Of a stretch of 42,980 nucleotides of DNA, positions 1 through 42,980 are shown one piece after another. This DNA comes from Thermoproteaceae archaeon. Its GTDB lineage: Archaea > Thermoproteota > Thermoprotei > Thermoproteales > Thermoproteaceae. The stretch covers positions 1 to 42,980 of the forward strand of contig JAJHRB010000003.1 in assembly GCA_020833025.1 (NCBI GenBank), written 5' to 3'. A program made the translations under genes and the position numbers. How positions within the stretch are numbered: the first letter of the stretch is position 1; each line of letters opens with the position of its first letter. The notes under the pieces were generated by a model. That model did not search any database, had not been told where the DNA came from, and was given only the letters and a program-made list of their open reading frames with translations.

Positions 1-141
1 GCGGGGGGGGCCCGGGGGGGGGGGGGGGGGGGCGCCGGCTAGGGCGGCCGCGCGCCGCGAGCTCGGCGCAGCCCCCAGGCATGCTCTCGTCGCAGCACGA
101 CACAACGCAAATTATATCAACCCCCCCCCTCCCGGGCGCCC

Positions 142-732
142 GTGGCCAGGAGGAGCTACAAGCCGCTGGTGGCGCTGACTGCGCTGGCAATAGCCGCGCT
201 GGCTGCGGCATCGCTCACGCTGGTGAACGTGACGTACTGGGTCGTCAACGCGACGCTCCCGCCGGCAATGAAGTACGCCGGCTCTGACGTCAACATTGCC
301 GGGGGCAAGTACGTCAAGGTCAGCTACTACTACGACTCCAGAACCGGCTACAACATCACGAGGATATCCGTCGTGGGCTTCACGGGAGACCCGACGAACT
401 ACACTGACGTGATTCGCGTGTGCAACAAGCGCGATGACGTGAGCGCGTCAGTCTACCTGCGCTGGGTGGGCCAGGTGGGCAGCACGGGCTACGAGACGTA
501 CGTCAGGAGGTTCGTGGTAGGGAATACGAGCGGTACAAACGTTAACACCGGCGTTGGCTTCATCGGCAATACAACGCACCCGTACGCCGGGCCCTACACC
601 GTCGGCCCCGGCGGCTGCCTCACGCTCGGCGTGCACGTATTGATCGACCCGGAGCTGCCGTCCGCAGTCGCCGACGGCAAGCATGTGATAGCAACGTATC
701 AGGTCAACGTGGAGGTGCAGTACTCGCAGTAA
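142..732 (+). CDS. Secreted, probably N-glycosylated pilin-like protein (candidate TasA/AbpA- or thread-like donor-strand filament subunit)
   Basis: Basic N-terminus plus hydrophobic signal region, then SLTLVNVTYWVVNATLPP. Beta-rich mature part with 6 NxS/T sequons and one Cys pair. TATA-like TTATAT at 112-117. Confidence 0.65.
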   Translation: MARRSYKPLVALTALAIAALAAASLTLVNVTYWVVNATLPPAMKYAGSDVNIAGGKYVKVSYYYDSRTGYNITRISVVGFTGDPTNYTDVIRVCNKRDDVSASVYLRWVGQVGSTGYETYVRRFVVGNTSGTNVNTGVGFIGNTTHPYAGPYTVGPGGCLTLGVHVLIDPELPSAVADGKHVIATYQVNVEVQYSQ

Positions 733-739
733 GCGCGCA

Positions 740-2002
740 GTGAGGAGCCGGGACAAAGCCCTGCCCCTTTTTTCCGCCGCGGCCCGCCTCAAGAGGGCCC
801 TCCTCCTCTTCCTCCCCGCGCTGGTCTTCGTAATTGCCCTCACGGCGCCTGGGGGCGAGCACGCCTTCAGGGCGGGCCCCCTCGCTGAGGTGTCCGCCGG
901 CCAGGTCCCCCAGTACGTCCACGCGGCAAACAAGACGCTGCACCTCTACAGCTCTCCCTACGCATCCTGGCGGTACCCCGGCGCCGTGGTGGTCAGGCTG
1001 TTCTACCCGACCTCGCTCCTCGCCTCCTCCACGTGCGGCGCGGTGGCAGCGTCCTCCGTCGGCGGGCGGCCAGGAGCCTACCCCGTGGACGTCACGATCC
1101 CGCCTGGATTTCAGGGAGACTGCTGGGTGAACTTCACGCACCCCTCGGGCTGGCGCGACGCCGTGCTCCTCAGGGTCAGGCTGATAGACTGGTACCCGGG
1201 CGCCGGGGAGCGCGCAGTCATTGTGCTGAACGGCACTGGCTGGCAGTTCGTCCAGGTCGGGCATGACGGCACGCTGTACGTCTGGGAGCGGCCCGCGGCA
1301 AGGTCGCCCGTGGCCGGCTGCGTCTTTGTGTTCAACGGGTCGGTCCTTCTGGCCGAGGCCCAGCCCTACAGTGAGGTCGTGCCCGGCGTGATGCCGCCCG
1401 TGACGGCGCCCTCGGGCGCGGGCGCCGTCCGCTACGGCGCGTTCTTGAGCCTCGCCGGCGCCTCCACGCTCTACATATACCGGGCGCCCTGCGCCGTGCT
1501 GGGGAGGCTCAACGTGTCCGGGCCGCCGCCGCTCGCGGCCGAGATAGGCGCGCTCATACCCACGCCCGCGGGCCCGGTCTTCGACGCGCCCCGCGTCGAG
1601 AAGTCTGTGGTGTACAGGTCCGAGCTCAGGGTGATAAACTACAGCGAGGCTGCCGCAAGGACTTACAGGCTGTACGCGTACACGTACAGCACGCCGGTGG
1701 GCCTCTGGGGCGCAGTTCTCCGGCACCACTTCACCCTGACTGCGCTCCTCACGACGAGAGTCTCTCTCTTCAGGCCCGGCGGGGAGCCGGAGAGGGCCGG
1801 CGACGCGTGGGTGTACCACGCTGGGAACGTGAGCTACTGGGTCTACGGGCCGCGGCCCCACTACGTCTGCGAGCCGCCGTGCGGCGTGCCAGCCGGCTGG
1901 CAGGACCCTGTGTACGTTGTGGCAGATCCCACCGGCCAGTGGCGCGGCTGGCCCCAGATACTCGCAATAAGGGGGGAGGTGCTAAAGCCATGGAGGCCGT
2001 AG
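740..2002 (+). CDS. Hypothetical secreted/membrane-anchored protein
   Basis: 420 aa ORF 7 nt after the pilin-like gene; N-terminal hydrophobic helix (ALLLFLPALVFVIALTA); aromatic, beta-rich composition. Confidence 0.7.
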   Translation: MRSRDKALPLFSAAARLKRALLLFLPALVFVIALTAPGGEHAFRAGPLAEVSAGQVPQYVHAANKTLHLYSSPYASWRYPGAVVVRLFYPTSLLASSTCGAVAASSVGGRPGAYPVDVTIPPGFQGDCWVNFTHPSGWRDAVLLRVRLIDWYPGAGERAVIVLNGTGWQFVQVGHDGTLYVWERPAARSPVAGCVFVFNGSVLLAEAQPYSEVVPGVMPPVTAPSGAGAVRYGAFLSLAGASTLYIYRAPCAVLGRLNVSGPPPLAAEIGALIPTPAGPVFDAPRVEKSVVYRSELRVINYSEAAARTYRLYAYTYSTPVGLWGAVLRHHFTLTALLTTRVSLFRPGGEPERAGDAWVYHAGNVSYWVYGPRPHYVCEPPCGVPAGWQDPVYVVADPTGQWRGWPQILAIRGEVLKPWRP

Positions 2003-2231
2003 CGCTACGCAACTTTAACCAGACGCGCATTGCACGCACGGTGAGGCCGAAGACCGCCAGCGCTGGGAACGGCCCCGTCAGATCTGCAATCCTCAGCGCT
2101 GGGAGAGAGGTCCCCTCACCATGGCATATCGTGAGGGCTCTCGGCCCTTGCGGCGCCGTCCAGCGGCGCCTCCACGTAGTCGAGCGGGAGGGCTTGGCGT
2201 TGTCCGTTCACGGGGGCGCGGGCTGTTGCGT

Positions 2232-2651
2232 ATGATCGTCGAGGAGCTGAGGAGGGTTGCGGAGAGGTACGACTGCATTCTATTCGCCACGCTCTTCGGC
2301 TCTGCCGCCGCCGGGAGACGCCACAGACACAGCGACGTAGACGTGGCGGTTTACCTGCGGGAGGGATGCGACCCGCTAGACTTCATCGCCTCCTTCTCCG
2401 CCGACGTGGCCGAGGCGCTGGGAGTGGACGACGTAGACGTCTTGATACTCAACGGGGATCTGCCCTACGAGCTTAGATACAGGGCGCTGACGGGCCGGCT
2501 GATATACGCGCGGGACAGGGAGCGGTATGTGGAGGAGGTTGTAAAGGCCGCCTCGCTCTGGGCGGACTTCCGGATCGCGCTTGAGAAGACTCGCGCGAGA
2601 GAGAAGTTTGCCGAGAGGCTATGGGCAAGATCGAGAGGCTCGCCGCACTAG
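2232..2651 (+). CDS. Minimal nucleotidyltransferase (MNT) antitoxin
   Basis: LFGS...HSDVDVAVY and DVDVLILN motifs; overlaps the downstream HEPN gene. Start moved to ATG 2232. Confidence 0.9.
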   Translation: MIVEELRRVAERYDCILFATLFGSAAAGRRHRHSDVDVAVYLREGCDPLDFIASFSADVAEALGVDDVDVLILNGDLPYELRYRALTGRLIYARDRERYVEEVVKAASLWADFRIALEKTRAREKFAERLWARSRGSPH

Positions 2652-3052
2652 TCGCGAAGAACCTAGAGGCGCTCGACCGGCTCGTGGAGGCCCACGGAGC
2701 GAGAGGCGTCGTGGAGGACTACGTGCTGCTAAACGCAGCGTTGCACCTACTGCAGACTTCAATACAGGCAGTGATAGATGCCGGCATGCACCTACTGGCC
2801 GAGCTGGGCGCGGAGCCGCCGAGCAGATACACGGACGTGCCCAGAAGACTAAAGGAGCTGGGAGTTCTCGCGGAGAAGGACGCAGAGGGGCTCCGCCGCG
2901 TTATCGGCTTTAGAAACGTCGTGGTGCACGGCTACGAAGACCTCAACATTGAGCTAGTCAGAAGAGTTCTGGACGATCGTTTATACCGCGACCTTCAGAA
3001 ATACATGGCCGCTATATACAGCTACGCGCTTGAGAGGGGGATCGACCCCTGA
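2621..3052 (+). CDS. HEPN (DUF86-type) RNase toxin
   Basis: Intact R-x4-H motif (FRNVVVHGY) and LHLLQTSIQAVID; paired with MNT. Confidence 0.9.
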   Translation: MGKIERLAALVAKNLEALDRLVEAHGARGVVEDYVLLNAALHLLQTSIQAVIDAGMHLLAELGAEPPSRYTDVPRRLKELGVLAEKDAEGLRRVIGFRNVVVHGYEDLNIELVRRVLDDRLYRDLQKYMAAIYSYALERGIDP

Positions 3053-3069
3053 GCCGCCGCAACGTTAAG

Positions 3070-3077
3070 TATAAAAT
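3070..3077 (+). promoter_or_regulatory. TATA box of the wHTH regulator operon
   Basis: TATAAAAT about 25-32 nt upstream of GTG 3102. Confidence 0.6.
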
Positions 3078-3101
3078 ATCAGGCAGCGCTTCAGTTCTTC
3101 C

Positions 3102-3767
3102 GTGAACGTCACCGTGCTTATTATTCTTGCGCCTCTGGCTGCCTGGCTGCTCCCGGTGTACGTGCCGCCCAACTCCACGGCGCATGTCACGGCGCACTTG
3201 CCGCCCGGCCTCTGCAACGCCACAGGGACCTTCGCCGTGGAGAGACCCATCGCGATCGCCTGCATCAACCCGTCGACTCAGCCGGCGCTGCTCAGCGGCA
3301 GCGTGGCCGTGGAGTACCCGCGGCCTCCCCCGCCAGAGGCGCCTAAAGCCCCCCGAGACTCCATCCTTGCAGTCGCGCTCGGCGTCGCCGCTGCGGCCGG
3401 CCTCAGCCACCTGCTCGGCAACAGGAGAGAGCTCCTGGCGGCGCTGCCGGCCCTCGCCGCGGCGAGAGTAAAGAGGGCGCTCGGCCTCGAGCACCCCGTC
3501 AGGAGGGAGATTTTCAAGCTGATTGAGAGGGCCGGCGCGATGACGCCCTCCCAGATAGCTAGGGCGCTGGGCAAGAGCTTGGGGTCCGTGCAGTGGCACC
3601 TGTTCGTCTTGGAACGCGAGGGGAGAGTGAGGTCCGTGAGGGTGGGCCCCTTCACGTACTACTTCATAGACCCGAGTGCTGCCGCGGAGGTCATCCTGTC
3701 GTCCGTCGACCCGGCACTGCTGAGCCCCGAGGACAGGGAGAAGCTTGAGCTCATGGCCTCGCAATGA
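3102..3767 (+). CDS. Membrane-anchored winged-helix transcriptional regulator
   Basis: N-terminal hydrophobic segment, small Cys-pair domain, second TM (ILAVALGVAAAAGL), C-terminal wHTH (LEHPVRREIFKLI...TPSQIARALGKSLGSVQWHLFVLEREGRV). Confidence 0.85.
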   Translation: MNVTVLIILAPLAAWLLPVYVPPNSTAHVTAHLPPGLCNATGTFAVERPIAIACINPSTQPALLSGSVAVEYPRPPPPEAPKAPRDSILAVALGVAAAAGLSHLLGNRRELLAALPALAAARVKRALGLEHPVRREIFKLIERAGAMTPSQIARALGKSLGSVQWHLFVLEREGRVRSVRVGPFTYYFIDPSAAAEVILSSVDPALLSPEDREKLELMASQ

Positions 3768-5935
3768 GCCGCGCGGCCGCCGCGCTGCTGCTTTTAGGGG
3801 CCGTCGCCCTCCTCGCCTCCCTGGCATTCCTCAACGTGGCGCAGACCGCGGTCAACGCATCGCTGCCGCCCGTCTCCAAGCGCCTCAACGCCTCTCTGGC
3901 GCCCCTCGCAGGCGCCTGGTGGGACGCCGCCGACGGCTACAACGTGACTCACTACAGCATGAAGTTCGTGCCTGGCTGGCCCGAGCTGTACACTGTCGGA
4001 ATGTTCGCTCCCACGCGCGCGGGCTGGGAGGCGAGGCTTGAGAAGCTGGCCCAAGTAGGCACGGCCACATACGCCATAGCTCTAGGCGGCGTGACGCAGA
4101 TAACAGAAAGCCAGGGCGCCGGGCCTTACGTGGCCATCGGCCAGAACACGCCGCTGGACTGGTACATTTACGGCAGTCAGCGCCTCTCCGTCCTAGCCTA
4201 TGCATGGTTCCGGCAGGGAGGCATCACCGCAATCCAGCTCATGAACTTCACGGCGGAGCCCATGGCCAGGCTCTACAGCCAGACCTTCTCCTGTCCCCCC
4301 TCCACACATGCAGACGGCTTCTCGGACTACTGCACGACGTACGCCACGGGCTTCCCGGACGCGTCTTTGCTTAAGTTCTACACTTGGAGCGCTGCAGGCG
4401 GAAGCGAGGCTTACCTGGACGAGTCTTTCGGCAACCCGAAGCCCTCGGTCTACACCGAGGGGAAGAACGGCTACGGCGCGGCGTTTGTGAACCTCACGCG
4501 GTGGATTGGCGGCCTCCCGGCTACGGGAAACCTCACGGTCCAGTACTACCTCCAGGCGGCAATAACCGGCGGGGACTACTTGCAGCTCAACTTCTTCGTG
4601 GACACGGACGGGGACGGTAGGCCGGACGTGGAGGTCGTCTACTACATGTCTGTTAGAGGGAGGGAGCCGGCCTGCCTCTCCTCTGCGATATACGGCTACT
4701 CCATCACCTGCATCTCGATGTTGTACTCCTCTCAAAGTCCCCCCATTAAGACGTGGCTCGACTGGACCGTCACCAAGATCTACGACTACGGCACTGTGGT
4801 GGGCCTTGCCCTCGTCACGTACTCGCCGAACGGCGACACGAAGAGCTGGTGGGATAACTTGAGGGCCGTCAAGTGCATGCTGCCCCCCGCCGTGTCGACG
4901 TACGTCAGAGGGTGGCAGTACACGCAGGTGTACATCAGCCCCAGCACAAGCCCCACCTCTCCGCCCTCTCTCGCCACGGAGGTGGACGCCTACGGCAGCA
5001 CCGGGAGTGTGTATGCAGACTGGGGCGCCGCCGTTGCCAGGTACAGCCTGCCGCAGCCCGTCCCGGCCTACAGCACCACGGTGTCTGTGCAAGGCAGATA
5101 CGTGAGGGATTCGGCGGATGTGCAGAACAACGTCGCCTACGTCTCAATCGGCGTGGATACTGACGGCGACGGGATTGTGGACAGGGAGTACATTGTCTAC
5201 CGGCACGACGTGGCCGCTGGCCAGACAGGCGTAATCGTGTCTGCCTTCTTCGCAGACTCCAGCGGCAGCCCCCTGGTGGTCTGCACAGTAGACAGCAGCG
5301 GCGCCTGCACGCCCGGCGACTCCAGGTTTGCCGTCATCAACGCGGGCGCCATGGCCACGGGCAATAACTATCTGTGGAGCTACACGCTGTACGAGCGGGG
5401 CGCCGTAATTGCGGTCGCGCTTGCCGCGGCGGACGCCTCGGGCCGCGCAGACGGCACCGCCGACGACTTCTGGATCTACTGGGACGACCTGACAGTGCAG
5501 TACAGCGCGTGTCCCCCGCCGGGCGGCTGGGGCGCGAGCGGTAAGTACGTCTGGCAGAGCTACGGCTACCTGCTGGTCTCCGGCTCGGCAGCTGCGTATA
5601 GGACGCTGGTCGCAAATGCCCTGACATACGTTGCTAACTTCTCCGGCTTGGGGACATATGCAGTCTTTGACTCCTCGCTCAGCCCGATATTCGGCGTCTC
5701 AGTGAACGGCTCCTCCTTTACCGCGCTTTGTGGCCCCTCCTCTGTCCCGCTCGGCTCCCTGCCCTCGGCGGTGTGGGTGGAGCTCAGGCCGCTGAATGGT
5801 CTCGGCGATGTCATAATCAGGGACCAGTACGGCAGCGTGCTGGCGAGACACGGCTGCCGGTACGCAGCCGCTCCGCAGTACGTGGGGTTCAGGGGCGGGC
5901 TGCTGAGAGTATATAACATCACGGCGCTGGGATGA
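3764..5935 (+). CDS. Large secreted adhesin-like protein with pilin-like N-terminus and a duplicated DTDGDG domain
   Basis: Signal peptide, SLAFLNVAQTAVNASLPP, two VDTDGDG motifs 185 aa apart; ATGA overlap with the upstream gene. Confidence 0.75.
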   Translation: MSRAAAALLLLGAVALLASLAFLNVAQTAVNASLPPVSKRLNASLAPLAGAWWDAADGYNVTHYSMKFVPGWPELYTVGMFAPTRAGWEARLEKLAQVGTATYAIALGGVTQITESQGAGPYVAIGQNTPLDWYIYGSQRLSVLAYAWFRQGGITAIQLMNFTAEPMARLYSQTFSCPPSTHADGFSDYCTTYATGFPDASLLKFYTWSAAGGSEAYLDESFGNPKPSVYTEGKNGYGAAFVNLTRWIGGLPATGNLTVQYYLQAAITGGDYLQLNFFVDTDGDGRPDVEVVYYMSVRGREPACLSSAIYGYSITCISMLYSSQSPPIKTWLDWTVTKIYDYGTVVGLALVTYSPNGDTKSWWDNLRAVKCMLPPAVSTYVRGWQYTQVYISPSTSPTSPPSLATEVDAYGSTGSVYADWGAAVARYSLPQPVPAYSTTVSVQGRYVRDSADVQNNVAYVSIGVDTDGDGIVDREYIVYRHDVAAGQTGVIVSAFFADSSGSPLVVCTVDSSGACTPGDSRFAVINAGAMATGNNYLWSYTLYERGAVIAVALAAADASGRADGTADDFWIYWDDLTVQYSACPPPGGWGASGKYVWQSYGYLLVSGSAAAYRTLVANALTYVANFSGLGTYAVFDSSLSPIFGVSVNGSSFTALCGPSSVPLGSLPSAVWVELRPLNGLGDVIIRDQYGSVLARHGCRYAAAPQYVGFRGGLLRVYNITALG

Positions 5936-6420
5936 GCGAGGCCAGGCGCGGGGCGGGGGGAAGAAGGCGCGCGGCCGCGCTGGCCGTCCTCGGCGCCGCG
6001 GTAATAGTTGCGCTCCTGTTGAGCACGGCACGCGCGCCGGCTGCCGCGTCGCTCCCGCCCGCGGCGCCTGAAGGGACAGGGGCCGCCGTCCTGGTCGGGC
6101 TCAACGGCACCCAGACCTTCCGCCTGTGGGCCCCGCCTGGCCACGCCGCGCTCTGGGACGTGCTCTTCTGCAACGCGGCCGGCGCTAACGTGACAGTCGC
6201 GGTCAGGCCCCTGAGCGCGCCCCGGGAGGTCAGGCAGTTTCTATTCCATGTCGGCGACGCCTCGTTCGGCTGGGACGGCAGGAGCGCGAGAGAGTGGCAC
6301 GCCGCGCTGGCGCCTGGAGAGTGCGCCCGCGGCGCGCTGGAGGTTCTCGTCGACGGCCGCGCCCCCGCCAATACGGTGTACGTCGTGGCCGTCGAGGTGG
6401 TAGCATGGGTCTCGGGGTGA
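5932..6420 (+). CDS. Small secreted protein (minor pilin/accessory candidate)
   Basis: Signal-like N-terminus, AAASLPP, terminal beta strand (VYVVAVEVVAWV); ATGA overlap with the upstream gene. Confidence 0.7.
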   Translation: MSEARRGAGGRRRAAALAVLGAAVIVALLLSTARAPAAASLPPAAPEGTGAAVLVGLNGTQTFRLWAPPGHAALWDVLFCNAAGANVTVAVRPLSAPREVRQFLFHVGDASFGWDGRSAREWHAALAPGECARGALEVLVDGRAPANTVYVVAVEVVAWVSG

Positions 6421-6684
6421 CGCGTTAAGGATATTCGCGGCGCGATCCTGCCGGCGCCATAGTGGAGAGGCTGAAGGCTGCGGGCTTGGTGCCTGAATAC
6501 CCCTGGACGGCACTGCGCGCGGTAGCTGCAGACGGGGCGGGAGGCGCCGGCCGCGCGCCCAGACGGGAATCCCCGTCGCGCCACAGCAGGGGCCCGTGCG
6601 GCGCAGGCGATCCAGCGCCTGGCCCAGGCCCGCAGGCGGGAGCGCCCACGGCCGCCGACAGTTACTGCCGGCGGGGAAACGCGC

Positions 6685-7295
6685 GTCGCGGAGAGGCACG
6701 GCTGCGTTGAGTTCGCCACGCTCTTCGGCTCCGCGGCGACAAGCCGGCGGCACGCTCACAGCGACGACCTGCCCTACGAGTTCAGGTACAGGGCGCTGGC
6801 CGGCCGCATGATTTACGCGCGGGACAGGGAGCGGCACGTGGAGGGAGTTGTGAGGGCTGCACCCCCTGGGCCGACCTGCAGATAGCGCTCTGGAAGACGC
6901 GCGAGGGAGAAGTTCGCCGAGAGGCTGTGGGCAAGGTCGAGAGACTCGTCGCGCTAGTTGCGAAGAACACGGGGCGAGAAAGGTCGTGGAGGGCTGTGTG
7001 CTGCTAAACGCAGCGCTGCACCTCTTGCAGACATCAATACAGGCGGTGATGGACGCTGCCATACACCTCGCCGCAGGGCCGGGCAGGTACAGCGGCGTGC
7101 CGAGGGCGCTGAGAGAACTGGGAGTCCTGCGGGAGGAGGACGCCGGGGGCTCCGCCGCGCCGTAGGCTTTAGGAACGCCGCCGTTAACGGCTACGCAGAT
7201 TTCAACATGGAACTCGTCGAGAGGATCTCTAGCGCCTGTCTCTGCCGCGACCTCCTGCGGTACGCCTCGGCGATTTACAGCGGCGCGCTAGAGGT
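6685..7295 (+). pseudogene. Decayed duplicate of the MNT-HEPN pair at 2232-3052
   Basis: Clear nucleotide similarity (e.g. ttcgccacgctcttcggctc, gagaagttcgccgagaggctgtgggcaagg) with an internal deletion, frameshifts and RNVVVH changed to RNAAVN. Boundaries approximate. Confidence 0.85.
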
Positions 7296-7543
7296 GACTC
7301 CCGCGCGGCCTCTAGCCATCTAAAACGTCTGGCTGGGCCGGGCGTGTGAGATATTGTCGAGCCCACCGTGATGGTGTTGGAGCTTCACAGGTACCAGCGC
7401 AACGGGCCTGACTCCGAGGGCTTTTTCTCTGGAATTCCTGACGACAGACCGGCTGCAGTGCTTGTGTGCACGCCCGCGGGAAGGATTGTTAGCTGCGAGG
7501 ACATCTACAAGAGGGTCTGCGGCCCCTCGCGCAGCTAACGCCG

Positions 7544-7936
7544 CTACGCGTGAAGCGGCAGCGGGACTGCCGGCGGCACCGGCTCCGGCTCGTGCCACAC
7601 TAATGCGCCGATTAGCGCCAGCGCGGCGAGCGCTATTATCAGCGCCAGCAGGGCTCTCAGCGGGTCAACCCCCGCGATGAGAGACAGTGTTGCCAGCGAG
7701 AGCAGAAAGCCGGAGAGCAGCGCGACGGGGAGCGCGATGATTGCGAGCGCGGGGAGGAGCGCGGCAGAGAGCGCGAGCGCGACCAGCGCGGCCACGAGGC
7801 CCAGCAGGAACGCCGGGGGAGCCAGGATAGCGCCGAGCGCGACGCGCAGCGGGTTAACGACGCGCCGCTCCAGCAGGCTCATTGCAAGCCAGAGAATCAG
7901 CACGAACGCCAGGAACCAGACGAGCAGCTCCAGCAC
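7544..7936 (-). CDS. Hypothetical multi-pass membrane protein
   Basis: 130 aa, almost entirely hydrophobic helices. Confidence 0.75.
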   Translation of the reverse strand: MLELLVWFLAFVLILWLAMSLLERRVVNPLRVALGAILAPPAFLLGLVAALVALALSAALLPALAIIALPVALLSGFLLSLATLSLIAGVDPLRALLALIIALAALALIGALVWHEPEPVPPAVPLPLHA

Positions 7937-7971
7937 GTCACGTACGGCCGGGCACTTAAAAAGGCCTGCAA

Positions 7972-8584
7972 TTACAACTTACTGAGCGCGAGCGCGAACG
8001 CGCCAGTCGCCAGCGCAATGATGAGGAACACGGCGGCTGGATTGTCGGCAAGCGGGAGCCACTTGAGATTCATGCCGTACACGCTAGATATTAGTAGTGC
8101 CGGCACGGCGACGGTCCCGAGCCACGTCAGCCTCCTAACAGACCTCTCGAGGGACAGCAGCGTCACGACTCTGGCGTACCCGCGGACCCTGCGCGCGCCC
8201 CTCAGCACCGCCCTGGCGCGGGCGTAGAGCCTCCGCGGCACACGGCCGGCGCCCAGCAGGTCTTCAGCGACGTCGTGAACCTGATACGCTGCGTGGAGGA
8301 GCGCGTGCGCCGCGTAGACGGCGCGGTGGAGCTTGCGCGGGCCGGCCCGCCCCCAATTCTCCAGCGCGTACTCCAGCTGCTCTAGAGCCTGCTCCACCGG
8401 CTCGAGCGATTTCTCGAGACTCTCAAGTGACGCGCGGAGGGCGTCCTCAAGCGTCGGGAAGGGCCCCCCCGATCACCCTGCCGGACGCGTCGGCAACGAC
8501 CTCTACCTCCTCCTCGACGAGCTCTCCCTCCCTGACGCTGACGAGGGGCAGGCGAAGAGTCAGGCGGCCCTCGCTCTGTGCCAT
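7972..8584 (-). pseudogene. CorA-family divalent cation transporter-like gene, frameshifted (+1) at a G7 run
   Basis: C-terminal YGMN signature between two TMs. The upstream ATG (8584) frame joins the downstream frame if one base is removed from the C7 run at 8464-8470; total 613 nt = 3n+1. Confidence 0.7.
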
Positions 8585-8606
8585 GGCGGCGGGGGCGCCG
8601 CTGCTA

Positions 8607-8618
8607 AAAATTAATTTT
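8607..8618. promoter_or_regulatory. Palindromic bidirectional TATA element
   Basis: Perfect 12-bp palindrome AAAATTAATTTT, about 25-28 nt from both divergent starts (8584 minus, 8638 plus). Confidence 0.55.
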
Positions 8619-8637
8619 AAGGGGGCTCACAGGGCTC

Positions 8638-8961
8638 ATGCGGTCGTATATTACGTCCCTCGTGCTGCTGTGCGCCGGGGCGGCGCTCGTCGCCTTTGCC
8701 GTTGCCAACGCGCTGCTGCTCTACGCGTCTGAGGTCCCGAGGGCGTCTCTCAACATCACGTCGCCTCTCGGGCAGCTGAGAGTGCAGAACGCGCCGGACC
8801 CGTACTACCTGGGCGTCGGGATCCTGCGGGGGGTGCTGCTTCTCGCGATAGGCATCACGGGCGGGAAGCTGATAGACTCTGGCCTCGCCGAGCTGCGCGA
8901 GAGGAGGAGGGAGAGGGCCGTGAGCCACTACTACGAGCAGTACGCGTACTACCAGTACTGA
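8638..8961 (+). CDS. Hypothetical two-TM membrane protein
   Basis: Two hydrophobic segments, Tyr-rich C-terminus. Confidence 0.75.
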   Translation: MRSYITSLVLLCAGAALVAFAVANALLLYASEVPRASLNITSPLGQLRVQNAPDPYYLGVGILRGVLLLAIGITGGKLIDSGLAELRERRRERAVSHYYEQYAYYQY

Positions 8962-8994
8962 CGCGGGACGGGGGCCGTTGACAGGAGGCTCAGG

Positions 8995-9453
8995 CTACCC
9001 GCTCTTGGCCATGATATTATTATGCTGAGCCGGCCCTAAGAGTTTCTCGACGAGGCTCACGTACTCGCTGGCTCTCTCTATCAGCGGCCTGTGCTCGGGC
9101 TCCTCGCACTGCAGCCCGTAGAAACAGGCGCCGTGCAGCATGTCCCTCGCGTCTATAAAATATGCCGCCCACCTGCTGGCCTCCTCCTCGCCGAGACCGG
9201 CCCCCATGAGAACGCCCTTGACAAACTCGCGCCATGCCATCCCCTCCGGCTTGGCGGGAGTCCCGCGTGTTCTGAGCGCCAGGGCCGTCGTTGCGCTCCT
9301 AACGGCCGCCCACGCCTTCTCTGCCGCGTTTGGCAGGTCGCCGGCCTTTAACAGCTCGGCGGCCCTCCTCACGTAGCTTCTTGCCGCCTCTATGAGTTTC
9401 CTGCACTCAGAGTCCGCTCTCGCCTCGCGTTCCATGCGTGCTGCCTGTGGCAT
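8995..9453 (-). CDS. PaREP1-family (HEPN-like) protein
   Basis: AAELLKAGDLPNAAEKAWAAV and MLHGACFYG match the PaREP1 pattern. Start uncertain (9453 or 9435). Confidence 0.8.
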   Translation of the reverse strand: MPQAARMEREARADSECRKLIEAARSYVRRAAELLKAGDLPNAAEKAWAAVRSATTALALRTRGTPAKPEGMAWREFVKGVLMGAGLGEEEASRWAAYFIDARDMLHGACFYGLQCEEPEHRPLIERASEYVSLVEKLLGPAQHNNIMAKSG

Positions 9454-9776
9454 GTACCGGAGAGATGTACAGGCATATATCAGCTGCATCCCACCTGGCT
9501 CCTGAGACCGCGCGCGCCGCGAGCGCGAGACATCTGTCGTGCTTTACCAGGGCGCATGACGCCGCCTCGCCTCACAGCACGAGGTCGACCCTCCTCATAG
9601 CGCAGCCCGCGGCCCTCATAACTGCCGGCAGGCTGGCCAGGGACGTCGCGGCGTCTCCGAGTCTTGTCAGCTCAGCGAGTCTTGTTGCCGGCCCGCCCCC
9701 TCCTCAACCTCTCTCAAGCCCTCGGCCGGAAGGTATGAGTCCGTTCACGCCGCCGAGGTCTGCAACATCCGCCCTT

Positions 9777-10736
9777 CTACTTAGCGCGACGCGCATTTAT
9801 CTCGCCCAGCAGGCTTTTCGCCGCTAGCCACACCGCATCTCTGGAGCCCAGCCTCGGCCTGAACCCCAGCGCCTTCAGCCTGTCTATCCTCAGCGCTATT
9901 CTCTTGACGTCTCCCGGCCAGCCTACGCCGTGTAGGACCGGCTTGTACACCTTCCTGACGTTCGCCAGCCCCATGGCCTCTATTACCTGGTCCGCCACCT
10001 CGTCGATGGTTATCCAGTCCTCGGAGGCCACGTTGTAAACGGCGTAAGCGTCGTCGGTCTTCTTCCAAGCCAGTAGCGTTGCCTCCACCGCGTCGTCGAT
10101 GTGTATGAAGCTCCTGACCTGCCTGCCGTCGCCGAGAATCTCGAGCTCGCGCGGGTTTCTCGCCAGCTTGACGACAAAGTCGTAGACGACGCCGTGCCTG
10201 AGCCTCGGGCCGACGACGTTGGCGTACCTCAGCGCGACGGCCTTGAGGCCGTACAGCCTCGCGTACGCGTGTATCATGTGCTCGCAGGCGGCCTTGCTAG
10301 CGCCGTAGACGGAGACCGGTCTTAGCGGCGCGCTCTCGTCGACGGGTATCTCGTCCGGCTCGCCGTAGACGCTGCTCGAGGAGGCGAAGACGAGCTGTGT
10401 CACGCCGCTTTTCCTCATGGCCTCCAGTAGGTTGAACGTCGCAACGACGTTCTCGTTGAAGTGCATGTCAGGGCTGGTCGTGCTCACCCTCACCTCCGGG
10501 TTCGCCGCGAGGTGGAAGACAGCGTCCGCGCCGCGGACTGCCCTCCGGGCGTCTTGAGGGTTCTTGAGGTCGCCGACTATCACCTCGACGCCGCTGTGGC
10601 GCGCCAGGTTCTCCAGCCTGCCGCTGCTCAGGTTGTCTATCACTCTCACCTCGTAGCCCTCGGCCGCCAGCCTGTCGACGAGGTGGCTGCCCATGAAGCC
10701 CGCGCCGCCCGTCACGACGACAAGCCCGCCGCCCAT
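9777..10736 (-). CDS. NAD-dependent epimerase/dehydratase (UDP-glucose 4-epimerase-like SDR)
   Basis: VTGGAGFMGSHL, FASSSSVYG, YGASK (YxxxK), LRYANVVGP, GDGRQVRSFIHIDD. Start moved to ATG 10736. Confidence 0.92.
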   Translation of the reverse strand: MGGGLVVVTGGAGFMGSHLVDRLAAEGYEVRVIDNLSSGRLENLARHSGVEVIVGDLKNPQDARRAVRGADAVFHLAANPEVRVSTTSPDMHFNENVVATFNLLEAMRKSGVTQLVFASSSSVYGEPDEIPVDESAPLRPVSVYGASKAACEHMIHAYARLYGLKAVALRYANVVGPRLRHGVVYDFVVKLARNPRELEILGDGRQVRSFIHIDDAVEATLLAWKKTDDAYAVYNVASEDWITIDEVADQVIEAMGLANVRKVYKPVLHGVGWPGDVKRIALRIDRLKALGFRPRLGSRDAVWLAAKSLLGEINARRAK

Positions 10737-10852
10737 CCCGCGGCCGCCCTCCCGGCTTAAATCAATTACTCTCAACCCCTCCGGGACTGGATTTCCCGCG
10801 GCCGGGCGGGCCTCCGGCCGCAAAGGCTTTTAGTCGCTGAGGCCCGGCCCGC

Positions 10853-11407
10853 GTGATACGCCACATAATGATGTCGACCAAGTACGTCAAGGCGCTGCTT
10901 GACGGGAGGAAGACAACGACCATAAGGCCCGGCGCGCTGCGGGTCGCCGGCAGGGTTTACATTCACAGCGGGGGCAGGATAGTTGCCGTCGCCGAGGTCG
11001 GGGATGTCGTTTACAAGCTGGTGTCCGAGCTAACGGACGGCGATGCCGTGGCCGACGGCTTCAGGGACAGGGGCGAGCTGATCTCGTTCCTAAAGAGGCA
11101 GTACCCGGGGCTGCGCGACGACGCGATAGTTACGATAATTCACTTCAGGAGCGTGCAGAGGGTCGACCTGCCAGAGGACGTGCACTACGGCGGGCTCTCG
11201 CCAGTCAAGGTTGCAAGGATGGCGCTGGCGAGACTGAGGCTTAGCAGACGCGAGCGCGAGATTTTAGAGGCAGTTGTCGAGACGGGGAGCGTGCGGAGAG
11301 CCGCCCTCAGGCTATTCGGCACGATTGACAAGCGGAGGGCTATACGGAGAGTGCTGAGGAGGGCCGCGAGGGCGCTCGGCAATGGAGGCACTGAGGGCAA
11401 GGCTTAG
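10853..11407 (+). CDS. ASCH-domain protein with a C-terminal HTH-like extension
   Basis: YVKALLDGRKTTTIR (GxKxxxxR) and DAVADGF motifs. Confidence 0.85.
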   Translation: MIRHIMMSTKYVKALLDGRKTTTIRPGALRVAGRVYIHSGGRIVAVAEVGDVVYKLVSELTDGDAVADGFRDRGELISFLKRQYPGLRDDAIVTIIHFRSVQRVDLPEDVHYGGLSPVKVARMALARLRLSRREREILEAVVETGSVRRAALRLFGTIDKRRAIRRVLRRAARALGNGGTEGKA

Positions 11408-12446
11408 GGCGATTAAACTGCTCGGGGGGCTGCTCAGCGAGGGGGAAAGACAGGCAGCCGCGAGGGACCCGCACGCGAGGAGGCCGCCGAGACCGTGCGG
11501 CATGACCGTGCACACCGGCATTAACTGCCCGCTGGCGTGCGCCTACTGCTACATTTACGACATGGGCTTCTCCGGCGCCGTCAAGCCCTACCCGCTCACG
11601 CCGATCCAGCTGGCGTACGCGATTGCCGTAAACCCCTACGTCGCGATCGGCGCGTCGGGGACTCTTATTGCCGTCGGCTCGGTGACAGAGCCCTTCCTGC
11701 CGGAGACGAGAGAGCTGGCAGTGGGATACATGAGTGCAATTGCCGAGCACCTCGGGAATCCAATACAGGTATCGACAAAGATGCCGCCGCGCGAGCTGGC
11801 AGTCAACCAGAGAGTTGACGTTCTGGTGAGCATCACGGACGCCTCCGGCAGGCTGGAGCCTAGAGCGCCGAGACCCCTCGAGAGACTCGCCGCCGGCGCC
11901 GAGTTGATGAGGCGCGGCGCGAGCGTGACGCTGTTCGTGAGGCCGGTCGTGCCTGGAGTCACCGACAGAGAGATCTCTCGCCTTCTCTCTGTCGCGCGGG
12001 ATCTCGGGTACAGTCGCGTGGTGTTCGGCACGTTGCGAGTCACCGAGAGAATAGCGAGGAGACTTGCCGCGTTTGGAGTTGACGTCACGCCTTACGTCAA
12101 GGAGCTGCATCCCAGGCGCCAGGTGCCGGTAAAGTACAGCAAGGCGGGGCTCGTCAAGCTGGCCAGAGACTGCGGCTTTGAGGTGCTCCCGTCGTCGTGC
12201 GCGTCAAACGTCACGGCCCACGGGCAGGCGTGCGCGCTGTGCGACTGGGGCCCCTGCGGGGACGTGAGGAGGCTGCGCCTTGACGTAGAGAGCGACGTGA
12301 GGGAGTACCTCGAGTGGCGCGGGTACAAGTCCGTCGAGGTTTACGTGAGGGGCCTCCGCATTCACATAAGGGGCAGAGTGGCGCGCGAGGACAGGGTGTT
12401 CGTAGAGCAGGCTACGAGACTCCGCGTGCTAGAGTCGCCACGCTAG
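11382..12446 (+). CDS. Radical SAM protein (SplB/COG1533-like)
   Basis: CPLACAYC (CxxxCxxC), GSVTEPF, VSTK, LFVRPVVPGVTD. Confidence 0.85.
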   Translation: MEALRARLRAIKLLGGLLSEGERQAAARDPHARRPPRPCGMTVHTGINCPLACAYCYIYDMGFSGAVKPYPLTPIQLAYAIAVNPYVAIGASGTLIAVGSVTEPFLPETRELAVGYMSAIAEHLGNPIQVSTKMPPRELAVNQRVDVLVSITDASGRLEPRAPRPLERLAAGAELMRRGASVTLFVRPVVPGVTDREISRLLSVARDLGYSRVVFGTLRVTERIARRLAAFGVDVTPYVKELHPRRQVPVKYSKAGLVKLARDCGFEVLPSSCASNVTAHGQACALCDWGPCGDVRRLRLDVESDVREYLEWRGYKSVEVYVRGLRIHIRGRVAREDRVFVEQATRLRVLESPR

Positions 12447-13577
12447 AGCCTTCTGCATGTTCGCCGGCCAGGTGATGTAGGAGAGTCTTGCCGGCGCTCT
12501 GGAGGCCAGCGCCGTGAGCGCGGCAGCGGCGAGCTCCGGGCTCACTCTCACGTACTGGTCGACTGCGTCGAGAATCTGGGGATAGCCTGTCATCGGCGAC
12601 GCGGTGTGCGCCAGGAATGCAACTATTGCGTCCGTGCCTAGGCCCCCCAGATCCAGAATCTCGGCGCGGACGGCAATGCCGTGACCCGGCGGCACGTAAT
12701 ACACAATCTCGATGTTGCCGAGGTGGCGCAAGTGGGGGTACTCACTAGACTCAAGCACGCGGGCGAAATTCTCGTTGAACTCGGCGAGCCTCTTGCAGAG
12801 CCTGTCCGCCCCGCGCGCGGCCCCTCCCTCGCGATTGCACGCCGGCCCCCTCTCGCACTCCGCGTAGTGTATTTCCGCCCACCGCGGCAAGACGTCCCGG
12901 AGCCTGCCGAGCGAGAAGTACTCGCCGGGCTTGAGCATGACGGAGGCCGCGACCTTGTCGTTCGCTGGCAGGCACCTCCCCGCGATCACTGACAGGTACC
13001 TCGACCTGACTCGCTTCGCGATGCCCACGATACTGGTCCTGCTGAGCTGCGCCGCGCGCAGCATCCTGTCCATCACGCGGTTCACCTCCTCGTACTTGCC
13101 GCCCCTCACTGCCAGGTTGTACGGGAGGGGGTGGAGCGCAATATCGCCGTCGACTATCAGCACGTCGAGCCTCTTAGAGCCCCTCAGCTTTGCGTCGAGG
13201 AGCCTGGTCGCCAGCCTCCTCTCGAGAATTGCCGAGAATCTCGACAAGTCGGCCTCCCTGCTGTCGCTGAAGTAAAGCGCGCCGGACACAAACTTGTCCT
13301 GCCCGCCGCCGGCGGTGCCAACGTAGCCGTACGCCACGACGGCAAAAACGCCGCCGACCAGCTCGAGCGGCGGCGAGGTGTACGACGAGTCTACAGCGTA
13401 AACGCCAAGCGCTCTAGGAGCGCCCGGAATGCGCGCGGCGCTCACGGCATTGCGCAGCGACGCTAGCTCGTCGAGCAGCGCCCCTAGCTGCGATATTCTC
13501 TCCGCGTGCCTCTCCACCTCGTACTGCAGGGAGACCATTAGGCCGGGCTCGATCCAGTAGTCAAGCGTTAGCCCCAC
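12429..13577 (-). CDS. NurA-domain nuclease
   Basis: YAVDSSY, LIVDGDI, IVGIAKRVRS, GYPQILDAVDQYVR are NurA-type motifs. Start uncertain. Confidence 0.8.
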   Translation of the reverse strand: MGLTLDYWIEPGLMVSLQYEVERHAERISQLGALLDELASLRNAVSAARIPGAPRALGVYAVDSSYTSPPLELVGGVFAVVAYGYVGTAGGGQDKFVSGALYFSDSREADLSRFSAILERRLATRLLDAKLRGSKRLDVLIVDGDIALHPLPYNLAVRGGKYEEVNRVMDRMLRAAQLSRTSIVGIAKRVRSRYLSVIAGRCLPANDKVAASVMLKPGEYFSLGRLRDVLPRWAEIHYAECERGPACNREGGAARGADRLCKRLAEFNENFARVLESSEYPHLRHLGNIEIVYYVPPGHGIAVRAEILDLGGLGTDAIVAFLAHTASPMTGYPQILDAVDQYVRVSPELAAAALTALASRAPARLSYITWPANMQKALAWRL

Positions 13578-13675
13578 GGAGCGCTGCGGCTGCGTAATTT
13601 AAGCCCAGCCCCGCACTCCCGCGCCGGGGGCGTGTATCCTGCAGGTAATACCCGGGCGCAGGCCCCTGTGACGGC

Positions 13676-14302
13676 CTAGACCTGCATTCTCAGGAACTCG
13701 CCCACCTCGGCCAGCAGCCTCTCGAGAGCCCTCCTCAACATCTCGGCCCCCCGCTCCGCCGACACCTCGCTCTCCCTCAGGCAGCCCACGACGCCAGACC
13801 TGGAAATCCTGTCCACCCGCATGTACCGCATCAGCCTTGCATCCCCCTCGCACGTCTCTACGACCCTGCCGGCGAGCCTGCCGCCGACAGCTAGATAAAC
13901 GCTAGTCTCGTCGGATCCCGCGTGGTCGCGCGCCCCGATGTAGGCCCACAGATTCACGGGCATGACGCGAGGCCCCATCTCGTAATTGAGCTGTCTCGCG
14001 ACCATGCTCACGGCGTCCCACGCGCCTCCGTGCCCCACAATCACGACAACTCTCAAGCACTTGTCCGCCGCGGACCTCAGCACGTCCCTAATGTACGGCA
14101 CGAAGCTCTCGCAGCTCACGGAAATCGTCTGGGGGTACGAGGAGTGCTCGGCGCTGCACGTATAGTACACCGGCGGCAGGGGGACGCCCCCGAGTCTCTC
14201 CGCGACCTCCCTCGCGACGTGCTCGGCAATCTCGGCGTCAACAGTCGGCGGGAGGTGGGGTCCGTGCTGCTCGTAGGAGCCGACGGGGAGCGCGCAGAAC
14301 AC
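13676..14302 (-). CDS. arfB: Creatininase-family amidohydrolase, probable ArfB (FAPy deformylase, riboflavin pathway)
   Basis: LPVGSYEQHGPHLP, SAEH, VGHGG, DHAGSDETS; divergent from gch3. Confidence 0.75.
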   Translation of the reverse strand: MFCALPVGSYEQHGPHLPPTVDAEIAEHVAREVAERLGGVPLPPVYYTCSAEHSSYPQTISVSCESFVPYIRDVLRSAADKCLRVVVIVGHGGAWDAVSMVARQLNYEMGPRVMPVNLWAYIGARDHAGSDETSVYLAVGGRLAGRVVETCEGDARLMRYMRVDRISRSGVVGCLRESEVSAERGAEMLRRALERLLAEVGEFLRMQV

Positions 14303-14396
14303 GAGGCGGGGGCGGGCCCCAATTTATGCTCTCGCGCCTGCCGTGTAAACTAAAGTTGACACGCGCAACGCTTAAAATAAACCGGTGTTTACTTGC

Positions 14397-15068
14397 GTGC
14401 ACAAGATAGCGCTGCTGCGCCTCGCCGGCTATAGAGAGTGGACCGAGTCGCTGGGCCCCTGGCGCGAGCGCCTGATCCAGCTCACGCAGGCGCGCATTCA
14501 TGCAGCGCTGTGGAGCGCCTTCACGGCAATTGGAGCGCTCCCCCACCACTTCCGCTATGACTACTTGATCGCGCTTGCAAACAACGTACGCGATGCCGCG
14601 ATAAGGCGCGTCGCGCGCGCGGTCTCGATACACTCGCCAGTTGCCGTCGAGCTGTGCATCGGCAGGGGGGAGACGCCGCTGGGCGCGTACGCTAGCTGCG
14701 GCAGGGGCGGGGACCTGCGCGAGGAGGGAGAGGCGGTTGTCGCTCACGTGGACATAGCCGGCAGCACACGCGCGACCTCCAGCGACGGGCCGCTGAGCGT
14801 TTACCTCGAGGTGGTGGAGCTCATGGCGCGCCTCGGCGACGAGTGCAAGGAGGTGGGCTGCATGGTGTTCTACCTCGGCGGCGACAACATGATGGCATTC
14901 CTGCCGGACCCCGCGGCTGCTGGCGGGCTGCTCAGGCGCGCTGGGCTGCAGAGAGTGAGGGCGGGAGTCGGCGTGAGCGAGAGGCCCTACGACGCGTTCT
15001 CCAAGGCAACGCGCGCGCTGGACTACCTAAGGCGCGCGGGCAGGGAGGGAGTCAAGGTGGTGAAATGA
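14397..15068 (+). CDS. gch3: GTP cyclohydrolase III
   Basis: GYREWTESLG...IQLTQA, FRYDYLIAL, YLGGDN; riboflavin gene context. Start placed at GTG 14397. Confidence 0.88.
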   Translation: MHKIALLRLAGYREWTESLGPWRERLIQLTQARIHAALWSAFTAIGALPHHFRYDYLIALANNVRDAAIRRVARAVSIHSPVAVELCIGRGETPLGAYASCGRGGDLREEGEAVVAHVDIAGSTRATSSDGPLSVYLEVVELMARLGDECKEVGCMVFYLGGDNMMAFLPDPAAAGGLLRRAGLQRVRAGVGVSERPYDAFSKATRALDYLRRAGREGVKVVK

Positions 15069-15724
15069 GGCCGTACGTCTATCTCGTCTCAGCAATGACA
15101 GTTGACGGCAGGATTGCGAGCAAGACGGGATACTCGCGGCTCTCGTGCCCGCACGACTTGAGGAGGCTTCACGAAATGCGGGCGAGAGTCGACGCCGTGA
15201 TAATCGGCGCGAACACCGCCATTATCGACAACCCGAGGCTCACCGTGAGGCACGCACCGGGGAGGAATCCAGCGCGCGTGCTTATAGACGGCGCGCTGAG
15301 GGTCCCGACGGCGCTGCGGCTCTTCGACTCGTCAGCGCCTACAATTGTCTTCACCACAAGGCGCGCGCCCGAGGAGAGGGTGAGAGAGCTGAGAGGGCGG
15401 GGGGTCGAGGTCGTAATTGCCGGCGACGAGCTCGTGGACCCGCGCCATGTCCTCCGCGAGCTCTACGCGCGCGGCATGAGGAGCGTGATGGTAGAGGGGG
15501 GCGGGAGGACGAACTGGGAGTTCCTGAGCAGGTGTCTCGTCGACGAGATCGTGGTGACCGTAACGCCGTACGTGCTCGGCCGCGGGGTCTCCCTAGTCGA
15601 GGGCGACGGGTACCCGACCGTCGGCGACGCGCCTTTCTCGCTGGAGCTCCTGTCGGTAGTGCTGTGCGAGTGCGGCGGCGAGGCCGTGCTCACGTACAGA
15701 GTCAGATGCAGGGAGGGGGCGTGA
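15065..15724 (+). CDS. 2,5-diamino-6-ribosylamino-4(3H)-pyrimidinone 5'-phosphate reductase (RibD C-terminal-like)
   Basis: AMTVDGRIA, DAVIIGANT..IDNPRLTVR, VMVEGGG. Start ATG 15065 overlaps the gch3 stop. Confidence 0.9.
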   Translation: MRPYVYLVSAMTVDGRIASKTGYSRLSCPHDLRRLHEMRARVDAVIIGANTAIIDNPRLTVRHAPGRNPARVLIDGALRVPTALRLFDSSAPTIVFTTRRAPEERVRELRGRGVEVVIAGDELVDPRHVLRELYARGMRSVMVEGGGRTNWEFLSRCLVDEIVVTVTPYVLGRGVSLVEGDGYPTVGDAPFSLELLSVVLCECGGEAVLTYRVRCREGA

Positions 15725-16377
15725 GCGCGGTGCGCGAGGCGGTGAGGGCGCTGAGGGAGGGCAGGCTAGTAATGCTGTACGACGGCGACGAGAGGGAGGC
15801 GGAAGTGGACTTCGTCGTGAGGGCAGACGCGGTGACGCCGGGTCTCGTCCGCTGGCTGAGGAAGAACGCTGGAGGCCTTCTGTGCTTTGCCACGACGAGG
15901 GAGGTCGGCAGGGCGCTCGGTCTCGAGCTCCTCAGCGAGGTCTACAGCAGGAGAGGGTTCAAGACGAGGGCGCCGTACGGCGACGACCCGGCATTCATGG
16001 GATACGTGAACCACGCAGGGGTGAGGACGGGGGTCAGAGACGCCGACAAGGCGCTGACGATCAGAGAGCTCGCGAGAGTAGTGGGGCTGGCCTTGAGGGA
16101 CCCGGAGGCCGCGCGCCGCGAGTTTGCCGAGAACTTCTACATGCCGGGCCACGTACCGGTGCTCGGCGGGCGCGTCGGCGAGCGGTGGGGGCACACGGAG
16201 CTTTCGCTCACGCTGGCCGGGATGGCGGGGCTCCCGCCGGCGCTTGCGATTATAGAGGTGCTGGGGGACTACACCGAGGCAATGCCGCTTGCCGACGCGA
16301 GAGAGCTGGCGTCGAGCCTCGGCGTGCCGCTAGTCACGGCCTGGGAGATCCGGGCGCTGCCAGGCAGGCAGCTTTAA
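15721..16377 (+). CDS. ribB: 3,4-dihydroxy-2-butanone 4-phosphate synthase
   Basis: MLYDGDEREAEVD, AGGLLC, TGVRDADKALTI, PGHVP, GHTELS. Start GTG 15721. Confidence 0.92.
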   Translation: MSAVREAVRALREGRLVMLYDGDEREAEVDFVVRADAVTPGLVRWLRKNAGGLLCFATTREVGRALGLELLSEVYSRRGFKTRAPYGDDPAFMGYVNHAGVRTGVRDADKALTIRELARVVGLALRDPEAARREFAENFYMPGHVPVLGGRVGERWGHTELSLTLAGMAGLPPALAIIEVLGDYTEAMPLADARELASSLGVPLVTAWEIRALPGRQL

Positions 16378-16399
16378 TGCGGCGGGCGTCGTGGCGGTT

Positions 16400-16450
16400 G
16401 TGATGACATATCCCCTTGCCGACGCTAGATGACGCTCGCCCCTCAGCTGA
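16400..16450 (+). ncRNA. Candidate C/D box guide sRNA
   Basis: C box GTGATGA 16400-06, 12-nt guide, D' CCGA 16419-22, C' TAGATGA 16426-32, 14-nt guide, D box CTGA 16447-50. Confidence 0.75.
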
Positions 16451-17149
16451 CGGCGCCTGCCCGCCACTCTACATCTTGACCGCGCGCCTTGCAGGCCCTC
16501 ATTTAGCGCCACACCGACGAGGATGCCCAGCGGTCAGCTGCCCGGAGGCGCACTGCCGAGCGGTGACGAGCCCAGGCCCGGCTAGCCCCTCGGCCCCGCC
16601 TCCACCCTCACTCTCTAGGGTCTCTGCTCAAGCAGCGCTTGGCCGTGCGACAGTCTCCTGCCCCCTGAGGCTGCGGAGCAGCCACGCCACAGCCTGCGGC
16701 TTCTGTTACTTAAAGCCGGCCAGTCCAGGCGTGCTCGCGCCTCTGAGCAGGCAGTGGCAGAGGCTCCCGAGATGGAGGCGCCTTCATATTGATGCCTGCT
16801 ACACTCCTCATGCTCTGCCGCGAGCCAGGCACTCCCGCTCGCATGGAGATTTTTGGTCGGGCAGTTTCGCGAGAATCCTGAGGGTCGCATTTTCAGGTAT
16901 CGCGCAACTGCAAGCCGCAGCGCTGGCCGCGCGGGGAGCGGCGTCATGTCGTAACGGAGCGCGCGCTTGCTGCTCCGGCTTGAAACGCCTTCCAGTGATC
17001 GGCAAGCGCGTCGGCAGTGCAGCCGCGCGGTCTCCGGGCAGCTTGTGGACTGCATTTGGGCCGACCGCCGGAACTTTCCGGCTCACTCTCGGACAAAGCG
17101 CGCCGTCCTTAGAGGCACTGCTTTACAGAGTTGAGGTTCGGCGGATAGT

Positions 17150-17269
17150 TGGCGCCCCGGCCGGGATTTTTAGGCGGGTTCTCCCCTGAACCCGGGTCAC
17201 GGGCTCGACAGGCCCGCCTCAGGGTGGGCCAGCCACCTCACCATCCTGGCCGGACTAGACTACCGGGGC
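17150..17269 (-). tRNA. tRNA-Asp(GTC) with two non-canonical introns and encoded CCA
   Basis: Acceptor stem GCCCCGG/CCGGGGC, anticodon arm CGGGC-CTGTCGA-GCCCG. Removing a 25-nt insert at the D-arm/anticodon junction and an 18-nt insert in the T loop gives a 77-nt cloverleaf. Confidence 0.93.
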
Positions 17270-17290
17270 CTGCGGCCTCACTCTTTAGAG

Positions 17291-17304
17291 TTTATAAGAA
17301 TTTT
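17291..17304 (-). promoter_or_regulatory. TATA/BRE of tRNA-Asp
   Basis: Minus strand reads GAAAAATTCTTATAAA, about 22 nt upstream of the tRNA 5' end. Confidence 0.6.
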
Positions 17305-17436
17305 TCCCGCGACAGAGTTCTTGCAGGATTTCCCAACTGCTTAAGAGGTGCCGGGCTGGGGCTCGGCCAGCGCGCCGGCATTACGTACAGGAGCGTGAAT
17401 AATAAAATATATCATGGAGGTGCGCCTTTAGCGCAC

Positions 17437-18489
17437 ATGATAAGAGTCGGCGTTGTCGGCTACGGGACGATAGGCAAGCGCGTGGCCGACGCAATAGCGG
17501 CACAGGACGACATGAAGATAGTCGGCGTGCTGAAGACCAAGCCGGACTACGGCGCGATGCTTGCGCTGCGCCGGGGCTTCCCGGTCTACACACTGCCAGA
17601 GAGAGTTGACGAGTTCAGGAAGGCAGGGGTGGAGCCTGCCGGCACCATAGAGGACTTGATAAAGGCTTCTGACGTGATAGTCGACGCGTCGCCCGAGGAC
17701 GTGGGGCGCGAGAACAAGGAGAAGTACTACCAGAAGTACGGCAAGCCGGTGATATTCCAGGGCGGCGAGGAGGCCGACGTCGCGGAGGTCAGCTTCAACG
17801 CGCTGGCCAATTACGAGGAGGCCAGGGGGAGGCGTTACGTGAGGGTCGTGAGCTGCAACACGACAGGCATAATCCGGGCGCTCACCGCGCTCAGGCTCAA
17901 CGGCATTGGCGTGAGGAAGGCCAGGGTCTTTATAGTCAGGAGAGGGGCGGATCCGAAGGAGTTCAAGAGAGGGCCCATCAATGACGTCGTGCCGAACCCC
18001 GTCACGGTGCCGAGCCACCACGGGCCTGACGTTAAGACTGTGCTGAGGGATGTTGATATTGTAACCGTGGCCGTTGCCGTTCCCGTAACGATAATGCACA
18101 TGCACATGGCTTACTTTGAGCTCGACTCGCCTCACTCGAGAGATGCAGTCATAGAGGCAATAGCCAGAACGCCGCGCGTGTACATAGCAGAGGCAGGCCG
18201 CGGGCTGCAGAGTCTCGCGCAGATTATAGAGCTTGCCAGAGATCTCGGCAGGGCCCGCGGCGACTTCCCGGAGATTGCCGTGTTCGGGGACTCGATAACC
18301 GTCAGCGGCAGCGAGCTCTACATGATGTACGGAGTCCACCAGGAGTCGATAGTCGTTCCAGAGAACGTCGATGCGGTCAGGGCAGTTCTCGGCGCGCTGC
18401 CTAAGTGGGCCTCGATAGAGAAGACGGACAGGTCGCTCGGGCTGCTCGCGGAGGGCAAGAGGTACGGGCAGCTGGCGCCCCGGCCGTAA
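17437..18489 (+). CDS. gap: Type II (archaeal) glyceraldehyde-3-phosphate dehydrogenase
   Basis: [25 protein letters not shown] catalytic Cys, [16 protein letters not shown]. Start ATG 17437. Confidence 0.95.
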
Positions 18490-18944
18490 GTTTTATAGAG
18501 GCGTCCTGCAGAATACACGTGCGCGAGGAGCCATTTTACGAGCTCGCGTACCGCTTCAGGAGGATACTAGTGCCGGTATGCCAGCTAGGCGCCGCGAGGC
18601 TCAGGGAGCTGCTCAGCGTTGCTGCAGACTTCGGCGAGAGGTACGGGGCCAGCGCGGTGTTCCTCTACGTGACGCAGAGCGAGAGCGATCCCTCAATTGA
18701 GGAGCTGAAGAGGGCAATCGGCGAGTACATGAGCAAGCGGGGGGTCAAGCACGAGTTCAAGATCAGGAAGCTCGGCGAGGGGGAGACCGTGGCCTCAGAA
18801 ATTGTAAAGGAGCTGTCGGAGGGCGGCTACGACATGGTGATCCTCGCGTCGCGCGGCTACTACGGCGCGTCGGCGCTGCTGTACAGCAGCACGTCCGTAG
18901 CCGTGGCCATTGCAGCGAACACGTCAGTTTTAATCCTGAGATAG
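18486..18944 (+). CDS. Universal stress protein (UspA family)
   Basis: RRILVPV and [10 protein letters not shown]...[11 protein letters not shown]. Start uncertain (GTA 18486 or GTG 18519). Confidence 0.8.
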
Positions 18945-18952
18945 AGCCGCGC

Positions 18953-19330
18953 GTGGGCGCGCAGACGCTCAGAGTCGGGACCAGGGCTTGCATTTCGGCC
19001 GCGCACTACATAAAGAATTACGCAGGCAAGTGCGCCGGCCTCCACGGCCACAACTACGTGGTTGAGGCTATCGTCGAGGGGCGCCCTGACGAGCGGGGCA
19101 TGGTCGTCGACTTCGTCGAGCTCAAGAGACTGCTCGCCGAGGTGCTCAGCGCGTACGACCACAAGGTGCTGAACGACGTGCTCGGGACGCAGAATGCAAC
19201 AGCAGAGGCGCTGGCGCTAGACATTGCGAGGAGGCTCAGGGAGAGGCTACCAGAGGGTCTGCGCCTGAGGCTCGTGAGAGTCTACGAGACGCAAGACACG
19301 TGGGTCGAGGTGCAGGAGAGCCCGGAATGA
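18953..19330 (+). CDS. queD: 6-pyruvoyl-tetrahydropterin synthase family (QueD-like)
   Basis: SAAH, CAGLHGHNY, GMVVDF, DHKVLN, TAE, VYET. Confidence 0.85.
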   Translation: MGAQTLRVGTRACISAAHYIKNYAGKCAGLHGHNYVVEAIVEGRPDERGMVVDFVELKRLLAEVLSAYDHKVLNDVLGTQNATAEALALDIARRLRERLPEGLRLRLVRVYETQDTWVEVQESPE

Positions 19331-19595
19331 GCCCGGCGAGCTGGAAGTTCCGGCGTACTCCCCGCGACGCAGAACCTCTGCGGGTAGACCCTGGGGCGCC
19401 GAGTACTGCGCGCCGGTCATTTAAACGGCCGGCATGAGCCTAGCACGCGGCGGCCCCCTGACGCGCGGGGGCCGCGCCTGCCTGCAGCGTGCCTCTCTTT
19501 TAAAAGTGCGGTGCCGTGAGCTGCAGCGCAGTGAAGAGCCGGTGGCCGGCCATGCGCGCGACGGCACTCTCGGCAGGTCCGGAGCGCGCGATAAG

Positions 19596-19643
19596 GTGAT
19601 GACCCAGGCTGTGCCGACGCGTGAGGTGAACGACCTCCGCTGA
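19596..19643 (+). ncRNA. Candidate C/D box guide sRNA
   Basis: C box GTGATGA 19596-602, 11-nt guide, D' CCGA 19614-17, degenerate C' GTGAGGT 19621-27, 12-nt guide, D box CTGA 19640-43. Confidence 0.62.
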
Positions 19644-19682
19644 GCGGCAAAGCTAAATTAATAACGCGCGCAACAAGCCTGC

Positions 19683-21353
19683 ATGGCGCCCAGCGCAAGG
19701 GCCGCGCTCGTGCTGATCGCGCTTGCCCTGGCCGCCACAGTCCCCGCCGCAGTCTGGCAGGTACAGGTCGTTAAGACAGCCACCGCAGTCATAAATGCGC
19801 TTGCTGTCGGGCCGCAGGGCGGCGCCGTCTTGCCCATTGTCGTGACGGTCATCACGCCGGGGGACGGGCACGCGTACGTTGCCGGAGTGCCCGAGACGGG
19901 GCAGGGCTTCGGGCCCTCGGCTCAGATCGCGCTGTACGTCGCGGCGAGGCTCTCCGGCGCGCACTACAAGAACTACACCGCGCTGCTGAGAGTGATGTCG
20001 AGCGAGGTCCAGGTCGGGGGGCCGTCGGCCAGTGGCTACGTCGCGGCGGCGCTCTTCGCGCTCATGAACGGGCTCCCGCTAAGGAACACCACGGCTCTGA
20101 CGGGAATAATACTGCCCGACGGGCTTATAGGGCCGGTCGGCGGCGTCCAGCAGAAAGTCGAGGCGGCGGCGCGACACGGCATCAGCACGGTGCTCGTGCC
20201 GCTGGGAGAGGCGCCGCGATTCGGCGCGGGGGCCAGAGTAGTCGAGGTCGGGACGGTTGAGGAGGCAATTTACTACCTGACCGGCGTCAAGGTTGAGCCG
20301 GCGCGGCGGGGCGAGGTAGACGAGAGCGCGTTCCGCGAGATCTCGAGAGATCTGTTCTACGCCGTCTACGAGATTTACAACGAGACTGTCAGGGGCGACT
20401 ACGTGGACAGAGGCGAGATAGCCAGATTAAAGTCGCGGGGAATGTACTACACGGCTGCATCCTTGCTGTACCAGGGAATAGCCAAGTACCTCAGCGACGT
20501 AGTCAGCTGGTCCTGGGGCTCCTACAGGGCACTCTACTCGAGGGCGTTAAGCACGGCCAGAGAGGCCGAGTCGGAGCTCTCGCGGATCCCCGTTACGGTT
20601 AATAACGTCGATCTCGTAATTGCGAGCTACTCGCGCGTGTACGAGGTGTACATAAGGGCGAACTCAACATCGCCGCAGCCGCACTTGATGTACGCCAGAG
20701 CCATTACCCTCAAGCCGTGGATTGATGAGGCGCGCAGGATGGCCCGCGGGCGCGTGATAGACGAGCGCGAGCTCTCCGAGATCGCGAGGATGTACCTGGA
20801 TTACGCCAAGGCAATGCACGCGTACCTCGAGACGACATACGGCGCAGTGAGCGGCGAGCTCAGCGAGTCGCTGAGCACGGCCGTGCAGGTGGCCGAGAGG
20901 CTTTACGCCAGCGGTCACTATCTGGCCTCGATAGCTAACTCAATAGACGTGATAGCTATGTCTGCGGCGGCTCTAATGTCGCCGGCCTCTGAAAAATATC
21001 TCGCCATTGCCAGAGACCGGGCTCTGGAGAACATGGGGCGGGCCTCTCAGTGCGGTTACACGAACACGCTCCCCCTTAGCTATTTACAGTTCGGGGACTA
21101 CTTCTCCGGCGCGGGGCGGCGCTCCGAGGCGCTGACTTACTACATCACGGCGTCCATTTACTCCACGGCGTTCGGGGATATAGTGTGCAGGGAGGGCTCG
21201 CAGGTAGTGCTGCAGGAGATGCCGGAGCCGGCAGCGCGCGAGAGCGCGGCGCATCGCGGCGTGGTGCGTGCGGGGGAGGGCTCGTGGGCGCCGCTCCTCG
21301 TGGCAGTGCCGCTGGCTGCGCTGATAGTTCTGCTGTTGTTGCTCAAACGATAA
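19683..21353 (+). CDS. Secreted, membrane-anchored Lon-like (S16) serine protease without an ATPase domain
   Basis: VGGPSASG (Ser) and GPVGGVQQKVEAA (Lys) dyad; N-terminal signal and C-terminal TM. Confidence 0.85.
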   Translation: MAPSARAALVLIALALAATVPAAVWQVQVVKTATAVINALAVGPQGGAVLPIVVTVITPGDGHAYVAGVPETGQGFGPSAQIALYVAARLSGAHYKNYTALLRVMSSEVQVGGPSASGYVAAALFALMNGLPLRNTTALTGIILPDGLIGPVGGVQQKVEAAARHGISTVLVPLGEAPRFGAGARVVEVGTVEEAIYYLTGVKVEPARRGEVDESAFREISRDLFYAVYEIYNETVRGDYVDRGEIARLKSRGMYYTAASLLYQGIAKYLSDVVSWSWGSYRALYSRALSTAREAESELSRIPVTVNNVDLVIASYSRVYEVYIRANSTSPQPHLMYARAITLKPWIDEARRMARGRVIDERELSEIARMYLDYAKAMHAYLETTYGAVSGELSESLSTAVQVAERLYASGHYLASIANSIDVIAMSAAALMSPASEKYLAIARDRALENMGRASQCGYTNTLPLSYLQFGDYFSGAGRRSEALTYYITASIYSTAFGDIVCREGSQVVLQEMPEPAARESAAHRGVVRAGEGSWAPLLVAVPLAALIVLLLLLKR

Positions 21354-21639
21354 TTACCTCGCTCCCTCCAGCGCGCCTGCCCCTCTTTCTCTTTCCTCTG
21401 CGCCCCGGGAGTAATAGCAGCGCCGCGAGCGCAAGCGGCGTCAAGTACTCCCAGTACGGGGCGTAGACGTAAAAGAGCGAGATAATTTTCTCTGTAACGT
21501 CGCCGCTCACCGTCGCAACAGGCACGAGCACCAACACGAGCCCGGCCACTGCAAGCGCCGCCAGCGCTCTATCGCGTACCCTCCTCAGCGCCAGGGAGGT
21601 TATAACAGCGATGGTTATTATGGCCGCGAGCTCTAGCAT
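21343..21639 (-). CDS. Hypothetical small membrane protein
   Basis: Three hydrophobic segments and a basic tail. Confidence 0.7.
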   Translation of the reverse strand: MLELAAIITIAVITSLALRRVRDRALAALAVAGLVLVLVPVATVSGDVTEKIISLFYVYAPYWEYLTPLALAALLLLPGRRGKRKRGRRAGGSEVIIV

Positions 21640-21825
21640 TGCGCCTGCCTGTAAACGGATTATTATACTCAGAAGTTATTTTCAGCGTCAAGTATATATT
21701 TCCTGCCGCCGCCCGCGCGGCCAGATCGCCATGGCTCCTGTCAGCGCACTCCCGGCGGACATCTCACGCCCGCGCCTCACAACGCCGCGGGCATAAAATA
21801 ACGAGCGAGCAGTGCGGGACCTCAC

Positions 21826-22878
21826 GTGGAGACCGCCGCGCGGGGCCGCAGGGTTTTCGTGCTCGGCCGCGAAGTGCCCCAAGTTGGAACGCTGGCGTTC
21901 GGGATAGTCGACAGGGGCACTAACGTGATTGAGGTCAGGCCCACTACCATGTGCGCACTCTCTTGCATCTTTTGCTCTGTCAACGCGGGGCCGCGCTCAC
22001 GGCTGAGGTGGGCTGAGTACGTCGTAGAGCCAGACGCGCTGCTGGCCGCGCTCGAGGAGGTCGTGAGATTCAAGGGCGTAGACAACGTGGAGGTCCACAT
22101 TGACGGGATGGGAGATCCCGGGCATTACCCAGAGCTCGCCGAGCTCGTTAAGGGAGCCAAGTCAATCAGGGGAGTCTCCGTGGTATCAATGCAGACGCGG
22201 CTCTACATGCTCGACGAGAGAAAGATAAAGGAGCTGGCGGGCGCGGGACTCGACAGGCTGAACGTCAGCATAGATGCGCTCGACGCCGAGCTTGCAAGAA
22301 AGCTGGCGGGCGCGGAGTGGTACGACATTAGTAGGGTGCTGCAGCTGGTGAGGGTCGCGCTGGAGTCCGGGATTAACATAGTTGTGAGCCCCGTGTGGGT
22401 TCCGGGTCTTAACGACGGCGAGATGCCGAAGATCGTGAAGTGGGCCGTCGAGTGCGGCGTCGGCAGGGGGGTGCTGACGCCGGTAGTCATACAGAAGTAC
22501 GTCCCGCACAAGAGGGGCAGGCGCGTCAGAGTGAGGCCGATGACGTGGGGCGAGTTCTGGCGCCGGCTTAGGGAAATGGAGCGGGAGCTCGGAGTGCCGC
22601 TGATACCGAGGCCGGGCGAATATAACATACACAAAGCGCCGGAAATCCCTAAGCCGTTCAGAGTCGGCGACGTCGTCACCGTGGAGCTTGTCGCGAGAGG
22701 GATTTTCAGGGGGGAGCTGCTGGGCGTGCCAGCGGCGCGCAGAGGCACGGCGCTGCTCGACAGGACCTTCACCGTGATCTACGGGCCGAGGGCCTCCGAC
22801 GGGCTAGTGGGGCGCAGGGCGAGAGTTGTGGTCGTCGAGAACAAGCATAACATATACATCGCGAGGCCGCTTAGGTAG
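21826..22878 (+). CDS. Radical SAM protein (COG2100-like) with a C-terminal TRAM-like domain
   Basis: GIVDRGTNVIEVRP, CALSCIFC, HIDGMGDP, KPFRVGDVVTVE. Confidence 0.85.
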   Translation: METAARGRRVFVLGREVPQVGTLAFGIVDRGTNVIEVRPTTMCALSCIFCSVNAGPRSRLRWAEYVVEPDALLAALEEVVRFKGVDNVEVHIDGMGDPGHYPELAELVKGAKSIRGVSVVSMQTRLYMLDERKIKELAGAGLDRLNVSIDALDAELARKLAGAEWYDISRVLQLVRVALESGINIVVSPVWVPGLNDGEMPKIVKWAVECGVGRGVLTPVVIQKYVPHKRGRRVRVRPMTWGEFWRRLREMERELGVPLIPRPGEYNIHKAPEIPKPFRVGDVVTVELVARGIFRGELLGVPAARRGTALLDRTFTVIYGPRASDGLVGRRARVVVVENKHNIYIARPLR

Positions 22879-24313
22879 CCGGCTGCCCCTGCCGCCCAGC
22901 TCTCAGCGCGCTGGAGAGTCTGAGCGAGAAGGCCCTCACTCCCAGCCTCCGCAGGCTCTCGGCAACGTCCAGGCTGAGGCCGCCGCCGTAGCAGTACAGC
23001 ACGTACGTCTTGTCCCGCCCGAGTTTGTCCACCAGAGCGGGCACGTCGCCAGGCTCCGCCCTCAGCGCGCCCGGCACGTGCCACCTCCTGTAGGACTCCT
23101 CGTCCCTGAGGTCTACAACCACGGCTCCCGGCGGTATCTCGTCTATCTCTAGCTCCTGTGGCGCGAGACTGCCGATATAGCTATCGAGCTCGCTCTTCCT
23201 CAAGAGCCTCGCCGACGCCACCACCTCGCGCACTGCATCGTGAACTGCCAGGTCTATCCTCTCGACCTCCTCCCGCGATGCCCACTTCCTCGGCCTCCTG
23301 CTGAACATGGCGCAGTACTCCGGCATGTCCTTCGACAGCTCGTACGTGCCTATGCGTCTGGCCAGCCTCACGATCTCCTCCTTGTCCATTCCTATCAGGG
23401 GTCTCAGCAGCGGCATATCGAGCCCGCGCTCGAGCGCGGCCAGGGCGCCCAGCGTCTGCGACGAGACTTGCCCGAGGGACTCGCCGGTGACTATTGCCAG
23501 CGCGCCCAGAGACCTGGCGAGCTCCCGCGCGGCTAAGTAGAGCGCGCGCTTGAATGCTATGCTCCACAGTCTCTCGTGCACGCCCCTCATTACTGCCCGC
23601 GCTACCGGCGCGCAGTCCGATACCGCGACGCGTGCGTCGTAGCCGTACGACCAGGAGAGGAGCGCCCTTATCGCCTCAAGCGCGCGCTTCAGCGCGAGAG
23701 TGCCCCCGAGATTGCAGTAAAACACGTCAGCGTAGGCCCCCCGCCTCATGATCAGCCACGCGGCGACCGGCGAGTCTATGCCCCCGGAGACTAGCGCCAG
23801 CACCCTCCCCTCTGAGCCGAGCGGGAGGCCGCCCGGCCCCTCAATCACCTCGGTGTAGAGGAATGCCCTGTTGTTGCGTATCTCTATGAAGAGCTCGACG
23901 TCTGGGCTCTCCAGGTCCACCTTCCCGCCGGCACTGACAAGCGCCGAGCCAACGGCCCTGGCGGCATCGAGCGAGGTGAAGTCGTGCCTGCCCACTCTGC
24001 GCACCCTCACGGCGAATTTCCTGCCCGCCACGAGCCCGGACCAGTGCCTCACGGCAGCGTCGACCACCTCCTCGAGCCGCTGGAACGTGAGCTCGCGCGC
24101 GGGGCTCACCGACGTCACGCCGAACATCCTGCACAGCACGCGCTTCAGGCACTCGACGTCGCCGCGCGCGTACACCCTCCCCGGCTCTCTCTCAAACTCG
24201 GCGCCGCCGCACTCCCTAGCTGCCTCTCTCGCCGCCCTGAGCAGCAGCCTCTCCATCCTCGCGCGCGTCGCGCCTCTCTTCACTGTCAGCTCCCCGACGC
24301 GCAATATCACCAC
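22871..24313 (-). CDS. thiI: tRNA sulfurtransferase ThiI (THUMP + PP-loop + rhodanese)
   Basis: ILRVGELTVK, GGLPLGSEG, LVSGGIDS, TGESLGQVSSQT, C-terminal rhodanese (VVDLR...HVPGA...YCYGG). Start moved to about GTG 24313. Confidence 0.92.
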   Translation of the reverse strand: MVILRVGELTVKRGATRARMERLLLRAAREAARECGGAEFEREPGRVYARGDVECLKRVLCRMFGVTSVSPARELTFQRLEEVVDAAVRHWSGLVAGRKFAVRVRRVGRHDFTSLDAARAVGSALVSAGGKVDLESPDVELFIEIRNNRAFLYTEVIEGPGGLPLGSEGRVLALVSGGIDSPVAAWLIMRRGAYADVFYCNLGGTLALKRALEAIRALLSWSYGYDARVAVSDCAPVARAVMRGVHERLWSIAFKRALYLAARELARSLGALAIVTGESLGQVSSQTLGALAALERGLDMPLLRPLIGMDKEEIVRLARRIGTYELSKDMPEYCAMFSRRPRKWASREEVERIDLAVHDAVREVVASARLLRKSELDSYIGSLAPQELEIDEIPPGAVVVDLRDEESYRRWHVPGALRAEPGDVPALVDKLGRDKTYVLYCYGGGLSLDVAESLRRLGVRAFSLRLSSALRAGRQGQPAT

Positions 24314-24589
24314 ATGCCCCGCGGTGCAGCCTGCCGCGCTGCTGGCACGCGCGCTGTCTCCTGCAGCCTCTCGGGGTCTGGCAGTTCCGCGGGGCACCTG
24401 CTGCTCTGCACGGGCTCCCGGCGGGCTCACTCATTGGAATTGCGGCACGCCTTTTTAACCACAACTATGCCTTTCAATCCTTCTTTTGAGATTCCGGGCC
24501 CTCTCGGCGGGCCTCCCCGCGCCCTTTTAAGCATTCCCGCCCCGACACGCGCCGGCGCTCTCTAAACTGGGCGCCCGCCAGAGCCCGGC

Positions 24590-24800
24590 GGCAGGGCAGA
24601 CCGCCTAGATGTGTAAAGCGCACGACGCTTGAAGGCGCGGGAAAAGGTCGAGAGGCCGAGCTCCTCGTCCCTGAAGGCCCCTCTAAGAAGCTTCCGAACA
24701 GGAAGGCAAGGGCGACTCTCTCCTCCCCCCTCAGCGTCTCGGCTAGCCTCCTCGCAACCCCCTCCCGCTCGCCGGGCCCGAGCTCAAACCACCTGAGCAC
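24590..24800 (-). pseudogene. Decayed minimal nucleotidyltransferase (MNT) relic
   Basis: LRWFELGPGEREGVARRLAETLRGEERVALAFLFGSFLEG, then PFRD continues in a shifted frame and the DxD segment is missing. Boundaries approximate. Confidence 0.6.
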
Positions 24801-24948
24801 GCACTGCAGCCACGAACCGCTTAAGTGTGTCGAGGCCCCCGATACTAACAACCACGCCCCTCACGCTCCAGGCGGCCCGACGCCAGCTGACGCTGATGCC
24901 GGGAATCTCGGCGTTGTGCCTTTTTTATACCTGCCGCGGTGTGCAGAC

Positions 24949-25518
24949 ATGTGGCTCGTGCCGCTCAGCATGGGTCTCGGGGCCGTGAGGAGGGCTTACA
25001 GTACAGCCCGGGAGCTCGCGAGAAAGGTGGAGGGCAGGCTGGAGCTAATACAGCCTAAGCACGTGTACGTCAAGGACGCCGAGAAGTTCGGCTACACGCT
25101 GCAGATCGGCAGGATAACCGTGAACCTGCCGCCGGCCGGCATTATGGTGCTCTGGGGCTTTTACAACGCTGACGAGTACCTGGACTTTGTGCGCTTTGTA
25201 AATAACGGCAGGGTGCACGAGTGGTTCGTGCACCCAATTGCCTACTACCCGGAGCGCGTTGGCGTCTGGCTTGAGGAGCCGCTGATACTCAGGGGCGTCG
25301 TTCACGTGGACGTCCACGCAACGTCGACAGAGGGCCGCGACAGAGTCTACGGGTGGCCCCTGGGCTACGTGATATCGCCGGCGAGGCCGCCGCAGGAGGT
25401 GACTGTGCCGCGGCGCACGCCGCGGAGAAAGAGAGCTGAGGAGAGGGCAGAGGCCGGGGTCTCGCAGAAGGCTGGGGAGGCCAAGGAGGCGGGGAGGGGC
25501 GGGGAGGGTGGCGGCTAG
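24949..25518 (+). CDS. Hypothetical beta-rich protein with a charged C-terminal tail
   Basis: TTTTTATA at about 24922-24929, 20-27 nt before ATG 24949; overlaps the recombinase start. Confidence 0.75.
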   Translation: MWLVPLSMGLGAVRRAYSTARELARKVEGRLELIQPKHVYVKDAEKFGYTLQIGRITVNLPPAGIMVLWGFYNADEYLDFVRFVNNGRVHEWFVHPIAYYPERVGVWLEEPLILRGVVHVDVHATSTEGRDRVYGWPLGYVISPARPPQEVTVPRRTPRRKRAEERAEAGVSQKAGEAKEAGRGGEGGG

Positions 25519-26302
25519 CCTAATACCGGCAGTGACCTACATCCGCGTCTCGACGGAGGGGCAGGATCCCGAGAACCAGCGTGCCTTCCTCGAGAGGTGG
25601 GCGGCCGAGAGGGGCATGCAGATCGTGAGGCACTACATTGACGCTGGCGTCTCCGGCGCCACCGAGCCTTGGGAGAGGCCCGCGTTCAGGCAGCTGCTGG
25701 CAGAGGCGGGCAGGCTCGAGCCGAGGCCCAGGGCCCTCCTGGTGTACGAGATCTCAAGGCTCGTGCGCTCGTTTCAGGAGCTGTTCACGCTCCTGGATCT
25801 CGTGGAGGGGAGGCTCGGGCTCGTCGTGATCTCCGCCTCGGAGAGAGAGCAGGCCCTGCAGAGTCTCGACGGCGTGTACCGGCAGTTCCTGAGGGCCGTT
25901 CTCGCCTTCGTGGCGACAATGGAGAGAGAGTTCACGCGCCAGAGGACTAAGGCCGCGCTGGAGAGGGCGCGGGCGGCCGGCAAGCTGTGGAACGTCGCGG
26001 AGAGAGTCGGCGAGGGCGTCGCGAGGAGGGCGGCGGAGATGTACCTGTCGGGGGCCTCCCTCAGGGAGGTGGCCAGGGCGTTTGGAATGTCGCTGTACGA
26101 GGTGAGGCGGGTGCTCTCGGCGGCGGGGGCCTACAGGCCGGGCGAGTACACGTGCCCGCGCTGCTTCTCAAGGCTGAGAGTAGTGGAGCGGTCCGTCAGG
26201 CTCCAGCCCGGGAGGCACGCCGTCGTCGAGAGGCTCTACTGCAAGAACTGCGGCTACGACGAGACGAGGGAGCTCTCTCCTGCCGCCGGCAGCTCCGCGT
26301 AA
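25508..26302 (+). CDS. Small serine recombinase (resolvase type) with HTH and C-terminal Zn ribbon
   Basis: YIRVSTEGQ (catalytic Ser), DAGVSG...ERP, YEISRLVRS, EREFTRQRTKAAL, SLREVARAFG, CPRC...CKNC. Confidence 0.92.
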   Translation: MAASLIPAVTYIRVSTEGQDPENQRAFLERWAAERGMQIVRHYIDAGVSGATEPWERPAFRQLLAEAGRLEPRPRALLVYEISRLVRSFQELFTLLDLVEGRLGLVVISASEREQALQSLDGVYRQFLRAVLAFVATMEREFTRQRTKAALERARAAGKLWNVAERVGEGVARRAAEMYLSGASLREVARAFGMSLYEVRRVLSAAGAYRPGEYTCPRCFSRLRVVERSVRLQPGRHAVVERLYCKNCGYDETRELSPAAGSSA

Positions 26303-26322
26303 GGCACGCGCTAGCGGCACGG

Positions 26323-27048
26323 TCACAGGCTCTTCAGCCTCTCGAGGACCCTGTCGAGATACCTCAATCTGCCCACAACGGCGAGCCTCAGCCTTCTGCT
26401 GCCGCGCCGCACCTCGAATCTCGTGCCGCTGCCCGCCACTCTACCGTCGCAGACCAGCACAGAGCTATCCGCTGTCTCTACGACAACGCTGTCTGACGCC
26501 AGAACGAGAGGCCTCAAGTATAGCGTGAACGGCGCGGCGAACGAAACGACAATGACGTCCGCGCGGTAGTCAACGGCGGGCCCGAGGGCCGATACCGCGT
26601 AGCCGAGAGCCCCTTGAGGCGTCGAGACGATCACGCCGTCTGCCCTCCCGGCGAGCTCTCCCTCGTCTGTAACAAGCCTGAATCTCAGCGGCCTGCCTGG
26701 CTCAGTCCGGTGTATCAAGACCTCGTTGAGGGCCGTGCACTCGCCGCACGCCAGAGTCGGGAGCTCTACAACCCTGTAGTTCCCGCTCGCAATGGAGCCC
26801 ACAATCTCGTCCAGCGGCGTCCCGGGGCTCGCGCTCCTGTAGAAGTTCACGCTGCCCATCCCGAGGTGCACGACAACCGCGTCGAGCACGCACGGAAACT
26901 CTCTGATTGCATAGAGCAGCGTTCCGTCCCCGCCCAGAATGAAGACGTGAGAGAATTCTTCGTCGCAGCTCAAGTCGACCGCGCCGAGTCTTCTCTTAAG
27001 CTCCTCGGCAGCGCCTTTCAAGTCCGGCCTGTAATAGACGGCAAACAC
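26323..27048 (-). CDS. nadK: NAD kinase
   Basis: [24 protein letters not shown]. Confidence 0.88.
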
Positions 27049-27159
27049 GTTCGCAATTCCCCGAGATTAAATTGGAGGTGCCGCCCAATCGCGCGGCGCG
27101 CCCCGCGGCTCGCCGCGCCTGTCGAGACGGGGCTGCAGCGAGCGCGCATTATGCCTCAA

Positions 27160-27185
27160 CAATGCATAAATACTGGGTTATATTT
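27160..27185 (+). promoter_or_regulatory. Conserved promoter motif, copy 1 (chelatase ATPase gene)
   Basis: CAATGCATAAATAC begins 32 nt before ATG 27192; overlaps the inverted repeat AAATA-N8-TATTT. Confidence 0.6.
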
Positions 27186-27191
27186 CTGGGC

Positions 27192-29129
27192 ATGTTAATA
27201 CAGCGGCGCGTCCGCCCGGTATACCCGTTCCCGGCAATTGTGGGCATGGAGGACGCGAAGCTCGCGCTGATGGTCGCCGCGGTTAACCCCTCTGTGGGCG
27301 GCGTGCTGCTCCGCGGCGACAAGGGAACCGGGAAGACGACGCTTGTCAGGTCATTCGCCGACGTGCTGCCGGAGGAGGAGGTCGTGGCGGGATGCCCGTT
27401 CAACTGCCACCCGGACGACCCGCGGCTCATGTGCGACGCGTGCTACGAGAGGTGGTCGCGGGGCGAGCCGCTCTCGCGGGCAAAGAGAAAAATGAGAGTG
27501 GTCGACCTCCCGCTCTCAATCACTGTCGACAGGCTGGTGGGCACCCTGGACATAAAGCGGGCTCTTAAGGAGGGAATCCGGGCGCTGCAGCCCGGGCTGC
27601 TTGCAGAGGCCAACCGCAACATACTGTACATCGACGAGGTGAACCTCCTCGACGACTACGTAATTGACGTGCTGCTCGACGCCGCCGCCTACGGCTGGAA
27701 CATAATAGAGAGGGAGGGCGTATCGATCAAGCACCCCGCCCGCTTCATTCTCGTCGGCTCGATGAACCCGGAGGAGGGAGAGCTCAGGCCGCAGCTCCTC
27801 GACAGATTCGGCCTCGTGGTCGACATCGAGGCGCCGAAGGACCCCGAGATAAGGGCGGAGATCGTCAGGCGGGTTGAGGAGTACGAGGCGGATCCCTTCG
27901 CGTTCTACGAGAAGTGGAGGCCGAAGGTAGAGGAGATCAGAGAGAGAATAGTGAGGGCCAGGGAGCTCGTCGGCAAGGTCGTAATCCCCGACGACATGCT
28001 GAGATTCCTCGCCGAGACCGTCGTCAAGATGAACGTGAGGACTAGCAGGGCCGAGATCATTACGGCCAGGGCGGCGAGAGCTATAGCGTCCCTCGACGGC
28101 AGGACCCGCGTGACGGCTGAGGACCTCAAGAAGGCAATGGAGCTGGCGCTGAAGCATAGGATAAAGAGCAGGCCGCTAGAGAGGCCGCCCCCTCCGCCCC
28201 CTCCTCCCCTTAACGTGCTGTCGATGATATGGAGGGGGCACAGGAGGGGGGAGGGCCTGAGCGGTAGGGAGCGCGGGGAGGGCGAGCAGAGGGAGGCGCC
28301 GGAGAGGAGGAGGGGGCAGGGGAGGGGCGACCCCCCGCTGGCCAGCCCGCACAAGCACGACTCGGGCGTGGGCCAGATTCTCGACGTCGAGCGCGCGCTC
28401 GGGCTCGAGAGGAGCAAGACGCCTGAGATGCCGCGGGGGCTGAGGTCGAGGCACTCGTGGAGGAGGGTTGTTGGGGGGCACGTCGGGATTCCGTACATGG
28501 CCGTTCCCGGCACCGGCGACGACGTGGACATAGCCGCGACGATCACGCACGCAGCGCTGAAGAGGCCCGGAGGGCCGCTGGAGATAGCCGACGACGACCT
28601 GATGGTGCGGGTCAGGAGGGCGAGGGCGCCGCGCGTGATGTTAATACTGCTGGACACGAGCGGCAGCATGGGATTCGCCAGGAGGATAGGCGTGGCCAAG
28701 GGCCTCGTGTACAGGCTGGCCGAGGAGGCGTACGTGAAGCGGAGCTACATCGCGCTCGCGGCGTTCCGGGGGGACGGCATTGACTACTTCCACCCGCCGA
28801 CGCGCCACTACGAGAGGATAGTGGAGGAGCTCTCGAGGCTCCCGCACGGCGGCTCGACCCCCCTCTCCGCCGCGCTAAAGTTCGCAATAGACTTCATATC
28901 GAGGCTCAAGCTCAAGCTGAGGGGCGACTACTGGGTCTACCTAATCACCGACGGCAAGGCCAACGTCCCGCTGCGCGATAACATAAGGGAGGAGGTGGCA
29001 GAGCTCGCGGCGGGGCTCTCGAAGCTTGCCAAGCTCGTCGTGTACGACGCAAGTCCCGGCTCGCTCTACCCGGGAGTGTCGTACATAGGCGTGCTCGCGC
29101 AGTACGCCCATTCTGTCGAGAGAGTCTAG
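27192..29129 (+). CDS. Class I chelatase AAA+ subunit (ChlI/ChlD-like) fused to a vWA domain
   Basis: YPFPAIVG, Walker [44 protein letters not shown], poly-Pro linker, MIDAS DTSGS, GGSTPL. Confidence 0.92.
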
Positions 29130-29139
29130 CCGGCGGCCG

Positions 29140-29560
29140 TCACCTGGCGCGCCTCTCAGACGGCCTCAGCCTGCCCGGCGGCTCTCCCCTGAATCTCCAC
29201 AGCCCCCTCCCGAACGACTCCACGGCTATCTCCAGCTCCTCGGCCAGCATGTCGCTTATTAGGGGCTCGTCGGCCAGCGACGACACGAGAAGGTCTGTCA
29301 AGACCTCCTTAGACTCTGCGTCGCCGGCAATCACCTTGACGAGTGCCGCGCGCGGGTAGAACCAGACCCTGAGGGGGCCTCCTGCCGTCTCTACAACTAG
29401 TTCTCTCGACTCGTCGGAGGGCGGCCACAGGCCGAGCGCCCTGGCAGTGCTAATCGGGAAGCAGCTGCGGGGTCGGCGCCTCGAGGCCGCTGTTGAGCAG
29501 CGCCACTTCCTCCACCGACCTCCCCCCGGCCCTTATCCTCACTCTCAGCCTGATGGCCAC
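29140..29560 (-). pseudogene. Frameshifted retropepsin-like (LNSG) small protein
   Basis: VAIRLRVRIRAGGRSVEEVALLNSGLEAPTPQLL continues after a +1 shift near 29456 as PISTARALGLWPP...TAGGPLRVWFYP...EPLISD; 421 nt = 3n+1. Confidence 0.65.
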
Positions 29561-29702
29561 TGAGAGCCGCCTTAATCCTGCCGATATAAGCGAAGGCCTT
29601 CGGCGCGATCCTGCCCATTCTCACTCTCCCCGCCACGCGCTGCCCGGCGCCGGGCTTAATAGCTGTGAGGCCGCCTTAGTACATGTATGCGTTACCGCGC
29701 GT

Positions 29703-29728
29703 CAATGCTTTAATACATTCACGTATTT
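29703..29728 (+). promoter_or_regulatory. Conserved promoter motif, copy 2 (ECF operon)
   Basis: CAATGCTTTAATACA begins 32 nt before ATG 29735; AATAC-N6-GTATT inverted repeat. Confidence 0.65.
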
Positions 29729-29734
29729 AGCAGT

Positions 29735-31213
29735 ATGTCATCAAGAGTCCTCGCCGCGCTGCTGACGCTGCTGCTCGCGCCGCTGGCGTGCGCGAGCGCA
29801 GTCGCGGTGCAGCTGAGAGTCCCCCACGGCGCTGCCGGAGATGTCGTGCACGTGCAGCCCAACGCGACGCTGGGCGGCATTGTCGCCGTGGAGTCGCGGC
29901 AGGACGGGGCCCTGCACTGCCGCGCGAGGCTCGTCTGTCATAACTGCACCGTGTCGCCGGAGGAGTTCACTGCCGTGCTGAGGCTGAGGCACGACGCGAG
30001 GGCAGTTCCCGTCGAGGTCAGGCTCGGCGGCAGTACCGCCGAGCTGCGCGCGGTGGTCGAGTGCAACGGCAGTGCCGCCGTCGCGAGGAAGCTCTTCATT
30101 CCGAGAGCCGAGTGGAGAGTCGGCGTCGAGGTCGTGGCTCCCTCAGACATATTCTGCTCCTTTGACCAGAGGTACGAGCCGTATACATTTATCGTGAGGC
30201 CCAGCTACGTGCCCGAGCTAATCCGGCTCATCACTCAGGAGTCGCGGGCGGGCGGGCATCCTGACCTGATAGGGCTCGTGTGCATAAGGGTCAACAGCAC
30301 GGCAGGGCTCAAGTACACGGCAGTATTGATGTTCGCGAGGCCTGACGGCTCCCCGGCGCCCATCTCGACCCAGTCGCTGCTCCTACACCCCGAGCTGCCG
30401 CAGCAGCACGGGACTGCCGTCGTGCCGGACATCGAGGGCTATCAAGTCGTGCCGCTGTTTTACCCCGGACACGCCGAGCAGGCGGCCGGCAGGTACAGAG
30501 TGACCCTCCTCCTGATACCGCAAGGCGGCTCGAGGCCCGTCTACAACACAACGTTCTACATCACCGTGATATCGACGCGGGGAGAGGCAGTGGCGCTGGC
30601 AGCGTTCTCCGCCTTTGTTGCAATTCCCGCGATGGTCTACCTCCTGTTCCGCTTCGCCAGGAGGGCCACGCTCGGCGACCTGGCCTTCGCGGCGCTCATG
30701 GCCCCGTTGCTCTTCGTGACCGTATACATACCTGGCAGTGTGGCGCGCGGCATCGGAGCGTTTCTCGGCCCGTTCGACTGGCTCGTGTACGGCATTCTCT
30801 TCGACACCGTCGAGTTCGCCCTGCTCGCAATTGCCGTCACGCTCAGGCCGAAGCCCGGCGTGTTGACGGCAATATTCTTCTTCCGCTGGCTGCTAAGCGT
30901 GCTTTACTTCGGCAGGGCCAGCGTGATATCCGCGCTCTGGCTGGCCACGTCGGCGCTCTTTTACGAGGGCGCGCTGTACCTATCCGGCGCCACCCGGGGG
31001 AGGCCGACCTTCGCGCGGGTCGCCGTCCCTCTGGTGCTCGGAGGGGCCTTTGACAGATATGTCGACATGGTCATGTACATGGCCCTGTACAGGCTGTACT
31101 ACGCCGGCTGGTACCTCCTGAGCTACGTGATCGGGACATCTGTCTACTCGGCGCTCGGGGCCCTGCTCGGGAGGCAGTACGCGAGGGTCGTGAGGGGGGC
31201 GCTCCATGAGTGA
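29735..31213 (+). CDS. ECF transporter S component (MptD-like) fused to an N-terminal extracellular domain
   Basis: Signal peptide, about 270 aa soluble region, then multi-TM region with TLGDLAFAAL and RPKPGVLT; directly upstream of ECF A and T genes. Confidence 0.75.
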   Translation: MSSRVLAALLTLLLAPLACASAVAVQLRVPHGAAGDVVHVQPNATLGGIVAVESRQDGALHCRARLVCHNCTVSPEEFTAVLRLRHDARAVPVEVRLGGSTAELRAVVECNGSAAVARKLFIPRAEWRVGVEVVAPSDIFCSFDQRYEPYTFIVRPSYVPELIRLITQESRAGGHPDLIGLVCIRVNSTAGLKYTAVLMFARPDGSPAPISTQSLLLHPELPQQHGTAVVPDIEGYQVVPLFYPGHAEQAAGRYRVTLLLIPQGGSRPVYNTTFYITVISTRGEAVALAAFSAFVAIPAMVYLLFRFARRATLGDLAFAALMAPLLFVTVYIPGSVARGIGAFLGPFDWLVYGILFDTVEFALLAIAVTLRPKPGVLTAIFFFRWLLSVLYFGRASVISALWLATSALFYEGALYLSGATRGRPTFARVAVPLVLGGAFDRYVDMVMYMALYRLYYAGWYLLSYVIGTSVYSALGALLGRQYARVVRGALHE

Positions 31214-32747
31214 GGTGGCCCTCAGGAAGGTCAGGGTGGTCTACCCGGGAGGCGTTGTGGGGCTTGAGGTTGACCGGCTCGAGATCGGGGGCCCTGGCCT
31301 CTTCCTAATTGCCGGGAGGTCGGGCTCGGGGAAGTCCACGCTCGGCAAGGTGATCGCCGGGGTGATACCGAGGGTGGAAAAGGCAGAGGTGGCGGGAGAG
31401 GTCAGGGCGCCGCCCCGGGCGGCCTACCTGCACCAGTCGCCCTACGACCAGGTGTTCTCGACGTATGTTATCGACGAGTTCTTGCTTGCTAAGGAGCTCT
31501 CTGGCTCGCGCCTCGACGTGCTCGAGGCGGCAAAGCTCGTAGGCATTGAGGAGTTGCTGGGCGCGAGGACGTCGGAGCTCTCCGGCGGGCAGCTGCAGAA
31601 GGTCCTCCTCGGCGTCACGCACCTCCTTGACTTCCCGCTCTACGTCCTCGACGAGCCGCTCGCCCACCTGGACCCCAGGAGCGCGAGAGAGCTTCTCGGC
31701 GCCGTGGTCAAGCTGAAGAGGGACAAGACGGTGCTGCTCATAGAGCACAGGCTCAAGGAGGTCTTGCAGATCTCCAGACACATAGACATGATAATTTTGC
31801 TCGACGGCGGCAGGATTGTCGACATAATGAGGCCCGAGGACGTGTCTGCAAAAGCTTGGCTTCTCTCGCGGCTCGGGCTGAGGCTCCCGCTGAGCCTGAA
31901 GTGCTCGCTGAGGCTAGGAGTCCCCGCGGCTGACCCCCTCGACCCCGCGCCTGTAGAGCGGGCCTTGGAGCTCTACAGGCCGCGCGGCAGCGCTGGCGAG
32001 GCGGGCGAGGCCGTGGTGGAGGTGAGGGGGCTGCACTTCTCTTACGGGAGGAGGGTTGTGTTCGCGGAAGCCGACTACGCGGCCAAGTCAAGGGCGGTGT
32101 ACGTGCTGTTCGGCAGGAACGGCAGCGGGAAGTCGACATTCTTGCACATACTCGCCGGGGTGCTCAAGCCAAGGAGAGGTCTCGTGCGCGTCGCGGGGAG
32201 GGCGGCGTACGTGCCCCAGAACCCCGACCTCACGCTAATGCACGAGACCGTGGAGAAGGAGCTCCTCAGCAGGACGAGGGCGTGGGCCAGGTCGAGGGCC
32301 GAGGCCAGAGAGCTCGCCCTCAAGGTGGCCGACGCGCTGGGCGTGAGACAGCTGATGGGCAGGAACCCCCACGCGCTCTCCAGGGGCCAGAGGTTCAGGG
32401 TGGCGCTGGCCGCTGCGCTGTCCTCGCGGCCGAGAGTCCTCTTGCTCGACGAGGTGACCTCGGGGCAGGACGAGGAGAGCATCGAGGCTCTGGGCAGGGC
32501 GCTCCGAGAGTTCGTGAGAGAGGGAAACGTCGCAATTATCGCAACTCACGACGTCTACTTCGCGCTCGACTTAGCGGACCGCGCGTCCGTTATCGCGGGA
32601 GGCCGCATAACGGAGCCGAGGCCTGTCGGCGACGTGCTGACCGACGAGGGGCTCCTCGAGGCCGGCAACCTGGTCGCGCCGCCGCACTTAGAGATCTGTA
32701 AGAGGCGGGGCATGCCGCCGGTCAGGGAGAGGGAGCTATGCGGCTGA
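31206..32747 (+). CDS. ECF transporter dual ATPase (A-A' fusion)
   Basis: Two Walker A motifs (GRSGSGKS, GRNGSGKS), signatures LSGGQ and LSRGQ, Walker B VLDEP and LLDEV. Confidence 0.92.
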   Translation: MSEVALRKVRVVYPGGVVGLEVDRLEIGGPGLFLIAGRSGSGKSTLGKVIAGVIPRVEKAEVAGEVRAPPRAAYLHQSPYDQVFSTYVIDEFLLAKELSGSRLDVLEAAKLVGIEELLGARTSELSGGQLQKVLLGVTHLLDFPLYVLDEPLAHLDPRSARELLGAVVKLKRDKTVLLIEHRLKEVLQISRHIDMIILLDGGRIVDIMRPEDVSAKAWLLSRLGLRLPLSLKCSLRLGVPAADPLDPAPVERALELYRPRGSAGEAGEAVVEVRGLHFSYGRRVVFAEADYAAKSRAVYVLFGRNGSGKSTFLHILAGVLKPRRGLVRVAGRAAYVPQNPDLTLMHETVEKELLSRTRAWARSRAEARELALKVADALGVRQLMGRNPHALSRGQRFRVALAAALSSRPRVLLLDEVTSGQDEESIEALGRALREFVREGNVAIIATHDVYFALDLADRASVIAGGRITEPRPVGDVLTDEGLLEAGNLVAPPHLEICKRRGMPPVRERELCG

Positions 32748-33553
32748 GCTTCACGGCAAAGCTCGCGCTGCTGGCAGCATTCAACGTGCTCGCAATAGCG
32801 CTCGACTACCTTCCCAACTTAATCGCGCTGGCGGCAGCGGCGGCCGCGATATGGGCCGCGGCGAGGCCCTCAGGCGACAGGCTGAAGCTCACGGCGCTCG
32901 TGGTGGTCCCGTCGGTGTGGTCCGTGGTCGTCTTACAGGGGCTATTCTACACGGGATGGCCCAGGACGGTCATCCTCACGATAATTCCGCCTGAGGCGCC
33001 CGTCCTCGGCTGGCTGACGGGCGGCGTCTACCTAACCTACCAGGGAATGCTGTACGGCCTGAAGCAGAGCCTCAGGATAGTCTCGGTAGCGCTCGTCGGC
33101 CTTGCAGTGGTGTGGACGTCGACGGAGAGAGAAATGATGGCAGAGCTCAGGCGCCTGCTGAGGGGCGCGACCCTGTCGGTCGGCGCCACTGTCGCGGCCA
33201 GGTTCTTCGACGTGTTCGCGCAGGACGCAAGGGCTGCGATGATAGCGTACAGGACGGCCGGCTACAGAATACTCGGCGCGAGCACGCTCAGACTGATCGT
33301 GCCCCTGGCAGTGCAGGTTCTGAGGAGGAGCTACGTGGTCACGCTCGCGCTGATAACGCGCGGGTTCAGCCCCGGGGTCAGGATCTCGTCAGGCGCGAGG
33401 CTAGGGGCCCTCGACATCGCGGCTATCGCCGCCTCGCTGGCAGTCGCCGGGACTGTCGGGCTGCTGAAGCTCCTCGCGCTGCTGTACATCATCGACGTGC
33501 TGTACATACCACAGCTGCGCGAGCTTTACTGGTACACAATCAATTATGTTTGA
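32738..33553 (+). CDS. ECF transporter T component
   Basis: Multi-TM protein with the EcfT-type X-R-X coupling region (ARF...AYRTAG; LITRGF). Confidence 0.85.
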   Translation: MRLSFTAKLALLAAFNVLAIALDYLPNLIALAAAAAAIWAAARPSGDRLKLTALVVVPSVWSVVVLQGLFYTGWPRTVILTIIPPEAPVLGWLTGGVYLTYQGMLYGLKQSLRIVSVALVGLAVVWTSTEREMMAELRRLLRGATLSVGATVAARFFDVFAQDARAAMIAYRTAGYRILGASTLRLIVPLAVQVLRRSYVVTLALITRGFSPGVRISSGARLGALDIAAIAASLAVAGTVGLLKLLALLYIIDVLYIPQLRELYWYTINYV

Positions 33554-33583
33554 TTCCGACCACGTTTCCCATACAGAGTGGAA

Positions 33584-33605
33584 CAATGCTTTAATACAAC
33601 AACGT
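33584..33605 (+). promoter_or_regulatory. Conserved promoter motif, copy 3 (beta-propeller gene)
   Basis: CAATGCTTTAATACAACAACGT matches 29703-29724 at 19 of 22 positions; 32 nt before in-frame GTG 33616. Confidence 0.65.
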
Positions 33606-33615
33606 GCGCATAGGC

Positions 33616-35325
33616 GTGAGGAGGGCGGGCATAGTAGCAGGCGTGATAGCCGCCGTTATAATCGCGGCGATCGCGGCGCTGCTGGCGCTGCCGAAGGCCC
33701 CGGCGCCCAAGCCCAACGCCACCGTCTCGCTCCCAGCGGCGCCGGCCGCGCCGGGAATCTCGCTCGCGTGGCAGTCGCCGCCGCTGATTGAGAGAGGCTG
33801 GCTGGTGGAACATGGGATGTATGAGAGGGCGTGGACCTGGTGGACTTTCAGCAAGGGCATTGTCCAAGTCTCGCCCGACGGCAGGTATGTCGCCGTCGGC
33901 ACGCAGAGGGGGGAAGTGGTTGTGCTTGACAGAGACGGGAGGGAGGTCGCCAGGTTTACATACGGCGCCGGGCGCGTGCCGTACTACGTTCTCGAGTTCT
34001 CGCCCGACGGCAGGTACCTCGCGGTCGGCATTGCGTCCAGGGAGGGAGAGCTGATAGTCTACGACACGTCGACATGGCGCGAGGCCGCGCACTTTAACTT
34101 CTCCTCCTACCTTAAAGGCCCCTCGAACGCCACTGAGTCCGCAATACTGAAGCAGCCGTGGTACGGCATCCGGCCGACATTCTTGCTGTTCCGCGGCGAC
34201 ATTCTCTACGTCACGGTGGGCGAGCCTCACATAGACCCCGAGACCCAGTCGCCTGTCTACTTCAAGGTCGCGATGGACCTCTTCAAGCTGTACCCCGAGC
34301 TGAGGAGGAGGTTTCCGAACTTGACGTCATACGTCGCGGTGAGGTACGCCGGGACTCAGTGGTCTAGAGTACTCGCAATAGACACGAAGACATGGCGCGT
34401 GAGGTGGGTCTGGCCCAGGGAGGAGCCGGCCGAGACTATGATACCCAACCTCGCCTCGGACGCGGGGAGGAGGTACCTCGCCCTCTCGACGTGGTGGTAC
34501 GTGTCGCGCAGCGACCCATACAAGTGGCACAGCGGAATGCTGTTCGTGCTAAACGCGACTAGCGGCGAGCTGCTGTACGTATTTGACGTGCCTCCCTACG
34601 TGCCGTACTTCAACTATACCTCAATCTGGACGGCGCCGGCCTTCACTCCCGACGGGAAGTACCTCGCCTTTGCGACTGGCGATGGCAGGGTTTACGTGCT
34701 TGACAACCTGCGCTCTATTGCCGAGAGGGGGGCCGTCGTGCTCTGGGCCGCGTCTATCTCCGACGTCCTGCCGGCGCAGGTACTGCTCATACCGCAAAAG
34801 GGTGGAGAGACAAAGGTCATACAGTCGTACATATACACGTTTGGCGGCCTCGCGGGCATTGTGAACGATAGAGTGATCGCCTACACGTCCGCTACCTATA
34901 CCACCTACTGGGCGCCTGGAGTCGAGCGCAAGCCAGTAACGCAACATCCAAACCAAACGAAACTCTTCGTGTTTGACCTGAACGGGACGCTCCTCTACGT
35001 CGACAAGTTCCTCGGCAAGCCCGCATACGGCAAGGTCGTGCCGTTTGCGATATCCGGCTGCATGCTGGCCGTCGGCGTGGGGAATGATTGGGTGACAAGC
35101 GACGTCTCAATGATGGGGGTGTATGTCTGGGACGTCTGTAGACTGGCTCAAGTGGGTAGATTTCTGACTGTTAAATACGGGGTGCCTCTCGACGTGGCGA
35201 TGTCGGGCAATCGCGTGTATGTATTGACGGGGCTTATCAACGCAGCTCCCAGCGAGACGGCGCCGGCGAACATAATTGGCGAGTACCGGCTGCTCGCACT
35301 TGAGCTGGGCCGGCCGGCGGGGTAG
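33616..35325 (+). CDS. Membrane-anchored extracellular WD40/PQQ-like beta-propeller
   Basis: N-terminal TM, Pro/Ala linker, repeated blades (VSPDGRYVAVG, FSPDGRYLAVG, FTPDGKYLAFATGDGRVYV). Start moved from 33604 by promoter spacing. Confidence 0.85.
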   Translation: MRRAGIVAGVIAAVIIAAIAALLALPKAPAPKPNATVSLPAAPAAPGISLAWQSPPLIERGWLVEHGMYERAWTWWTFSKGIVQVSPDGRYVAVGTQRGEVVVLDRDGREVARFTYGAGRVPYYVLEFSPDGRYLAVGIASREGELIVYDTSTWREAAHFNFSSYLKGPSNATESAILKQPWYGIRPTFLLFRGDILYVTVGEPHIDPETQSPVYFKVAMDLFKLYPELRRRFPNLTSYVAVRYAGTQWSRVLAIDTKTWRVRWVWPREEPAETMIPNLASDAGRRYLALSTWWYVSRSDPYKWHSGMLFVLNATSGELLYVFDVPPYVPYFNYTSIWTAPAFTPDGKYLAFATGDGRVYVLDNLRSIAERGAVVLWAASISDVLPAQVLLIPQKGGETKVIQSYIYTFGGLAGIVNDRVIAYTSATYTTYWAPGVERKPVTQHPNQTKLFVFDLNGTLLYVDKFLGKPAYGKVVPFAISGCMLAVGVGNDWVTSDVSMMGVYVWDVCRLAQVGRFLTVKYGVPLDVAMSGNRVYVLTGLINAAPSETAPANIIGEYRLLALELGRPAG

Positions 35326-35398
35326 CTCCGTTTTTTCATGCAATACTTAAATTCCGCTTTTCGCGTAATACTTAAATCTTGTAGAATTATTACACCCC

Positions 35399-36409
35399 AT
35401 GGGCTCCGAGGCGTTGCTCAAGCCTCCCGAGCCTCCTCCGGACGAGATTTACAGGATTGTGCTGCACGCGCAGGCCTTTTACGTGCTCGACGCTGCGCTA
35501 GAGCTTGACCTCTTCGAGAGGCTAAAGACTCCCAAGACTGCGGGGGAGCTGGCCGGGGAGCTGGGCACGGACCCCGCCCTGACGGAGACGGTGTGCGACG
35601 CGCTAGCCGCGCTGGGCCTCCTCAAGAAACGCGGCGGCGCCTACGAAAACTCAGCGCTTGCAAGTGCCTACCTCACGGAGGGCTCGCCCTACTGCATGAA
35701 GAACCTCCTGCGCCTGATGAGGTCGTCCCTGAGGGACAGGTGGCCCCGCCTTCTCGACGCGCTGCGCGGGAAGCCCGTCGGGGCGGGCGGGCGCGACCCG
35801 CGGCTCTTCACGCTGGCCGTGGCCGAGAGCGCGCTGGCAGGCGGCCTGCACGGGGTGGTGGAGGTGCTGAGGGAAATTGAGGACCTCAAGAGGGCCAGGA
35901 GGCTCCTCGACCTCGGGGGCGGCCACGGGCTTTACTCCGTCGCCTTGGTCAAGCTGTTCCCCCAGCTGCACGCCTACGTCCTCGACCTCCCCGAGGTTTT
36001 AGAGGTGGCCAGGGAAATTGTGAGCAGATACGGCGGGGACGTGATCGACAGGGTGCACTTCGTGCCCGCCGACTTCACGAGAGACGACATAGGCAGCGGC
36101 TACGACGTCGTTCTCGCCTCGCACTCCCTTTACGGCTACCGGGAGCGGCTCGCGGAAATCTTGAGGAAAGTGCACGCGGCGCTGAACGGCGGGGGCCTCT
36201 TCATATCGAATCACGCGCACAAGTCGCAGGGGCTGAGGGCCTCCCTCTTCGAGCTCCAGATAGCCATGGCCCGCAGGGGATTCTCGCTCTTCAGCGTGGG
36301 GGAGCTAATGTCGCGGCTCAGAGAGGCCGGGTTTGTCGTCGAGGACGTGGCGGTCGTGGGCGGCGCGTGGCCCTCGACGATAGTTGTTGCCAGGAAGCCG
36401 TTACAATAG
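35399..36409 (+). CDS. Class I SAM-dependent methyltransferase (O-methyltransferase family 2, with dimerisation domain)
   Basis: AALELDLFERL, LLDLGGGHGLY, DLPEV, ADF, YDVVLASH. Confidence 0.9.
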   Translation: MGSEALLKPPEPPPDEIYRIVLHAQAFYVLDAALELDLFERLKTPKTAGELAGELGTDPALTETVCDALAALGLLKKRGGAYENSALASAYLTEGSPYCMKNLLRLMRSSLRDRWPRLLDALRGKPVGAGGRDPRLFTLAVAESALAGGLHGVVEVLREIEDLKRARRLLDLGGGHGLYSVALVKLFPQLHAYVLDLPEVLEVAREIVSRYGGDVIDRVHFVPADFTRDDIGSGYDVVLASHSLYGYRERLAEILRKVHAALNGGGLFISNHAHKSQGLRASLFELQIAMARRGFSLFSVGELMSRLREAGFVVEDVAVVGGAWPSTIVVARKPLQ

Positions 36410-36431
36410 GCAAACCCCGCCCCCGGGCAGG

Positions 36432-37343
36432 TCAGAGCAGTAGCGGGAGGGCCGCCAGTAGCGTGAACGCCACGTGTGCGCCTTGTTGTATCAATAATAT
36501 TTTCACTCCGTCGCGCACCCCGAAAATGCCCACAAAGTAAGGTAGGAGAACTCTTAGGCTCAGCGGCACGGCGGAGAGGACATTGCCGAGGACGAGGGCG
36601 GCGACGACCTCTCTGTCTCCCATCGCGCCTGCGGCGCAGAGACCCGCGGCGGTCGCATACGCCGATATCGGGTTTACCATGTGCGCGGCGATTACGGCGA
36701 GGGCCTCTGGCCTCAGCGGCACGATGCCTCCCAGTGCCCCGGCGAGAGCCGAGAACGCCCCCAGCCTCGCGAGGAGCTCGACCGCTGCCATCGTGGCCGC
36801 GATGTTCGCAATCACTCTCAGCGCTCTTCTCCACGACTTTCTCAGCGCCTCCGTTAGAGCCCGCGAGAGCGGCGGCGACTCCCCGCCGGCGGCCACCGCC
36901 ATGAGGGCGCGCGAGGGCGGGGGCAGCAGCAGCCTCCCCAGCAAGGCGAAGAACGCTGTCTTGGCGAGCCCCGCGCCCACGAGAATGAGAAAGTAGGTCA
37001 GGCCGGCGGCGCCGAGGAGCCCGAGGAGTGGCGGCAGCAGGTAGGGCCAGTGCATTAGAATAGCCGGGAAGGAGTTCAGCATGATGGCTATGTACATCTC
37101 CCCCGTGCCTATCTCCCCCCTGTCTCTCAAGTCCCTTAGCATCGTGTAGGCAGCCGTCGGCGAGATGAAGGCAAGCGCGAAGGAGAGGGCGGCATGCGGC
37201 TTTAGGTGCGCGAAGCTCACCAGCGGCCTCACGGCGAGCGCTAGCCTGTAGGATGCCCTCCTGTAAGCGGTCAGCAGCTCCGCGAGCACGAACCCGAAGA
37301 GGACTGCAGGCGCCGAGACAGCAAGCGCTTTCGCGAGCTCCAT
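36432..37343 (-). CDS. Gate (nucleoside recognition)-domain membrane protein
   Basis: Multi-TM with a two-fold internal repeat (FISPTAAYTML / MVNPISAYATA). Start moved to ATG 37343. Confidence 0.65.
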   Translation of the reverse strand: MELAKALAVSAPAVLFGFVLAELLTAYRRASYRLALAVRPLVSFAHLKPHAALSFALAFISPTAAYTMLRDLRDRGEIGTGEMYIAIMLNSFPAILMHWPYLLPPLLGLLGAAGLTYFLILVGAGLAKTAFFALLGRLLLPPPSRALMAVAAGGESPPLSRALTEALRKSWRRALRVIANIAATMAAVELLARLGAFSALAGALGGIVPLRPEALAVIAAHMVNPISAYATAAGLCAAGAMGDREVVAALVLGNVLSAVPLSLRVLLPYFVGIFGVRDGVKILLIQQGAHVAFTLLAALPLLL

Positions 37344-37457
37344 ACCCGGCATTTCTGGTGCTGCTGTGTTGCGCGTGAGCTGCACCGTATGAAGTCTGCG
37401 CGCGAATTAAAGTGTATGAGGGAGGAAATGTTAAATAATCGGGAACTTTCACACGCA

Positions 37458-38957
37458 ATGCTCGCAATCAAGACGGAGAAGGCGGGAAGGCTTGTCGAGA
37501 CGCTTAAGCTCGCCCTCGAGATCGTCGACAGGATCAGGGCGAGCGGGCCAGCTGAGACCGCCGGGCTCCTCGCGGGGCTCGAGGGAGGCTACGTGGAGCC
37601 GGGGCCCTCGGGCGCGCTGACGCGGGGCAAGGTTGAGGTGCTGCCCACTGGCAGGAACTTCTTTGCGGTCGACCCGACGCAGATCCCGACTCCCGCCGCG
37701 TGGAAAGTCGGCGTGGAGTCGGCGGAGAGGCTCGTAAGGTACTACAGGGAGAGATACGGGAGGTACCCCGAGAGCGTCGGCGAGGTCCTGTGGTCCATTG
37801 ACGCCTACAAGGCAGATGGGGAGCAGCTGTCGCAAATCCTGTGGCTGATGGGCGTCCAGCCAGTCTGGGCCGAGGACGGCAGCGTTAGGGGCGTTGAGGT
37901 AGTGCCGCTGGAGAAGCTGGGCAGACCCAGAATTGACGCTGTGGCCAGAATAAGCGGGATTGTCAGGGACACCCTGCCGAATTACGCCTACCTCATAGAC
38001 GAGGCGGTGTCAAAGGTAATAGCGCTTGACGAGCCTCTGGATATGAACTTCGTCAAGAAGCACTACTTGGAGACGCTTGAGAAGCTAAAGGCCGCCGGCG
38101 TTGACAAGCCAGAGGAGAGGGCCAGGGCCAGGGTGTACGGAGAGCCGCCGGGGGCCTACGGCGCGGGCGTCAACTACGCCGTGGAGGCCTCGGCGTGGAG
38201 GACAGACGAGGACCTCATGAAGGTGTGGCTCCAGTGGGGCAGCTACGCCTACACGCGCGCAATGTATGGAGAGATGAACGTCGAGGCGTTCGTGGCACAG
38301 CTCTCCAAGGTCGATGTAATAAACAGGAACCACATAAGCGACGAGCACGACATATTTGGCTGTTGTTGTTATTTCGCCTTCCATGGCGGCTTTTACAACG
38401 CCGTCAAGGCGCTGACGGGCAGGAGCGACATAGAAATAGTGACCGTCGACACCAGGGACCTCTCGAACATTGAAGTGCGGGGAATGAGGGAGGAGATAGA
38501 GAGAGTGGTCAGGGCCAAGCTCCTGAACCCCGTCTGGATCTCTGAAATGATGAAGCACGGCTATAGAGGGGCCAACGAGATCCAGAGGAAGATACTGCAC
38601 CTTTACGGCTGGTCCGCCACGACGAAGCTCGTCGACAAGTGGGTGTACGACGAGCTCGTGAGAACGTACGTGCTTGACGAGAGGATGCGCAAGTGGTTCA
38701 TGGAGAACAACATCTACGCGCTGGAGGAGATAGTCAGGCGGTTCATAGAGGCGGCGCAGAGGGGGCTGTGGAGGGCAGACGCGGAGACTCTTGAGAGGCT
38801 CAACGAGATCTACAGCGAGATCGAGGCGGTGCTCGAGGCCGACGTGACAGGCGAGGTGCAGGGAGGCTCAATAGACGTGTACACCCACGCCGACGTCCCC
38901 CAGTGGGGCGAGGCCGTTAAGAGGGTGGAGGAGGCCCTCGCCAGGGTGAGGAAATGA
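37458..38957 (+). CDS. CobN/BchH-like chelatase, C-terminal half
   Basis: GGYVEPGPSGALTRG..VLPTGRNF, PRIDAVARISGIVRD, YGAGV, RAKLLNPVWI..MMKHGYRGA. Start ATG 37458. Confidence 0.9.
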   Translation: MLAIKTEKAGRLVETLKLALEIVDRIRASGPAETAGLLAGLEGGYVEPGPSGALTRGKVEVLPTGRNFFAVDPTQIPTPAAWKVGVESAERLVRYYRERYGRYPESVGEVLWSIDAYKADGEQLSQILWLMGVQPVWAEDGSVRGVEVVPLEKLGRPRIDAVARISGIVRDTLPNYAYLIDEAVSKVIALDEPLDMNFVKKHYLETLEKLKAAGVDKPEERARARVYGEPPGAYGAGVNYAVEASAWRTDEDLMKVWLQWGSYAYTRAMYGEMNVEAFVAQLSKVDVINRNHISDEHDIFGCCCYFAFHGGFYNAVKALTGRSDIEIVTVDTRDLSNIEVRGMREEIERVVRAKLLNPVWISEMMKHGYRGANEIQRKILHLYGWSATTKLVDKWVYDELVRTYVLDERMRKWFMENNIYALEEIVRRFIEAAQRGLWRADAETLERLNEIYSEIEAVLEADVTGEVQGGSIDVYTHADVPQWGEAVKRVEEALARVRK

Positions 38958-41359
38958 AGAGGCTGGCATTCATAATCGGGTACGGCGGGGCTGCCCTCCC
39001 GCTTGTGGAGAAAGCCGCGGGCGAGGAGTGTAAGACGCTGGGTCTTGAGTGCGTTGCGGCAACCGACGTGACCGCGCCGCGGTACAGGCAGTTCATCGCG
39101 TCGGCAGACGCCATTTTCATCTACTCGCACCAGCTCTCCGACGACGTCGTCGAGGCAATAAAGGCGGCGAGGGAGCGCGGCGCGGTGGTGATATCTGCCA
39201 CGGACTACTTCTTCGACCTCGTAAACGCGCCGCCGCAGCTCGTGCTCGAGGCCCGGCGCTACTTTATAACAGGCGGCGAGGACAACTTCAGGGCGCTGGT
39301 CAGGCTCCTGGCAAGAGCCCTCGGCATGAACGTGGACGTCCCGCCGCTGAGGGAGGTCCCGTGGATGGGCGTCTACCACCCGAGGCTCGGCACGTTCACG
39401 TCGCTGGAGGAGTACCTCAGGGTTTACGACATACAGAGCAGGGAGGGAGTCGTCGGCGTGCTGTTCTACAGGACGTACTGGCTCTACGGCAACCTGGCCC
39501 ACGTGAACGCCCTGATAGAGGCGCTCGAGGCCGAGAACCTGGCCGTCGTGCCTGTGTTCACGTACGGCTTCCGCGACGAGAGTGTCGGCGCGCCCTCGGC
39601 GGAGGACGCCATCAGAGAGTTCTTCTTCTACAGGGGCGAGAGAGTAGTCAACGCCGTGATAAACCTCCTCTTCTTCTTCCTGCTGGACAGGGGCAAGTGG
39701 CACAGGAGGGCTGACAGGTTCAAGGTCGCCGAGACCGGCATCGCGCTGCTAAAGAGGCTGAACGTCCCGGTGATAACGCCAATAACGTGCTTCTATAGGT
39801 CCGTCGACGAGTGGGCTAAGGACCCGCAGGGCGTTGACTATCTGACGCAAGTTTACAGCGTGATAATGCCCGAGGTGGACGGCCTGATAGAGCCCGTCTT
39901 TTACGCGGGCGCCAGGCCCGCGCCGGACGGCACCAAGAGGTACGAGCCGTTCCTGGAGCACGCCAGGTACCTGGCCAGGAGGGTGAAGAGGTGGATCAAG
40001 ATGGCGAGGAAGCCCCCGTCGCAGAGAAAGATTGCAATCGTCCTGATAAACCCGCCGTGCAAGAACCTGCAGGCGAACATAGGCGTCGGCCTCGGCCTGG
40101 ACGTGCCGGAGTCCATCGCCAGGCTGCTCCACAGGCTCGCCGAGCTCGGCTACGACGTCGGCCCGAGGGATGCCCTGCTGAAGACGGGGCAGGAGCTCAT
40201 CAAGATGTTCCTAGCGAGAAAGGCCTACAGCGACTTCCGCTTCGCGAGCGTTGAGGACATAGTGATGAGCGGCGGCGCCGCCGCCTTCGTGGATTACGAC
40301 ACGTACATCAAGTGGTTCGAGGAGCTCCCCGAGGAGGCCCGCAGGAGGCTCGAGAGAGACTGGGGCCACCCGCGCGACGTCCTTGAGGGCCGCGCGCCGA
40401 AAGAGTTCGCCGGCATGGTGTACGAGGGGAAGTTCGTCGTGCCCGGCCTTCTATTCGGCAACGTCTTCATCACGCCCCAGCCTAAGTTCGGCTGCGCGGG
40501 CCCCGGCTGCGACGGCAGGATCTGCAGGATACTGCACGATCCCAACATTACGCCGCCCCACCAGTGGCTCGCCGTCTACAGGTGGATAACGAGAGTGTTC
40601 GGCGCGGACGTGGTAATACACTTCGGCACCCACGGGTACCTTGAGTTCAGGCCGGGCAAGGGGGTCGGGCTCGCGCCGTGGGACTGGCCGGAGATCTCGA
40701 TTGACGACGTCCCGCACCTGTACGTCTACGTCGTCTCGAACCCGATGGAGGGGGTGATGGCGAAGAGGAGGTCCTACGCGGTGCTAGTGGACCACATGTA
40801 CCCGCCGATGGCGCTGGCAGAGGGCCTCGAGGAGCTCGAGAGGCTTGTCAACGACTACGCCAAGTACAAGGCCCTGGGCGAGTTTGAGAAGGCAAAGATT
40901 GTGTATGAGGAAATCGTAAAGAAAGCGAAGGATAATCACGTCAGGATACCCGAAGGCGGAGACCCCGAGAAGGTCGTGGAGGAGGTCCACCGTTACATCG
41001 ACATGGTGAAGGGCACGCAGATAAACCTCGGGCTTCACGTCTTCGGCAGCCCGCCGGAGGACCCCGAGAGGCTGGCGCAGTACGCCGCGACGATACTGGC
41101 CTACGACACGGCGAGGGCCCCCTCGATTCGGAGGGTTCTTGCGGAGTACCTGGGCCTCGACTACGATGAGATGAGGAGGAGGCCTCTCGAGGTGAATAAG
41201 CTCGGCATGACAAACGCCGAGACCCTGAACCTGCTGTACAAGGCTGCCGTCGAGATAATCAAACAGCTCGTCTCAGCCCCGCGCTCGGAGGAGGCGATAC
41301 TTAGCGTCGCGGAGTCTGTTCTGCGGAAGCTCTTTGGCGCCAGAACCGCGCCCCTATGA
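38954..41359 (+). CDS. CobN/BchH-like chelatase, N-terminal half
   Basis: VIMPEVDGLIEP, KIAIVLINPP, GNVFITPQP, PPHQWLAVY, HFGTHGYLEFRPGK, NPMEGVMAKRRS, GLHVFG. Confidence 0.92.
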   Translation: MKRLAFIIGYGGAALPLVEKAAGEECKTLGLECVAATDVTAPRYRQFIASADAIFIYSHQLSDDVVEAIKAARERGAVVISATDYFFDLVNAPPQLVLEARRYFITGGEDNFRALVRLLARALGMNVDVPPLREVPWMGVYHPRLGTFTSLEEYLRVYDIQSREGVVGVLFYRTYWLYGNLAHVNALIEALEAENLAVVPVFTYGFRDESVGAPSAEDAIREFFFYRGERVVNAVINLLFFFLLDRGKWHRRADRFKVAETGIALLKRLNVPVITPITCFYRSVDEWAKDPQGVDYLTQVYSVIMPEVDGLIEPVFYAGARPAPDGTKRYEPFLEHARYLARRVKRWIKMARKPPSQRKIAIVLINPPCKNLQANIGVGLGLDVPESIARLLHRLAELGYDVGPRDALLKTGQELIKMFLARKAYSDFRFASVEDIVMSGGAAAFVDYDTYIKWFEELPEEARRRLERDWGHPRDVLEGRAPKEFAGMVYEGKFVVPGLLFGNVFITPQPKFGCAGPGCDGRICRILHDPNITPPHQWLAVYRWITRVFGADVVIHFGTHGYLEFRPGKGVGLAPWDWPEISIDDVPHLYVYVVSNPMEGVMAKRRSYAVLVDHMYPPMALAEGLEELERLVNDYAKYKALGEFEKAKIVYEEIVKKAKDNHVRIPEGGDPEKVVEEVHRYIDMVKGTQINLGLHVFGSPPEDPERLAQYAATILAYDTARAPSIRRVLAEYLGLDYDEMRRRPLEVNKLGMTNAETLNLLYKAAVEIIKQLVSAPRSEEAILSVAESVLRKLFGARTAPL

Positions 41360-42758
41360 CCTCCCGGGCGGCGAGCACGGGCAGCAGCATTGCGATAAAC
41401 GCTGCGGTGCTCGCGTTCATGTTAACTACATATGCGTCTTTTGACGGGAGTGAGTAGTAAATCGGGCCCATCGGCGTCTCGAAGTAGAGGTATGTCTTGT
41501 ACTGCGTGAGCACAGTCCCCGCAATTGCCGACCCCACGGCGAAGCCGATAATGCGGAAGACTGTGTTCAGCGACGTCGCGGCTCCCAGGAGCTCGCGAGG
41601 CGCGGAGAACGTGAGGAGGTTGATCAGCGAGACGAAGAGCAGCATGATGCCGACGTACGCGACGGTTATGCACGACAGCACCGTCCAGACCCCGCTGTAG
41701 AGGTACCTTGCGGTCAGCTGGAGGCCGGCAATTGCCAGCACCACGCCGATTACCGACATGACCTTCGTCCCCACGAAGACTATCGCCCTGCCGGCCACCA
41801 TGGAGGCCGCGGCAGACACTACCGACGGGAACAACATGAGCATTCCGGTCTGTAAGATCGTCAGCCCGTAGCCGTAGGGGACGGGCATCTCGAACAGGTA
41901 TATCACGCTCTGCTGGGCGCCTAGCATCATGCCGAGACCCGCCACGGCTATCGCCGCGTTTGCCACGCTGACGTTTCTCGCGAGCAGCTCTCTGGGTATG
42001 AGCGGCTCTTTCGTCGTTGCCTCGTGGAGCGCGAGGACGAGCGCCGCCACGGCCGAGAGCGCGAAGAGAGACGCTGTCTTTGGCGACGCCCAGCCCCAGT
42101 CGGGCCCCTTGGTCAGCGCTATCAAGAGCGGCACCACGGCAGCCGACAGGAGGCCAACGCCGATGTAGTCGACTCTGCGGTATGCCCTGTACCTGCTCTC
42201 CCTGACGCAGAGCCATATCAGCACGGTGCACAGCGCCGCCAGCGGCGCCGCTGTGTAAAACACAGACCTCCACCCGTAGTTCTGCGACAGGTAAGCGCCT
42301 GCTTGCAGCGCTACCATCATGCCGACGCCGAACATGGCGCTCACGACCCCCTGGGCGAGGGGGGCCATCTCCGGCGGGAACTCCTCCCGTATTATTGAAA
42401 ACGCGAGAGGGAACATTGCGACCCCGAGCCCCTGCAGGGCCCTCAACGCGACGAACGTCCCGAAGTTGGGGGCAAATCCCGCGGCCGTCGTGGCGAGCGC
42501 GTATACAACCAGCGCTACGAGCAGCATCCTCTTCTTGCCGTAGATGTCGCCGAGAGCGCCGAAGACAGACGCGCCGACGGCGCCCGCCACCATGAAGGCG
42601 GTCATGATCCACGCCGCGTCCGCCGCGCTGACGTTAAAGTCGGCCTGTATTCTCGGCAGGCTCGGCATTACGGATCCCGATACGTACATGACGAGGAGAG
42701 CCGCAGAGCCTAGGATTGGCGTTATCCTCCAGGCGTACCTAACGTCGTAGGCCTCCAC
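41301..42758 (-). CDS. MFS transporter (DHA2-like, 14 TM)
   Basis: GALGDIYGKKR motif A, RALQGLG, IIREEFP, GWRSVF, DYIG. Confidence 0.9.
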   Translation of the reverse strand: MEAYDVRYAWRITPILGSAALLVMYVSGSVMPSLPRIQADFNVSAADAAWIMTAFMVAGAVGASVFGALGDIYGKKRMLLVALVVYALATTAAGFAPNFGTFVALRALQGLGVAMFPLAFSIIREEFPPEMAPLAQGVVSAMFGVGMMVALQAGAYLSQNYGWRSVFYTAAPLAALCTVLIWLCVRESRYRAYRRVDYIGVGLLSAAVVPLLIALTKGPDWGWASPKTASLFALSAVAALVLALHEATTKEPLIPRELLARNVSVANAAIAVAGLGMMLGAQQSVIYLFEMPVPYGYGLTILQTGMLMLFPSVVSAAASMVAGRAIVFVGTKVMSVIGVVLAIAGLQLTARYLYSGVWTVLSCITVAYVGIMLLFVSLINLLTFSAPRELLGAATSLNTVFRIIGFAVGSAIAGTVLTQYKTYLYFETPMGPIYYSLPSKDAYVVNMNASTAAFIAMLLPVLAAREVIGARFWRQRASAEQTPRR

Positions 42759-42980
42759 GGCGCCTGCGCAAGTAGATTGCCGCCCCGGCGGCCGCTATGG
42801 CCGCGGCCAGCGCCAGGGGAACTGCAACCACCGGCTCTATCACGCCCCTCACCTCAATTGGTATCTCGACGTACTGGACGCCGGGTATCAGCACGTCGGT
42901 CTGGTTCCAGGTTATGACGACTACCAGCGGGTAGGTTCCCGGCACGGCCTTGTCCGACACGTCCAGCAGGAATGCAGTCG
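42739..42980 (-). CDS. Partial CDS: C-terminus of a surface/S-layer-domain-like protein
   Basis: PGTYPLVVVITW beta strand, C-terminal TM anchor plus RRRR; runs off the window end. Confidence 0.55.
   Translation of the reverse strand, partial: TAFLLDVSDKAVPGTYPLVVVITWNQTDVLIPGVQYVEIPIEVRGVIEPVVAVPLALAAAIAAAGAAIYLRRRRGGLRR

Follow-up and report, generated by a model that had tools for sequence, protein, structure and literature searches.

How a donor-strand filament that lacks a chaperone starts, ends and is attached to the archaeal cell was posed as a question by Wang et al. in their work on the archaeal bundling pilus (ABP) of Pyrobaculum calidifontis, for which neither a chaperone nor an usher was found and the role of AbpB was a matter of speculation only (PMC9245690). 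A locus at positions 142 to 6,420 of a 42,980-nucleotide stretch of Thermoproteaceae DNA (the whole stretch being referred to as the window hereafter; all features discussed are on its forward strand) bears on this question, as a preliminary description proposed that three secreted proteins encoded there, of 196, 723 and 162 residues, all carry one polymerisation strand and join a single filament through it. The data presented here point to a specific and conserved candidate, the Pcal_0904 family, with a defined docking strand of 18 residues.

An ortholog of the archaeal bundling pilus operon

The locus is an ortholog of the P. calidifontis ABP operon (Pcal_0910 to Pcal_0903; PMC9245690). All five pilus genes have orthologs here in the same order, with identities of 53% for abpA, 46% for abpB, 60% for the wHTH regulator, 38% for Pcal_0904 and 48% (over 104 residues) for Pcal_0903, and the distal gene order of the canonical eight-gene Thermoproteales ABP operon (wHTH regulator, large beta-rich protein, small protein) is present. 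Because the ABP system itself has already been published (Wang 2022, PDB 7UEG), this is an ordinary ortholog and not a new kind of locus. Neither Pfam nor NCBIfam yielded any match for ORF142, ORF740, ORF3764 or ORF5932.

ORF142 (positions 142..732, 196 residues) is abpA, the gene for the major bundling pilin, as the preliminary description had anticipated in likening it to AbpA. A phmmer search of the PDB aligns its residues 3-191 to residues 4-199 of 7ueg_A (E 3.4e-60), that is, over the full length, the P. calidifontis pilin having 204 residues; of the 197 homologs, those that are named come from Pyrobaculum. The protein has a single hydrophobic segment, which is N-terminal, and is laid out as a signal peptide (residues 1-23), a donor strand (24-38) and an LPPAMKY linker (39-45). 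Strand and linker together (SLTLVNVTYWVVNATLPPAMKY, positions 211..276, with sequons at N29 and N36) align to TLTFTNLTYWLINATLPPAMKY of 7UEG, as does the predicted cleavage site AAA/SLTLVNVTYWVVNATLPP to AMA/TLTFTNLTYWLINATLPP. Both the strand sequence and the sequons match those of the P. calidifontis protein, whose mature N-terminus is T25, which carries a glycan on strand residue N37 and whose strand is donated to the next subunit in the cryo-EM structure, the published map containing AbpA only (PMC9245690). The motif noticed earlier is therefore this very polymerisation strand. Donor-strand polymerisation into bundling filaments, shown for the P. calidifontis ortholog, would by orthology extend to ORF142: AbpA would be secreted and cut by the general signal peptidase, and would polymerise as its N-terminal strand (24-38) enters the groove of the following subunit. 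A dedicated SipW-like S26 peptidase, which had been suspected just upstream, does not come into view: the window starts at the contig end, and the single TIGR02228 match of the genome lies on another contig (C88). There is one archaeal signal peptidase I in the genome; in five complete relatives it is encoded hundreds of kb from the ABP locus, and the P. calidifontis operon is likewise without a dedicated peptidase nearby.

The second gene, abpB (ORF740, positions 740..2002), starts 8 nt past the abpA stop and encodes a TapA-like secreted protein of 420 residues (identity calculated over 411 residues to the 410-residue product of the P. calidifontis gene downstream of abpA). No donor-strand motif was found in AbpB, its best window in the profile search described below scoring at chance.

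Between abpB and the regulator gene lies an MntA/HepT toxin-antitoxin pair, consisting of an MntA-type nucleotidyltransferase antitoxin (positions 2121..2651; NCBIfam NF047752, E 5.3e-18; Pfam Polbeta, E 3.9e-16) and a HepT-type RNase toxin (2621..3052; NCBIfam NF047751, E 2e-24; Pfam HepT-like, E 9.4e-24). This pair is an insertion and stands outside the pilus system; its position is occupied in relatives by two genes for proteins with four transmembrane segments (4-TM), accompanied in P. calidifontis by a GTPase gene. The two 4-TM genes are not in this locus. The first 4-TM protein was not found in the genome assembly and the second is represented by a fragment at the start of another contig (C36), an absence that applies to the assembly and not to the organism, since the genome is 94% complete. 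The pair is followed by the gene for a membrane-spanning wHTH regulator (Pcal_0905-like, 221 residues, positions 3102..3767; Pfam HTH_20, E 2.2e-10) with two hydrophobic segments, the stop codon of which overlaps the start of ORF3764 as ATGA. Two TATA-like boxes can be read from the sequence and, going by archaeal promoter geometry, are putative promoters: an A/T-rich aaattatat (109..117) about 29 nt before the abpA GTG, which would give a leaderless or short-leader transcript, and aagtataaaatat (3067..3079) about 28 nt before the regulator GTG. It speaks against a pilus role of ORF3764 that in the window its gene is separated from abpA and abpB by the toxin-antitoxin pair and has a separate putative promoter, in addition to the absence of the two 4-TM genes.

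A donor strand shared by AbpA and a 723-residue protein

ORF3764 (positions 3764..5935) encodes a 723-residue accessory subunit similar to Pcal_0904 (identity calculated over 752 columns to the 754-residue P. calidifontis protein), for which 86 homologs were found. Its AF2 model (mean pLDDT 90.8) and sequence indicate that a signal peptide precedes an AbpA-type donor strand, after which come an AbpA-like domain and three more beta-rich domains. The donor-strand-like motif SLAFLNVAQTAVNASLPPVSK occupies residues 19-39 (positions 3818..3880), following a predicted cleavage between A18 and S19. As reported in the preliminary description, it is identical at 11 of 21 residues to residues 24-44 of ORF142 (SLTLVNVTYWVVNATLPPAMK), the cores lying at nucleotides 226-264 and 3833-3871, respectively.

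As far as the sequences go, this match far exceeds what chance would produce. A six-frame search of the 1.56-Mb genome retrieved the core pattern [VIL]N[AGV][ST].PP..K from ORF142 and ORF3764 alone, and a PSSM built from the AbpA strands of other species ranks position 19 of ORF3764 second among 1,019,080 windows (scores of 65.7 for AbpA, 5.8 for ORF3764 and -11.1 for the third window). BLASTP aligns ORF142 and ORF3764 over 60 residues (E 8e-5), and the strand is the most AbpA-like part of ORF3764, with 9/16 identities versus about 25% in the rest of the alignment. The similarity nonetheless extends well past the strand, contrary to the earlier impression that the downstream sequences are unrelated: profile-profile comparison with hhalign matches AbpA 9-115 to ORF3764 5-101 (probability 97.1%, E 5.8e-11, about 97 columns), so that homology covers a stretch of some 100 residues, and the AbpA fold recurs in the first domain of ORF3764 (see below).

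The motif is kept across 50 ORF3764 orthologs, in which N24, P36 and the residue at -1 of the cleavage site, A18, are invariant and an NA[ST] sequon, the homolog of the one glycosylated in AbpA (N37), is nearly so; in some species the strand of this family is nearly identical to that of AbpA (e.g., FFNVTYWRVNATLPPVMK). Searches with AbpA also hit the N-termini of big proteins in 12 genomes (this one included), each encoded 3-6 kb from abpA, and the big gene stays at this distance from abpA in two genera. Wang et al. described Pcal_0904 as an N-terminal transmembrane domain followed by a large beta-rich ectodomain (PMC9245690); for this reason cleavage of ORF3764 is not certain, A18/S19 being the predicted site. 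A resemblance to the donor motif inside the protein, at residues 157-170 (IQLMNFTAEPMARL), was discarded as not significant, given that the null fraction of 0.0025 per window leads one to expect more than one such window per protein.

An AbpA-like domain on a possibly portable body

Residues 40-200 of ORF3764 (positions 3881..4363) form an AbpA-like beta-sandwich domain. In VIA-align searches of 48,161 chains, 7ueg_A comes out on top (Z 10.8, rmsd 2.5 A over 120 residues, 21% identity), residues 34-153 folding like the AbpA body in the structural alignment; the alignment stops at model residue 135, leaving the strand formed by residues 154-166 (full numbering) unmatched, and the alignment that hhalign gives in global mode for the C-terminal half is unreliable. 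Foldseek also retrieves 7ueg_A (E 7e-4, TM 0.49/0.50). No TapA chain is among the structural matches listed for this domain, and Pfam and NCBIfam gave no match of any kind. A HMMER profile of the domain (9 sequences) run against 1.84 billion representatives matched 31 proteins, all apparently members of the family itself, fragments or strand-less paralogs, with no full match of AbpA length at E <= 0.001; since this profile missed AbpA, the link between the two proteins is one of pairwise, profile-profile and structural evidence.

The three remaining beta-rich domains (positions 4364..5935) have a CBM or jelly-roll-like look, with Foldseek matches in the PDB to reelin repeats and tandem CBM22 (E 1e-7 to 1e-9, low TM) and DTDGDG loops in two of them, near residues 280 and 465. 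The model of the whole protein gives only generic tandem jelly-roll or CBM matches of low TM.

In Pisl_1407-type paralogs the body is retained in full from residue 41 onwards (55% identity), the strand having given way to a linker rich in Pro and to another N-terminal region, some 480 residues long; the genes of these paralogs adjoin type IV pilus assembly genes (T2SSE, T2SSF). With the strand replaced in these paralogs, residues 19-40 therefore behave as a separable docking element. Pfam and NCBIfam lend no support to a type-IV-pilin nature of the RGLSTV N-terminus of the paralogs, which only the T2SSE and T2SSF neighbours favour.

ORF5932 belongs to the operon without sharing the strand

The third protein, encoded by ORF5932 (positions 5932..6420, 162 residues, Pcal_0903-like), has a transmembrane helix at its N-terminus, which a Gly/Ala linker joins to an Ig-like beta domain some 110 residues long. 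That it would join AbpA and ORF3764 in one filament through a common strand is most improbable. Such a role could be read into its conservation (in relatives a gene of this type follows the big gene directly, and 14 of the 17 other genomes examined in the genus have a match), its translational coupling to ORF3764 (the start overlaps the ORF3764 stop as ATGA), its hydrophobic N-terminal segment and the leads that Atlas gives for its fold (TasA, DUF1102 and Ig-like), although these are all below the reliable range. The strand itself is what fails: the AAASLPP taken for a shorter version of the motif does lie at 6040-6060, but it is conserved in none of eight orthologs (0/8), sits in a variable Gly/Ala linker and has a PSSM score at chance, 0.45 such windows being expected per protein. 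Comparisons with AbpA or ORF3764 by BLASTP, PSSM and hhalign were all negative, with a probability of 9% against AbpA in hhalign and no N-terminal match in BLASTP. Comparison of profiles and structures, which the preliminary description had suggested for all three proteins, ties the first domain of ORF3764 to AbpA (7UEG), of which ORF142 is the ortholog, and leaves ORF5932 out. ORF5932, an operon member without the shared strand, may act as a partner on the membrane side, and it could bind the filament in some other way, for example by accepting a strand.

Proposed docking of the ORF3764 strand and its possible role

The hetero-oligomer modelling proposed earlier places the ORF3764 strand in the AbpA groove. 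A complex of AbpA (residues 40-196, used without its own strand) and ORF3764 (19-200) was predicted with an ipSAE of 0.74, versus 0.00 for the best control; the ipSAE mark is reached by 58/80 solved complexes and 2/110 mismatched pairs, counts that hold only roughly here because our own alignments were fed to the model. Residues 19-36 of ORF3764 lie between AbpA strands 70-89 and 176-194, with residues 25-34 pairing with AbpA 73-81 and 182-189, where a groove separates the hairpin strand from the C-terminal strand. The runs have 96% or more of their contacts in common, and the partner pLDDT is at least 74. As the AbpA strand had been removed and a like complex (7UEG) has been solved, this result may only restate the sequence likeness, and the model may partly reflect memory of 7UEG. 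The idea of one strand letting several proteins join the filament is supported for ORF3764 by its homology, its fold and the complex model with its controls, and is not supported for ORF5932.

ORF3764 is homologous to AbpA, shares its fold in the first domain, is conserved together with its strand and is syntenic with abpA. These observations lead us to favour, with some reserve, a reading in which the ABP operon includes in ORF3764 a TapA-like terminal subunit bearing a donor strand, be it initiator, anchor or tip adhesin. ORF3764 would be a paralogous accessory subunit, exported with an AbpA-like signal peptide, the free N-terminal strand of which plugs the open groove of the terminal AbpA subunit, so that one large protein would sit at the groove end of the filament and act as TapA does on TasA, as initiator and/or anchor, or as tip adhesin. 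Both insertion in trans in vivo and this position on the filament are what we infer from the model and the homology; that the published map shows AbpA alone speaks against them. Its first domain is probably self-sufficient, which would make ORF3764 a donor only.

A different reading, which we consider unlikely, is that ORF3764 is an independent surface adhesin or envelope protein derived from a duplication of AbpA, with a strand that either is vestigial or serves in cis to complete the first domain of ORF3764, without ever entering AbpA. Homology spanning the whole first domain means that the motif may be inherited and not selected for docking in trans, DSSP assigns a strand to residues 27-34 of the domain 1 model (at low confidence), strand-less paralogs retain the body, which can accordingly work without it, and the gene has its own putative promoter. 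Mere inheritance fits poorly, however, with the strand being the region closest to AbpA, to the point of near identity in some species, and with the constant proximity of the gene to abpA in two genera. The strand, moreover, has a pLDDT below 50 in both monomer models and is therefore not confidently packed in cis, yet it is placed with confidence in the AbpA groove where controls are not. Possession of both a donor strand and an AbpA-like domain could also mean that ORF3764 forms a homopolymer through donor-strand exchange, a thicker filament or mesh distinct from that of AbpA, in which the AbpA-like domain is the pilin module and the rest decoration, and thin single filaments forming a mesh were indeed seen besides bundles (PMC9245690). 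We regard this as very unlikely: the acceptor groove that it needs in domain 1 is putative, the strand-less paralogs suggest that the domain is self-sufficient, and a 723-residue subunit was not seen among ABP preparations (PMC9245690).

Within the favoured reading of a terminal subunit, a more specific version can be put forward tentatively, and we would sooner doubt than assert it: the Pcal_0904 family, and not AbpB, would be the functional equivalent of TapA, a donor-only protein whose strand initiates or anchors the filament and determines its polarity, and whose four-domain body is a portable cargo mounted either on the ABP donor-strand docking element or on a type-IV-pilin-like N-terminus. 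Wang et al. proposed AbpB as a possible strand provider, whereas our analysis assigns an AbpA-type strand and fold to the Pcal_0904 family, not to AbpB. The role proposed for this family appears to be undescribed. The strand copy in ORF3764 suggests how a large surface protein plugs onto a filament, and the paralogs suggest that large adhesin bodies have been exchanged between unrelated filament systems.

Comparison with known systems

Chaperone-usher pili likewise have sub-stoichiometric terminal subunits that act through strand complementation, the FimH/FmlH tip adhesins and the PapH terminator, to which ORF3764 may be compared. The first domain of ORF3764 matches FmlH/FimH lectin domains in Foldseek (E ~1e-4, TM ~0.4) and CfaE, CupB6 and chaperones in VIA-align (Z 6-7.5). 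The resemblance is at the level of the fold only, since FimH has an acceptor groove without a donor strand whereas ORF3764 has a donor strand, and neither a chaperone nor an usher is present at this locus.

Multi-domain tip proteins and TM-anchored jelly-roll proteins are also encoded beside the major pilin in abpX loci (bioRxiv 10.64898/2026.01.04.697558) and, as TafC/TafF, in Tafi (PMC12337348), and they are predicted to co-assemble by donor-strand complementation. These families differ from those of the AbpA-type locus, for which no tip or minor-subunit assignment was found in the literature searched.

A further parallel is with TapA and TasA of Bacillus subtilis. As is the case for ORF3764, TapA is an accessory secreted protein encoded at the same locus as the major subunit, with N-terminal residues that resemble the donor strand of that subunit; it nucleates fibres (Bohning 2022, PMC9674648; Roske 2023, PMC10151520), complements the first subunit according to models or experiment and, its own fold being complete, has its place at the filament end. 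ORF3764 has no apparent sequence relation to TapA, its first domain resembles AbpA and not the Ig-like domain of TapA, it is three times larger, with additional CBM-like domains, and it comes without a SipW; the function proposed for it would follow that of TapA by analogy.

A further archaeal bundling pilus locus

The three open reading frames that a preliminary description had assigned to a putative pilus locus are present as described when the sequence is read, and the first of them ties the locus to a solved filament. ORF142 (abpA, 142-732, 196 aa) matches the pilin chain of PDB 7UEG, the archaeal bundling pilus (ABP) of Pyrobaculum calidifontis (Wang et al., PMC9245690), with an E value of 3.4e-60. 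In the P. calidifontis operon, where a 204-aa ORF reads the 7UEG sequence, the five pilus genes have the same order as in the window, with identities of 53% for abpA, 46% for abpB (ORF740), 60% for the TM-wHTH regulator (3102-3767), 38% over 752 columns for the large protein of the Pcal_0904 family (ORF3764, 3764-5935, 723 aa) and 48% over 104 residues for the small Pcal_0903-like protein (ORF5932, 5932-6420, 162 aa). The locus is a further member of the published ABP system. ATGA overlaps join the regulator, large and small genes. Each of the two GTG starts at 142 and 3102 has an A/T-rich TATA-like box some 28 nt upstream, and these boxes would be promoters. The contig opens with a long G/C homopolymer-like stretch (1-40), which stops some 70 nt short of the abpA TATA-like box and is probably an assembly end artefact.

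Where P. calidifontis and other relatives carry two 4-TM genes (plus a GTPase gene in P. calidifontis), the window has a complete MntA/HepT (type VII) toxin-antitoxin pair (2121-3052), flanked by abpB and the regulator gene. A search of the genome, which is 94% complete, did not turn up one of the 4-TM genes. Of the second 4-TM operon protein, a 33-residue fragment (58% identity) is encoded where a different contig of this genome begins (C36:5-103, locus L025); it continues in frame into an unrelated gene, and may be a relic or reflect an assembly break. Just downstream of the operon, a 121-aa ORF (6958-7323) is probably a decayed second HepT copy: its C-terminal part gives a weak HepT-like hit (Pfam E 0.0073, below the cut-off), and it is visibly similar to the HepT gene product at 2621-3052. 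On the minus strand, the CorA similarity of a 141-aa ORF (7972-8397) is confined to the membrane part at the C-terminal end of the profile (Pfam E 2.2e-10, positions 203-286 of 292), and the ORF is a truncated CorA-like gene or else a mini version.

Several relatives have a second AbpA paralog between abpA and abpB (L021:1217-1798 in genome G008; also L022 and L023), with about 38-41% identity and the strand AVSVINVTYWYVNTTAPPVIKY; the window's own genome has none. The abpB of G008 (L021:1728-3034) reads as two ORFs of 283 and 150 aa, which points to a pseudogene, a frameshift or an error in sequencing.

A dedicated SipW-like peptidase, which the preliminary description proposed to look for just upstream, was not found at the locus, whose readable DNA begins at the contig end where the window starts. 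The sole archaeal signal peptidase I of the genome is on a different contig (C88), and in five complete relatives this gene lies hundreds of kb from the ABP locus. This agrees with the report of Wang et al. for the P. calidifontis ABP.

A donor-strand motif shared by the pilin and the large protein

Residues 24-44 of ORF142 and 19-39 of ORF3764 are identical at 11 of 21 positions (motif cores at 226-264 and 3833-3871), in both proteins directly after a single N-terminal hydrophobic segment. BLASTP widens the match to 60 residues (E 8e-5), which places it beyond chance. The proposal that this is a donor strand proved exact for AbpA: in P. calidifontis T25 is the first residue of the mature pilin (AMA|TL), and the pilin's N-terminal strand, glycosylated at N37, is the jelly-roll strand B that is inserted into the next subunit (PMC9245690). 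Across the six reading frames of the genome (1.56 Mb), ORF142 and ORF3764 are the only ORFs with the core pattern. When 1,019,080 windows were scored with a PSSM built from AbpA strands of other species only, AbpA came first (65.7) and position 19 of ORF3764 second (5.8), the next score being -11.1; the top windows of AbpB, the regulator and ORF5932 were at chance level.

The motif holds for two of the three proteins for which it had been proposed. In ORF5932 the sequence AAASLPP does occur at 6040-6060, but its ASLPP belongs to a linker rich in Gly and Ala, and each ortholog has a different one there. The protein may still act as an acceptor on the membrane side. In Wang et al. (PMC9245690), Pcal_0903 is one of the proteins predicted to have four TM domains, whereas we see a single N-terminal hydrophobic segment, both in the window's copy (Kyte-Doolittle scan) and, by eye, in that of P. 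calidifontis (L026:471-995).

ORF3764 has 86 homologs, those with names coming from Pyrobaculum, Thermoproteus and Thermofilum. The strand is kept at their N-termini, with the consensus A|LTFLNVxRLxVNATLPPVSKNLN, invariant A18, N24 and P36, and near-invariant V30, N31, A32, L34 and K39. In some species it is almost identical to AbpA's own, e.g. FFNVTYWRVNATLPPVMK. In 12 genomes from two genera, this one included, an AbpA query retrieves the N-termini of the large proteins, whose genes always lie 3-6 kb from abpA, a synteny also found separately.

The sequences downstream of the motif had been described as unrelated, but this is not so: in a profile-profile alignment of the two families, AbpA 9-115 aligns with ORF3764 5-101 (probability 97.1%, E 5.8e-11). 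An AF2 model of whole ORF3764 (pLDDT 90.8) is confident except at residues 23-33, and when residues 19-200 are modelled alone, 19-35 again fall below pLDDT 50. Against 48,161 PDB representatives, the best match of the body (34-153, full numbering) is 7ueg_A (Z 10.8, rmsd 2.5 A, 120 residues, 21% identity), followed by a runner-up at Z 8.9, with the Sulfolobus thread subunit at Z 7.8. Foldseek likewise matches this first domain to 7ueg_A (E 7e-4, TM 0.49/0.50), and the other domains resemble tandem CBM or jelly-roll modules, two of them with DTDGDG loops.

Modelled docking of the strand in AbpA

AbpA deprived of its own strand (40-196) was modelled with ORF3764 residues 19-200, using family alignments for both. 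The complex reached an ipSAE of 0.74 (three runs: 0.77, 0.74 and 0.68; best of three controls, 0.00). In the calibration, 58 of 80 solved complexes attained this mark, as did 2 of 110 mismatched pairs; these counts are a rough guide only, as our own alignments were supplied. Contacts agreed by at least 96% between runs, and partner pLDDT was at least 74. Residues 19-36 of ORF3764 are placed between AbpA 70-89 and 176-194, where 26-34 pairs with 73-81 and 25-31 with 189-182 as one strand; the AbpA hairpin strand runs parallel to it and the C-terminal one antiparallel. AbpA strand B is described in this position by Wang et al., beside strand I and the additional hairpin (PMC9245690).

Insertion of the expected kind was thus obtained for the AbpA/ORF3764 pair, but its likeness to 7UEG limits its weight: as that complex is already solved, the pass may only reproduce a similar one. 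The model shows a strand AbpA-like enough to fit, not actual binding.

A proposed role for the large protein

Pisl_1407-type paralogs align to ORF3764 from residue 41 to the end (55% identity) and have a Pro-rich linker where ORF3764 has residues 19-40. Before this linker come some 480 other residues, which begin with RGLSTV and a hydrophobic stretch; the domain-1 profile matches these strand-less proteins only from profile positions 22-27 on. They support residues 19-40 as a putative separable docking element. One such paralog (1167 aa, L028:8895-12398, genome G005), with the body from residue 41 on at 55% identity and no donor strand, is encoded beside the type IV pilus assembly genes T2SSE and T2SSF (two copies of the latter) and a gene for a KaiC-like ATPase (neighbours 3562-7682), so that a type IV pilus-like locus seems to employ this body too.

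Since the body persists without the strand, domain 1 is suggested to be self-sufficient, and we infer from this that ORF3764 is a strand donor only. It could be an initiator, an adhesin at the distal tip or an anchor close to the cell; the anchor role would apply above all if its signal peptide stays uncut, as the TM annotation of Wang et al. (PMC9245690) would imply. The earlier interpretation of the three proteins as subunits of one filament is supported in part.

In the literature searched, Pcal_0904 is mentioned by Wang et al. alone, who do not remark on the strand. The principle of strand-complemented tip or minor subunits is already known, since such subunits are predicted to co-assemble in this way at abpX and Tafi loci; what is new and useful is that a concrete role, open to testing, can be proposed for the Pcal_0904 family. 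A precedent is Bacillus TapA, whose N-terminus resembles the TasA donor strand, nucleates fibres and is placed in the TasA groove by modelling; TapA's own fold is complete, so that it acts only at the start (PMC9674648, PMC10151520). ORF3764 fits this logic better than AbpB does, because AbpB lacks any strand-like motif.

What the first reader, a model, noticed from the sequence alone, without database searches (positions are those of the whole stretch)
27160..41359. Candidate archaeal tetrapyrrole/metal scavenging and (de)chelation system
Seen: about 14 kb encoding a ChlI/D-vWA AAA+ ATPase, a complete ECF importer (S, A-A', T), a surface beta-propeller, a SAM methyltransferase, a Gate-domain membrane protein and a CobN-like chelatase, several with the same promoter motif. 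No corrin biosynthesis (cbi/cob ring-modifying) genes are in the window. Established: class I chelatases need a CobN/BchH body plus AAA+/vWA partners, and the CobN-like HmuS of Bacteroidetes heme-uptake operons is linked to iron removal from heme. Inference: surface capture, then ECF import, then methylation and metal removal or exchange of a porphyrin or corrinoid, rather than de novo B12 synthesis. I know of no characterised system of this composition in Thermoproteales.
Basis: partly seen in the sequence, partly recalled or inferred. Interest (0 to 1): 0.85.

Follow-up and report, generated by a model that had tools for sequence, protein, structure and literature searches.

The report
Uptake-linked two-piece CobN chelatase cluster
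A Pyrobaculum-type archaeon carries a conserved gene set that joins an unusual membrane importer (with a surface propeller protein) to an ATP-driven metal chelatase of the CobN family. This gives a testable role, most likely scavenging of vitamin-B12-like compounds, for the archaeal CobN proteins whose function is still unknown.

Summary
All the listed genes are present at 27.1-41.4 kb, and cobN is split with the C-half gene ahead of the N-half gene.

Three transcription units (ChlID, the S-AA'-T transporter, the propeller) share a 12-nt promoter core. It occurs only four times in the 1.56 Mb genome. The fourth site precedes a BtuF-like binding protein.

The cluster is a recurrent module, not a chance neighbourhood. 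CobN + ChlID + propeller + ecto-domain S component + fused ECF ATPase + T (+ a FeoB-like 'Gate' permease) recur in other Thermoproteales and in one further contig with a split cobN. The module also recurs in bacteria, there with TonB-dependent receptors. In other archaea the orthologous split CobN sits next to a BtuFCD-type chelate importer instead.

Four relatives with the cluster lack CbiD and CbiC but keep CobS (three also CbiB) and B12-binding proteins. This favours salvage over de novo synthesis.

In a tree the CobN is sister to reference cobaltochelatases and far from HmuS. It is cytoplasmic and paired with an ATPase. Dechelation is therefore not supported, and the methyltransferase is not a conserved member. 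The substrate is unproven: no B12 riboswitch was found.

The scan met this kind of cluster before on other DNA (e1-3075750, e1-3168571, e1-5250160).

The parts
27162..27173 (+). Promoter motif copy 1 (ATGCATAAATAC), 19 nt upstream of the probable ChlID start at 27192
   Evidence: one of only four matches to ATGC[AT]T[AT]AATAC in the 1.56 Mb genome
27072..29129 (+). ChlI-ChlD fusion (AAA+ motor plus vWA domain). It is the only ChlI/D-type gene found in the genome. The likely start is 27192.
   Evidence: TIGR02442 616 bits; AAA_lid_2, Mg_chelatase, VWA_2; the other Mg_chelatase hit is MCM
29705..29716 (+). Promoter motif copy 2 (ATGCTTTAATAC), 19 nt upstream of the S-component ATG
29735..31213 (+). 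ECF S component with a built-in ecto-domain: signal peptide, two Ig-like sandwiches, then the S-fold membrane domain. The family has no Pfam model.
   Evidence: 5edl Z 14.4, rmsd 2.9, 173 aa; 391 representatives; no Pfam
31206..32747 (+). Fused ECF A-A' ATPase (two ABC_tran domains)
32738..33553 (+). ECF T component (CbiQ family)
33586..33597 (+). Promoter motif copy 3 (ATGCTTTAATAC), 19 nt upstream of the GTG at 33616, the probable true start of the propeller gene
33604..35325 (+). Membrane-anchored extracellular beta-propeller, the constant partner of the S component in relatives
35399..36409 (+). Class I SAM O-methyltransferase (PF00891 plus dimerisation domain). A possible accessory gene, not a conserved member.
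36432..37385 (-). Gate-domain membrane protein, similar to the FeoB permease domain but without a G domain. It recurs in the module (G003, G039 x2, the g7 genomes, L042, ANME-1).
37389..38957 (+). CobN C-terminal half (Pfam profile 676-1090), encoded first. The likely start is 37458.
38954..41359 (+). CobN N-terminal half (Pfam profile 2-663), encoded second, with an ATGA overlap onto the C-half gene

Best explanation
This is a member of a conserved, uncharacterised uptake-plus-chelatase system.

Proposed route:
- Outside the cell, a membrane-anchored propeller and the Ig-like ecto-domain of an unusual ECF S component capture a scarce metal-chelate type compound. The most likely cargo is a corrinoid or a related tetrapyrrole.
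- The dedicated ECF module (S, fused A-A', T) imports it.
- In the cytoplasm a two-polypeptide CobN (N-half plus C-half) binds the macrocycle. The ChlI-ChlD fusion acts as ATP-driven motor, and the enzyme sets its metal. Insertion is the most likely direction and cobalt the most likely metal.
- The FeoB-like Gate permease is the candidate route for the metal ion.

Shown here: the gene content, the folds, the conservation of the module across domains, the shared promoter motif, and the position of this CobN in the family tree.

Inferred: the cargo, the metal, and the direction of the reaction.
For: 1. Module conservation.
- Propeller-S-AA'-T is kept in 9 of 62 genomes of the order.
- G043 has T-AA'-S-Prop back to back with CobN_C-CobN_N-ChlID-Prop2-CobN.
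- G003 has CobN-ChlID-Gate...Prop-S-AA'-T.
- L042 has CobN_N-CobN_C-ChlID-Gate-Prop-S-AA'-T in one direction.
- The bacterial loci L038, L040 and L041 have CobN, Prop, S, AA' and T. L040 and L041 also carry ChlID or ChlI/ChlD, and L038 and L040 carry TonB-dependent receptors or ExbBD-TonB.

2. Importer swap. The orthologous split CobN sits next to a double Peripla_BP_2 binding protein, FecCD and an ATPase in four genomes: P. neutrophilum, G001, Archaeoglobus veneficus and a Desulfurococcaceae genome.

3. Co-regulation. The promoter core has 4 sites in the genome. Three are in this locus and one precedes a double BtuF-like protein.

4. Salvage context.
- G043, G038, G003 and G001 lack CbiD and CbiC. 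All keep CobS and B12-binding proteins, and three keep CbiB.
- CbiZ lies in the L041 operon.
- cbiG and a TP_methylase lie directly upstream of the propeller in G013.

5. Enzyme.
- The split clade is sister to the bacterial ECF-linked CobN. Together they are sister to reference CobN (SH-aLRT 99-100).
- All 48 superfamily-invariant columns are kept, spread over both halves.

6. Literature.
- In Dehalobacter restrictus a CobN/Mg-chelatase/CbiZ/FepBCD-type operon with an upstream B12 riboswitch rises 346-fold on corrinoid starvation (PMC4285132). Orthology to this clade was not tested here.
- A salvage role is speculated for haloarchaeal CobN/ChlID (PMC8305020).
Against: - Nothing identifies the cargo directly.
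- No cobalamin riboswitch was found in the window or in 12 related loci, 5 of them bacterial.
- The binding proteins of the alternative importer resemble Ni-, molybdate-, heme-, siderophore- and B12-binding proteins about equally.
- Nickel-related genes lie near some relatives: NikR_C, a Ni_insertion fragment and HypF.
- This genome makes its own corrin ring and has CbiX, so its need for salvage is not obvious.
- Salvaged corrinoids normally already carry cobalt, so the purpose of a chelatase remains unexplained.
- More distant members of the S family keep the propeller, ECF or TonB link but have no CobN nearby.
Confidence: 0.5

Rival explanations
1. Plain metal supply. The ECF system, propeller and Gate permease bring in Co2+ (or Ni2+), free or bound to a small metallophore. 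CobN/ChlID is an ordinary cobaltochelatase that feeds this metal into the cell's own B12 pathway.
For: - T is of the CbiQ family, and the S fold also matches NikM and CbiM.
- No CbiM was found in this genome, which is 94% complete.
- The CobN clade is sister to reference cobaltochelatases.
- The genome has a full cbi cluster.
- Nickel- or metal-related neighbours occur in relatives.
Against: - The genome already has the early chelatase CbiX fused to CbiC.
- Four relatives with the cluster lack CbiD and CbiC, so they have no ring of their own to metalate.
- G043 has a canonical CbiM as well as this system.
- The S component gives no CbiM hit and cannot use CbiM's N-terminal metal site, because its N-terminus is a 285-aa ecto-domain.
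- TonB-dependent receptors and FecCD-type importers carry chelates, not free ions.
Confidence: 0.2
2. HmuS-like dechelation. An imported metallo-tetrapyrrole such as heme or a corrinoid is stripped of its metal. This harvests Fe, Co or Ni, or allows metal exchange.
For: - CobN relatives can run in reverse: HmuS is a heme dechelatase (PMC12583661).
- A FeoB-like permease in the cluster recalls the FeoAB dependence of heme-iron use in B. fragilis (PMC6460266).
- Salvagers have no obvious need for metal insertion.
Against: - In the tree the window's CobN is far from HmuS. Its bit scores to HmuS are the lowest or next to lowest among the solved relatives.
- It has no N- or C-terminal membrane anchor and is cytoplasmic.
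- It is coupled to ChlID, whereas HmuS needs no ATP.
- There is no hmuY or hmuR context.
Confidence: 0.12
3. The genes are neighbours by chance, or sit together on a mobile island, with no common function.
For: - A serine recombinase gene lies 1.3 kb upstream of the cluster.
- The distribution within the genus is patchy.
- The O-methyltransferase is not conserved nearby.
Against: - The same gene set recurs in different orders and in both domains.
- A near-unique promoter motif is shared.
Confidence: 0.03

Closest known systems
Dehalobacter restrictus PER-K23 corrinoid 'operon-2' (Rupakula et al. 2015, PMC4285132)
   Same: CobN plus Mg-chelatase-type ATPase subunits are encoded with a chelate importer and corrinoid-salvage genes in an organism that cannot make the ring. 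The operon is strongly induced by corrinoid starvation. Locus L041 here has the same flavour: CbiZ, ChlI/ChlD and CobN.
   Different: That operon is described with FepBCD/BtuCDE-type importers, and a B12 riboswitch lies upstream of it. The paper mentions no ECF S component or propeller for that operon. Orthology of its CobN to this clade was not tested here. No riboswitch was found in the loci I examined.
HmuS / hmuYRSTUV heme dechelatase system of Bacteroidota (PDB 9d26)
   Same: A CobN-superfamily protein is encoded with an uptake system for a tetrapyrrole. The family-invariant core residues are shared.
   Different: HmuS is membrane-anchored, periplasmic and ATP-independent, carries a Met-rich insertion, and lies in a distant clade. 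The window's protein is cytoplasmic, in two pieces, paired with ChlID, and sister to CobN.
Class I chelatases CobNST and ChlH-ChlI-ChlD
   Same: A large CobN/ChlH body plus an AAA+ motor and a vWA subunit. The ChlID fusion matches TIGR02442 and the CobN matches PF02514.
   Different: The body is split into two genes, here in C-then-N order. It reaches none of the NCBIfam equivalog cut-offs. It is linked to importers rather than to the aerobic B12 or chlorophyll pathways.
CbiMNQO / NikMNQO metal ECF transporters
   Same: A dedicated (group I type) ECF system with a CbiQ-family T and an S-component fold.
   Different: S is not of the CbiM family. It carries a large ecto-domain and works with a propeller. 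The ATPases are fused.
BtuFCD-type corrinoid/chelate ABC importers, and surface B12 capture by the propeller protein BtuG of Bacteroides (BtuG from my own knowledge)
   Same: In sister genomes a FecCD/Peripla_BP_2 importer takes the place of the ECF system beside the same CobN. A surface propeller in an uptake system has a precedent in BtuG.
   Different: No specific similarity of this propeller to BtuG was seen: the top 50 Foldseek matches are generic WD40 proteins. The binding proteins here are tandem-duplicated and membrane-anchored.

Membership tests
CobN/ChlH/HmuS superfamily (PF02514), class I chelatase body | Full CobN-Mg_chel domain | tested here: met
   The C-half covers profile positions 676-1090 (588 bits) and the N-half 2-663 (583 bits). 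Together they cover the whole profile.
CobN/ChlH/HmuS superfamily (PF02514), class I chelatase body | Conserved core residues | tested here: met
   All 48 columns invariant across 24 family members (CobN, BchH and HmuS references included) are kept. 21 lie in the N-half (including H560-G561) and 27 in the C-half.
Class I chelatase holoenzyme | AAA+ ChlI-type motor and vWA (ChlD/CobT-type) partner | tested here: met
   A ChlI-ChlD fusion lies in the cluster, matching TIGR02442 at 616 bits over residues 51-661. It is adjacent to CobN in most relatives.
Bona fide cobaltochelatase CobN (TIGR02257 equivalog, aerobic pathway) | Score over the equivalog cut-off | tested here: not met
   437 + 325 bits for the two halves against a cut-off of 822. 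BchH gives 434 + 348 against 829. The best model, NF004646, gives 582 + 643 against 1468. Adding the scores of two halves is a rough measure.
Bona fide cobaltochelatase CobN (TIGR02257 equivalog, aerobic pathway) | Placement inside the reference CobN clade | tested here: not met
   It is sister to the reference clade (Sphingobium, Ralstonia, Haloferax), not nested in it. Quick ML tree, SH-aLRT 99-100, few references.
Bona fide cobaltochelatase CobN (TIGR02257 equivalog, aerobic pathway) | Cobalt-late (aerobic) pathway context | tested here: not met
   The genome has the anaerobic markers CbiD and CbiX-CbiC. Aerobic-only genes (CobG, CobF) were not searched for.
HmuS heme dechelatase | N- and C-terminal membrane anchors, periplasmic location | tested here: not met
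   No hydrophobic segment was found in either half.
HmuS heme dechelatase | Placement in the HmuS clade and an hmuY/hmuR neighbourhood | tested here: not met
   The Prevotella HmuS (from an hmuY-TBDR-hmuS operon) lies on the far side of the tree. No such genes are in the window.
HmuS heme dechelatase | Heme ligands Met79/His254 and the Met-rich insertion | not tested
   These were not mapped residue by residue. The joined length is 1300 aa against 1469 aa for Prevotella HmuS.
ECF transporter (dedicated type) | S-component fold | tested here: met
   Residues 310-491 match 5edl (Z 14.4, rmsd 2.9, 173 aa). Every helical match in the list is an ECF S component.
ECF transporter (dedicated type) | T component and two ABC ATPase domains encoded with S | tested here: met
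   CbiQ hit at E 1.5e-9. Two ABC_tran stretches lie in one 513-aa protein, which matches ECF_ATPase_1 and ECF_ATPase_2.
CbiMNQO/NikMNQO metal transporters | CbiM/NikM-family S with a free N-terminal metal-binding motif | tested here: not met
   No Pfam family (so no PF01891) hit for the S protein. Its N-terminus is a signal peptide followed by an ecto-domain. At fold level the resemblance to NikM and CbiM remains.
BtuG-type surface corrinoid-binding propeller | Specific structural similarity to BtuG, and corrinoid binding | tested here: inconclusive
   The propeller fold is confirmed, but the top 50 Foldseek matches are generic WD40 proteins. Binding cannot be tested with these tools.
FeoB-type permease (Gate domains) | Gate/FeoB_C membrane domain | tested here: inconclusive
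   The Pfam Gate hit is 20.3 bits against a cut-off of 29.6. The Atlas gives feature score 0.97 to Gate clusters and TM 0.64-0.65 over about 290 residues to FeoB models. There is no G domain.

The most novel reading that the evidence does not exclude
A widespread but unstudied branch of CobN chelatases, in archaea encoded as two polypeptides, works on imported rather than home-made macrocycles. A new family of ECF importers serves it. Their S component carries its own receptor domain and pairs with a surface propeller. This importer delivers metal-free, incomplete or wrongly metalated corrinoids, or another tetrapyrrole. CobN/ChlID then metalates or re-metalates the cargo with ATP. This would be a salvage step with no described counterpart, and it would explain the orphan CobN genes of archaea.
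Probability: 0.3. Interest if true: 0.8.

Novelty: new variant of a known kind. Interest (0 to 1): 0.6.

Why it matters
Recent papers state that the role of the many archaeal CobN homologues is unclear (PMC12583661, PMC8305020). These homologues occur in organisms that use the cobalt-early pathway or make no corrin ring at all.

This locus and its relatives tie one well-defined CobN clade to dedicated importers. Those importers are ECF plus propeller, or BtuFCD-type. The clade is also tied to a single ATPase motor and a FeoB-like permease.

That turns the open question into concrete assays: which ligand the propeller and ecto-domain bind, which metal is handled, and in which direction the chelatase runs.

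The work also defines an ECF S-component family with a built-in extracellular domain. The family has 391 representatives at 50% identity and no Pfam model. In bacteria it is linked to TonB-dependent receptors, which is unusual for ECF transporters.

Tried and rejected
- A whole-protein Foldseek search of the S model returned only Ig-domain proteins. The membrane domain was recognised only by the exhaustive VIA search.
- The word-based homologue search found just 5 relatives of S. The exhaustive profile search was needed. Ten family members gave no Pfam hit.
- Rfam at gathering level found nothing in the window or in 12 related loci. The earlier notes' lead 'often under B12 riboswitches' could not be reproduced on the loci I had. 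L038 lacks its upstream region, and most of the loci are archaeal.
- PDB sequence matches of the BtuF-like binding proteins did not discriminate between Ni, molybdate, heme, siderophore and B12 binders.
- The propeller gave only generic WD40 matches.
- The promoter motif is not conserved in the other species' loci.
- I took the second Mg_chelatase hit in the genome for a second ChlID. It is MCM.
- Rodionov et al. 2003 could not be read.
- I considered and rejected the idea that the split cobN is an assembly error or a pseudogene. The split is kept at 47-70% identity in about 15 genomes of the order and in distant archaea. The two genes overlap there too, and gene order varies: N then C in G039, G001, G013, A. 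veneficus and Desulfurococcaceae; C then N in G000 and G043; unlinked in G003.

Full report
**What is there**

The window is contig C18 of a 1.56 Mb, 94%-complete archaeal MAG. Its genus includes Pyrobaculum neutrophilum: relative G039 is a 1,769,823-bp genome whose CobN carries that name in NCBI.

- a ChlI-ChlD fusion;
- a 492-aa protein with no Pfam family;
- a fused double ABC ATPase;
- a CbiQ-family T component;
- a TM-anchored propeller;
- an O-methyltransferase;
- a weakly Gate-like membrane protein on the minus strand;
- two cobN genes.

The first cobN gene encodes the C-terminal part of the family profile (676-1090). The second encodes the N-terminal part (2-663), and the two overlap by ATGA.

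**The S component**

The 492-aa protein has a signal peptide, about 285 aa of extracellular sequence and a helical domain. An AlphaFold model built on 11 homologues has pLDDT 83.6. It shows two Ig-like sandwiches and a membrane domain.

The best match among 48,161 PDB representatives is the ECF S component YkoE (5edl, Z 14.4, rmsd 2.9 Å over 173 residues). NikM, RibU, FolT, ThiT and CbiM follow. Every helical match in the list is an S component. 'Complete ECF importer' is therefore correct, with an unusual S.

An exhaustive profile search finds 391 cluster representatives with the same membrane domain behind variable ecto-domains. Ten of them gave no Pfam hit.

**Propeller and Gate protein**

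The propeller model (pLDDT 87) is a TM-anchored beta-propeller with only generic WD40 matches. The Gate protein scores 0.97 by features against Gate-domain clusters. It aligns at TM 0.64-0.65 with the permease domain of FeoB and lacks a G domain.

**Co-regulation**

The 15-mer CAATGCTTTAATACA is identical upstream of the S gene and the propeller gene. A 3-mismatch copy sits at the ChlID start. That is 3 matches against 0.10 expected.

The 12-nt core ATGC[AT]T[AT]AATAC occurs only four times in the whole genome. In all three local cases a start codon follows 19 nt after the core: ATG 27192, ATG 29735 and GTG 33616. This is the geometry of a TATA box on a leaderless transcript.

The fourth copy (C67:2063) precedes, at the same spacing, a membrane-anchored tandem BtuF-like (Peripla_BP_2 type) binding protein. 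The motif is not kept in the other species' loci. The cobN, Gate and methyltransferase promoters look different.

**Is the neighbourhood conserved?**

In the order (62 genomes) the S protein is present in 9. Propeller-S-AA'-T is its constant core. All 9 also have the split CobN, which occurs in about 15 genomes.

| Genome or locus | Arrangement |
|---|---|
| G043 (same genus) | T-AA'-S-Prop diverges from CobN_C-CobN_N-ChlID-Prop2-full-length CobN |
| G003 | full-length CobN-ChlID-Gate ... Prop-S-AA'-T ... CobN_N; the C-half lies 83 kb away |
| G015 | AA'-T moved next to CobN_C |
| G013 | cbiG and a TP_methylase directly upstream of the propeller |
| P. neutrophilum (G039) | [double Peripla_BP_2 protein-FecCD-ATPase-Gate-SAM methyltransferase-Gate] diverging from [CobN_N-CobN_C-ChlID-CobN-second binding protein] |
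| G001 | same CobN_N-CobN_C-ChlID set next to binding protein-FecCD-ATPase |

In P. neutrophilum and G001 a BtuFCD-type chelate importer therefore stands where the ECF system stands here.

**Beyond the order**

Archaeoglobus veneficus has binding protein-FecCD-ATPase-CobN_N-CobN_C in one operon. A Desulfurococcaceae genome has the same set plus ChlID. Unsplit relatives in ANME-1 and Methanomicrobiales sit with ChlID. All but one locus (L054) also carry FecCD, and that ANME-1 locus carries a Gate homologue.

Four of four members of the closer branch of the S family have CobN in the same operon:

| Locus | Arrangement |
|---|---|
| L038 | TBDR-CobN-Prop-S-AA'-T |
| L040 | ExbB-ExbD-TonB-Prop-S-AA'-T-CobN-TBDR-ChlID |
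| L041 (a Firmicutes MAG) | ChlI-nitrilase-CbiZ-Prop-S-T-AA'-CobN-ChlD-ChlI |
| L042 | CobN_N-CobN_C-ChlID-Gate-Prop-S-AA'-T |

Three more distant family members keep the propeller, the ECF genes or a TBDR-TonB pair, but have no CobN nearby. The CobN link is thus a property of one branch of a wider importer family.

**What kind of CobN?**

Both halves are soluble. PDB similarities are close between ChlH and CobN and lower for HmuS, most clearly for the C-half. No NCBIfam equivalog cut-off is reached.

A quick ML tree of 24 proteins used references taken from annotated plasmid records:
- Prevotella HmuS from an hmuY-TBDR-hmuS operon;
- a TonB-linked CobN of T. lovleyi;
- Sphingobium CobN from a CobW-CobN-CobO...CobG cluster;
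- Ralstonia CobN;
- Haloferax CobN;
- a BchH.

The tree shows:
- The split archaeal proteins form one clade (SH-aLRT 100).
- That clade is sister to the bacterial ECF-linked CobNs (100).
- Both together are sister to the reference CobNs (99).
- The full-length paralogues of Thermoproteales, and the cbi-cluster-linked CobN of genus g9, form another clade.
- HmuS is the most distant.

The tree is small and unrooted, BchH and HmuS are long branches, and many rows have deviant amino-acid composition.

The window's halves keep all 48 columns that are invariant in the alignment, 21 in the N-half and 27 in the C-half. Both pieces are therefore needed for one active site. The split is old and real: about 500-aa C-halves at 55-70% identity are common in archaea. 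N-then-C is the usual order, and C-then-N is peculiar to G000 and G043.

**De novo synthesis or salvage?**

This genome has a cbi cluster on contig C9. It holds four TP_methylases, a CbiT-like methyltransferase, CbiD and a CbiX-CbiC fusion. The genome also has CobS and CbiB. ChlID in the window is the only ChlI/D-type gene found.

G043, G038, G003 and G001 (93-99% complete, G038 closed) carry the split CobN and ChlID but gave no CbiD and no CbiC. They have fewer TP_methylases (4, 3, 4 and 1). They keep CobS, and all but G001 keep CbiB. CbiZ was found in G043 and G003 (G038 was not searched; its congener G039 has it). All four have B12-binding-domain proteins.

So the chelatase cannot be serving a home-made corrin ring in those four genomes. 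G043 also has a canonical CbiM beside this ECF system.

**Reading**

The cargo is probably a chelate. The evidence is the swap between ECF and FecCD-type importers, the TonB-dependent receptors in bacteria, and the extracellular capture proteins.

The corrinoid reading rests on four things:
- CbiZ or cbi genes in two independent loci;
- the salvager genomes;
- the sister position of this clade to cobaltochelatases;
- the literature.

In D. restrictus a CobN/Mg-chelatase/CbiZ/FepBCD-type operon with an upstream B12 riboswitch is induced 346-fold by corrinoid starvation (PMC4285132). A salvage role has been proposed for haloarchaeal CobN/ChlID (PMC8305020). PMC6460266 attributes a 'BtuS' class of CobN-like proteins for metalloporphyrin salvage to Rodionov 2003.

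The reading remains an inference. I found no cobalamin riboswitch in any locus. The binding proteins are not diagnostic. Nickel-related genes occur near some relatives.

Direction: the ATPase motor, the cytoplasmic location and the distance from HmuS favour insertion. The FeoB-like permease fits as the route of the metal. Exchange or removal is not excluded.

**The methyltransferase**

Orthologues at 31-37% identity occur only in five g7 genomes. All five carry the split CobN and four of them the S-type importer (G010 gave no S match). There the gene lies on other contigs. P. neutrophilum has an unrelated SAM methyltransferase inside its importer operon. It is at most an accessory gene.

**Verdict**

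It is not supported on dechelation and methylation.

The system is uncharacterised but not unheard of. The same kind of cluster was met by this scan on other DNA (e1-3075750, e1-3168571, e1-5250160). The salvage idea for CobN-like proteins is about twenty years old.

Noticed in passing
window 24916-26302: A small ORF with no family hit, followed by a serine recombinase (Resolvase domain plus a weak HTH_58 match). The pair lies between thiI and the NAD kinase gene, 1.3 kb upstream of the cluster. It may be a small mobile element. A similar resolvase lies near the split cobN of G013 (L034:2485-3246).
   Followed up: partly
G000 contig C9:16423-16719 (L023): A remnant of a CobN C-terminus (profile 990-1089) with an internal TAA stop, directly beside the cbi cluster. 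It looks like a decayed third or fourth cobN copy.
   Followed up: no
G000 contig C9:14597-15559 (L023): CbiX (class II cobaltochelatase) fused to CbiC (precorrin-8X methylmutase) in one 320-aa protein.
   Followed up: no
G000 contig C10:11091-17338 (L024): Two tandem full-length-type cobN paralogues, the second cut by the contig end. An unknown 269-aa gene and a flavin-reductase-like gene follow. Another flavin reductase flanks the cbi cluster on C9 (9677-10543).
   Followed up: partly
G000 contig C67:2063-4079 (L035): The fourth and only other genomic copy of the locus's promoter motif. It precedes a membrane-anchored, tandem-duplicated BtuF-like binding protein. The contig ends inside the gene, so its partner genes are unknown.
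   Followed up: partly
L027:15822-17559 (G043), a few kb downstream of its CobN cluster: A DUF364/DUF4213 protein ('putative heavy-metal chelation') and an FmdE-domain protein precede a binding protein, FecCD and, further on, CbiM. HypF lies next to them. Together they form a metal/chelate transport island.
   Followed up: no
L032:11977-12705 (G001), L037:1517-2401, L045:8395-9267 (G015): A metallo-beta-lactamase-fold protein recurs next to the split cobN (G001, Desulfurococcaceae). In G015 it lies next to the orthologue of the window's O-methyltransferase.
   Followed up: no
window 41301-42758 (minus strand): A DHA2/EmrB-type MFS efflux permease converges on the end of the cobN N-half gene, with ORFs overlapping by about 60 nt. 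It was not seen in relatives' clusters.
   Followed up: no

Follow-up and report, generated by a model that had tools for sequence, protein, structure and literature searches.

A CobN-type chelatase large subunit encoded by two genes, in reversed order, in a Pyrobaculum subclade

We asked why, in a 42,980-nt stretch of DNA from a hot-spring archaeon (Pyrobaculum; this whole stretch is hereafter the window), a CobN-type metal-chelatase large subunit is encoded by two separate genes, with the gene for the C-terminal half standing first. Published accounts describe CobN, ChlH and HmuS as giant proteins of one chain each. An earlier note on this DNA had read the two open reading frames (ORFs) as a permuted heterodimeric chelatase; of this reading, the two-chain CobN-like subunit stands, backed by co-occurrence of the halves, purifying selection and complex prediction, whereas "permuted" does not hold for the protein. 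The locus very probably encodes a naturally split class I chelatase large subunit of two associating chains, with genes swapped in one subclade and an AAA+/VWA partner, and the reversal is genuine but amounts to a modest variant in gene order rather than to permutation of the protein. The elements of the locus are as follows.

37431..37438, + strand: TATA-box-like element TTAAATAA, 27 nt upstream of the ATG at 37458
37389..38957, + strand: longest frame of the C piece (start 37389, end 38957), 522 aa
37458..38957, + strand: C piece gene, 499 aa; N-terminal helices (about 70 residues) and domains V-VI
38945..38951, + strand: GGTGAGG, located 3 nt before the N-piece ATG and resembling a Shine-Dalgarno sequence; putative role in ribosome binding
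38954..38957, + strand: ATGA overlap of the C-piece stop with the N-piece start, read directly in the sequence
38954..41359, + strand: N piece gene, 801 aa; head, neck, domains III-IV

The C-terminal motifs PGPSG..PTGRNF and LLNPVWI in the first ORF, the N-terminal motifs HFGTHG, AKRRS and GLHVFG in the second, and the ATGA overlap are all present as described earlier, and the combined length (499-522 plus 801 aa) is that of a full CobN. Alignments of C piece homologues start at residue 23-35 of the 522-aa frame, which fits a start at 37458. The TATA-box-like element TTAAATAA suggests a leaderless start for the two-gene unit, and genomes G006 and G016 have similar AT-rich boxes ahead of the leading gene of their unit, at about -25 to -27. 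Upstream of the C piece, no match to the locus promoter motif CAATGCWTWAATAC turned up within two mismatches; the best alignment there, at 37426, carries about six mismatches as judged by eye.

Against Pfam PF02514, the C piece matched profile positions 676-1090 (E 4e-176) and the N piece positions 2-663 (E 1.4e-174), with scores of 588 and 583 bits compared with a cut-off of 24.5, and the two matches jointly spanned positions 2-1090. The best-matching model for both pieces was NCBIfam NF004646 (1277 positions), with the N piece covering 49-778 and the C piece 797-1275; the pieces scored 582 and 643 bits, short of the 1468-bit cut-off of this CobN equivalog model because the protein is split. 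The coverage of both models therefore identifies the ORFs as complementary halves in reverse order, an arrangement that a simple frameshift cannot produce, as had also been argued before. Between the two ORFs lie a stop codon and a change of frame, so that the locus encodes neither the six domains on one 120-150 kDa polypeptide that are described for class I large subunits nor a circularly permuted protein (one chain, C segment before N). The locus shows the marks of a conserved split gene pair: its halves are complementary and co-occur, the break point is conserved, and both pieces are under purifying selection (dN/dS between the window and metagenome contig L101: C piece 0.10, N piece 0.11).

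A census of orthologous loci, drawn from related-locus searches of genome and metagenome contigs, comprised 64 N-then-C, 19 fused, 4 unlinked and 5 C-then-N loci (4 counted in the census plus L104). The split is widespread in archaea at one conserved point, occurring in Pyrobaculum, Archaeoglobi, Desulfurococcales, Methanomethylicia and others, and a split C piece was accompanied by a split N piece in 9 of 9 genomes. Coupling is not obligatory, since the halves are unlinked in some relatives (G036, G037, G040, L046 and L141), and ATGA-type overlaps also join the halves in one C-then-N genome (G006) and two N-then-C genomes (G007 and G016). All five C-then-N loci (the window, L101, L104, G006 and L103) belong to one Pyrobaculum subclade and represent three diverged lineages, with L101 and L104 85-90% and G006 and L103 52-71% identical to the window. 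G007 and G016, in which the order is N-then-C, also fall in the Pyrobaculum gene clade (99-100% support); the data did not reject a single origin of C-then-N (p-AU 0.35), and the branching inside the clade is compatible with one swap, a pair of swaps, or a swap and its later reversal, the concatenated-sequence tree being a quick one.

Because the identical split occurs in N-then-C order in more than 60 related loci, including two Pyrobaculum genomes, and the halves are unlinked elsewhere, fission came first and reversal later: the fission is old and common to many archaea, and the order change is a later shuffle of independent genes in one Pyrobaculum subclade. Two already separate genes were swapped, so no circular-permutation step is needed, and the permutation intermediate proposed in the earlier note falls away. 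In the mechanism we propose, the two independent genes would have exchanged positions in the subclade that includes the window's genome, N then C being the usual order; as candidate routes, the pair may have been duplicated in tandem and its outer copies lost, or one gene may have transposed, and translational coupling via the ATGA overlap is present in the new order too. A tblastn search found no leftover N piece upstream or C piece downstream in the window. In the open-access literature that was searched, including a survey of archaeal fusion and fission (PMC11237513), we found no earlier description of a split CobN. The reversed order itself carries little weight: once split, the halves act as ordinary subunit genes that can be shuffled, unlinked or re-fused.

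How the two products might work together follows the domain logic of the family, in which domains III-IV form one half of the body and domains V-VI the other, with the cleft between them (PMC12583661). The ORFs would encode a large subunit, naturally split into two polypeptides, of a class I tetrapyrrole chelatase (ATP-dependent, CobN/ChlH-type). The N piece (801 aa) would supply the head, the neck and the first body half, including the HFGTHG histidine, and the C piece (~499 aa) would pack ~70 residues of helices into the N piece and contribute domains V-VI with the EHD histidine; the chains would join non-covalently and form the active-site cleft between them. Complex prediction with N piece residues 305-801 and C piece residues 1-499 gave a score of 0.94, compared with 0.00 for the best of three controls, and so passed a mark that 58 of 80 solved complexes attained, as did 2 of 110 mismatched pairs; this pass may reflect likeness only, as single-chain CobN and ChlH structures are solved. 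Contact agreement between runs was at least 94% and partner pLDDT at least 93, and the predicted interface is very large (~460 contacts), involving almost the whole of the C piece's first 70 residues. The modeling, which had been put forward earlier as a check, thus predicts a single CobN-like body assembled from the two pieces, which enclose the active-site cleft. C-terminal ChlH/CobN fragments have been crystallized alone (6ys9, 5ewu, 9fpc), and a C piece can therefore fold independently. Complementarity, conservation, the gene-order census, assembly integrity and purifying selection are demonstrated; we infer that the chains associate physically, and likewise which partner and metal are used and whether the reaction runs toward chelation or de-chelation.

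The genome, a metagenome bin of 126 contigs, could point to an assembly artefact joining two normal cobN fragments in the wrong order. We regard this as vanishingly unlikely, given that Logan contigs (assembled contigs, not raw reads) bridge the junctions at 38954 and 41359 in four runs from two studies, with runs X1, X2 and X4 (study P1; X4 is a variant strain with 180 differences) and X3 (study P2) crossing 38954 with long flanks, and that the identical order is present on the independent metagenome contigs L101, L104 and L103 and in genome G006. The C-then-N arrangement is not a misassembly, and the checks of junctions and relatives that the earlier note had suggested both bear the order out. 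An origin from a permuted single-chain CobN, or production of one chain by frameshifting at the ATGA overlap, could account for the C-then-N order and the 4-nt overlap, and tandem duplication with end-trimming is a textbook route to such a protein. This is nevertheless very improbable, as no fused C-N frame was found in any of ~150 loci, all 19 fused orthologues read N-C, sister Pyrobaculum genomes and 60 other loci carry the identical split in N-then-C order, and the surroundings of the overlap differ between the window and G006, with no shared slippery-looking motif seen by eye.

It is extremely improbable that the frames are decaying, non-functional leftovers of tandem cobN copies, the 3' end of one followed by the 5' end of the next. 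Other CobN copies do exist in the genome (full-length on C10, partial at the C10 end, and a fragment on C9), but both frames here are intact and start and stop at the family-wide split point, dN/dS is ~0.1 for both pieces, and the active-site motifs are invariant. Both halves moreover fall in one orthologue clade, 29-42% identical to the full-length paralogue, which disposes of the concern, raised earlier, that they might belong to different CobN clades. Separate action of two real pieces, for example with the C piece as a free tetrapyrrole-binding protein and an order meaningless for any complex, strikes us as improbable. The unlinked halves of the relatives named above would suit it, as would C-terminal ChlH/CobN fragments stable enough to crystallize, whereas the strict co-occurrence in 9 of 9 genomes, the ATGA coupling under both gene orders, the single cleft face per piece and the extensive predicted interface argue for a shared body.

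Three motifs mark the two faces of the putative cleft.

38343..38369, + strand: EHD then CCC, domain V, C piece residues 296-304 (499-aa form); E296, D298, C302 and C303 invariant, H297 and C304 nearly so
40493..40525, + strand: C514-x4-C519-x4-C524, "Loop I" of the N piece, within a 5-residue insertion ~30 residues before HFGTHG
40619..40636, + strand: HFGTHG active-site motif, domain III, N piece residues 556-561; H556, G558, T559, H560 and G561 invariant

HFGTHG is a conserved motif throughout the chelatase superfamily, and its histidine faces the domain V histidine across the cleft (PMC12583661). The EHD of the C piece aligns with that of Mycobacterium tuberculosis CobN, so that both cleft histidines expected of the CobN/ChlH family (HFGTHG in domain III, EHD in domain V) are present. 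We also observed that conserved cysteines on both cleft faces are specific to the archaeal clade, an observation that may outweigh gene order. The CxxxxCxxxxC motif of the N piece occurs in 102 of 102 orthologues compared with 1 of 41 other CobN-like sequences, with C514, C519 and C524 invariant in all 18 aligned N pieces, and the CCC of the C piece occurs in 100 of 118 orthologues and in none of 49 other CobN-likes; sampled orthologue rows without CCC have CCG or CCS. Residues at and around these motifs lie in the predicted interface (N piece 517-524 and 526-531; C piece 294-297, 301 and 303). That the archaeal clade (mostly split, with fused members nested) is a functionally distinct class I chelatase or de-chelatase is a tentative proposal and on balance unlikely; in it, both chains would contribute to a thiolate-rich site for a metal or an iron-sulfur cluster, with the three cysteines of Loop I and two or three beside the catalytic histidine of the C piece. 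If true, the two-chain build could allow the cleft to open for loading, and the proposal would provide an entry point to the CobN homologues of anaerobic archaea, which are so far unexplained.

Two further features of the window bear on function.

27192..29129, + strand (longest frame from 27072): ChlI/ChlD-like AAA+ and VWA protein; Pfam Mg_chelatase, AAA_5, AAA_lid_2, VWA_2
29735..33553, + strand: three-gene transporter unit; 492-aa protein without a Pfam match, CbiO-like double ABC ATPase, CbiQ

An in-frame ATG stands at 27192, 32 nt downstream of a promoter-like motif at 27160. An orthologue of the AAA+/VWA gene lies directly downstream of both CobN pieces in G006, G007, G016, G026, G028, L105 and L107; in the window's genome, it lies ~8 kb upstream of the split CobN, having moved relative to these relatives. 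A motor partner of the kind expected for the CobN/ChlH family is thus present, and, judged from gene content and position, the AAA+/VWA protein is likely the motor of the split CobN; the enzyme would most likely work with this ChlI/ChlD-like protein encoded at 27192-29129. The transporter genes adjoin the split CobN in G006, L101 and L102 and the unlinked N piece in G036, and the nearby CbiO/CbiQ transporter suggests that the metal is cobalt or nickel. What archaeal CobN homologues do has been stated to be an open question (PMC12583661), and the clade-specific cleft cysteines are a more promising lead to it than gene order. The natural two-chain form, which is widespread among archaea, shows that a break just before domain V is tolerated, which could aid in expressing and dissecting difficult enzymes by rebuilding the active site from two pieces.

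Among known systems, CobN has been described as one large monomeric protein of 120-150 kDa (PMC7689651). The best solved relative of the C piece is M. tuberculosis CobN (7c6o, residues 794-1230, E 1e-99), the large subunit of the CobNST aerobic cobaltochelatase, which has PF02514 in common with the window's system and whose PTGRNF, EHD and HGG are conserved in the C piece; the HFGTHG of the N piece and an AAA+/VWA partner gene in the locus are further likenesses. CobN differs in being a single chain rather than two, in having CobS/CobT rather than a ChlI/ChlD-like partner, and, for the M. tuberculosis protein, in lacking the extra cleft cysteines of the archaeal clade, and no cobW, cobG or other aerobic-pathway genes were seen among the scanned window ORFs. 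Synechocystis ChlH (4zhj), the magnesium chelatase H subunit (ChlH/BchH), is colinear with the two pieces (N piece, residues 250-859; C piece, 908-1348) and shares the same six-domain logic, but is a single chain, and its Loop I differs by the 5-residue Cys-bearing insertion of the window's clade; the window's organism, moreover, is a non-phototrophic archaeon.

The heme de-chelatase HmuS/BtuS of Bacteroidota (9d26) is CobN-like, with the same body architecture and conserved histidines across the cleft, and indicates that the family can also remove metals; archaeal homologues were noted there as unassigned (PMC12583661). Its match is weaker (E 8e-62 and 8e-50), and the window's pieces differ from it in showing no methionine-rich insert, membrane anchors or hmu operon. 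The split N-then-C orthologues, such as those of Pyrobaculum neutrophilum and Archaeoglobus veneficus, have the same split point, Cys motifs and neighboring AAA+/VWA gene, carry the plain RefSeq annotation "cobaltochelatase subunit CobN", and share 57-70% (C piece) and 48-59% (N piece) identity with the window's pieces, from which they differ only in gene order and in the position of the AAA+/VWA gene.

The window encodes its CobN-like large subunit in two open reading frames, a C piece followed by an N piece, which overlap by an ATGA, read from the sequence, that contains the stop codon of the former and the start codon of the latter:

C-piece ORF (upstream): 37389/37458..38957, same strand as the N-piece ORF; longest frame from 37389
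N-piece ORF (downstream): 38954..41359, same strand as the C-piece ORF; read from the sequence

Positions 676–1090 of PF02514, the CobN/Mg chelatase profile (1090 positions), were matched by the upstream ORF and positions 2–663 by the downstream ORF (Pfam, each E ~1e-175). Likewise, NF004646 (1277 positions), the top NCBIfam model for both ORFs, was matched from 49 to 778 by the downstream and from 797 to 1275 by the upstream ORF. By these match ranges the two are exactly complementary halves in reverse order, confirming the observation of an earlier note that the halves of cobN are reversed. Public annotations already show a two-chain CobN, each piece being named just CobN, and we found no described two-chain CobN in the searchable literature. 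The C piece likely starts at ATG 37458, giving a product of 499 aa, because homologue alignments to the long frame begin at residue 23–35 and a TATA-like TTAAATAA lies 27 nt upstream of this codon. In a variant strain from sequencing run X4, the A of ATG 37458 is substituted and 11 bases are inserted just after it (window 37458-37461); the C-piece start may vary among strains, or the local alignment may be unreliable.

The window is one entire contig out of a 126-contig bin; the misassembly considered in the earlier note was looked for across 38954 and 41359. Independently assembled contigs, rather than raw reads, of four hot-spring runs (three from one study, one from another) span the junction at 38954 as well as the end at 41359 with long flanks; one of the runs represents a variant strain with 180 differences. 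The C-then-N order also occurs in metagenome contigs L101 and L104 (85–90% identical to the window), and in contig L103 and genome G006 (52–71% identical), the latter from the same genus, 99% complete and in 10 contigs. Together, the bridging contigs and the recurrent order rule out an assembly artefact.

A C-piece protein search (1247 proteins with E 1e-20 or better, length band 287–914 aa) identified C pieces of ~500 aa in Archaeoglobus, Thermococcus, Desulfurococcaceae, Ignisphaera, Nezhaarchaeales and others.

Census of loci by arrangement, from genome and metagenome collections; some loci may be counted twice between collections
N then C: 64 loci
Fused, N-C: 19 loci
Unlinked: 4 loci
C then N: 4 loci, plus L104

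Genomes G026 and G028 carry N then C, and the pieces are unlinked in G036, G037 and G040. The split point is identical across all split loci, and its counterpart in fused members is a variable linker. On a FastTree phylogeny the fused/split character changes at least six times, with fused members nested among split ones and all outgroups fused. This pattern fits one fission early on and several later re-fusions, an easy step where stop and start overlap; fission on more than one occasion is a possible alternative history. The split itself is old, and gene order alone is new. Separately, one contig of G026, a Thermoprotei bin, holds two units of N piece, C piece and ChlI/ChlD-like gene (L022 and L023, C3:90062-93905 and 197524-201367), with the same match scores, ~100 kb apart and in inverted relative orientation. 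Two further loci have pieces broken again into two overlapping frames, the C piece at L070:5923-7640 and the N piece at L118:196-2588, which could reflect more fission, decay or sequencing error.

The window genome belongs to Pyrobaculum, whose clade received 99–100% support in the C-piece, N-piece and concatenated trees.

Gene order within Pyrobaculum
Group 1 (window, L101, L104): C then N
Group 2 (G006, L103): C then N
Group 3 (G007, G016): N then C

The trees do not fix the branching order among these groups. Forcing the C-then-N rows together lowers the log-likelihood by 3.3 units (p-AU 0.35); a single swap is thus one of the histories compatible with these sequences. In G007 and G016, the N and C pieces are followed by the ChlI/ChlD-like AAA+/VWA gene and then a full-length CobN paralogue; the G006 unit runs C, N, ChlI/ChlD-like gene, with an ATGA overlap at each of its two junctions; and in the window lineage the ChlI/ChlD-like gene lies 8 kb upstream of the CobN pieces, preceding the transporter unit. 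The swap could have proceeded by duplication of the pair and loss of the outer copies, or by transposition of one of the two genes; remnant fragments of a duplicated piece were not seen in the window. The circular-permutation intermediate proposed earlier is neither needed nor supported, because no locus of the census has a fused C-N frame. The gene-order swap by itself is a minor rearrangement.

Both pieces appear functional, with window-versus-L101 dN/dS of 0.10 (C piece) and 0.11 (N piece), and HFGTHG (N piece) and EHD..HGG (C piece) invariant or nearly so. A split N piece is present in 9/9 genomes having a split C piece. In the HmuS structure, the body is built from two halves, domains III–IV and domains V–VI, with the active-site cleft between them and one His from either side (PMC12583661); each gene here therefore codes for one cleft face. 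Crystallised C-terminal fragments (6ys9, 5ewu, 9fpc) begin ~60–75 residues past the C-piece start, so the C piece has an additional N-terminal helical stretch. The predicted complex of N 305–801 with C 1–499 scored 0.94, while the three controls reached 0.00 at best; the N/C score was attained by 58/80 solved complexes and 2/110 mismatched pairs. The runs share at least 94% of contacts, partner pLDDT is at least 93, and the interface of ~460 contacts takes in nearly all of C residues 1–72. This prediction supports, but does not show, binding of the two pieces to each other; given the solved structures of single-chain CobN and ChlH, it may reflect mere likeness to them. The earlier interpretation as a permuted heterodimeric chelatase is thus partly supported: the predicted complex, purifying dN/dS and co-occurrence favor a two-chain enzyme, whereas the protein is not permuted.

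Clade-specific cysteines may matter more than the gene-order swap. In fused as well as split members of the orthologue clade, the N-piece Loop I has a 5-residue insertion carrying C514-x4-C519-x4-C524; this CxxxxCxxxxC (window 40493-40525) is found in 102/102 orthologues and 1/41 other CobN-likes. Four residues past the EHD motif, the clade's C piece carries CC(C/G/S), with CCC (window 38361-38369) in 100/118 orthologues and 0/49 other CobN-likes. Both segments fall within the predicted N/C interface. Almost absent from other CobN-likes, these conserved cysteines lie on either face of the active-site cleft and may together build a metal or Fe-S site spanning the two chains; a BchH with an iron-sulfur cluster offers a precedent (Sirijovski 2007, as cited in PMC7689651).

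The window genome contains further CobN sequences on two other contigs:

C10:12999-16166, full-length CobN paralogue (1257-aa frame)
C10:16793-17407, second CobN copy, truncated by the contig end
C9:16423-16719, short CobN fragment containing a stop

The full-length paralogue is 29–42% identical to the split pair, with which such a paralogue shares an operon in relatives. The N/C pair occurs in only 3/17 other genomes of the genus searched and is therefore an accessory trait.

Judged by its family and its gene context, the split CobN probably serves as large subunit in an ATP-dependent chelatase, whose probable AAA+/VWA partner is encoded at 27192-29129. Neighboring genes encode a CbiO-like double ABC ATPase, CbiQ, a 492-aa protein without Pfam match and a WD40/PD40 propeller, all of which accompany split CobN in G006, L101, L102 and G036; the CbiO/CbiQ-type neighbors point to a possible role in cobalt or nickel handling. 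The 492-aa gene (window 29735-31213) heads the CbiO/CbiQ unit and is kept together with it in G006, L103 and G036. An O-methyltransferase gene (35399-36409; Methyltransf_2 plus dimerisation domain) sits between the WD40 gene and a Gate-family gene. Contigs L101 and L102 (89%-related) lack it at the corresponding position, so it was either inserted or deleted recently. Copies of the promoter-like motif CAATGCWTWAATAC lie at 27160-27173, 29703-29716, 33584-33597 and 35341-35354, three of them exact and one with 2 mismatches (chance expectation, 0.11 matches). Its recurrence, with two exact copies 32 nt upstream of checked starts (ATG 27192 and position 29735, where the 492-aa ORF is listed as starting), suggests co-regulation of the chelatase/transporter locus; upstream of the C piece there is no copy within 2 mismatches. 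The role of archaeal CobN homologues is stated to be unknown (PMC12583661). Among solved relatives, the C piece matches CobN (E 1e-99), ChlH (E 1e-86) and HmuS (E 8e-62), the three being about equally distant.
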